Source of the DNA: an uncultured Candidatus Saccharibacteria bacterium
Lineage (GTDB): Bacteria > Patescibacteriota > Minisyncoccia > Phycocordibacterales > Phycocordibacteraceae
NCBI GenBank assembly: GCA_964507275.1
Contig: CAZDPG010000001.1
Coordinates: forward strand, 152,503-186,060
Length of the DNA stretch: 33,558 bases
Direction of reading: 5' to 3'
Below, piece after piece: positions 1 to 33,558 of this stretch (positions are counted from its first letter, which is position 1; every line of letters begins with the position of its first letter). The notes beneath the pieces were generated by a model. The model searched no databases, was not told the DNA's origin, and saw nothing but the letters and a program-made list of their open reading frames with translations. Made by a program: the position numbers and the translations under genes.

Positions 1-327
1 CCTAAGGGGCGCGACACAATTATCTTGAAGGGGCTCGCATACAATGGCGCGACTACAACGCTCTCGTCAACCAATCTCTCGTACAAGTGGAGTATCGGGA
101 AGAATGATTCGTATCAAGTATTCGCTTCGTACCTGCGCGCCGCTTCCACTTCGCTTGAGTCGCATTATCGTCCCAGGAGGGATAAGACAAATATCATGAC
201 CAGGCCGCGAGAGCTTGATGATTCTGGGAATGACGATTCGGATATGCGACCAAAGAGACAAGTGGTGCCTGGCATGGTGATACCATATGTGACAACAGAG
301 AAGGGGAGTTTACTCATTAAGTATTAA
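1..327 (+). CDS. 3' end of a hypothetical protein (frame open from window start)
   Basis: Frame 1 has no stop from position 1 to TAA at 325-327, and the next gene starts at 333. No family recognised. Confidence 0.45.
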   Translation, partial: PKGRDTIILKGLAYNGATTTLSSTNLSYKWSIGKNDSYQVFASYLRAASTSLESHYRPRRDKTNIMTRPRELDDSGNDDSDMRPKRQVVPGMVIPYVTTEKGSLLIKY

Positions 328-332
328 ACAAG

Positions 333-737
333 ATGAAAACGAAATTAATTCAGATTGTTCCTGCGCTGGCCGCGCTTTTAGGGGTTGCATTTCTTTACTT
401 TAGTAGATGGTGCACCGAAACAATCCCCTCCTGTTACGGTTCTTGGATGGACCATATATATTTCTATTTTACCCAACCACTCTACTTCTTCGCACTCTAC
501 TCGCTCCCGCTCGTAGTCATCCTCATCTTTGTTTCGCGTCAGGTCTTCAGCTCGTGGCTCCGGCTCGCCGCGTGGGCGCTCCCGCTTGCGTTCCTTTTCA
601 TTGCGACCCAGCCAGTCGTCGCTTCTTTCCTCTCTACTGATCGAGACGATGCCGCACGTCTCGCCGCCATTCTCTTCACCGTAATCTCCCTTATCCTCAT
701 CACCTGGAAGTCCATCGCTCTTCGCCGAGCGGGCTAA
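333..737 (+). CDS. Small multi-pass membrane protein (about 4 TM), unknown function
   Basis: 134 aa with four hydrophobic segments and an ATG start 5 nt after the upstream stop. Confidence 0.75.
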   Translation: MKTKLIQIVPALAALLGVAFLYFSRWCTETIPSCYGSWMDHIYFYFTQPLYFFALYSLPLVVILIFVSRQVFSSWLRLAAWALPLAFLFIATQPVVASFLSTDRDDAARLAAILFTVISLILITWKSIALRRAG

Positions 738-877
738 GGGGGAGTAGGTCTTGACCGCCCGCAGGGTATGCTGTAGTATCTCTCAAATCGACCCATCTGG
801 GCCGATTTCGCGTTTTGTCGCGGCCCCTAGGGATGGCGGCAAGGCATGTACATTCAATCGAAAAGAGGAGTTCCACC

Positions 878-1153
878 ATGCACAAGAAGTCCACGTTGCA
901 ACTGATGATCGCTGGCGTTCTGGCCCACGTTGCCCTGGCCAAGGAAATGACACCCGCTCACGGCACCGGCCTCGACGGCAAGACCAAGGTCAAGAGCCTG
1001 CATCTCGGCGAATCCGCTGACCATCCGGGCAAGGTCCTGGTCCAGGATTCCGAAGGCAACAACATGATCACGACCGCTGACGAGCTCTTCGTGGCTGCTC
1101 AGATCGCCGCCGAGCAGAAGGGCTTCCGCATCACGGCAACCAAGATCGGCTGA
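878..1153 (+). CDS. Hypothetical protein (91 aa, MHKKST...)
   Basis: GAGGAG precedes ATG 878. Codons are strongly GC3-biased and a terminator follows. Confidence 0.65.
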   Translation: MHKKSTLQLMIAGVLAHVALAKEMTPAHGTGLDGKTKVKSLHLGESADHPGKVLVQDSEGNNMITTADELFVAAQIAAEQKGFRITATKIG

Positions 1154-1204
1154 CCGGCATCAGCCGGCGGCAATCGCGGGTAGGTAACTCCCCGCACCCA
1201 CTAC

Positions 1205-1244
1205 AACAGGCGACCCCTCCAAAAGGTCTGCCTGTTTTTATTTT
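1205..1244 (+). terminator. Intrinsic terminator
   Basis: AACAGGC-GACC...GGTC-TGCCTGTT stem followed by a T-rich tail. Confidence 0.65.
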
Positions 1245-1273
1245 CATACCGCTCGAAGTGCTAGACTTTAGTT

Positions 1274-1669
1274 ATGACCACCTACAACTGGTATTCGACA
1301 CTAATCAAGCCCATATGGTCGCCGCCGGTTTGGGTGTTCGGTCCTGTGTGGACGATGCTCTACATACTCATCGCCATTTCGTTCGGGAAGGTATTCCTGA
1401 TGGCGGTGCAGAGAGAATTGCCGCTTACGGCCGCACTGCCGTTTGCACTGAACCTCGTCTTCAACCTCTCCTTCACCTACTTCCAGTTCACCCTCCAGAA
1501 TAATCTCCTCGCTGCCGCTGACATCCTGCTCTGTCTCATCACGCTCATCTGGGCAATGATCGCCATCTTTCCGCACAAGCGCTGGATCACCCTCATCAAC
1601 ATTCCGTATCTGGCGTGGGTCAGTTTTGCCACCGTGCTCCAGCTCACGATTACGTATCTGAATTGGTAA
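1274..1669 (+). CDS. tspO: TspO/MBR family tryptophan-rich sensory protein
   Basis: WY..L.KP.W.PP.WVFGPVWT.LY and PYLAWVSFA motifs. Confidence 0.92.
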   Translation: MTTYNWYSTLIKPIWSPPVWVFGPVWTMLYILIAISFGKVFLMAVQRELPLTAALPFALNLVFNLSFTYFQFTLQNNLLAAADILLCLITLIWAMIAIFPHKRWITLINIPYLAWVSFATVLQLTITYLNW

Positions 1670-1729
1670 AACACGGTGGATAGACTCTATTCCGCATAAG
1701 GGGTAGACTTTGCCTGAAAAGGGAGACGT

Positions 1730-2077
1730 ATGAAAAACATAGCCAATCTAACAAAAAGAATAGTTGCCTTCAGGAATGCTCGTGACTGGAAACAATTCCA
1801 TAATCCCAAAGATCTCTCACTGTCTCTTGTGCTTGAGGCTACGGAAGTCATGGAGCACTTCCAGTGGAAGAGTAAAGAAGAAATGGAGAAGTATATTGTT
1901 GAAGCAAAGGTAGAAATAGGGGAGGAACTCGCAGATGTTTTGTACTGGGTTCTTCTAATGAGTCATGATTTGAAAATCGACGTACTTGGTGCGCTTGATG
2001 AAAAAATGAAAAAGAACGAGGCAAAGTATCCAGTTGAAAAAGCGAAAGGAAAGCATACGAAATACAACAAGCTATAG
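1730..2077 (+). CDS. MazG-like nucleotide pyrophosphohydrolase (dCTP pyrophosphatase-like)
   Basis: RDWKQFHNPKDL...LEATEVMEHFQW...EELADV...KYP signature. Confidence 0.9.
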   Translation: MKNIANLTKRIVAFRNARDWKQFHNPKDLSLSLVLEATEVMEHFQWKSKEEMEKYIVEAKVEIGEELADVLYWVLLMSHDLKIDVLGALDEKMKKNEAKYPVEKAKGKHTKYNKL

Positions 2078-2080
2078 GTC

Positions 2081-4396
2081 ATGATTGTTTATCAATCTAC
2101 AAAATTAGGGTTTTTGAACGATGCCTCAAATGGGATTGAAGATATTGTCAGAGACCGGGTGAGAGAAAAACTGAATATTGATATCAAAGTCGGGAGTAGC
2201 GAATACAATTCCTGGAAGAATTCTTTGGGAGACGCGATGTATAAGGTGATGCAGACCGATAAGATTCCGGATGATTCGGGCGTTGCGATTGAGTATTCCA
2301 TTCCCCGCACGAAGAACCGCATCGATTTTGTCATTACAGGCGAAGATGGGGAGGGGAAGGAAAAGGTGGTCATCATCGAGCTTAAACAGTGGACCGATAT
2401 TGAAAAGACCGATAAGGATGCCATTGTCACGACCCGGTTTAAGAATGGCTTAAGCGAGGAGCTCCATCCCTCGTACCAAGCATGGTCATATGCCACCCTT
2501 CTTTATGGGTTTAACGCTACTGTGTACGAAGAGGGAGTCGGGCTAGAGCCCTGTGCCTATTTGCATAATCATGTCGATCAGGACGTAATTCTAAGCCCTT
2601 TTTACGCTGATTATTTACAGAAGGCCCCAGCTTTCTGTAAAGGAGACAAAGAGAAACTACAGGATTTCATTGCAAAGTTTGTCAAACATGGAGAAAAGAG
2701 AAATACGCTTTATCGAATTGATCACGGAGAAATCCGCCCATCGAAGAATCTCGCCGACAGTCTGGCGTCAATGCTCAAGGGTAATGAGGAATTCGTGATG
2801 ATAGACGAGCAAAAGGTCGTATACGAGATGGCACTTTCTCTGACGAAGAAGTCATCGAAAGCAAACAAGAACGTGCTTATTGTTGAGGGTGGACCAGGTA
2901 CCGGGAAATCGGTCGTGGCAATTAATCTTCTCGTTGCAATTACTAAGCTCGGACTTAATACACAATATGTGACGAAGAACGCTGCACCGCGTGGAGTGTT
3001 CGAGGCGAAGCTTGCGGGTACGTTTAAGAAGTCGCAAGTATCAAATTTCTTCACAGGATCTGGCTCTTTTGTTGGGGAAGAAGAGAGTGTATTCGATGCG
3101 CTTATTGTAGATGAGGCCCACCGGCTCAATAAGAAATCAGGAATGTTCAAAAATCTTGGTGAGAATCAAGTCAAAGAAATCATCAATGCGGCAAAATGCT
3201 CGATATTCTTCATAGACGAGGATCAAAAAGTCACTTGGCATGATATCGGGAAGAAAGAAGAAATTGAGTGGTGGGCCAGTAAAATTGGAGCACGAGTCCA
3301 GAATCTTAAACTCGAGTCACAGTTTCGTTGCAATGGTTCGGATGGTTACTTGTCTTGGCTCGACAATATCTTGTGCATAGAAGATACGGCCAATACCACC
3401 CTAGAAGGTATAGATTATGATTTCAAAGTCGTTGACTCTCCAAATGAATTGAGAGATATAATTTTCGAGAAAAATAAAGCCACGAATAAAGCACGTCTTG
3501 TCGCTGGATATTGTTGGGATTGGGTAAGTAAGAAGGACAAGAGCCTAAACGATATTGTTATCCCTGAATATGACTTTGGGATGAAGTGGAATCTTGCGAG
3601 CGACGGGAATGTCTGGATTATCTCGCCGAAGTCTGTAAACGAAGTCGGATGTATCCATACATGCCAAGGTCTCGAGGTCGATTATATAGGGGTTATCGTC
3701 GGGGATGATTTTGTTGTGCGCGATGGAGAAGTGATCACTAATCCAAGAAAACGAGCGAAGACCGATGCTTCATTGAAGGGGTATAAAAAAGAACTGAGGG
3801 AAGATCCAGACTTTGCTACCGAAAAAGCTGATGCGATTATAAAAAATACGTACCGAACTCTCATGACTCGAGGTATGAGGGGGTGCTACGTGTATTTCAC
3901 AGATAAAGAGACAGCAGACTACTTTAAGGACAGGATCGGTGGAATGGCGAGTTACCAGAAATACTTTACACCTGTTTTGTCGCCAATTACTGTAGATATG
4001 ATTCGCGTGCCGCTCGTTGGCTCTGCGCCTTGTGGCAACCCGCTGGTCGGTGAGCAAAATATCGAGGAGTACGTCTTGGTTGAAAAGTCTAAAATAAAAG
4101 CAGGTTTCAAATATTTTATACTTAGGGCCGAAGGTGATTCTATGAACCTCGCTGGTATAAATGACGGAGATTTCGTTCTCTGTCGTCTGCAGGAAAAAGC
4201 CGACACGGGCGATCGAGTCATTGCTCTCCTGGGTGGAGAAAACGTCACTATTAAAGAATATGGTCCACGAGAAGATGGGATTCGGTTGTTGATTCCCAAG
4301 AGTACAAATAAAAAGCACATGCCGATAACACCGGAGGAGGGCGACAGTGTGCAGGGTGTGGTTCAAGAAGTTATCGAACCAACCGATAGCCATTGA
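2081..4396 (+). CDS. DUF2075 (Schlafen group 3-like) nuclease-helicase with C-terminal S24 LexA/UmuD-type peptidase
   Basis: PD-(D/E)xK-like E..RID..IIELKQW, Walker A GGPGTGKS, Walker B IVDEAHRL, QFRC, HTCQGLE and LMTRG. The C-terminus has VPLVGSAPCGNP, GDSM and TIK. Confidence 0.88.
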   Translation: MIVYQSTKLGFLNDASNGIEDIVRDRVREKLNIDIKVGSSEYNSWKNSLGDAMYKVMQTDKIPDDSGVAIEYSIPRTKNRIDFVITGEDGEGKEKVVIIELKQWTDIEKTDKDAIVTTRFKNGLSEELHPSYQAWSYATLLYGFNATVYEEGVGLEPCAYLHNHVDQDVILSPFYADYLQKAPAFCKGDKEKLQDFIAKFVKHGEKRNTLYRIDHGEIRPSKNLADSLASMLKGNEEFVMIDEQKVVYEMALSLTKKSSKANKNVLIVEGGPGTGKSVVAINLLVAITKLGLNTQYVTKNAAPRGVFEAKLAGTFKKSQVSNFFTGSGSFVGEEESVFDALIVDEAHRLNKKSGMFKNLGENQVKEIINAAKCSIFFIDEDQKVTWHDIGKKEEIEWWASKIGARVQNLKLESQFRCNGSDGYLSWLDNILCIEDTANTTLEGIDYDFKVVDSPNELRDIIFEKNKATNKARLVAGYCWDWVSKKDKSLNDIVIPEYDFGMKWNLASDGNVWIISPKSVNEVGCIHTCQGLEVDYIGVIVGDDFVVRDGEVITNPRKRAKTDASLKGYKKELREDPDFATEKADAIIKNTYRTLMTRGMRGCYVYFTDKETADYFKDRIGGMASYQKYFTPVLSPITVDMIRVPLVGSAPCGNPLVGEQNIEEYVLVEKSKIKAGFKYFILRAEGDSMNLAGINDGDFVLCRLQEKADTGDRVIALLGGENVTIKEYGPREDGIRLLIPKSTNKKHMPITPEEGDSVQGVVQEVIEPTDSH

Positions 4397-4428
4397 CGAA
4401 CCCCCGTATCCGATCAAGGATCGGGTAT

Positions 4429-4632
4429 ATGGATACGGAGACCAAGAGGTTCCCTCAGCATGCCTGTCAGCATTGCGGGTCAGAACGCAAACTGGTCGAA
4501 ACGCTTATAGATGACGAATTCGTCTGGAACGAATATCGGCTACAATATGAGCCGAACAAGTTTACCGACGATTTCGAACATACTGGCAATGATCGCTGCG
4601 CCCAATGCGGAAGGGAATGGACGGGTATATGA
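4429..4632 (+). CDS. Small zinc-ribbon-like protein
   Basis: CQHC...CAQC pair in 67 aa. ATG 4429 is preferred over TTG 4393. Confidence 0.6.
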   Translation: MDTETKRFPQHACQHCGSERKLVETLIDDEFVWNEYRLQYEPNKFTDDFEHTGNDRCAQCGREWTGI

Positions 4633-4711
4633 AAATAGGGAGAAAAGTCTCCATAACGTGCTTAAAATGATTGATCTGTCTTGATAAGTTAGTAATGTTC
4701 ACAATCCACAT

Positions 4712-4739
4712 TTGACGTAGTGTTTCAGGCGTATATAAT
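4712..4739 (+). promoter_or_regulatory. Sigma70-like promoter of the mini-HTH/HEPN operon
   Basis: TTGACG-16 nt-TATAAT, about 40 nt upstream of ATG 4779. Confidence 0.7.
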
Positions 4740-4778
4740 GGGTACGCGGTCGGCTCATTTTACTTAACAATCAATTTT

Positions 4779-5000
4779 ATGATCAAGAATCCCTCTACAG
4801 ATACATCGAAAATTGAGAAAAAGATGAATATCATCATTTCTCTCCTCTCAAAAATCGCTAACAACGGTAGCGACTCTACCCTCAAGGAGCAAATACTCAG
4901 TCTTGCTTCTTTCGGCCTCTCGTCCTCAGAAATCGCGGAAATTGTGGGCAAGACAGTCGGTCACGTGAGCAAGGAGCTTTCGATTAACAAAAAAAGATAA
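4779..5000 (+). CDS. Mini HTH protein A (73 aa)
   Basis: Amphipathic N-terminal helix, then FGLSSSEIAEIVGKTVGHVSKELS. Confidence 0.85.
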   Translation: MIKNPSTDTSKIEKKMNIIISLLSKIANNGSDSTLKEQILSLASFGLSSSEIAEIVGKTVGHVSKELSINKKR

Positions 5001-5010
5001 CATATAACAT

Positions 5011-5226
5011 ATGGAAAATAGCGACATCCTCAAAGAGATCTCAAAGAAACTCAGCATCTTAATTGCTCTAGAATTGCAGGGCGAGAATGGAGTGGAAGTC
5101 AAAGAAAATGTAATAAAGCTCACTCGTTTTGGTCTCGGCACATCGGAGATTGCCGATATTCTCGGTACCACCCCGGGTACGGTACAGGTCGCCAAGGCCC
5201 GTATTAAGAAGTCTAAGGCAAAATAG
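5011..5226 (+). CDS. Mini HTH protein B (71 aa)
   Basis: ISKKLSILIAL helix, then FGLGTSEIADILGTTPGTVQV. Clearly similar to protein A. Confidence 0.85.
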   Translation: MENSDILKEISKKLSILIALELQGENGVEVKENVIKLTRFGLGTSEIADILGTTPGTVQVAKARIKKSKAK

Positions 5227-5228
5227 TC

Positions 5229-5411
5229 ATGGAAACAAAAAGTCTCGAAGACAAAATCGATAGACTACAGACATCCATTGATACTCTGGCTCTGATAGAG
5301 TTTTGCAAACTCGGAGCAAAACGAGATCAGGTCCGAGATGTATTTGGCACCCTCGATAACAACTTATTTGCGAAAGTGAATAAGATTATTAATCCGAAGG
5401 ATAAGAAATAA
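5229..5411 (+). CDS. Mini HTH-like protein C (60 aa, divergent)
   Basis: Same layout (helix, then LGAKRDQVRDVFG, basic tail) with 2-nt gaps to both neighbours. Confidence 0.75.
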   Translation: METKSLEDKIDRLQTSIDTLALIEFCKLGAKRDQVRDVFGTLDNNLFAKVNKIINPKDKK

Positions 5412-5413
5412 TC

Positions 5414-5605
5414 ATGACGAACGAAAATACAAAGACTGGGAAGAAACTCTCGATAGACGATCGCGTCATCGACATCCTCGAGCGCTTTGCGGCGGCGAGC
5501 CTGTATATGACTACAGAACTCAAACAGATCGATATTGCAAAGGTTCTTGGAATGGGGAATGATCGCATTAATCAAATCCTGAAAGGGATAAGTAAACAAA
5601 AATAA
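5414..5605 (+). CDS. Mini HTH protein D (63 aa)
   Basis: LKQIDIAKVLGMGNDRINQILK HTH pattern. Confidence 0.82.
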   Translation: MTNENTKTGKKLSIDDRVIDILERFAAASLYMTTELKQIDIAKVLGMGNDRINQILKGISKQK

Positions 5606-5606
5606 T

Positions 5607-5768
5607 ATGGCAAGAAAAAAGAGCGAAAAGCTAGAACCATTGGAGGAGATTAAACGTCTGCTCGTTCTTGGGCTTGTTAATCAAGGTGTGAAAGGTAAAG
5701 ATATTGCTGCAATGCTTGAAGTCGACCCAGCGGTTATTAGTCGGTTGATTTCGTCGACCAAAAAATAG
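5607..5768 (+). CDS. Mini HTH protein E (53 aa; not in ORF track)
   Basis: Hand translation MARKKSEKLEPLEEIKRLLVLGLVNQGVKGKDIAAMLEVDPAVISRLISSTKK fills the gap between D and the HEPN gene exactly. Confidence 0.82.
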   Translation: MARKKSEKLEPLEEIKRLLVLGLVNQGVKGKDIAAMLEVDPAVISRLISSTKK

Positions 5769-5771
5769 AAT

Positions 5772-6473
5772 ATGGCACGACGCCTCGACCCAAAATTATT
5801 GGAGAAGCTTGCAAAGAAAATCGGCAAGCCAGTGAAATATACGCGTGAGCAGAATTCTAAACGCGCCACAAGAACGGGTGTCTCTTCTGAGGCGTATTTT
5901 CTACATTGGTTGAAGGAGGAAAAAATTGGTTTTCAGACGTATAAACGGTCGTTACCAACGGATGTTCAAAACGAAGCGAGAGTGCTTTCTGTGTCTTCTA
6001 GGACGGCCCCCACGACTCAAGATAATCATGTAGTGCGTAGTGAGACTATCACTGCCTCGTCGCGATACATAGACTTATTGGAGATAGTTCAAGACGATGA
6101 ACTTCGAGATAGATGTGCAGATCTTATAAAACGACCGAGGAATCACGATCGAGTTTTTCGCGAAGCGACAACGCTTCTTGAGCATCGCATTAAAACCCTG
6201 AGTGGTATTACTCAGAGGATGAACCCACAAGCATTGATTGGTAAGGTAATTGCGCCTAATCCAACACTAGCGATTTTAGTTGTTAGTAGTGAGCCGAGCG
6301 AACAGGAAGGCTTCTTTAAGATTTGTTCAGGAATTGAAGCGGCGTTTCGAAACAGAACCCATCATGAGGTTTCAAATAGACTCACCCGAAACGACGCGAT
6401 AAAGTTTTGTGGTTTTGTTGATTCGCTCCTTTTGATTCTCGCTAATGCAGAAGTGCATCAGGAACGTATTTAA
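5772..6473 (+). CDS. TIGR02391/Ymh-like HEPN-domain protein with basic helical N-terminal domain
   Basis: VFREA..LLE.RI..LSG, SEQEGF, G...AFRNRTHH (RNxxxH HEPN motif) and DA...GFVD.LL. Confidence 0.8.
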   Translation: MARRLDPKLLEKLAKKIGKPVKYTREQNSKRATRTGVSSEAYFLHWLKEEKIGFQTYKRSLPTDVQNEARVLSVSSRTAPTTQDNHVVRSETITASSRYIDLLEIVQDDELRDRCADLIKRPRNHDRVFREATTLLEHRIKTLSGITQRMNPQALIGKVIAPNPTLAILVVSSEPSEQEGFFKICSGIEAAFRNRTHHEVSNRLTRNDAIKFCGFVDSLLLILANAEVHQERI

Positions 6474-6514
6474 TTCCATGCAGTGAGATAAATAAAGAAA
6501 TCAACGATTTTGGA

Positions 6515-6554
6515 AAGAGCAGAATGACAGGACTAGTTCTGTCATTCTGCTCTT
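6515..6554. repeat. Long palindrome, copy 1
   Basis: AAGAGCAGAATGACAG-gactagtt-CTGTCATTCTGCTCTT. Confidence 0.9.
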
Positions 6555-6635
6555 GGCGAGGCAGGAAGGGCGAGAGAAGGGATGCCCGCCGCCGCTGCGG
6601 CGGGTGAGGTTGGGATGGACGCGCGCGGACAAATT

Positions 6636-6670
6636 TAAAAACGCCGCTTCGTATCGAAGTGGTGTTTTTA
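6636..6670. terminator. Bidirectional intrinsic terminator
   Basis: AAAAACGCCGCTTCG-tat-CGAAGTGGTGTTTTT between convergent genes. Confidence 0.7.
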
Positions 6671-6677
6671 ATTTGCT

Positions 6678-6983
6678 TTAGACGAGTTCGATTCTCTTGC
6701 CGAAGACGGCAGCCATCTTACCAAGCGTGTCGAGAGAGATACCTCGCGTGCCGCTCTCGATACGAGCGATGACGGACTGTGGCATCCCGACTCGATCAGC
6801 GACCATCTTCTGTGTGAGTCGCTTTGCCGATCGGAGCTCGCGGAGCTTCTGAGCGAATCGAAGTTGAACGAGCTCCTCGTCATAGGCCTGCTTGAACACC
6901 GCGCTTTTAGATGATGCGTGGACTACCTGCTCGAGAGAGTGCCATTTGAGTTTTATTTCCTTTTTAGTTTTTGCGCTTTTCAT
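6678..6983 (-). CDS. XRE-family HTH protein (HigA-like antitoxin)
   Basis: FKQAYDE...LRELR...LTQKMVADRVGMPQSVIARIESG...SLDTL. Start reassigned to ATG 6983. Confidence 0.88.
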   Translation of the reverse strand: MKSAKTKKEIKLKWHSLEQVVHASSKSAVFKQAYDEELVQLRFAQKLRELRSAKRLTQKMVADRVGMPQSVIARIESGTRGISLDTLGKMAAVFGKRIELV

Positions 6984-7059
6984 GGTGGTTGTGTGGTGTA
7001 TTTTTATTTCGCGCTTTTTCAATCTCACGTAGGGGTGTCTTCTGATTCTTTTTGAGAAT
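6964..7059 (-). pseudogene. C-terminal remnant of a RelE/HigB (Gp49-like) toxin
   Basis: Hand translation ILKKNQKTPLREIEKARNK...* matches the KK.QKTP..EI..A tail of this family. It has no start codon and overlaps the antitoxin start. Confidence 0.7.
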
Positions 7060-7086
7060 ATAGCAAAACTGCTATATTACTGTCAA
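7057..7086 (-). promoter_or_regulatory. TA promoter with palindromic operator
   Basis: Minus strand TTGACA-18 nt-TATATT (TGn extended), overlapped by AATATAGC-n6-GCTATATT (7057-7078). Confidence 0.65.
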
Positions 7087-7099
7087 TGCCGGCTGGGGA

Positions 7100-7135
7100 T
7101 AGCAGAATGACAGGACTCGTCCTGTCATTCTGCTA
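7100..7135. repeat. Long palindrome, copy 2
   Basis: TAGCAGAATGACAGGAC-tc-GTCCTGTCATTCTGCTA, same core as 6515-6554. Confidence 0.9.
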
Positions 7136-7168
7136 GGGGTGAGGCGGGGGGGGGTAGAATAAGACCAT

Positions 7169-7504
7169 ATGGCGACGCGGCAGGAGACGATTGATTTCAT
7201 CCTCGACCAGGTGGCGGGCGCGGGCTTCGCCCGCGCCCGCAAGATGTTCGGCGAGTATGCGCTCTACTTCGACGGGAAGGTCGTCGCGCTCGTGTGCGAC
7301 GATCAACTCTTCGTGAAGATCACCGAGCCGGGTAAAGTGTTCGTCGGCGACCGCTACGAAGAAGGGTGTCCGTATCCTGGAGCAAAGCCATGGATGCATA
7401 TCAGCGAAGAGATGCTCGACGACCGAGCCTGGCTCTCCGGGCTCGTCCGTGTGACGGCCGATGCTCTGCCCCTGCCGCAGCCGAAAAAGAAGAAGCGGGT
7501 GTGA
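7169..7504 (+). CDS. TfoX/Sxy N-terminal domain protein
   Basis: RKMFGEYALY.DGK..ALVCDD.LFVK...YPGAK signature. Confidence 0.9.
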   Translation: MATRQETIDFILDQVAGAGFARARKMFGEYALYFDGKVVALVCDDQLFVKITEPGKVFVGDRYEEGCPYPGAKPWMHISEEMLDDRAWLSGLVRVTADALPLPQPKKKKRV

Positions 7505-7522
7505 TGCGGTACAATTTGAGTA

Positions 7523-8497
7523 ATGAAGAAGAAATCAGATAAGCCTGTCGTCATATATCAGACCAGGAGCGGAGCGATCGAGCTACGCGGTGATGCGTCG
7601 TACGAGACAATCTGGGCGACACTCGACCAGATAGCGGAAGTCTTTGGTCGTGACAAGTCGGTCGTCTCCCGCCACCTCAAGAATATCTTTCTCGAAGGGG
7701 AGCTGACGCGGAATGCAGCTGTTGCAAAAAATGCAACAACTGCCGCAGACGGTAAGGTATATCAGGTTGAGTATTATAATCTCGACGCCATCCTTTCGGT
7801 CGGATATCGCGTCAATTCGAAGACGGCGACGCAGTTCCGCCAATGGGCGACCAAGACGCTCCGCGAGCATATCACGAAGGGATACACGCTCAATCGCAAA
7901 CGGATCGGCAAGAACTACGACGCGTTCATGAGGGCGGTGGCGGATGTACAGGCGCTTCTTCCTGAGCACGTCGCGCTCGACCCGAAGGGCGTCCTCGAGC
8001 TAATCAAGGAATTCGCGTCGACGTGGGTATCGCTCGACGCGTACGACAAGGAGTCGCTCGCCGTCGTCGGCTCTACCAGGAAGTCGGTCAAACTCACGGG
8101 TGCCGAGCTGACCGAGGCTATAACGCATCTCCGCTCCGATCTCTTGAAGAAAGGCGAAGCGACGGATATCTTCGCGCACGAGCGGGCCGCGGGGAGCATC
8201 GAGGGTATCGTCGGCAACGTGATGCAGTCGTTCGGCGGGCGCCCTGTCTATGCGACCGTCGAAGAGAAAGCGGCGCACCTTCTGTACTTCATGGTGAAGA
8301 ATCATCCCTTTACCGACGGCAACAAGCGGTCGGGCGCTTTCGCATTCGTGTGGTTCTTGCGCAAGGCGGGGAGCAAGGGGCGACGTAATGTGAACCCTGC
8401 TGCGCTTACTGCACTTACGCTCCTCATCGCCGAGAGCGACCCGAAGAAGAAGGAGCAGATGGTGGCGCTTGTCACCCAGGTGCTCAGGGTGCGCTAG
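7523..8497 (+). CDS. RhuM/Fic (Doc-like) family protein
   Basis: RhuM-type YNLDAILSVGYRVNS..ATQFRQWAT, plus Fic motif HPFTDGNKRSG. Confidence 0.92.
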   Translation: MKKKSDKPVVIYQTRSGAIELRGDASYETIWATLDQIAEVFGRDKSVVSRHLKNIFLEGELTRNAAVAKNATTAADGKVYQVEYYNLDAILSVGYRVNSKTATQFRQWATKTLREHITKGYTLNRKRIGKNYDAFMRAVADVQALLPEHVALDPKGVLELIKEFASTWVSLDAYDKESLAVVGSTRKSVKLTGAELTEAITHLRSDLLKKGEATDIFAHERAAGSIEGIVGNVMQSFGGRPVYATVEEKAAHLLYFMVKNHPFTDGNKRSGAFAFVWFLRKAGSKGRRNVNPAALTALTLLIAESDPKKKEQMVALVTQVLRVR

Positions 8498-8506
8498 GAT
8501 AGGGGT

Positions 8507-8762
8507 ATGAGAATCATATTCCTCGACACGGGACCGAAGAGACCGCACTCGACGCAATGACCCTGCTGTCGTCGCGTCCACTCCTCTTCACCACGCTCCG
8601 CTTCGGCAAATACAGCGGCAAACGGTTGGAGCATATCGTCACGAGTGACTCGAGCTACATCGAATGGCTCCTCAAGCAGAAGGAGAGAGCCCTTCCGAAG
8701 AAGAGGACTGGATCTATACGTTTAAGCACTATCTGAACCCGGCCCCCGATGCAGCGCCCTAA
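8507..8762 (+). pseudogene. Internally deleted, frameshifted DnaQ/exonuclease X-like gene
   Basis: MRIIFLDT (start of the ExoI motif) is joined out of frame to LRFGKYSGKRL...DSSYIEWLL. A further frameshift gives EEDWIYTFKHYL. Confidence 0.7.
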
Positions 8763-8803
8763 ATGGGGCTATACTTATAGCATTACCACTTACTACGTCA
8801 TTC

Positions 8804-9178
8804 ATGGAAATTTCACTCATCGCAGCAAAGATATTGGGAACGTATTTCATCATCAGCGGGCTGTTTCTTCTTCTGCGCGGGAAGACCGTTCCGCACCTGC
8901 TCAAGGACTTTTTCGATCATCCTGCAATCATGTATCTCACAGGTGCCATATTGATATTCTTGTCTTCGCTCATGCTTCTCCAAGGAAACATCTGGGATAG
9001 TTCGTGGCGCACCGTCATCACCATATTCACTTGGCTCGTCTTCGTGAAGGGCGCGGCATATATCCTCGCCCCAGAACTGCTCCGCTCGCTGGTGAGCAGG
9101 AAGCTGCTCAAGGCGGTCAACCTGTTCGGTCTCATCACTCTCGTCGTAGGAGTGTCGCTACTCTCCTTCGGGGCTTAA
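8804..9178 (+). CDS. Small 4-TM membrane protein
   Basis: Hydrophobic 124 aa with a W..W..VIT...W...KG pattern. Confidence 0.8.
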   Translation: MEISLIAAKILGTYFIISGLFLLLRGKTVPHLLKDFFDHPAIMYLTGAILIFLSSLMLLQGNIWDSSWRTVITIFTWLVFVKGAAYILAPELLRSLVSRKLLKAVNLFGLITLVVGVSLLSFGA

Positions 9179-9185
9179 CCAAAAT

Positions 9186-9845
9186 ATGTCTGGAGTGAAG
9201 CTCAGAGACGGCCTCTTCGCCATTCTTGCTCTAGGACTCGCCTTCGCTCTCCTTGCCTACGAGCCACGGGAGAACCTCGACCAGAGCCAGAGCATATCTG
9301 ATGGGACGATCACGTTTTTCTATGCACCGGAGTTCGGACTTGCAGTCACTCCGGAGCAAATACTTGTCCGCTCTTACATTCCGCCCTGCGACGAAGACTT
9401 CGATTACTGTCTCTACCTCATAAGCGGCGAGTACCAGGGTACCAACTTCGAGAGCGCGGGCCTGCGCATCAAGGAACGCGCTGATCTAGGTTCGCCCGAA
9501 GCGTGCCTCAATACGCCACCTGAAGGATACACGGTTTTCGAGCCGGAGATACATACCGGACAAGAGTATGCGACGAGCGTCTTCGCTCCTGTAGGGGGAG
9601 CGGGAGCCGGTCATTATGCGAGAGGCGCTCTCTATCGGCTCTTCTACGATAGTCGCTGTTACGAATTCGAGACGCGCATCGGCGAGTCCCAGTTCGCTAA
9701 CTACCCGCTGGGCGCAATCAAGGAGTTCACAGACCAAGACCGGACGGAAGTCATGACACATCTTCTTGAGGTGTTGAACAGCATCTCACTCCCTGATGGC
9801 AGGAAGAATCTCTTTGCACCATCCGGCTCCATTCTGGTATCCTAA
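9186..9845 (+). CDS. Membrane-anchored exported protein, unknown function
   Basis: N-terminal TM segment, paired cysteines and a GAGAGH...YR motif. Confidence 0.75.
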   Translation: MSGVKLRDGLFAILALGLAFALLAYEPRENLDQSQSISDGTITFFYAPEFGLAVTPEQILVRSYIPPCDEDFDYCLYLISGEYQGTNFESAGLRIKERADLGSPEACLNTPPEGYTVFEPEIHTGQEYATSVFAPVGGAGAGHYARGALYRLFYDSRCYEFETRIGESQFANYPLGAIKEFTDQDRTEVMTHLLEVLNSISLPDGRKNLFAPSGSILVS

Positions 9846-9849
9846 GAAT

Positions 9850-10350
9850 ATGAAAGAACAAGCAGCAATCATGGGAGCGGTTGCAATAGCGGTCGTCGGC
9901 GCGCTCTGGATGGTGAACGTGCGCACCGTGCAAGCGCCCGGTCAGGCGGCGTGCACGATGGAAGCGAAGCTCTGCCCGGACGGCACGGCCGTCGGACGCA
10001 CCGGTCCGAATTGCGAATTTGCCGCGTGCCCGACAAGCGGACCAATCACGCTCGAAGCTCGGATAGGGCAGGAGGTGAGTGGGCTCGGCGTCCGCATCAT
10101 CCCTACGGAGCTCTTGGAAGACAGTCGCTGTCCGGTCGACGTGGTGTGCATACAGGCAGGGACGGTGCGCGTGCGTGCGCGCCTCATAAGCGGTCTCGGA
10201 GAGGCGAATCAGGAATTCAAACTCAACCAACCGATCACGACCGAGACGGAAGAAGTCACTCTCATACAGGTCATGCCGCAACCTTTGGCAGGCGTCGAGA
10301 CGAAGGACAGCGCCTATGTCTTCCGGTTCGAGGTATCAAAACGAAAATAA
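9850..10350 (+). CDS. Exported Cys-rich protein
   Basis: TM segment, then CTMEAKLCPDG..VGRTGPNCEFAACP and DSRCP.DV.CIQAG. Start reassigned to ATG 9850. Confidence 0.8.
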   Translation: MKEQAAIMGAVAIAVVGALWMVNVRTVQAPGQAACTMEAKLCPDGTAVGRTGPNCEFAACPTSGPITLEARIGQEVSGLGVRIIPTELLEDSRCPVDVVCIQAGTVRVRARLISGLGEANQEFKLNQPITTETEEVTLIQVMPQPLAGVETKDSAYVFRFEVSKRK

Positions 10351-10356
10351 TCTCGT

Positions 10357-10839
10357 ATGACTGGCTTGCGCACGAAAGATTTGCTCCTCATACAATTTCT
10401 CGCACTCCTCGGCGGGACGGTCTTCGCGTGGTCGAAGCTCATACCGCAGCTCAGCAACTTCCTCGCTACCTACGGGACATTCCTCCAGTTCTCCGACACG
10501 AGCATCCCGAACCCGCTCCTTACGGCCTGCCTGTACGGATCGACTGCGTTCATCGTCGCGCTGTTCTGGGCGCTTGCGCTCTTCCAGAATCCCTCCTATC
10601 GAAGCGAGCGCTATCTGCGGAATTTCCTCATTTTCGCCATCGTCTTCGCAGCATCAGTGGTGTCGTATGAGGCCGTGCTCTACTACGGGCTCGTCGAAGC
10701 TGGCTCAGTGCCGGTGACCTGCTCACCCGGGGTGCACCCGCTCGCGACGCCGTGCTTCTTCGGCATGCTCTTCTTCATCGCGGCATTCGCTACTGCCGAT
10801 TCCGCAACGCGCCGCCTGAAACAGGACACGGTAGATTAG
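10357..10839 (+). CDS. 4-TM membrane protein with cysteines (possibly VKOR/DsbB-like)
   Basis: Four hydrophobic helices and three cysteines. The family assignment is weak. Confidence 0.65.
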   Translation: MTGLRTKDLLLIQFLALLGGTVFAWSKLIPQLSNFLATYGTFLQFSDTSIPNPLLTACLYGSTAFIVALFWALALFQNPSYRSERYLRNFLIFAIVFAASVVSYEAVLYYGLVEAGSVPVTCSPGVHPLATPCFFGMLFFIAAFATADSATRRLKQDTVD

Positions 10840-10870
10840 TACTCGCGCGCACTAGGGTATAGTGAGGAAC

Positions 10871-12547
10871 ATGACTCAGGCTGAAGCGCTCACCATACTC
10901 AAGACCGGGGCGAACGTATTCCTGACGGGGGAGCCAGGGAGCGGCAAGACGCACACGATAAACGCGTTCGTCGATTGGCTACGCTCGGCTGGCATCGAAC
11001 CCTCCATCACGGCTGCTACCGGCATCGCGGCGACGCACGTGAGCGGCATGACGCTCCACTCCTGGAGCGGTATCGGCATCGCTGAATCGCTTTCAGAAGC
11101 CGATGTCGATCGCATCGCCGGCAAAGAACATATCGCCAAGCGTATCGCGAAGGCGAAAGTGCTCATCATCGAGGAGATATCAATGCTCTCGGCAAGCACG
11201 TTCGAGATGGCAGATGCCGTCTGTCGTGAGGTGCGGCGCATCGACAAGCCGTTCGGTGGACTCGTCGTGGTGCTTGTGGGCGACTTCTTTCAGTTGCCAC
11301 CGGTCTCTCGCTCGCGTGATGCGCGTTTCGCGTACACCTCGCCCGTGTGGCGCGATCTGAACATGATCACGTGCTACCTGACCGAGCAGTACCGGCAGGA
11401 CGATAGCGACTTCCTGAGCGTACTCTCGGCGATACGCTCGGGCGAAGTGGAAGAACTCCACTATGAGGAACTGATGAGGCGGCATACCGCCGCGTCAGAG
11501 TTACCACTCTCCGCGCCGAAGCTCTTCTCACATAACGCTGACGTCGACCGCATCAACGCCGAGGAACTCGCGAAGCTCCCCGGCACGGCGAAGAAATTCA
11601 CTATGAGTTCGAAGGGTAAGGATACGCTCGTCGACGGACTCATACGCGGATGCCTCTCGCCCGAGACATTGGAGCTCAAGGAAGGAGCAACGGTTATGTT
11701 CACCAAAAACTCTCCGCAGGGACGGTTCGTGAACGGTACGCTCGGCACCGTGACCGGCTGGGACGCGGGCGGCATGCCGATCGTAGAAACGAAGGACGGG
11801 CTCACAATCGCCACCGAACCGATGGAGTGGCAGCTCGAAGAGCAGGGGAAAGTGAAAGCGAGCATCGCGCAGATACCTCTGCGGCTCGCGTATGCGATGA
11901 CGGTGCACAAGAGCCAGGGGATGAGTATGGATGCAGCCATCATGGATCTTTCGAAGGCATTTGAATACGGGCAGGGCTATGTCGCGCTCAGTCGCGTGCG
12001 GCGGCTCTCGGGAGTGTATCTCACCGGTCTCAACCAGCGCGCGCTCGAAGTGCATCCGGACATTCTCGAGAAAGACCGAGACTTCCGTGCGGCATCAGAC
12101 GCCGCGCGCGATGCGTTTGAAGCGATGGATGTAAATGAGGCGATTGGCATGCAGAAGAAATTCGTGAAGGCGCTTGGCGGCGCGTGGCCAAGCGAAGCGG
12201 TCAAAAACTTACGGGCCAAGGAAGAAGGGAAGAAGACTGTCGGCAATCTGCCGGGGCGGCTCGCCGAGACGCTCCAAGCGGCACGCGATGCCAAGAGCTT
12301 GAAAGAGGTTGCGAAGGCTCGTGCGCTCACAGTTTCGACTATCGTGAAGCACTTGGAAGAGCTTGCCGAGATAGGGAAGCTCTCGCGCATCGACTTCGCG
12401 CATCTCGTGCCGATGGACATCGTCGACGAGATACACGAGGCACTCGCCGCCGACACGAGCGACCGTCTCTCGCCGATATTTCACGCGCTCAGCGGCCGCT
12501 ACTCCTTCGAGACCATCCGCCTCGTACGGCTCATGCGCTCCCGGTAG
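10871..12547 (+). CDS. PIF1-like SF1B helicase with C-terminal HTH
   Basis: NVFLTGEPGSGKT, TGIAA, TLHSWSGIG, GDFFQLPPV, YRQ, NGTLG, PLRLAYAMTVHKSQG and GQGYVALSRV. Confidence 0.92.
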   Translation: MTQAEALTILKTGANVFLTGEPGSGKTHTINAFVDWLRSAGIEPSITAATGIAATHVSGMTLHSWSGIGIAESLSEADVDRIAGKEHIAKRIAKAKVLIIEEISMLSASTFEMADAVCREVRRIDKPFGGLVVVLVGDFFQLPPVSRSRDARFAYTSPVWRDLNMITCYLTEQYRQDDSDFLSVLSAIRSGEVEELHYEELMRRHTAASELPLSAPKLFSHNADVDRINAEELAKLPGTAKKFTMSSKGKDTLVDGLIRGCLSPETLELKEGATVMFTKNSPQGRFVNGTLGTVTGWDAGGMPIVETKDGLTIATEPMEWQLEEQGKVKASIAQIPLRLAYAMTVHKSQGMSMDAAIMDLSKAFEYGQGYVALSRVRRLSGVYLTGLNQRALEVHPDILEKDRDFRAASDAARDAFEAMDVNEAIGMQKKFVKALGGAWPSEAVKNLRAKEEGKKTVGNLPGRLAETLQAARDAKSLKEVAKARALTVSTIVKHLEELAEIGKLSRIDFAHLVPMDIVDEIHEALAADTSDRLSPIFHALSGRYSFETIRLVRLMRSR

Positions 12548-12650
12548 GGCATTGACATTACACTACATGTGTGATAAAAACGACATCAGGTTCTGACATG
12601 TCGGCATCCGCCGGTATTCGTTTTCTGACAAAGAAGAAAAGGAGAGAAAA

Positions 12651-13166
12651 ATGAACAGTCTGGCATTGGCCCTCTCAAGGGCTGGTTTCGCACCGCGTTC
12701 TGCTCCAACCCCGGAATGGATTCGTTTCCATGAGGGAGAGGAGTTCGTCGTCATCTTCGGCTGTCCGCGGCACAAGGTCCTCGACGGCATCCAGGTGCTT
12801 CCCATGGGCATATGCGCCCGCGGTGAACAACCGCCCGCCGAAGACATCCTCCGTTTCAGCAATGCGAAGGTCGACCTCGACGGTCTCCTCGCGCGCTGTA
12901 CGGTCGAGGGTATCAACGTCCGCGAAGTGAGCGAGGGCTTCTGCGAAGTCTTCATCAACTGTACCGCCTCGCGCAAGAGCGAGGGCTTCAAGCACTGGGC
13001 CGGCCTGTACGAGGACTTCGTGCGAAGCTCGCTTCCCCATACGTGGGCGAAAGCGACGTTCAAGCGTCACGACGGTCGTACCTCGCTGAAGCTGCGCAAC
13101 TCATGCGCCGCCGAGGATACGGCGACGAAGTTGTTCTTCGCGATCGGGCCGTCCATCGCGCACTAG
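12651..13166 (+). CDS. Hypothetical protein
   Basis: AAGGAG SD, GC3-biased codons, TTGACA upstream at 12552 and a terminator downstream. Confidence 0.7.
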   Translation: MNSLALALSRAGFAPRSAPTPEWIRFHEGEEFVVIFGCPRHKVLDGIQVLPMGICARGEQPPAEDILRFSNAKVDLDGLLARCTVEGINVREVSEGFCEVFINCTASRKSEGFKHWAGLYEDFVRSSLPHTWAKATFKRHDGRTSLKLRNSCAAEDTATKLFFAIGPSIAH

Positions 13167-13181
13167 CGGGGAATCCGCGCC

Positions 13182-13218
13182 AAAGGGAGTCAGCAGTAGC
13201 TGGCTCCCTTTATTATTT
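13182..13218. terminator. Bidirectional intrinsic terminator
   Basis: AAAGGGAGTCAGC-agta-GCTGGCTCCCTTT between convergent genes. Confidence 0.7.
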
Positions 13219-13962
13219 TAGGAGCGTTGTCATGAGGAGTATCGTGTCAGCAGGATTCTTGACGCTCTTCGTCTCCGCTTCAGTCTTAAAGACGGCTTCA
13301 TCGTTGCCGCCCGGCGTGAGCTCATCGCCCACATAGAGCGTATCTCGCTCATGCAGATGGAGCCGCTCGCAGAGTTGTCGGAGGCCGTAGGCCTTGTCGA
13401 CACCGCGCTTCGTGACGTCGATCGATGTAGCCCCGCCGAAGCTGACCAGGAATTCCGGCAGCTTCGCGGCAATTACTTCCTGAAGCGCATGACGCTTCGC
13501 GTGGTCGGGATCCCACTCTTTCTTCAATGCAATCGGGGCGTGTTGCCCCAGCGCCGAGAGTGTCACCTGCCCACCACGATACTCGATGCGCTCGCCCCAT
13601 GCTGGCAGCGAGAAGTCGATGATACCAGTTTCTTCTGTCGCCTCTCGCATCGCCGTTCCTATAGCATGCGCGTCTTTTTCGGAGAGCCGTTCCTCATAAA
13701 TCTTCTTCCATGTGCCAGAATGGTACTCGTAGAGCGCGGCACCGCTCGTCGGGAGGAGGTAGAGATTCGAGAGATTCGTGGCGTGCGGAAGGCGTGCCAC
13801 TATTTGTTTTAAAAATTGTTCGAGAGCACCACCGGAAATGACCGCAACCGGCATACGAGCAAGAAGTTTCGCGACGAGTGCTGCCATCTCGCCCGTGAGC
13901 GACTGTTTGCTCTCGGCGAGCGTGCCATCGAGATCGAATACAATGAGATTAGGTATTTTCAT
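13213..13962 (-). CDS. HAD-IIB hydrolase, phosphomannomutase-like
   Basis: FDLDGTL, VISGG, IEYRG.Q, GGATSIDV..GVDKAY and VGD..PGGND. Confidence 0.88.
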   Translation of the reverse strand: MKIPNLIVFDLDGTLAESKQSLTGEMAALVAKLLARMPVAVISGGALEQFLKQIVARLPHATNLSNLYLLPTSGAALYEYHSGTWKKIYEERLSEKDAHAIGTAMREATEETGIIDFSLPAWGERIEYRGGQVTLSALGQHAPIALKKEWDPDHAKRHALQEVIAAKLPEFLVSFGGATSIDVTKRGVDKAYGLRQLCERLHLHERDTLYVGDELTPGGNDEAVFKTEAETKSVKNPADTILLMTTLLK

Positions 13963-15875
13963 GACAGTGCGTCGAGCATGTGCGCGAGCGACGCTGTCGC
14001 GACGCCAATCGTTTTGTCAGCCGCGCCATAGTAGAGGAAGAGCGTATCGCCGCGCACCACAGCGCCGCACGAGAAGACGACATTCGGGACTTCTCCTTCT
14101 TTTTCATACTGCTCGAGAGGTTCGAAGATAGGATCAGCGGTACGCGCGAGCACGACGGTGCCCGAAGCGTCCAGCAGGGCCGCACCGAGACGGTACGTCG
14201 CGTGGCGTGAGACGCCATGGTAGATCATGAGCCACTTGTCGCCGACTCTGATTGGCGGCGCGGCACTGCCAACCTTTGATCCATCCCACATGCCGAGGCG
14301 CGGTGCCATTATCTCGATGCAACGGCTCACGCGTTTGCCGGCAGAGAGGTCGGGGAGGAGGTCGGCGCAAATCTGGTTGTTGATCCGATGATAGAGCAAG
14401 TAGTTCTCGCCGACCTTCTCAGGGAGGAGCGCGAGGTCCTTATCATCCACATTATTCGGCGTGAGTATGAAAGGTTCGCTCCATGCGTGCCACTCTCGTG
14501 CGAGGAAGTTCTCGACGCTGATAGACGATATCGCTCCTGCAGGTGGGTGCACTCCGTCGTATGCGGTGTAGGTCATGTGGAGCGTATCGCCGATGCGAAC
14601 AATGCGCGGGTCCTCGCAGCCGGAGTTGCCGGTTGGGCTTCCGCGCTTCATTTCGAACTCAGCGCGCGGCGCATATATCGGTTCAGGAAGTCGCTCATCA
14701 ATCGTAATGCCGTCCTGCGATATGGCGAGCCCGATTGTCGACGTATTTGCGGCATCCATCGCGCGATACAGGATGTATACCGAACCGTTCAAGTCAATCG
14801 CTGCAGCATTAAGGACGTCGCGACTCTCGAAGCCGTTGCCCTGCGGCACGAGGATTGGGTTCTGCGGTACACGCGTGAATGTACGGGCGGGGCGCTCAGG
14901 GTCGAGCGCGCGCATGAGATCATGAAGCTTCACGCTCGCTTTGGCACAGACCGTGTCCGCCGCACCGTACCAGATATCCAGATTGCCGTCCGTGCCCACG
15001 CTTGTACTCGTCGGGAAGACGATATTCGGCACGAGACCGTACTCTTCGTAGAACTCTTGTGGCACGAGTATCGATTCCGTGCGGGATATGAGTTTCTGGG
15101 GATCATCTCGATTGAGAAGCGCCGCTTCGACTGAGAAGATGCGGTTGTTTCCATCGTAATAATTCTGGATATAGGAATAGACGAGCAGCCAGCCGTGCTG
15201 AGTGAAGAGTGGTGCAGCACCGACTTCGATGTGGTCGCCATCGGTGCGCCGCAGCTCGGGGAGTGCGTTTTTTGCGAGGTCGTCGTGCCATCGGCGCCAG
15301 TATTCAGGGTCGAAGAATTCTTCCATCCGCTTCGCGCGGGCGAGGGCTATGGTCGCTCGCGGATGGTCGTTCGTCCAGTCGGTATGAGCGGTGAGTAGAA
15401 GCACAATGTCGCCGCCAATGCGTTCTGGGAAGAGCGTCGCGGCTTTCGCATTGAACGGCGTGACGAGGTGCCGTTCAGAGAAATCATCAGGCGCGTTGCC
15501 GATAGCAACAGCGACTTTTATGTTGTCTGGGCCAAATGGATAGCCGCCGAGTGCGGTATAGAAGCAGTACCAGCGTCCCTCGAAGAAGGTCACTCGCGGG
15601 TCCTCGCAGCCGAATGCATCCCATGGCTCTAAGGGTGCAATGACCTGTTCTCGAGAATGGAAGTGCGTACCGTCTTCCGCGAATGCCATGCCGATGGACG
15701 AAATACCGGCGACTGATGACTGAAGCGCATCAGCATCACCGAGCGCACGATAGAAGAGGCGCACACCCTCCTCGGTGCGCACGACAGAGGGATTGAACGT
15801 GGCGAGGGCTTCCCAGGGCCGTTCGCGCCGTGGTGCGAGGATGGGGTTATGCGGTTCTCTGCGGATGACGAACAT
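13959..15875 (-). CDS. Tandem two-domain GH130-like glycosidase/phosphorylase
   Basis: Two sets of NP..., GCEDPR, VPN.VF and YGAAD motifs. Start reassigned to ATG 15875, 1 nt after the upstream stop. Confidence 0.9.
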   Translation of the reverse strand: MFVIRREPHNPILAPRRERPWEALATFNPSVVRTEEGVRLFYRALGDADALQSSVAGISSIGMAFAEDGTHFHSREQVIAPLEPWDAFGCEDPRVTFFEGRWYCFYTALGGYPFGPDNIKVAVAIGNAPDDFSERHLVTPFNAKAATLFPERIGGDIVLLLTAHTDWTNDHPRATIALARAKRMEEFFDPEYWRRWHDDLAKNALPELRRTDGDHIEVGAAPLFTQHGWLLVYSYIQNYYDGNNRIFSVEAALLNRDDPQKLISRTESILVPQEFYEEYGLVPNIVFPTSTSVGTDGNLDIWYGAADTVCAKASVKLHDLMRALDPERPARTFTRVPQNPILVPQGNGFESRDVLNAAAIDLNGSVYILYRAMDAANTSTIGLAISQDGITIDERLPEPIYAPRAEFEMKRGSPTGNSGCEDPRIVRIGDTLHMTYTAYDGVHPPAGAISSISVENFLAREWHAWSEPFILTPNNVDDKDLALLPEKVGENYLLYHRINNQICADLLPDLSAGKRVSRCIEIMAPRLGMWDGSKVGSAAPPIRVGDKWLMIYHGVSRHATYRLGAALLDASGTVVLARTADPIFEPLEQYEKEGEVPNVVFSCGAVVRGDTLFLYYGAADKTIGVATASLAHMLDALS

Positions 15876-15876
15876 G

Positions 15877-17031
15877 TTATGTGGTCTGCGCACGCGCGAC
15901 GGTTACGAGTGCCGGTGCACTTCCGTGAACGATCGCATCGAGAAACGAATCAAGTGGTGCAGTTGCGACGCAGACGACTTTGTCCGCACCACCGTAATAG
16001 ACGAACAACTCTCCGTCACGCACGACCGCGCCGCAGGCATACACGATACCCGGCTTGCCATGATTCTCGTAGTGCTCGTCAGGCGCGAGGACAGGAGTAG
16101 AAGCGCGATAGAGCACCCGTGTCGGGTCAGTGAGGTCGAGCAGCATCGCTCCGAGCTTGTATTTATTCGGCTCCTTCGGGTCCATTGCGTGATAGAGAAC
16201 GAGCCACCCCTGCGGCGTCTTCACCGGTGGTGGACCAGCACTCCGCATCCGGTAATGCCACGCGATCTGCTCATCGGGCATCTGCTGAGGATCAGGGCTC
16301 TCGAAGTCCATCGTGACCATGTCGGACAGGCTGTCGGCGTATTCGATGCGCACATGATCCCGGTCATCGCCGATGATGCTGTGGAGGACGGCGAATCGCC
16401 CACCGACTTTCTCTGGGAAGAGCACCCAGTTCTTATCCCGGACGCCGTGCGAGAGGATGGTTGGGCCCTCCCATCGGTCGAAGTGTTCGGCAAGGAAATC
16501 CTCCTCGCTCATGGATATGACCGCAACGCGGAGCTTCCAGTTCTCGAACATGTTGAACGTGATGTAAACGCGCCCATGCATGACGACCATACGCGGATCC
16601 TCGCATCCGCCCCAGCTGCCGCCCGAAGGGTACATCACGGGAGAATAACGGCGGAGAAGCGCAGAGACATTTCCGGGATTTCGCGCCGCATATGCAGGGT
16701 AGGGCAGTCGTTTATCGAAAAGTATTCCATCCGGACTCGATGCGTACCCGAGTCGAGAAACGCCATCCATGCCGATGGCGCGGTAGATGAGATGCGTGCG
16801 TCCGCCGAGCACTGCCGCCGCCGGATTCATGACCGCTTCTGCCGTCCATGGATGGGTACCTGGTGTAAGGATGGGATTGCGAAGAGACTTCGCGAGCGAG
16901 AGGAGTTTCGGATGTACGAGTCGAGCGAGTCTTTGCCGGAAAATCTCAGAGAAAAGTGCACCGAGCAGGGCTCCGGCGACGAAGAAGGAAAAGAGCAGGG
17001 CGACAATGTTCGCTATGAAAAGGACATTCAT
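15877..17031 (-). CDS. GH130-like glycosidase/phosphorylase with N-terminal TM anchor
   Basis: MNPAA, GCEDPR, DKNWVLFPE, GPPP and YYGGAD motifs, with a hydrophobic N-terminus from ATG 17031. Confidence 0.88.
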   Translation of the reverse strand: MNVLFIANIVALLFSFFVAGALLGALFSEIFRQRLARLVHPKLLSLAKSLRNPILTPGTHPWTAEAVMNPAAAVLGGRTHLIYRAIGMDGVSRLGYASSPDGILFDKRLPYPAYAARNPGNVSALLRRYSPVMYPSGGSWGGCEDPRMVVMHGRVYITFNMFENWKLRVAVISMSEEDFLAEHFDRWEGPTILSHGVRDKNWVLFPEKVGGRFAVLHSIIGDDRDHVRIEYADSLSDMVTMDFESPDPQQMPDEQIAWHYRMRSAGPPPVKTPQGWLVLYHAMDPKEPNKYKLGAMLLDLTDPTRVLYRASTPVLAPDEHYENHGKPGIVYACGAVVRDGELFVYYGGADKVVCVATAPLDSFLDAIVHGSAPALVTVARAQTT

Positions 17032-17093
17032 AAAGAGTGAATATCTCCACAATACCATTCGCGTGCGGTATTGAGACATGCTATATTCGCCAT

Positions 17094-17468
17094 ATGTTGG
17101 TAAACGTATGCATCGCGAAGCTTCATCGGGCAACTGTCACCGACGGGAGTCTCAACTATATGGGTTCGATCACTATCGATGAGGCGCTCATTGAGGCCGT
17201 CGGGCTCGTGCCGGGACAGATGGTGACGATCAATAATCTCTCGAACGCCGCTACCTGGCGCACGTACATATTGAAGGGCGAGCGAGGGAAGGGCGATGTC
17301 GTGTTGAACGGTCCGCCCGCCCGTATTTTCCAGAAAGGCGACAAAGTCGTCATTCTTGGCGAGGCGTGGGTGACCGCGGAAGAGGCTGTAAAAATGAGCC
17401 CGACCGTCGCTTTCATGGATGATAAGAACCAGATTACCGAGGTGAAGAAAGGCTGGCGACCATCCTAA
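17094..17468 (+). CDS. panD: Aspartate 1-decarboxylase-family pyruvoyl proenzyme (variant active site)
   Basis: KLHRATVT...YMG/SITID...TY...NG. K9, H11, S25 and Y58 align with E. coli numbering from ATG 17094. Confidence 0.9.
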   Translation: MLVNVCIAKLHRATVTDGSLNYMGSITIDEALIEAVGLVPGQMVTINNLSNAATWRTYILKGERGKGDVVLNGPPARIFQKGDKVVILGEAWVTAEEAVKMSPTVAFMDDKNQITEVKKGWRPS

Positions 17469-17544
17469 ATTAGGAGTATTGTTCGATTAGAGCCCTTCGT
17501 AGCAAGAAGGGCGTTTCGTTTTTTCCTAGATAAAGGAGCATGAC

Positions 17545-18522
17545 ATGCCACCCACCATTGAACAGGTCTACGCACATCCGGTCTTCGCTTCGCTCGACCA
17601 GAGCAAGAAGCGCTTCATGGAAGCGCACTTCCTTGGTACGCGCTTGAATCCCTTCGTACCCAACCTTATTCACGTCGCGGCCCTGACCCTGCACGGCATA
17701 CCGCACCTGAAGGTACTTCCTGCATTGCAGATGATGCTCGAAGATTTCAAGAGCGGGTTCTATGCGGACAAACACACCCTCGTGGTGGACTCGAGCGGTA
17801 ACACGGCTCATGCGGTCATCCGACTCGCGCAGGCATTCGGCCTGGAAGTGAAGGTCGTGATGTCGGCAGACGTTCCGGCGAACAAGAAGGAATTGCTCGC
17901 GGCACTTTCACCGAAGCAGATCATCGCCGTCGGAAGAGGCGATAGCGTCTCCGAGTGCGCGAAGGAAGAGGCGCAGAAACCGGGGCACTACCACATCAAC
18001 CAGTACGTCCACATGGGCAACGTGCGCGCACATGAGCTCCGAACTGGTCCCGAAGTGCTTCGCGTTCTCAGTCACGTGCCGATTGGCGTGATTGCTATCG
18101 CCATGGGCTCGGGAGGTACCGCCACCGGTGTCGGACGTTTCCTGAAAGGGGAGTTTCCGGAAATAACCGTGGTCGGTGTTTGCCCAAAGCTTGGCGAGCA
18201 AGTGCCGGGTGCGCGTGATCGCAAGCGGATGGCCGACGTGGTTACGCTTCCGTGGGAAAACGTCGTTGACGTTGTCGTCGAGGTCTCTCGCAAGGATTCC
18301 TTTGTCGCGACGCGTGAACTCTGGACTGCCGTCGAACCGCAGCCAGGCCCCACATCCGGCATGGCATGGAAAGGGCTCATGTCGTATCTCGAATCGCTGG
18401 ACGACAACGGCCTCGAACATCTGCGCGATAAGTGTGCGGCGTTCATTTGCCCGGATAGTGCGACGCTCTATTCCGGTGTGATGATCGCCGAACTCGATAC
18501 GGGGCAAGGTTTCGTCTCATGA
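17545..18522 (+). CDS. PLP-dependent cysteine-synthase-like (fold type II) enzyme, divergent
   Basis: Putative PLP lysine in HLKVLPA, DSSGNT, NQY, MGSGGT, GPTSG and ICPD motifs. AAGGAG SD. Confidence 0.8.
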   Translation: MPPTIEQVYAHPVFASLDQSKKRFMEAHFLGTRLNPFVPNLIHVAALTLHGIPHLKVLPALQMMLEDFKSGFYADKHTLVVDSSGNTAHAVIRLAQAFGLEVKVVMSADVPANKKELLAALSPKQIIAVGRGDSVSECAKEEAQKPGHYHINQYVHMGNVRAHELRTGPEVLRVLSHVPIGVIAIAMGSGGTATGVGRFLKGEFPEITVVGVCPKLGEQVPGARDRKRMADVVTLPWENVVDVVVEVSRKDSFVATRELWTAVEPQPGPTSGMAWKGLMSYLESLDDNGLEHLRDKCAAFICPDSATLYSGVMIAELDTGQGFVS

Positions 18523-18618
18523 CTCCAGGTCTTCGCTCTTTCTCGTTCCGGCTGCGTACTACGCGCCGGTTCTTTTTTAGCCACTGACCCTGGGCACGCC
18601 GTGCTACTCTTTACTCAT

Positions 18619-19113
18619 ATGAAAACCTCAGCGCTCTATCTGCGCACCATCGTCTTCGGCATCAACGACAGCCTGGTTTCTACCGTCGGATTCCTTGCTG
18701 GTATCAGCGTCGCGGGCGTGCCGCGCGCGACCATTGTGCTCACCGGCGTCGTGTATGCGCTCGTCGAAGCGTTCTCGATGGCGATGGGTGATTTTCTCTC
18801 GGAAGAGTCGGCCGAGGAATACATGAGCAAGTCCGACGTCAATGACCGTCCCTCCGTGATAGCGGCCGTTCTTATGTTTATTTCCTGCGTGCTCGCATCG
18901 CTCATACCGCTTCTGCCGTATATTGTATTCGTGTCGAGTGCAGCCCTCACCGTGTCAATTTGTCTTTCGGTCCTCTCGCTGTTTGTCGTCGGCATGGTGA
19001 GCGCCCACTTCTCCCGCCTGCCCGTGCTATGGCGCGGTCTGCGCATGGCGCTCCTTGGCGGGGCGACCATCATCATGGGCGTCGCCATCGGCTCGTTCAT
19101 GCCGGTTGTGTAG
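18619..19113 (+). CDS. VIT1/CCC1 family iron/manganese transporter
   Basis: VFGINDSLVST...SMAMGDFLS...IPLLPY. Confidence 0.88.
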   Translation: MKTSALYLRTIVFGINDSLVSTVGFLAGISVAGVPRATIVLTGVVYALVEAFSMAMGDFLSEESAEEYMSKSDVNDRPSVIAAVLMFISCVLASLIPLLPYIVFVSSAALTVSICLSVLSLFVVGMVSAHFSRLPVLWRGLRMALLGGATIIMGVAIGSFMPVV

Positions 19114-19174
19114 AGGAACAGCGGGTTGTTAACAAGTGGACTCGCTCTCTTCCTGAAAAGGTATACTTTCCTAT

Positions 19175-19495
19175 ATGTATCCTGACTCTGCCGAAGGGGC
19201 GGCGGTTACACCGCAACGACTCTTTGTTCTTGCGGCGGTCATCCTCCTTGCTGAAGTGGTTATCGCTGTCTTTATGTACATGCAGCGATCTAATGCGCCA
19301 ACGGACACTTCGCAGGCCAGATACTTCGGCGGTATACAGATTGCCGTCCCGGTTCTGGAGAACGCCAGTATGGTAACCCTGTCTCCAGAGACCAGCGCGG
19401 AGGAGTTAAAGAAATTCATGAACGCTGATGGCACATTCAATCCGGAGATGATCCGCGCTTATGCGGACTCCTCAGTTTCTGGGGTAAAAAACTGA
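19175..19495 (+). CDS. Single-TM hypothetical protein
   Basis: Hydrophobic N-terminal segment; stop lies 1 nt before the next gene. Confidence 0.65.
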   Translation: MYPDSAEGAAVTPQRLFVLAAVILLAEVVIAVFMYMQRSNAPTDTSQARYFGGIQIAVPVLENASMVTLSPETSAEELKKFMNADGTFNPEMIRAYADSSVSGVKN

Positions 19496-19496
19496 T

Positions 19497-20846
19497 ATGA
19501 ACCACCTCAAAACCACTCTCTATTCGCTCGCCCTCCTCATTCTGGTGGGGTTCGTCTTTGGGCAGGCAGCCACGACACGCGCGTACTCTGGTCAAGGTCC
19601 CTATACCTATATCAAAACGATTAGCTTTTCTCCGGCGACGACCGAGAGTACAAAGGTCAATCTGACTTTTGATTGGAACACGAATTGGGTACCATCAAAC
19701 GTTTCTTTGTATTACGACGTCGATACTCCAAACGTATGGGCTCATAGGATAGATTTCTTTCCTTTCTGGTCGTCACTCACGATTGATCTCGGCGCGCTGT
19801 CTGCTGGAACGCATACCATCGGCTTTATGCTATTTGGCTCAAATGTGAATGCAGGGAGCGGGTGGACTCTCTGGACCGTCACGTATAATCCAATGTCTTT
19901 TAACGTAAACCCACCTCCACCTCCACCACCTCCGAACTCTTCCCTCGGCATGTTCTTTACGGCATCACCGACAACTGTCCCGTATGGTTGGAGCACCCAG
20001 CTCTTCTGGATGGCCTTCGGTGCCTCTTCCTGTACCGCGAGTGGATCATGGTCCGGCACGAAGCCGTCTTCTGGCTTCGAGTCCAGAACTGGATTAACGT
20101 CAGATCAGACCTATGTCATCCAATGTGGTTCAGCCTCTGCGTCGAGAACAGTTACCGTCACACTGCCGACGTGCTCGCTTCCGTGGGGAGGGACTATCAA
20201 TAGCGGCCAGTCAGTTACGGCGTACAGTCAATCGCGTGTGGTTACTCCAGCACTCTGCACCGCGGCCTCAACGATGGAGACGCGCACCTGCAACATGGGT
20301 ACCTTGAGCGGGTCATATACGTATCAATCCTGTGTAGAAGGGCCGGCTGTTCCTACCGCGTCACTCTCATCGTCGCCTTCTTTAATCGACGAGGGGCAGT
20401 CTGCTAGGCTGAGTTGGAGCTCTACAAACACCACTTCTTGCACTGCCGCGGGAGGGTTCTCCACGGGCGGGGCTACGTCAGGTTCCGCCCGGACAGGGGT
20501 CCTCACCGAGGACACTACCTTTCAAATAACATGTACGGATGGCACGAGCTCTGCTACAGCCTCAAGAAGAGTATCCGTACGGCATCCTCAAGCGACCATC
20601 TCAGCATCACCTTCACGAGTGGCGATAGGCGGGACGTCGGTTATCACCTGGAGCTCATCGGACGTGACTGGAGGATCCCGCGCCTGCACCGTCTCGGGTC
20701 CCGGACTCTCTCGAAACACCAGATCAGGGTCGCAGACCGTCACTATCAGCTCGCAATCCGAGTACACCATCTCGTGTACGACCCAGACCGCCCCGATCTC
20801 CAGCTCGGTAATAGTGAATGTCGGGCCGGAATACAAGGAATTCTGA
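19497..20846 (+). CDS. Secreted Ser/Thr-rich surface protein with repeated Ig-like modules
   Basis: Signal peptide, poly-Pro linker and three repeats of L.W....CT.SG...SG...Y.I.C. Confidence 0.8.
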   Translation: MNHLKTTLYSLALLILVGFVFGQAATTRAYSGQGPYTYIKTISFSPATTESTKVNLTFDWNTNWVPSNVSLYYDVDTPNVWAHRIDFFPFWSSLTIDLGALSAGTHTIGFMLFGSNVNAGSGWTLWTVTYNPMSFNVNPPPPPPPPNSSLGMFFTASPTTVPYGWSTQLFWMAFGASSCTASGSWSGTKPSSGFESRTGLTSDQTYVIQCGSASASRTVTVTLPTCSLPWGGTINSGQSVTAYSQSRVVTPALCTAASTMETRTCNMGTLSGSYTYQSCVEGPAVPTASLSSSPSLIDEGQSARLSWSSTNTTSCTAAGGFSTGGATSGSARTGVLTEDTTFQITCTDGTSSATASRRVSVRHPQATISASPSRVAIGGTSVITWSSSDVTGGSRACTVSGPGLSRNTRSGSQTVTISSQSEYTISCTTQTAPISSSVIVNVGPEYKEF

Positions 20847-20854
20847 GGTTTCGA

Positions 20855-20887
20855 CATATTGACAAGATATTGTCAATATGCTAATAT
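20855..20887 (+). promoter_or_regulatory. Sigma70 promoter overlapped by a perfect palindrome
   Basis: TTGACA(20859)-17 nt-TAATAT, with CATATTGACAA-gata-TTGTCAATATG at 20855-20880. Confidence 0.7.
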
Positions 20888-20932
20888 GCAAATAACGAGG
20901 CAGTTATTGACTGTTTCGGTAACTTAAACCCA

Positions 20933-21505
20933 ATGCTTATCTTAGGAGCCCTTATGGGCTTTTCGCTTTTGTTCGGCTCGGCAGCGCTCCCGACGGGGGT
21001 TGCCGCGGTAGAACAGGTCGCACCGGTCATACCGGGCCATATTGTCACGGTTACCGCCTACAATGCGGTGCCGGGACAGACTGACGACACTCCGTTCGAG
21101 ACCGCCTCAGGCGCGTACTCGAACCCGGAAGTCGTCGCTGCTCGTTCTCGCAATCTCGCTGAGGCGATGCCGTTCGGCACGATCATCGAACTCGATGGCT
21201 CGACGATATTGGCAGACGGCACCTGCGGCTTCAAAGCCGTCTCCTCGCGCATCGGCTACCGCGTCATCGCGGACTCCATGAACGCCCGCTACACGGACCG
21301 TATCGACGTGCTCTTCGCCGCAGGAGCGAATCATGAGCGCGCGAATGGAAGCACGATGAATGCCGCTAATGTGCTCGGCATCTGCAAGGGCGTCACCGCA
21401 CGCGTTGTTGGTCATGTCGACATACATCGCATTCCGAAGACGCAGGCTGAACTCGCCGCATTTGTGGAAAAAGGAAGTACCGAAACACTCGCGCTCAATA
21501 GATAG
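20933..21505 (+). CDS. 3D-domain (MltA-like) exported cell-wall protein
   Basis: VTAYN...QTD.TP..TASG, PFGT and D.MN.R...RIDV motifs, plus a signal peptide. Confidence 0.8.
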   Translation: MLILGALMGFSLLFGSAALPTGVAAVEQVAPVIPGHIVTVTAYNAVPGQTDDTPFETASGAYSNPEVVAARSRNLAEAMPFGTIIELDGSTILADGTCGFKAVSSRIGYRVIADSMNARYTDRIDVLFAAGANHERANGSTMNAANVLGICKGVTARVVGHVDIHRIPKTQAELAAFVEKGSTETLALNR

Positions 21506-21511
21506 CGCACC

Positions 21512-21549
21512 CGCAAAAACACCCCGCTCAAAAGCGGGGTGTTTTTGCG
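21512..21549 (+). terminator. Intrinsic terminator
   Basis: CGCAAAAACACCCCGCT-caaa-AGCGGGGTGTTTTTGCG. Confidence 0.8.
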
Positions 21550-21564
21550 TTATGCTTACGGGAT

Positions 21565-22215
21565 ATGGATCGACTGACTCGCGCCGCCTCGAGGCTTACC
21601 AACGAGGAGTACACACTGCTCGAGAATCTCTCGACCCCGATCAAGATGCAAGATTTCCTCGATGCGCTTCCGATGAATCATGAGAAGGGAGGCGGCACCT
21701 ATCGGTCGCCGCGCGCGGTACTCTGCGAAGGGAAGGCACATTGCATCGAAGGGGCGCTCGTGGCGGCCACAGCGCTCTGGATAGCGGGTGAGCGACCCCT
21801 CATCATGAATCTATCGGCACGGCTGGGGCGGGGTGATGTGGATCATGTGGTCACGCTCTATGAACGGGGCGGCCATTACGGTGCTATCAGTAAGACGAAT
21901 CATGCGGTACTCCGTTTCCGCGATCCAATCTATCGGACGCTCCGCGAACTCGCGCTCTCGTATTTCAACGAGTGGTTTCTTCCGTCTGGCGAGAAGACAC
22001 TTGAGTGTTATAGCAAACCGGTCGACATGCGCCGCTTCGGTACCGACTGGATCACGTCGGGGAAAGACTTGTTGGACGTTGTCGAAGCTCTCTCTGTTGC
22101 CCCGCATTATCCTCTCGTGCCAAAGGGGAACTGGCGCTATGTGCGCCCTGCAGATTCGATGGAGCTCAAAGCCGGGACGAGCCCCGAGTGGCCTAAATCT
22201 GACCCTCGCACCTAA
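21565..22215 (+). CDS. Conserved hypothetical protein, transglutaminase/papain-like Cys-His
   Basis: AHCIEGAL...DHV...GAISKTN...RDP.YR..RELA.SY. Confidence 0.75.
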   Translation: MDRLTRAASRLTNEEYTLLENLSTPIKMQDFLDALPMNHEKGGGTYRSPRAVLCEGKAHCIEGALVAATALWIAGERPLIMNLSARLGRGDVDHVVTLYERGGHYGAISKTNHAVLRFRDPIYRTLRELALSYFNEWFLPSGEKTLECYSKPVDMRRFGTDWITSGKDLLDVVEALSVAPHYPLVPKGNWRYVRPADSMELKAGTSPEWPKSDPRT

Positions 22216-22928
22216 TGAGTCTCCGTGCGGATGATGAAAAATGGCGTCATCTCGCTGTCTTGTCCGGCAGGATTGTCGCGCAAGAGTTCCTGGATGAATT
22301 TCTCTGAAATCGCGGACGTGGATTTGCCGAGCGAAAATGCACCGCGATAATTAGCGTCGACGATGACGGTCTCCGCTCCGAAGCGATCCCTGATGGTCCG
22401 GGCGACATCATTCGGCTTCAGAGGGGCACGCTTCGCGTAATCTTTGAATTCTGGAATCGTCCATGACATCGGACAGTCGATCGACTTCGCTTGCTTGCCG
22501 ACGAGGTAATAAAAGGCGCCTTTGATGCCAAGCGGCCGCGTGAGCGCCGAGATGAATGTGGCGAAAAGAACGCGCAGAACACCCGCCTCTTCAATGAGGA
22601 GTTGCATGGCCGGCGCGGTACCATGCCCCAATCCGCGGAATTGCGGGGTACCGACATGGTTGCGTACCTTGCTCGAAAGGAGTCGCGCGAGCCACGACGT
22701 CTTCACTTCATCGGTTCGGATGATGCGACCCTGTGCGATGCACACAACCTTTTCGCTTATGAAGAGCAGGTCGCCCGGGGATAGATAGGGAGCGACGTAC
22801 TCCTCGAGGAGCTTCATGAGATCGTCGCCCGACGTGATGAGTCGGGTTTTTATAGGGAGACGGAGATAGCGAATCCCTCGGACTTCGGCTTCGATAGTCT
22901 TCCCTTTATTTGGAGCGAACTCAGTCAT
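22212..22928 (-). CDS. CofE (F420-0:gamma-glutamyl ligase)-like protein
   Basis: PIKT..I...D, GD..ISEKVV..QGR, ID, IVDAN and DNPAGQ..E.TP. Confidence 0.8.
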   Translation of the reverse strand: MTEFAPNKGKTIEAEVRGIRYLRLPIKTRLITSGDDLMKLLEEYVAPYLSPGDLLFISEKVVCIAQGRIIRTDEVKTSWLARLLSSKVRNHVGTPQFRGLGHGTAPAMQLLIEEAGVLRVLFATFISALTRPLGIKGAFYYLVGKQAKSIDCPMSWTIPEFKDYAKRAPLKPNDVARTIRDRFGAETVIVDANYRGAFSLGKSTSAISEKFIQELLRDNPAGQDSEMTPFFIIRTETH

Positions 22929-22946
22929 GCGATACAGTATAGCCTT

Positions 22947-23360
22947 ATGATTACAAAAAAGAAAAAAACTGCGTGTCCGTCAGGATTACGCGTCGGACGG
23001 TCGTCTGCCGGGCTCGGTCTCTTTGCGACGCGTGCCTTCAAGAAAGGGGAGCGCATCATTGAGTACTTCGGTCGGGTGATATCGAAGGAGGAGGAATACA
23101 CGAGCAAGAGCAAATATCTTTTTGAAGTGAACAGCCGGAAGACGATTGATGGTACGACGCGTGAGAACTTTGCTCGCTACATCAATCATTCTTGTAAGCC
23201 GAATTGCGAACCGAATATTGTGAAGGGCCGCGTCTGGATTGATGCGATCAAGAACATCAAGGTCGGGGAGGAGCTTTCATACGACTACGGGGAGGAATAT
23301 GTTGATGAGCACATCAAGCCGCACGGGTGCCGCTGCGCGCCGTGTGCCACGAAGCGCTAG
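22947..23360 (+). CDS. SET-domain lysine methyltransferase
   Basis: GLGLFA, IIEY.G, RYINHSC.PN, GEEL.YDY and post-SET CRC..C. Confidence 0.93.
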   Translation: MITKKKKTACPSGLRVGRSSAGLGLFATRAFKKGERIIEYFGRVISKEEEYTSKSKYLFEVNSRKTIDGTTRENFARYINHSCKPNCEPNIVKGRVWIDAIKNIKVGEELSYDYGEEYVDEHIKPHGCRCAPCATKR

Positions 23361-23480
23361 CGGGTGTTGCTATTATTTCGCGTCCGTGTTACTCTGTTCC
23401 TGACAGATGAACGGGTGAATCTTTCCAGATTCACCCGTTCCGTTTGTCACCATCGAAAACAGTCCTTTAGGAGAAGAGTT

Positions 23481-23651
23481 TTGGCACATCCAGATCAGTT
23501 CAAACAGAAGAGGAGCGCGTACCTGCTCTCGCGCGCCAAGGAAGTGTTCGAGCAGTTGCATCACGAAGGGGAATTGAGTACGAAACGGTTCTTCACCGAT
23601 ACGGCGCGGTACCTCGTACCGCACCTCGCCCCTCGCCCTGAAGAAGTCTGA
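23481..23651 (+). CDS. Small hypothetical protein (56 aa, TTG start)
   Basis: AGGAG lies just upstream of TTG 23481, in frame with the 23364 ORF, and a terminator follows. Confidence 0.5.
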   Translation: MAHPDQFKQKRSAYLLSRAKEVFEQLHHEGELSTKRFFTDTARYLVPHLAPRPEEV

Positions 23652-23673
23652 AGTAGTCAGGGCAGAAAGCCAG

Positions 23674-23705
23674 AAGGCGGTCTCGCGAGACCGCCTTTTT
23701 TATTT
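23674..23705 (+). terminator. Intrinsic terminator
   Basis: AAGGCGGTCTC-gc-GAGACCGCCTT followed by a T tract. Confidence 0.75.
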
Positions 23706-23750
23706 GCAAAGAAAATAAGCAGCCGCCCCTGGAAGAGGGCGGCTAGGGCA

Positions 23751-24176
23751 TCATTCGATGCGGAGTTTCAATCGCGTGGCTACGAGACCACCGTCCGGGG
23801 AGACGATTGCCTTTCTGGCAAACAAGTCTTCCGCCCATGCGGCGATTCCAGTGGCAATCTGCAGCAGCGTGCGGCCATCGCAGGAACAGACACCGGGGAA
23901 GCGCCAGATAAGCCGCAGACGCCGTTCTCCGCCGCTGTTGATGAGTACGGGCGGATAATGGTAGTTTCGATGCGCACGCGCAACGTTGCCGACCACCTGA
24001 ATAGTTTCGGAATCAATCGGCACGAGCGCCGCGACGATGCCTTTCCCGCTCGGGAAGCGTTGCGGAAAGATGATTCTGACCGCCTCCTCCTTCTGCGGAT
24101 CGCGTCTGCGACGAAGGTTTCGGAAGAGTTGCCATGCTTCTCGTTGTGCCTGACTTGGATCGATATGCGCTTTCAC
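23751..24176 (-). CDS. Hypothetical protein
   Basis: AAGGAG precedes GTG 24176, with a hairpin just downstream (23721-23743). Confidence 0.6.
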   Translation of the reverse strand: MKAHIDPSQAQREAWQLFRNLRRRRDPQKEEAVRIIFPQRFPSGKGIVAALVPIDSETIQVVGNVARAHRNYHYPPVLINSGGERRLRLIWRFPGVCSCDGRTLLQIATGIAAWAEDLFARKAIVSPDGGLVATRLKLRIE

Positions 24177-24316
24177 GTGGGGCTCCTTGTAGGATATGTG
24201 GGTGGAGTCGTGGCCGGATATACCAATGAACACAGCCGATGATATTGTGTCATGTTTTATACAAAAAGCAAGAAGCGCCACCGTCCGAAGAGGGTAGCGC
24301 TTCTTCTCGAGAACAC

Positions 24317-25270
24317 TTAGTTTGTTGACGAGGAAGTGGTCGCGGTGTCGTCAGCCGATCTCTTGGAATTGCTTCCTTTAAGGGCTGCGATGATTTGTCC
24401 GGCATCCTTGCGAGCGTCTGCAAGACTCTTTTGCGCAGCGACTATTTTCGCATGCGCATCCTTCAGGGCCTGCGTATTCGCCTGCATCTTCGCTTTATCG
24501 CCTTCGTCCGATGTGAGGTCCTTCACGAGCGCGAGTGCGGAACTCACAGCAGTCTTCGCGTCTGCGATGCTGCTGTTCATGTCAGTAAGCGACACTGATG
24601 CCGCGGAGAGGTCGGCAGTCGTCGAGGCCGCTGCGGTTATGCGCAGAGCGAGCTTCGCCGAGAACTGCTCCAACTGCGTTGCCACGGAGAGTACCCGGTC
24701 AGCCGCCGCCGTTATCGTGCTTTTCGGTATGACGAGCGCGTAGGTGCGATAGGACTTCGTTATGGACGAGATGCTCTCCTTGAGGGTCGAAGTCGCTGTC
24801 GTGTTCGCGATGCTCTCCTTGAGCGTGCCGAGCGATTCTATCTGCGCTGTGAGCGTCGCTTTGAGTGATTCCTTCTCGGCATCGGAGAGGCGAGACATCT
24901 TCTCGATGCGTTCCACCGCTTGCTCGATATTCTTCACGCGGCGCTCGATCTCTTGTCCCGCTCGTTCTTTCGCGCGTGCGGCAAGATCACTCTCTTTTTC
25001 AGTGCGCATCTCGGCAATCTTCGCTTGGCGCTCGGCGGTTGTCGAGGCGCGCATGTTCTTCTTCGCCTCTATATCAAGAGCGCGCTGGGCGCGCTCTTCC
25101 TCGAGCGCAGCACGCTTCTGCTCAAACGCCTCCTGGCGCTCTTTGAGGAGCATCGGACGCGCGGTCGCCGTCGCCGTTGCCGAAGTATTGGCTGTTGTAT
25201 CCTCCGCAAACGCGAATGCTGGCGCAAGCGCGAAAGAAAGGGCGAGGATCGATGTTGTGATTTTTTTCAT
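24317..25270 (-). CDS. Secreted Ala-rich coiled-coil protein
   Basis: Signal peptide ending AFA, then long heptad-like helices. Confidence 0.85.
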   Translation of the reverse strand: MKKITTSILALSFALAPAFAFAEDTTANTSATATATARPMLLKERQEAFEQKRAALEEERAQRALDIEAKKNMRASTTAERQAKIAEMRTEKESDLAARAKERAGQEIERRVKNIEQAVERIEKMSRLSDAEKESLKATLTAQIESLGTLKESIANTTATSTLKESISSITKSYRTYALVIPKSTITAAADRVLSVATQLEQFSAKLALRITAAASTTADLSAASVSLTDMNSSIADAKTAVSSALALVKDLTSDEGDKAKMQANTQALKDAHAKIVAAQKSLADARKDAGQIIAALKGSNSKRSADDTATTSSSTN

Positions 25271-25279
25271 AGGCGAGAA

Positions 25280-25579
25280 TTAGATTGACGATTGCACAAC
25301 AGCCTGATCATTCAGACTGGTACCGACGGCAGCACTGTCTGAGCCAAATGCATTGAGCTGAGCGTCGATTGATGAGAGGTCGGTGTCGAGTGACGCGTCC
25401 GAGGTGCTTCCACCGGTCGGCAGCGTCGTGGTCGCTCCAGGATTGGCATCTGCCTCAAGGACTGTGCCTCCCTGTATATTCTCAGTCTGGGTGCTCTGAC
25501 TGCTCATCCAGTAATATGCGCCAATTCCGGCGCCGAGCACGACGAGCACGAGAATCGTTATTTTTGCAGTACGTGTCAT
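25280..25579 (-). CDS. Small single-TM protein
   Basis: MTRTAK followed by a hydrophobic helix and an acidic tail; lies 9 nt upstream of the coiled-coil gene. Confidence 0.75.
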   Translation of the reverse strand: MTRTAKITILVLVVLGAGIGAYYWMSSQSTQTENIQGGTVLEADANPGATTTLPTGGSTSDASLDTDLSSIDAQLNAFGSDSAAVGTSLNDQAVVQSSI

Positions 25580-25721
25580 ATAGCGTGGGGAAAATCTAAA
25601 TATAATGCGATGCTGGTCGCTCATCTAGTATACGCTTCTGTCGGCACTCTCGTTTCCTGGGTAGGGGATAGAAAAACCGCGCATATTCCCGGGTGGGACT
25701 ATGCGCGGCGCGGGGAACTTG

Positions 25722-26042
25722 TTAATCGAGAAGCGTAATCTTTTCGACCTTCGACGTGCGGCTCTCGCCGTAGAGGATTATCTTCCCGACCTCGAACGTC
25801 GTCGTCAGGAGAAATCGCTCGCCGAGAAAACCAGACCGGGGCGTGTGCGGTTGCCAGTCGCAACGCACGACATTGGCCATCGGCTTCTTCGGATCGATGA
25901 TCTCGAACAGGTAGGCGTTGTTGAGGGTCTCGATGAGGATAACTGATCCAGCCTCGACTTCGGCTATGGCAACCTCGTTCACCTTTCTGCCGGGGCCTTT
26001 TCGCAATCCCTCGAGACCTTCGACGTGCAAGCTCTCTATCAT
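25722..26042 (-). CDS. Hypothetical protein
   Basis: GGAGG SD and a downstream hairpin plus T tract (25672-25708). Confidence 0.65.
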   Translation of the reverse strand: MIESLHVEGLEGLRKGPGRKVNEVAIAEVEAGSVILIETLNNAYLFEIIDPKKPMANVVRCDWQPHTPRSGFLGERFLLTTTFEVGKIILYGESRTSKVEKITLLD

Positions 26043-26133
26043 GATTAGTACCTCCAGGTTGGTTCTGCGATTCGCACTAGGGTGCGATACTTTCAGTTTC
26101 TGAAAAACAGGATACTACACTATTTGATATACG

Positions 26134-26700
26134 TCAAGTCGTAGGGGAGTCAGTCCGAGACTGAAGTGTGCGGACCGTCCAGATGCCTATGAAGAGCCAT
26201 ATGCCGCCGAGGGCGAAGCCCGCGATGACGTCGCTCGGGAAATGAACGCCGAGATACAGTCTGCTGAATCCTATGCTGAGAATGATGAGTGCCGTAACGA
26301 CGACTATCTTCCTCGTATGTTCTCTATAATGGCGAGCGAGGAAGAAGGCGATAAAGCCGTAGAAAGCCATAGCGGCGACAGCGTGCCCGCTCGGGAATGA
26401 GTAGGTGGTCTCGATAATCGAGGGGATGAGTCCGTCTGGTCGAGCGCGTGCGATAAGCGTCTTCAGAGCATACCCACAAGAGAGCGCTCCGAGGAGGGTA
26501 ACGATGAACCCAATGAGATATGCACGGAGCGGCTTGTCGGATAGAGCGAGATACGCTCCCACGATGAGGGCCATACCGAGGACGGTCGTCGTGTTACCGA
26601 AAAAGGTAATCACGTCGAACGTTTGTAGAAGCGCAGGCGTGCGGATGGCAAGCATCAAGTTTTCAAACCATACGTCGATGGCGATGATGGAGCTGATCAT
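26134..26700 (-). CDS. PAP2 family phosphatase (undecaprenyl-diphosphatase-like)
   Basis: K......RP, SFPSGH and SRLYLGVHFPSDV. Confidence 0.93.
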   Translation of the reverse strand: MISSIIAIDVWFENLMLAIRTPALLQTFDVITFFGNTTTVLGMALIVGAYLALSDKPLRAYLIGFIVTLLGALSCGYALKTLIARARPDGLIPSIIETTYSFPSGHAVAAMAFYGFIAFFLARHYREHTRKIVVVTALIILSIGFSRLYLGVHFPSDVIAGFALGGIWLFIGIWTVRTLQSRTDSPTT

Positions 26701-26774
26701 ATGAAGAGAGTATACGCTACGCCGGAAAAGAAAAAGCCCTGCCGAAACAGGGCCTGAGGGGGCGAAGGTGATAT

Positions 26775-27458
26775 CTATTCAAGCGCCCACATCTCGCCAG
26801 GAACATCGCCGTACTGAACGAGTAGGGCGATAGGGAGTCGCGCCGCCATGGAGATCCAGCAGCCGTTCGTGCCGCCCGTCATGTGGACGAGGACGCTGCC
26901 ATTGGTTCCTGAGCGGGGATGCGAGAGCACGCGGTCGCCCGTTGCGAGCAGGTCGCCTGGCTCGAGGGCCTGTGGTTGGGCGACGTGTTCGGTGCGAAGG
27001 CGATTGCTGCCACTTCCATGACGCTCGATGTGCTCGGCATATCCGTACGGCGCCATTTCGTAGCACGGCCATCCCGGAGGGGCGTCTGCACGGCGGGCGA
27101 GGATAATGCCGACGTTGCCGCTTGAATCGGTTTGCCAGTAACCACTGGCGATTCCGGCCCTGATTTCCCTTTTCCGCAGCGAGTCGACAAGACTGGCGAT
27201 GGTGATCCTCGTCGTCTTCGTTGCGGCGCGTGTCGGATCGTAGTCCTCCGGCACGGTGAAATCACTGATTTCGACCTCCAGAGTCGACTTCGCTCCATCA
27301 TCGGTTTCGAGAAGAAGGAACAGCATTGCTCCTTTGATGCTCGACCTGACGATTTTGACCATCGCCGGCGGCGAGCATCCTGCTGTGGGCGGACGCTCCA
27401 CGCACCAGTCTCCCTGATCGAGCAGGCTTCCGAGTACTTGCAAGTCCTTGTAGGGCAT
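26775..27458 (-). CDS. Hypothetical protein
   Basis: AAGGAG SD, 227 aa with GC3 bias and a terminator-like hairpin downstream. Confidence 0.65.
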   Translation of the reverse strand: MPYKDLQVLGSLLDQGDWCVERPPTAGCSPPAMVKIVRSSIKGAMLFLLLETDDGAKSTLEVEISDFTVPEDYDPTRAATKTTRITIASLVDSLRKREIRAGIASGYWQTDSSGNVGIILARRADAPPGWPCYEMAPYGYAEHIERHGSGSNRLRTEHVAQPQALEPGDLLATGDRVLSHPRSGTNGSVLVHMTGGTNGCWISMAARLPIALLVQYGDVPGEMWALE

Positions 27459-27634
27459 GACGACGTCTCCTTTTCCTAGGTAAGTTGTACTGAAAGTCGA
27501 GCTGGCTTTGCTATATCAGCCGGCTACTCCATAGCAAGCTATATCGTCTAGCGAGGGGAATGTCAACGCGTCTGTATATCAGGAAACAGAAAGCGCCTCG
27601 CTTGTGGCAAGGCGCTTTCTGCTCGAAGATCTAG

Positions 27635-27844
27635 TTAGATCTTGCTGACGTTGACCGCGTTCGGGCCTTTCGGGCTGTCCCCGACCTCGAACGAAACCTT
27701 GTCTCCCTCCTGGAGCTCGTCGAACGAAATGTTCCGGAGCTCGTTGGAATGGAAGAAGAGGTCCTTAGAACCGGCAGGTTCTCCGTCGACTTTGATGAAG
27801 CCGAAGCCCTTTTCGTTCTTCTTGATTACTGTTCCTTCTTTCAT
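27635..27844 (-). CDS. csp: Cold-shock domain protein
   Basis: KGFGFI, DLFFH and KGPNA.NV motifs; terminator at 27587-27621. Confidence 0.95.
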   Translation of the reverse strand: MKEGTVIKKNEKGFGFIKVDGEPAGSKDLFFHSNELRNISFDELQEGDKVSFEVGDSPKGPNAVNVSKI

Positions 27845-27942
27845 GCTAGTGATAGATAGTGTGTGACTAATGGTATCAAATCAGAAGCCGAAGATAGAAG
27901 CTCGATCCCACTTCTCTGGATCCAGCACTGGTTGATGCGGTA

Positions 27943-27971
27943 AAACTACCATACCTCCAGCAATTAGTCAA
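27943..27971 (-). promoter_or_regulatory. csp promoter giving a 5' UTR of about 90 nt
   Basis: Minus strand TTGACT-17 nt-TAGTTT with TGn extension. Confidence 0.55.
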
Positions 27972-27985
27972 AGGGGCGGATCTTG

Positions 27986-28213
27986 TTAGGAGTCTTTGCG
28001 AGAGCGAAGCCAATCCATCACCTTCCTGCGGTGCTGATCGAGCGACCACTCATTCCCATGAAATAGTCCGGCATGTGCGCTCTTGAATTCTTTGAGGAGA
28101 GGCACAGAGGCGCGAGGGAAGGCGAGCGGGAGGTTCTCGTTGTAGGACGCCAAGAAATCAGCGAGAGGGCGCTTCTTCTCACTGCGCTCGCGATCAAGAT
28201 CAGGCATTCTCAT
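27986..28213 (-). CDS. Small hypothetical protein
   Basis: Plausible 75-aa globular sequence with TATTAT 8 nt upstream of ATG 28213. Confidence 0.7.
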   Translation of the reverse strand: MRMPDLDRERSEKKRPLADFLASYNENLPLAFPRASVPLLKEFKSAHAGLFHGNEWSLDQHRRKVMDWLRSRKDS

Positions 28214-28325
28214 TGCTTTTGATAATACCACAAACATTTAAATATGTCATCCCTCCGCGTTGGGGTGGGTATATTTGTGTAATCGGGGCGTTTCAAATTG
28301 GCGGTAAGGCTATATACTAGTAAGC

Positions 28326-29366
28326 ATGCACACGAACATCTTGCAGTCGTATTTCCTCGCGGCGCTCATTGCGATTACAGCAGGATTGAGCTTCTTTGTC
28401 TTCCGACCCTTTCTCGTCGTCCTTGTGCTTGCGATGATATTCGCGGTGGTGCTCCAGCCGCTCTATCGGAGTATCACTCGTCGTAGCAAAGATCGTTTCC
28501 CAGGATTCGCTGCTTTCGCGACGATATTTATCACGGCGGTGTGCATCCTCATGCCGCTCTCGTTCATCGCTGTGCACATAGCGGATGACGCGGAACGGTT
28601 GTACGGCTCTCTTGTCGACGGCAGCGCCGGCACCTATCTCGATACGCTGTTCGTCTATGTGGACGAAGCCACGGCAGAATACGCACCCGGTCTCTCGGTC
28701 TCGGCGATAGAGCTCTCGGCGTCCATCGACCAGTACATGAAGAACGGTCTCGTGTGGCTGGCGCAGAATCTCGGCGGCGTGTTTAGCAGTGCGGCGCAGT
28801 TCCTCCTCTACCTCTTCATATTCCTGATTGCGCTCTACTACTTACTCCGCGATGGTGCGAAGCTCCGAAAGGCGTTCATTGCCATCAGCCCGCTCACTCA
28901 GAGGGACGATGACGTCGTGCTCAATCGGCTCGAGCGCGCTATCAACTCAATCATCCGAGGGAGTCTCACGGTCGCGCTCGTACAGGGAGTGCTTACGAGC
29001 ATAGGGTTCACGTTCTTCGGCGTTCCGCATCCAGTCTTGTGGGGAGTGGCGGCAGCGCTATCGGCGCTCATTCCGGGCATCGGTACGGCGCTTGTCCTCA
29101 TCCCAGGTGTCGCATATCTCTTCATCATCGGTACGGCGTCATCGGCGGCAGGACTTCTTCTCTGGAGCGTCCTCGCTGTCGGTCTGGTCGATAACTTCCT
29201 CGGCCCTCGGTTAGTGGGGAAGGGTATGGAACTGCATCCGCTTCTCGTGTTGCTCGCTGTGTTCGGAGGACTCGCGTTCTTCGGTCCATCGGGGATATTC
29301 CTCGGCCCGCTCTCCATCAGTCTCCTCTTCGCGCTCTTCTCGATTTATCCGAGCACCTCGAAGTAG
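28326..29366 (+). CDS. AI-2E (PerM/UPF0118) family transporter
   Basis: YYLLRDG, QG.L...F...GVP, IP.IG and DNFL.P...HP...GG...FG..G.FLGP. Confidence 0.93.
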   Translation: MHTNILQSYFLAALIAITAGLSFFVFRPFLVVLVLAMIFAVVLQPLYRSITRRSKDRFPGFAAFATIFITAVCILMPLSFIAVHIADDAERLYGSLVDGSAGTYLDTLFVYVDEATAEYAPGLSVSAIELSASIDQYMKNGLVWLAQNLGGVFSSAAQFLLYLFIFLIALYYLLRDGAKLRKAFIAISPLTQRDDDVVLNRLERAINSIIRGSLTVALVQGVLTSIGFTFFGVPHPVLWGVAAALSALIPGIGTALVLIPGVAYLFIIGTASSAAGLLLWSVLAVGLVDNFLGPRLVGKGMELHPLLVLLAVFGGLAFFGPSGIFLGPLSISLLFALFSIYPSTSK

Positions 29367-29443
29367 TCTTCAGCGGTACACCGATCGTCTCGTAAAAATA
29401 AGAGCCATCTTTGCAGATGGCTCTCAGTGTATCGGGGGACAGT

Positions 29444-29959
29444 TCATTCCGTTTGCAGTACCGGCGGCATGTCCGGCGGGTCGAAAAGCAACGGCAGAAC
29501 TTCATCGGCAGATGGATCCCCGTAATCGATGAGTCGGAAGTCACTTCCGAAACGGCAGGTGTTGGGATGAATGAAGATATCCGATTCCTGCAGATGGAAG
29601 GGAAGCGAACGCCGGCCGCTCCAGGGTTCGGAGGACTCTCCGATCGGCTCTCCTCGAGCCATGACAATCACGAATCCCCAGAGGTAGGAGCGCAGCACCG
29701 GCGCGATGGGATACTCCGGATGTTCTCGGGAAATCCGCATCTCGCGCCGATTCGCACTGATACCGGCGACGGTTACGATTCGCAGAGTGAGTCGAATGAG
29801 GTTGCCGTTGTGTTTCTGTAGTTTCCCCCGCAGATCGCCCCGCAGGAAATGACGGAAGAGAATCACGAATGGGGCAAACGGCCGTAGCGGCAGCGCGATC
29901 TTGATTGCCAGGGCTTCCGTGAGTATGACTATGCGGGTGCATCCTTGAGTGATGTACAT
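29444..29959 (-). CDS. Hypothetical protein, possible minimal kinase-like fold
   Basis: G.TR.V, IKIA, N..E, APV, VM.R, D....N and LIDYG in kinase motif order. GGAGG SD. Confidence 0.55.
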   Translation of the reverse strand: MYITQGCTRIVILTEALAIKIALPLRPFAPFVILFRHFLRGDLRGKLQKHNGNLIRLTLRIVTVAGISANRREMRISREHPEYPIAPVLRSYLWGFVIVMARGEPIGESSEPWSGRRSLPFHLQESDIFIHPNTCRFGSDFRLIDYGDPSADEVLPLLFDPPDMPPVLQTE

Positions 29960-30123
29960 CTGGCTGTCCCTCCAAGATAGGTTTCAGAGAAATGAGCAGT
30001 AACTCAACCCGACTTTCTATATCACGATATACAGCTCCTGTCGACTTCGTTCCTGCACTCTACTTTGCAGTAGGGGGAGTTTAGGCTAGAATGCCCTGGT
30101 GTCCCTTCGGGGGCACAAAACAT

Positions 30124-30430
30124 TCCGCGGTAGCTCAGTGGTAGAGCGGCTCGCTGTCGAAGGCAGCTTCTCGTCGTAAGGCGAGTTGAAAAACGAGGTG
30201 AATTCGGGGAAACCCTACCGGCTTCGACCGGGGGCAATCCCGAGCCAAGCTTCAAGAGTAATCTTGTTGAAGGTGTAGAGACTATCCCGCAAGGGAGTAG
30301 GCCGAAAGGTCGAAGCGCCTCGCACCCTCGATCTGCGAAAGCAGATACGGGTGATGATATAGTCCATTCCACTGGTAACAGTGGGCAAAATGTAACGAGT
30401 TGGTCGTAGGTTCGAATCCTACCCGCGGAG
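30124..30430 (+). tRNA. trnN: tRNA-Asn(GTT), intron-containing (exons 30124-30157 and 30393-30430)
   Basis: Acceptor TCCGCGG/CCGCGGA, D arm GCTC..GAGC, T arm GTAGG-TTCGAAT-CCTAC. The spliced anticodon arm is GCTCG-CTGTTAA-CGAGT. Discriminator G; no encoded CCA. Confidence 0.93.
30158..30392 (+). ncRNA. Group I intron (235 nt, no ORF) in tRNA-Asn anticodon
   Basis: P1 GCTGT/GCAGC with a U.G pair at the 5' splice site. P AATTCGGGGAAAC, Q AATCCCGAGCCAAG, R GTAGAGACTA, S GATATAGTCC. P3 CGAGGTG/CGCCTCG, P9 CCACTG-GTAA-CAGTGG, terminal G. Confidence 0.93.
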
Positions 30431-31993
30431 CAAAGGTTGTAAATCAGGGTTCAAAGGACTCTTTTGTCCCTCAGTTGAGCCATTCTCTAGCAGTTCGAAA
30501 ATAGTAATAGGAGACTTGATGGAATTAACCGCTTTCGAACGGTTAGTTTCGAGTACCGCAGAGGCAAGAACCTCAAAAGGTTTGGTGTATGTAAATTTGA
30601 TAACTCCGTTCTCAATCAACATGCTCTCGAAAACAAGACTGATGAGTTTCCGCTTCTCTTCCAAAGTTGCTTTTTGATAGAGCTTCCGCGCTTTCTGAGA
30701 TAGGTCAAAGATGTTAATGCACAAATCTTTTTGCTTATCTCCCGTTTCGTTGTACCTTTTTATCTCGGCTTCTAGACTGTCCCTCTCATCTCTAAATTGA
30801 GCTGACTTTGAGTCGTAAAGTGCCGTATCTATCCGATTATCGAGCCTGTCCTCGTATATCCTATCTATCCGCTGTCGAACGCGCTGTAGCTGATTCTGGA
30901 GCGATTTAAGGGCATTGAGGCGGTATTCTACCTCGCTTTTATGAGACTCCTGGAGAGCCTGTTTTATCCAACCTGCAAGACGTTCGTTCTTTATCTGTAG
31001 TGTCTCGAAGATCTCACTAACCTGGCTTTCCAACTCTGCCTCTTTGTAAAATGTCTTCTTACTACAGTTGCGGTATCTATTACAGTGCCCATAAACAGTT
31101 CCTTTTTGAATTTCCCAAGTAACAGTCCCTCCACACTCAGCGCACCTTATCAAACCCTTAAAGAGGTAGGAATGAGTGCTATAGGTTGGAGTAGTTCTAC
31201 TAGAGGATAGTTTCTGTACCCTATCGAACAAGTCTTTAGAAATTAGAGCTTGATGTTGGCCATCGTATACTTTTCCTTTCCAACGAAGCTTGCCGTAATA
31301 AAATGGGTCTGTGAGTAAATCGTGTGTTCTGCTCTTCACTACCTTTGAATTGTTTCTAGAGCGAAAACCCTCTTCATACATCTCATCAGATAGTTTCTTT
31401 ATCGAATACAGTCCTGACGAATATTTCTCAAACATCTTAGTAATAAATGGAGCAACATCGTCATTTATGACATGGATTTTCTTGCCCTTATCTCCAACGG
31501 TCTTGTATCCGAGTGGTGGTTTTGTTGGAAGCCATCCTTGAGAAATCTTTTCTTTTTGCCCCTTGCGCACTTCTTCGGAGAGATTGTTAGTATAGAAGCG
31601 AGCAATGGCCACTTTCATATCCCATACGAGATTCTCATGTGCTCTAGTGTTTTTACTTAAGATAAAGTTTTCTTTTACGAAATGAATCTGTCTTGAGTCA
31701 TCTTCTTGGATCCATTCATCGATAATGGAGGCGTCCTTTGGATTCCTAGTGAGTCGGTCAATCTTCTCGCAAAGAATCACACCGACCTTATTTTTGGTAG
31801 CAAAAGCAAGCATTTCATAAAAGGTCTTTCGTACCTGTTTGCCACTAGCCGACTCGCTGTTTTTAAATATCTTAACCAACTCGAACTCTTTGTTTTTTGC
31901 GTACTCTTCAGCGAGCTTAATTTGTGAATCAAGCGAGTACCCAGTTTCCTCCTGTTCGCGAGAGGACACACGTGCGTATATAACTGCTTTCAT
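30419..31993 (-). CDS. Large serine recombinase (integrase)
   Basis: YARVSS catalytic Ser, DRLTR, recombinase domain, C..C...C....C zinc ribbon and coiled coil. Confidence 0.95.
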   Translation of the reverse strand: MKAVIYARVSSREQEETGYSLDSQIKLAEEYAKNKEFELVKIFKNSESASGKQVRKTFYEMLAFATKNKVGVILCEKIDRLTRNPKDASIIDEWIQEDDSRQIHFVKENFILSKNTRAHENLVWDMKVAIARFYTNNLSEEVRKGQKEKISQGWLPTKPPLGYKTVGDKGKKIHVINDDVAPFITKMFEKYSSGLYSIKKLSDEMYEEGFRSRNNSKVVKSRTHDLLTDPFYYGKLRWKGKVYDGQHQALISKDLFDRVQKLSSSRTTPTYSTHSYLFKGLIRCAECGGTVTWEIQKGTVYGHCNRYRNCSKKTFYKEAELESQVSEIFETLQIKNERLAGWIKQALQESHKSEVEYRLNALKSLQNQLQRVRQRIDRIYEDRLDNRIDTALYDSKSAQFRDERDSLEAEIKRYNETGDKQKDLCINIFDLSQKARKLYQKATLEEKRKLISLVFESMLIENGVIKFTYTKPFEVLASAVLETNRSKAVNSIKSPITIFELLENGSTEGQKSPLNPDLQPLLRG

Positions 31994-32162
31994 GTCTTAT
32001 AGTATAACTCCAAAAGCCAAGGCTTGAGTAGGAAATACCCTGCCTTAACAGAAGTAAAATTTAGTAATAAAGCGACAACTTTGTTGGCGCCTCCGTTAGG
32101 AGAAGTGTATTTAATTTGTTGTTTTATATGTTGTATATATCTGGTATAGGTTGGCCAAAACA

Positions 32163-32516
32163 CTACCATGGATGGTCTATTCCGACCTCTGGTTGGCTGT
32201 TTCCAGCGTAAAGAAACGTCATTCTTGGTGAAGGTGTATACCAACTGGTCTTGTCATATCCCTTGCGGTTAAAGCATCCCTTCCTAAGATATTCATACCG
32301 AACTAGCCTATCAAGGATTCGACGTACTTGAGATTCACTCCAAAAACCAAAAAATTCCGTCAGTTCTCTCCGAGAAAAATACGTCCAATACGCTCCCTCA
32401 TGTAAATGTCGTTGGCTATTATTCTTCTTGTTTTGAGAGCACCAAAAGCAAATATGATTAAGCATGATTGCCTCGTCAATTCCGATTTTCTTAGCAACCT
32501 CCGCGTCAAACGTCAT
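32163..32516 (-). CDS. Phage replication-protein-like N-terminal winged-helix protein (short)
   Basis: FD.EVA..IG..EAI.L..I.FW...YWTY.S..E...F.FWS...RR.L..L...FN...D.T.WY. GGGAGG precedes ATG 32516. Confidence 0.75.
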   Translation of the reverse strand: MTFDAEVAKKIGIDEAIMLNHICFWCSQNKKNNSQRHLHEGAYWTYFSRRELTEFFGFWSESQVRRILDRLVRYEYLRKGCFNRKGYDKTSWYTPSPRMTFLYAGNSQPEVGIDHPW

Positions 32517-32544
32517 GCTGACCGATCCTCCCTTTGAAATATTC

Positions 32545-32712
32545 TTAGTCAATTTGGATAATATTCTCTTTGGAATTTATTCTCTCCAAGAGAGTGAAGT
32601 AGTCTATGATAATTCGACCTGCTTTTTCGCACTCATCCGCATTAAAACCGCCATTTCTAAACTCTTCTTGAAAAATCTGTCGCAGTTCTTCTACATTAAA
32701 TTGTATTGTCAT
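32545..32712 (-). CDS. Small helical protein (55 aa; not in ORF track)
   Basis: Hand translation MTIQFNVEELRQIFQEEFRNGGFNADECEKAGRIIIDYFTLLERINSKENIIQID, co-oriented with the integrase. Confidence 0.6.
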   Translation of the reverse strand: MTIQFNVEELRQIFQEEFRNGGFNADECEKAGRIIIDYFTLLERINSKENIIQID

Positions 32713-32856
32713 CACTATTAAAATTAATTCTTAAAAACTTATTATAAAAAATCTTATTTCCCTAAATAAAACTCCTGATTAAATCTCTCCGTGCCAAACC
32801 CCATTTCTATATTTCTATTTCGTCCTGAAGCACTTTCGTCTCAAAATGTGCACTCC

Positions 32857-33069
32857 TCAGGGCATATTCGAGAGTTCGTGCAATTGTTTAACTAGACTGT
32901 TTGCGTCAGAACGTTGATAGTCCTCTTTATCAATCAATCTATCAAACCAATATCGAATACTGCGACGATCGAATCCCTGATTCTTAACCGCCTCTGCAAA
33001 GCATATATAAGTACTGTGGTTTGGGTATTTTTGTATTTTTGTTTTAAATCTTCTTTCAATTGACCTCAT
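32857..33069 (-). CDS. Small hypothetical protein
   Basis: 70-aa ORF with ATG start, co-oriented with the element's other genes. Confidence 0.7.
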   Translation of the reverse strand: MRSIERRFKTKIQKYPNHSTYICFAEAVKNQGFDRRSIRYWFDRLIDKEDYQRSDANSLVKQLHELSNMP

Positions 33070-33558
33070 AGTTTTCTTTTATTAAATGCGAAATTAATTC
33101 CATCATGCTTACTCCTGATTCGGCTGATTTTATTTTCAATATTTGATGGGCATGAGTTGAGATGCGCACCTGTTTACTATTCATATGTAAATTTGTTGAC
33201 GTATAACCCTCCCAGGTAGAGAACCTCCCCCTCTTCCACCGCTCCCCCTCCTGAATAGTTGTCCCAGCCCCAGCAAGAATCTTGTCTTACACAGAGGGTG
33301 TTGGTCGTAGTATTTCTCTACACTATCTCTCTATAAGAACTATAGAGATTATTCAGTATGGGTGCCGCGTACGTTGAGGCCAGATATCCTTGCTGTGCTT
33401 TTTAGAGTCTGCACCGCACCACATCTGGTATGGCTACCAAGACTTCTTAATTAATCAAAGTGATTTACCAAATTCGAGACCTCTTTTCATAAAATCCGCA
33501 CTGTGAGCACTCGTAAAAAATGGAAATCGAAACTGATTACAATAAATATACCATATTT

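Follow-up and report, generated by a model that had tools for sequence, protein, structure and literature searches.

Here, we identify a compact operon of about 1.8 kb in which five small genes, predicted to encode minimal helix-turn-helix (HTH) proteins, precede a gene for a HEPN-domain effector. The operon lies in a window of 33,558 nucleotides, the whole stretch of DNA analyzed here, from an uncultured Candidatus Saccharibacteria bacterium, and related loci elsewhere combine similar arrays of mini-HTH genes with exchangeable effectors. We suggest that these loci represent a modular conflict system without a name so far. Its most probable nature is a defense of the abortive-infection or toxin-antitoxin-like kind, a reading to which we assign about an even chance. 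If it is true, the module is of a widespread, unannotated defense type (its adaptor domain forms 180 representative clusters, and one mini-HTH family forms 168), in which a new adaptor domain connects HEPN and TIR domains of two families each, a nuclease and a membrane tail with a single control unit, and this control unit is made solely of several minimal HTH proteins. Most genes of the module encode fewer than 75 aa, and no Pfam model covers them.

The six genes, here called A to F, are co-oriented on the forward strand. Genes A (4779-5000, 73 aa) and B (5011-5226, 71 aa) encode paralogous mini-HTH proteins of one type, A/B, resembling sigma region 4; gene C (5229-5411, 60 aa) encodes a divergent mini-HTH-like protein and gene D (5414-5605, 63 aa) a mini-HTH protein, both of the middle type; gene E (5607-5768, 53 aa) encodes the effector-adjacent type; and gene F (5772-6473, 233 aa) encodes the effector, in which a variable linker separates an N-terminal adaptor domain from a Ymh-type HEPN domain. 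ORF calling gave gaps of 10, 2, 2, 1 and 3 nt from A to F. This layout, together with a near-consensus promoter, had been claimed in an earlier sequence-only reading of the locus and was reproduced in full. The promoter is of the sigma-70 type (TTGACG-16 nt-TATAAT, 4712-4739, forward strand) and agrees with the consensus at 11 of 12 positions. Because promoter-like sites in the scan were about as frequent as in shuffled sequence (6 observed vs. 5.2 expected), this match by itself proves little; its -35 and -10 elements are kept across an alignment of six distinct loci. An 18-nt leader, TTACTTANCANTCAATTT (4760-4777, forward strand), which ends 1 nt 5' of the ATG of gene A, is also conserved. 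It is present once in the window, and its exact pattern was found in 8 of 94 loci, i.e., six distinct loci and two copies of the window. Conservation of promoter and leader persists despite saturated synonymous divergence (pS) in the genes, and the leader is a candidate operator or translation signal. Downstream of F, the fold of 6474-6680 (z-score -5.4) contains an 18-bp hairpin on the forward strand (6515-6554), possibly a terminator or module boundary, and a terminator-like hairpin with a T-run (6635-6671, forward strand) lies between F and the convergent gene at 6678-7028 on the reverse strand. No Rfam family matched over 4000-7300. Altogether, the sequence evidence predicts that A to F are one transcription unit and a real, conserved operon.

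Small ORFs of only 53 to 73 aa, none of which reaches a Pfam cut-off, could in principle be chance frames within the untranslated leader of the HEPN gene. Several lines of evidence speak against this. First, all six genes are under purifying selection, with pN well under a saturated pS: compared with orthologues, every small ORF has a pS of 0.75-1.0 and a pN of 0.03-0.38, including gene A (pN 0.16-0.28 vs. pS 0.76-0.86; orthologues in loci L006, L009, L010, L001 and L015), gene C (pN 0.14-0.20 vs. pS 0.75-0.78) and gene E (pN 0.03-0.26 vs. pS 0.75-1.0). Second, orthologues are found elsewhere at E-values of 1e-12 to 1e-30; even for the divergent gene C, they were found in L006 (E 1.3e-26) and L015 (E 1.2e-14). 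Third, the middle mini-HTH family comprises 168 database clusters. Fourth, 204 of 576 small ORFs in the zone beside the HEPN gene matched family HMMs, as opposed to 21 of the 2324 small ORFs that these loci have outside it. We give the chance-frame explanation a negligible probability and regard it as already refuted by these selection and conservation data. In automatic annotation, the small genes are named "hypothetical protein," where they are named at all.

The mini-HTH proteins are 50-95 aa long and consist of a single three- or four-helix domain with a short, basic, Lys-rich tail. Individually, their similarities to known HTH families fall below Pfam cut-offs. Protein B matches Sigma70_r4_2 (PF08281) at E 1.8e-5 with 24.8 bits, under the cut-off of 25.7, and A matches the same model at E 0.014; neither qualifies as a member of that family. 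E matches HTH_23 (E 6.5e-4) and D matches HTH_3 (E 0.069), whereas C has no HTH match in Pfam. When the five sequences were searched against each other, the sole direct match was between A and B (phmmer E about 5e-11 to 9e-11, 46% identity over 50 aa). The remaining relationships emerged from profile-profile comparison, for which family profiles were built from orthologues of A to E. The A/B, D and E families and fam0, a bridging middle-position family that occurs in related loci only, are linked at hhalign probabilities of 83-99% (D to fam0, 96.7%), and the C family joins fam0 at 90%. The claim that the locus encodes five related small HTH proteins is thereby borne out, as is the divergence ascribed to protein C. 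On this evidence, the small genes are members of a single superfamily, whose minimal HTH resembles that of sigma region 4 or LuxR and for which Pfam has no model. Middle-family proteins in a fused or longer form were looked for and not found, which is weak evidence.

For the A/B and E families, the best likeness to a known fold is to sigma region 4 (SigR 5fgm, sigma-H, sigma-E and FliA 6pmi), with E 4.4e-4 for the A/B profile against SigR and 4e-4 for the E profile against FliA. At 53-73 aa and with no region 2, proteins A to E are best classified, from these comparisons, as region-4-like domains and not as sigma factors. This resemblance raises the idea that the small proteins are decoys: they would mimic region 4 of the cell's sigma factors, and phage proteins that seize or block this region would bind the decoys in its place, upon which a tethered effector would be released or activated. 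That A/B and E are nearest to sigma region 4, with B reaching E 1.8e-5 against Sigma70_r4_2, fits this idea, and a set of diverged paralogues per operon would go well with the mimicry of more than one sigma factor. However, all of these likenesses are below family cut-offs, the HTH domains of CRP and LuxR score nearly as well, and an interaction with RNA polymerase or a phage protein is pure conjecture. We therefore consider decoys of this kind very unlikely.

How constant the array is can be read from 60 loci that remained after removal of duplicates and have 700 nt or more of upstream sequence. At least one same-strand mini-HTH gene lies upstream of the effector in 55 of these loci, at least two in 48 and at least three in 33; the numbers of loci with zero, one, two, three, four and five such genes are 5, 7, 15, 20, 10 and 3, respectively. 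These counts undercount the arrays in L009 and L010, as overlapping ORFs were dropped in de-duplication, and they overstate independence, as all but three loci were collected via the effector and many are kin (e.g., L001 and L007). The genes recur in the order A/B-type, then C/D-type, then E-type adjoining the effector, and the E-type gene stays beside the effector, whether upstream or downstream of it. Small HTH genes next to homologous effectors, as anticipated from the first sequence, are thus the rule. Of the proposed conserved five-gene order, a loose order of types held, while the number five did not, being found in 3 of the 60 loci. What is conserved is a grammar of types and not a number. 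The array may even be non-obligatory, since five loci have no upstream mini-HTH gene, seven have one, and L018 resembles a solo effector.

The effector F combines a known with a new domain. Its HEPN domain (residues 108-220; 6093-6431, forward strand) matches PF09509 (Hypoth_Ymh) at E 2.3e-13 and 50.5 bits, above the cut-off of 25, and 97 of 98 homologues have a precomputed match to the same model. Against the NCBIfam model TIGR02391 (hypoth_ymh), F scores 24.5 bits, under the curated cut-off of 39.45; JGI labels remoter homologues with this model. The motif RNRTHH (residues 193-198; 6348-6365, forward strand), which had been noticed in the sequence as a HEPN motif, conforms to the Rx4-6H pattern of the HEPN superfamily, and R193, H197 and H198 are invariant among 57 aligned homologues, so that the earlier assignment is confirmed. 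Given an intact Rx4H motif in a Ymh-family HEPN domain, the predicted output is RNA cleavage.

By contrast with this assignable C-terminal part, the N-terminal domain of F (about 66 aa; residues 1-68; 5772-5975, forward strand) is unannotated, has no Pfam model and has weak Pfam matches only. Among 47 sequences of this domain, 16 matched DUF2240 (PF09999) at E ≤ 0.1, the best at 2.4e-4, a weak candidate similarity, and AbiJ_NTD families were absent among the matches at that threshold. An Atlas feature lead to AbiJ_NTD5 (0.82) was in the chance range and was set aside. The same was the case for TCAD2 and AbiTii leads (0.84) for a 192-aa second protein carrying the domain. PDB profile matches to the designed repeat proteins 8cwy, 8cws, 5cwb and 8vd6 were discarded as sums of weak repeats, each repeat of 8vd6 having an independent E of 0.1-0.9, and a whole-length F profile found no relative in the PDB. 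Homology between the N-terminal domain and the mini-HTH families was not detected (hhalign probability <5%), which leaves a like-with-like interaction unsupported. A complex prediction with B-, D- and E-type alignments and F as the partner, run without controls, returned a score of 0.00 and a mark of 0.32 and carries no weight either way.

This N-terminal domain is found on other effectors too. Its profile matched 180 representative clusters at E ≤ 1e-3, and in nearly all of the best 150 of the 180 the domain starts within 30 residues of the N-terminus. Among these best 150 matches, 56 proteins of at least 184 aa were scanned for fused domains, yielding 25 Hypoth_Ymh, eight HEPN_Swt1, three CAP12/Pycsar TIR, three TIR_2, two pP_pnuc_1 (a pPIWI-associated nuclease) and one GGDEF. 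Two further genomes illustrate the exchange at the level of the locus: in G042, a mini-HTH array is followed by the N-terminal domain joined to a C-terminal transmembrane helix, and in G205, by the N-terminal domain and an unknown 231-aa protein. In seven close loci, a second protein with the N-terminal domain (191-198 aa) is encoded between E and the HEPN gene. Effector swapping, which the sequence-only reading had proposed to look for, is thus found for Swt1-type HEPN, TIR, nuclease, GGDEF and transmembrane partners of the domain.

In the reverse direction, a middle-family profile was run against 401 genomes of the phylum and matched nine. The four strongest are exactly the four with reliable matches to the N-terminal domain; the other five comprise one further array, in G071, and four unrelated TrpR/YerC-like proteins. 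Beside the G071 array lie genes for a 301-aa protein and for a NucS_C-like nuclease, neither of which has the N-terminal domain; this domain is therefore not the sole link between array and effector. The same array is adjoined by a serine recombinase. In the sequence-only reading, the five mini-HTH proteins may form a hetero-oligomer that restrains the RNase; a copy number of zero to five and an array beside nucleases that lack the N-terminal domain argue against a fixed complex of five subunits.

These observations bear on whether the small proteins contact the effector at all. They could be regulators only, i.e., a controller or repressor cascade comparable to C-proteins or phage CI/Cro/CII that times and limits effector expression and never touches the effector, with the N-terminal domain sensing separately. 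Consistent with such a role, all five minimal HTHs are nearest to the DNA-binding domains of sigma region 4, LuxR and CRP; the DNA of the promoter and leader is itself conserved, as would be expected of operators; the mini-HTH copy number varies; the G071 array adjoins effectors without the N-terminal domain; and no relationship links this domain to the small proteins. However, three to five distinct paralogues per promoter and effector are far more than is usual in known controller systems, gaps of 1-3 nt, which imply tight translational coupling, and a conserved order of types fit better with subunits synthesized at a set ratio, and the E-type gene holds its place beside the effector upstream or downstream. 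Weighing both sides, we regard a purely regulatory role as unlikely, if well worth keeping in mind.

The genomic setting of the module likewise bears on its function. The A-F unit lies in an island of 42-45% GC in a genome of 55-59% GC. Among 131 flanking ORFs of the loci, the most frequent Pfam matches were SLFN_AlbA_2 (6), with GmrSD_N at 3 and N6_Mtase, Methylase_S, ResIII, SWI2_SNF2, DEAD, HNH and Eco57I at 4 each; judged by these matches, the neighbors are mostly restriction-modification and defense genes. The distribution is sporadic: within the phylum, F had a match in 3 of 401 genomes, one of them G000. The same-family genome G143 had no DNA match to positions 1-14000 of the window, and a re-search of 16 genomes from the class of G205 added nothing. 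The clusters come from groundwater, soil and sediment metagenomes, and the very small genomes carrying the module are probably those of Candidate Phyla Radiation bacteria. No F relative was present among 49 pattern matches on viral contigs, and F had no tblastn match on plasmids. P0108, in which the N-terminal domain is joined to a TIR domain, matched plasmids via the TIR part only; the one long match (24.8% identity), in Hymenobacter, was rejected as a relative because the annotation shows no mini-HTH array.

An addiction module is another rival reading. In such a type II-like toxin-antitoxin system, one or more small HTH proteins would be labile antitoxins and autorepressors, the HEPN protein would be the toxin, and the unit would stabilize a mobile island with no dedicated role in phage defense. 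Small HTH genes 5' of a toxin-type RNase in a single autoregulatable operon, the low-GC island, the sporadic distribution and the serine recombinase beside the G071 array are as expected for such a module. By contrast, swaps to TIR, transmembrane and pPIWI-associated nuclease parts behind a shared adaptor follow a pattern familiar from immune systems, the neighbors are dominated by restriction-modification and defense genes and not by integrases or transposases, and the basic tails are short and lack the long toxin-binding extension that is usual in type II antitoxins. We consider an addiction module without a defense role distinctly unlikely.

We, therefore, return to a conflict system, most probably in defense, as the preferred reading, and outline how it might work. 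The mini-HTH proteins would jointly form the regulatory or sensing part and would bind DNA, including their own promoter and leader. The N-terminal domain would couple the effector to this mini-HTH part and hold the effector inactive. A disturbance during infection would then free the effectors or bring them together; it could come from foreign DNA, from a phage protein with affinity for the HTH proteins, or from a stop in host transcription that depletes the labile small proteins. As the outcome, the infected cell would arrest growth or die. Characterized HEPN RNases must pair to act, and TIR domains and single transmembrane tails must likewise assemble, so that release or clustering of the effector fits all of the swapped domains as an activation step. 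A more specific version is an immune system of a new class that senses without an enzyme: several unfused, diverged mini-HTH proteins resembling sigma region 4 would assemble with an adaptor-tagged effector, on invading DNA or as decoys for phage proteins that target sigma factors, and the tethered HEPN, TIR, nuclease or membrane effectors would be activated by being brought together. We put this forward tentatively, as a possibility with much less than an even chance. If it is true, the ∼66-aa N-terminal domain is a new prokaryotic adaptor, functionally comparable to death-fold and EAD adaptors.

The locus matched no named system in the sources covered, as had been suspected. PADLOC-DB v2.0.0 did not name it; A, B and D had zero matches, and the matches of C (REase_II, 0.015) and E (CasR, 9.6e-4) were weak and unrelated. 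A literature search, whose scope ended short of the neighborhood supplement of PMC3710099, a source that may bear on novelty, returned no description of a small-HTH array with a Ymh HEPN protein or with the N-terminal domain of F. Ymh HEPN proteins are described as solo or fused proteins in restriction-modification neighborhoods, with paraMORC, AbiJ-NTD1/2 and AbiTii as reported N-terminal partners (Anantharaman et al. 2013, PMC3710099). The C-terminal domain of F is a member of this family, and the flanking genes here match the reported neighborhoods; by contrast, the N-terminal domain of F matches none of the partners reported in the parts of that paper covered, and these parts do not mention a small-HTH array. 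Residues 116-201 of F are weakly similar to PD-Lambda-3_B (E 2.3e-5, PADLOC), and the operon proteins had zero matches to PD-Lambda-3_A or other PD-Lambda-3 models. In the sections of the sources covered, PD-Lambda-3 acts via abortive infection (PMC13190303) and is listed with a PD-(D/E)XK nuclease domain (PMC10952713); it differs from the present module in having no mini-HTH array. The effector-associated domains (EADs) of NTPase-centered conflict systems also occur on two adjacent proteins (Kaur et al. 2020, PMC7159879). In likening the two by the available part of this description, we note that here, too, a small N-terminal helical module is found on many toxic domains and, in seven loci, on two adjacent proteins; however, the present module lacks an NTPase core of the vWA-MoxR, STAND or any other kind, and the partners are mini-HTH proteins.

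Several well-known systems share individual features with the module. In HEPN-MNT (HepT-MntA) systems, a HEPN RNase toxin is encoded in an operon of the two-gene type with one or more small neutralizing partners. A HEPN protein and small partner genes share an operon here as well; however, A to E have no nucleotidyltransferase match in Pfam, NCBIfam or PADLOC, the partner genes encode three to five HTH proteins, and F carries a HEPN domain of a different family. The signal-based systems CBASS, Pycsar, Thoeris and type III CRISPR accessory proteins use exchangeable TIR, HEPN, nuclease and transmembrane effectors. The effector repertoire is the same here and includes the CAP12/Pycsar TIR family, but neither a cyclase or another enzyme that makes a signal nor a nucleotide-sensing domain (SAVED, CARF or SLOG) is encoded by A to F. 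Finally, a controller (C) protein of a restriction-modification system is a small HTH protein that acts on the promoter of its own gene, which lies just 5' of the gene for a dangerous nuclease. In the present module, small HTH genes likewise lie upstream of the gene for a predicted nuclease; however, while a C-protein system pairs a single protein with a DNA nuclease, here an array of diverged paralogues is combined with an adaptor-tagged, swappable effector.

The operon at 4712-6473 consists of real genes, and its five small proteins belong to a superfamily of minimal helix-turn-helix (HTH) proteins encoded in a conserved order next to an effector. The sequence-only reading had proposed five paralogous small HTH proteins and a HEPN protein as a candidate undescribed system; the observation is correct and the interpretation finds partial support. 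The arrangement is real, conserved and more general than that reading saw, the HEPN domain being one of several exchangeable effectors. As described there, six ORFs on the forward strand, A (4779-5000, 73 aa), B (5011-5226, 71 aa), C (5229-5411, 60 aa), D (5414-5605, 63 aa), E (5607-5768, 53 aa) and the HEPN effector gene F (5772-6473, 233 aa), are separated by gaps of 10, 2, 2, 1 and 3 nt, and the HEPN motif, RNRTHH at residues 193-198 of F, is encoded exactly at 6348-6365.

Two lines of evidence support the small ORFs as genes. First, A to E each have orthologues in other loci, with E-values as low as 1e-30. Second, compared with these orthologues, they have pS values of 0.75-1.0, i.e., saturated, and pN values of 0.03-0.38, the same pattern as in F (pN 0.12, pS about 0.8). 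None of the five reaches a Pfam cut-off, the best matches below it being Sigma70_r4_2 for B (E 1.8e-5) and A (E 0.014), HTH_23 for E (E 6.5e-4) and HTH_3 for D (E 0.069); C has no match to an HTH family in Pfam, and NCBIfam, PHROGs and PADLOC yield nothing better. Judged by their substitution patterns, A to E are real genes, and the alternative that they are an artefact is hardly credible.

The superfamily was delineated from ORFs of at least 35 aa called in 2 genome loci and the best 80 of 152 metagenome loci. Seeded with A to E, single-linkage phmmer at E<1e-5 gave 216 small ORFs, or 214 after removal of two overlapping the HEPN gene, and Louvain clustering divided these into families of 69, 49, 46, 32, 8, 5, 3 and 2 members (fam0 to fam7 by size). 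A and B belong to fam3, to which fam2 and fam4 are closely related, C to fam6, D to fam5 and E to fam1; fam0, the largest, is absent from the window and occupies the middle position in more distant loci. Direct sequence comparison within A to E gives significant likeness for A and B only. By hhalign, probabilities are 97-99% among fam2, fam3 and fam4, 93-97% for fam0 versus fam1, fam2, fam3 or fam5, 90% for fam6 versus fam0, and 83-95% for fam1 versus fam2, fam3 or fam5 and for fam5 versus fam2 or fam3. All members have a hydrophobic first helix, an HTH of the type G-x3-[DE]-I-[AR]-x2-[LV]-G and a Lys/Arg-rich tail; thus, each protein is essentially one three- or four-helix HTH domain. Among solved structures, sigma region 4 is matched by two profiles, that of A/B in ECF sigma factors (SigR 5fgm, E 4.4e-4) and that of E in FliA (6pmi, E 4e-4); the middle-family profile weakly matches CRP (E 0.016-0.03). 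The idea that the small proteins act as sigma-region-4 decoys would draw on the first two of these matches, and we consider it very improbable.

The order of the families is recurrent: A/B-type genes lie at the 5' end, C/D-type genes (fam0, fam5, fam6) in the middle, and the E-type gene adjoins the effector, upstream of it in the window's clade and downstream in a more distant clade (e.g., fam2, fam0, HEPN gene, fam1). The window reads fam3, fam3, fam6, fam5, fam1, HEPN gene, and a locus whose HEPN protein is just 50% identical to F (L015) reads fam3, fam3, fam6, fam1, HEPN gene. Family HMMs match 204 of 576 small ORFs in the zone beside the effector (+ strand, -1600 to +650) and 21 of 2324 in the remainder of these loci. 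One or more mini-HTH genes precede the effector on the same strand in 55 of the 60 non-duplicate loci, window included, whose upstream DNA spans at least 700 nt; two or more do so in 48, three or more in 33, four or more in 13 and five in 3. Of 64 loci that extend at least 300 nt past the effector, 18 have such a gene directly downstream; near-identical kin (e.g., L001 and L007) were kept, so these counts do not represent independent events. L003, which is the window, and five loci with HEPN DNA identical to another locus (L012, L020, L024, L043 and L085) were left out. Thus, the small ORFs are conserved beside homologous effectors as anticipated, and the number five is incidental, the upstream count ranging from zero to five. 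L018 has no mini-HTH array. L019 (2161-4855) is another exception: its HEPN gene, which comes after a type I methylase gene, lies between a 64-aa winged-HTH gene of another kind, upstream, and a 114-aa, MarR-like HTH gene, downstream, and these two take the place of the usual array.

F has 98 homologues in a collection of 5.8 billion proteins and matches in 3 of 401 sampled genomes of the phylum, the window's own among them; it is thus sporadic. Some distant relatives are on contigs 2.27 Mb (L032), 734 kb (L012), 401 kb (L077) and 242 kb (L052) long. Because the 2.27-Mb contig exceeds the listed genomes of the window's phylum (0.5-1.5 Mb), the system probably extends beyond that phylum.

F matches the Pfam family Hypoth_Ymh (PF09509) with 50.5 bits (cut-off 25). 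In the alignment of its homologues, a variable linker joins a conserved N-terminal domain of ~66 aa to the HEPN domain, in which the catalytic motif is intact (R193, H197 and H198 invariant in 57 aligned sequences). Searching 1.84 billion representative proteins with a profile built from 47 N-terminal domains gave 180 clusters at E<=1e-3. Among the 150 matches listed, the domain starts within the first 30 residues in nearly all, and no protein exceeds 276 aa; one of them, P0238, is a low-complexity repeat and a spurious match. The 56 listed matches of at least 184 aa were scanned with Pfam and carry Hypoth_Ymh (25), HEPN_Swt1 (8), CAP12/Pycsar-type TIR (3), TIR_2 (3), the pPIWI-associated nuclease pP_pnuc_1 (2) and, once each, GGDEF, a Cas10-palm match, HEAT, DUF5677 and RIF5_SNase_2. 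The N-terminal domain, common to these swappable toxic domains, is without a Pfam model, as are the mini-HTH families; it matches DUF2240 weakly in 16 of 47 sequences and Dredd_2nd in 6 of 47, and profile comparison finds no relation between it and the mini-HTH families (probability <5%). In seven close loci (L001, L006-L010 and L014), the gene for a second protein, 191-198 aa long, separates the E-type gene from the HEPN gene. The N-terminal-domain profile matches six of its seven copies; the exception, in L010, aligns with the others from about residue 30 only, and none of the seven has a recognisable C-terminal domain. This protein, found at 5421-5999 of L001 among the closest relatives and absent from the window, may be a co-effector or adaptor.

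In the phylum, the N-terminal-domain profile matches in 5 of 401 genomes, two of them (G042 and G205) missed by the search with F; a match in G323 is unreliable, lying in a 28-aa frame with two stop codons. In G042, an A/B-type and a middle-type gene precede the gene for a 132-aa protein in which a linker joins the N-terminal domain to a hydrophobic helix at the C-terminus. In G205, the array consists of two genes of A/B type and one of middle type, and the protein encoded after it (231 aa) has the N-terminal domain and a domain without Pfam match. In reverse, the middle-family profile matches in 9 of 401 genomes, the four strongest being exactly the window's genome, G013, G042 and G205; four weak ones have unrelated TrpR/YerC-like proteins. 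In G071, the array consists of fam4, fam2 and fam1 genes, a gene for a 301-aa unknown protein, a fam0/5 gene and a gene for a 308-aa NucS_C-like PD-(D/E)XK nuclease. This interleaved variant without the N-terminal domain (L106 2561-5248) adjoins a large serine recombinase. Altogether, the array travels with variable effectors, mostly but not solely via the N-terminal domain, and the suggested effector swapping is borne out, with Ymh-HEPN, Swt1-HEPN, TIR, nuclease, GGDEF and a transmembrane-type tail on the same domain.

A sigma-70-type promoter, TTGACG-16-TATAAT (4712-4739, +), matches 11 of 12 consensus positions. The region has no excess of promoter-like sites (6 observed, 5.2 expected), so this match has weight solely alongside its conservation: both hexamers and an 18-nt leader, TTACTTANCANTCAATTT, stopping 1 nt before the ATG of A, are kept in 6 distinct loci. 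Such non-coding conservation despite saturated synonymous sites suggests that the promoter is functional and is accompanied by a cis element, acting either as an operator or in translation; no Rfam family matches here. An operator would suit HTH proteins that are regulators only, an explanation that we regard as unlikely.

The surroundings of the operon, in the window and in related loci, are those of defence islands. In non-duplicate loci, the Pfam family most often met in the 131 flanking ORFs of 200 aa or more is SLFN_AlbA_2 (6), followed by N6_Mtase, Methylase_S, ResIII, SWI2_SNF2, DEAD, HNH and Eco57I (4 each) and N6_N4_Mtase, EcoEI_R_C and GmrSD_N (3 each). The window's genome, 98.4% complete, amounts to 669 kb in 2 contigs. 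The closest loci in named genomes come from two assemblies, one Candidatus Paceibacterota and one Candidatus Saccharibacteria, so the host probably belongs to the Candidate Phyla Radiation; the window's DNA is present in groundwater metagenome runs. The operon lies in a stretch of 42-45% GC (2001-6500), compared with 51-59%, mostly 55-59%, in the rest; a second low-GC stretch (38-48%) spans 30001-33000. Upstream, a MazG-like gene (1730-2077, +) is followed after 3 nt by a gene (2081-4396, +) for a 771-aa Schlafen-group-3/DUF2075-type helicase (PF09848, E 1.9e-104) with a C-terminal S24 LexA-like peptidase (E 1.1e-18), which a 79-aa zinc-ribbon ORF (4393-4632, +) overlaps by 4 nt. The fusion has weak PADLOC matches to PDC-S41, Nhi and AbiO and may be a separate defence gene with self-cleavage as its switch; it and the zinc-ribbon ORF are absent from related loci and are, therefore, treated as neighbours. 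Just downstream of F come a convergent XRE-type HTH gene (6678-7028, -), a TfoX_N-domain gene (7169-7504, +) and a RhuM plus Fic/DOC gene (7523-8497, +); RhuM-DOC proteins are among the toxins that PMC3710099 discusses for restriction-modification neighbourhoods. The 200 nt separating F from the convergent gene contain three strong hairpins (6515-6554, about 6584-6604 and 6635-6671; fold z-score -5.4), the first with an 18-bp stem and no T-run; they coincide with the GC rise at the island end. A PIF1-like helicase with a C-terminal HTH_40 domain is encoded at 10862-12547 (+).

We suggest that the HTH proteins would bind DNA, including their own control region, and, together with the N-terminal domain, would keep the effector in check; infection would lift this restraint, and the effector would then act after pairing or clustering, a step that HEPN, TIR and membrane effectors would have in common. 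We give this sensor/adaptor reading of the array and the N-terminal domain, drawn from sequence comparison, an even chance; the variable copy number and the effectors found without an array are the chief points against it. A pure addiction module would fit the sporadic distribution and the toxin-type RNase, and the defence-island context would speak against it; we hold this explanation to be rather improbable.

PADLOC-DB v2.0.0 has no model for A to E and gives a weak PD-Lambda-3_B match for F only, in line with the sequence-only reading that the locus lacks a name. In the literature covered, which excluded supplementary files, we found no description of small-HTH arrays with Ymh-HEPN or this N-terminal domain. 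F belongs to the Ymh HEPN family, of which an account appeared in 2013 (PMC3710099). The passages of it covered here give the partners as paraMORC, AbiJ-NTD1/2 and AbiTii and speak of restriction-modification operons, but not of small-HTH arrays. The N-terminal domain of F behaves like the effector-associated domains of NTPase-centred systems (PMC7159879), except that the locus of F has no NTPase. The effector repertoire is similar to that of CBASS, Pycsar and Thoeris, but the window's operon has no signal-making enzyme. Altogether, we class the system as a defence-type module with modular effectors and a gene architecture for which no name was found.
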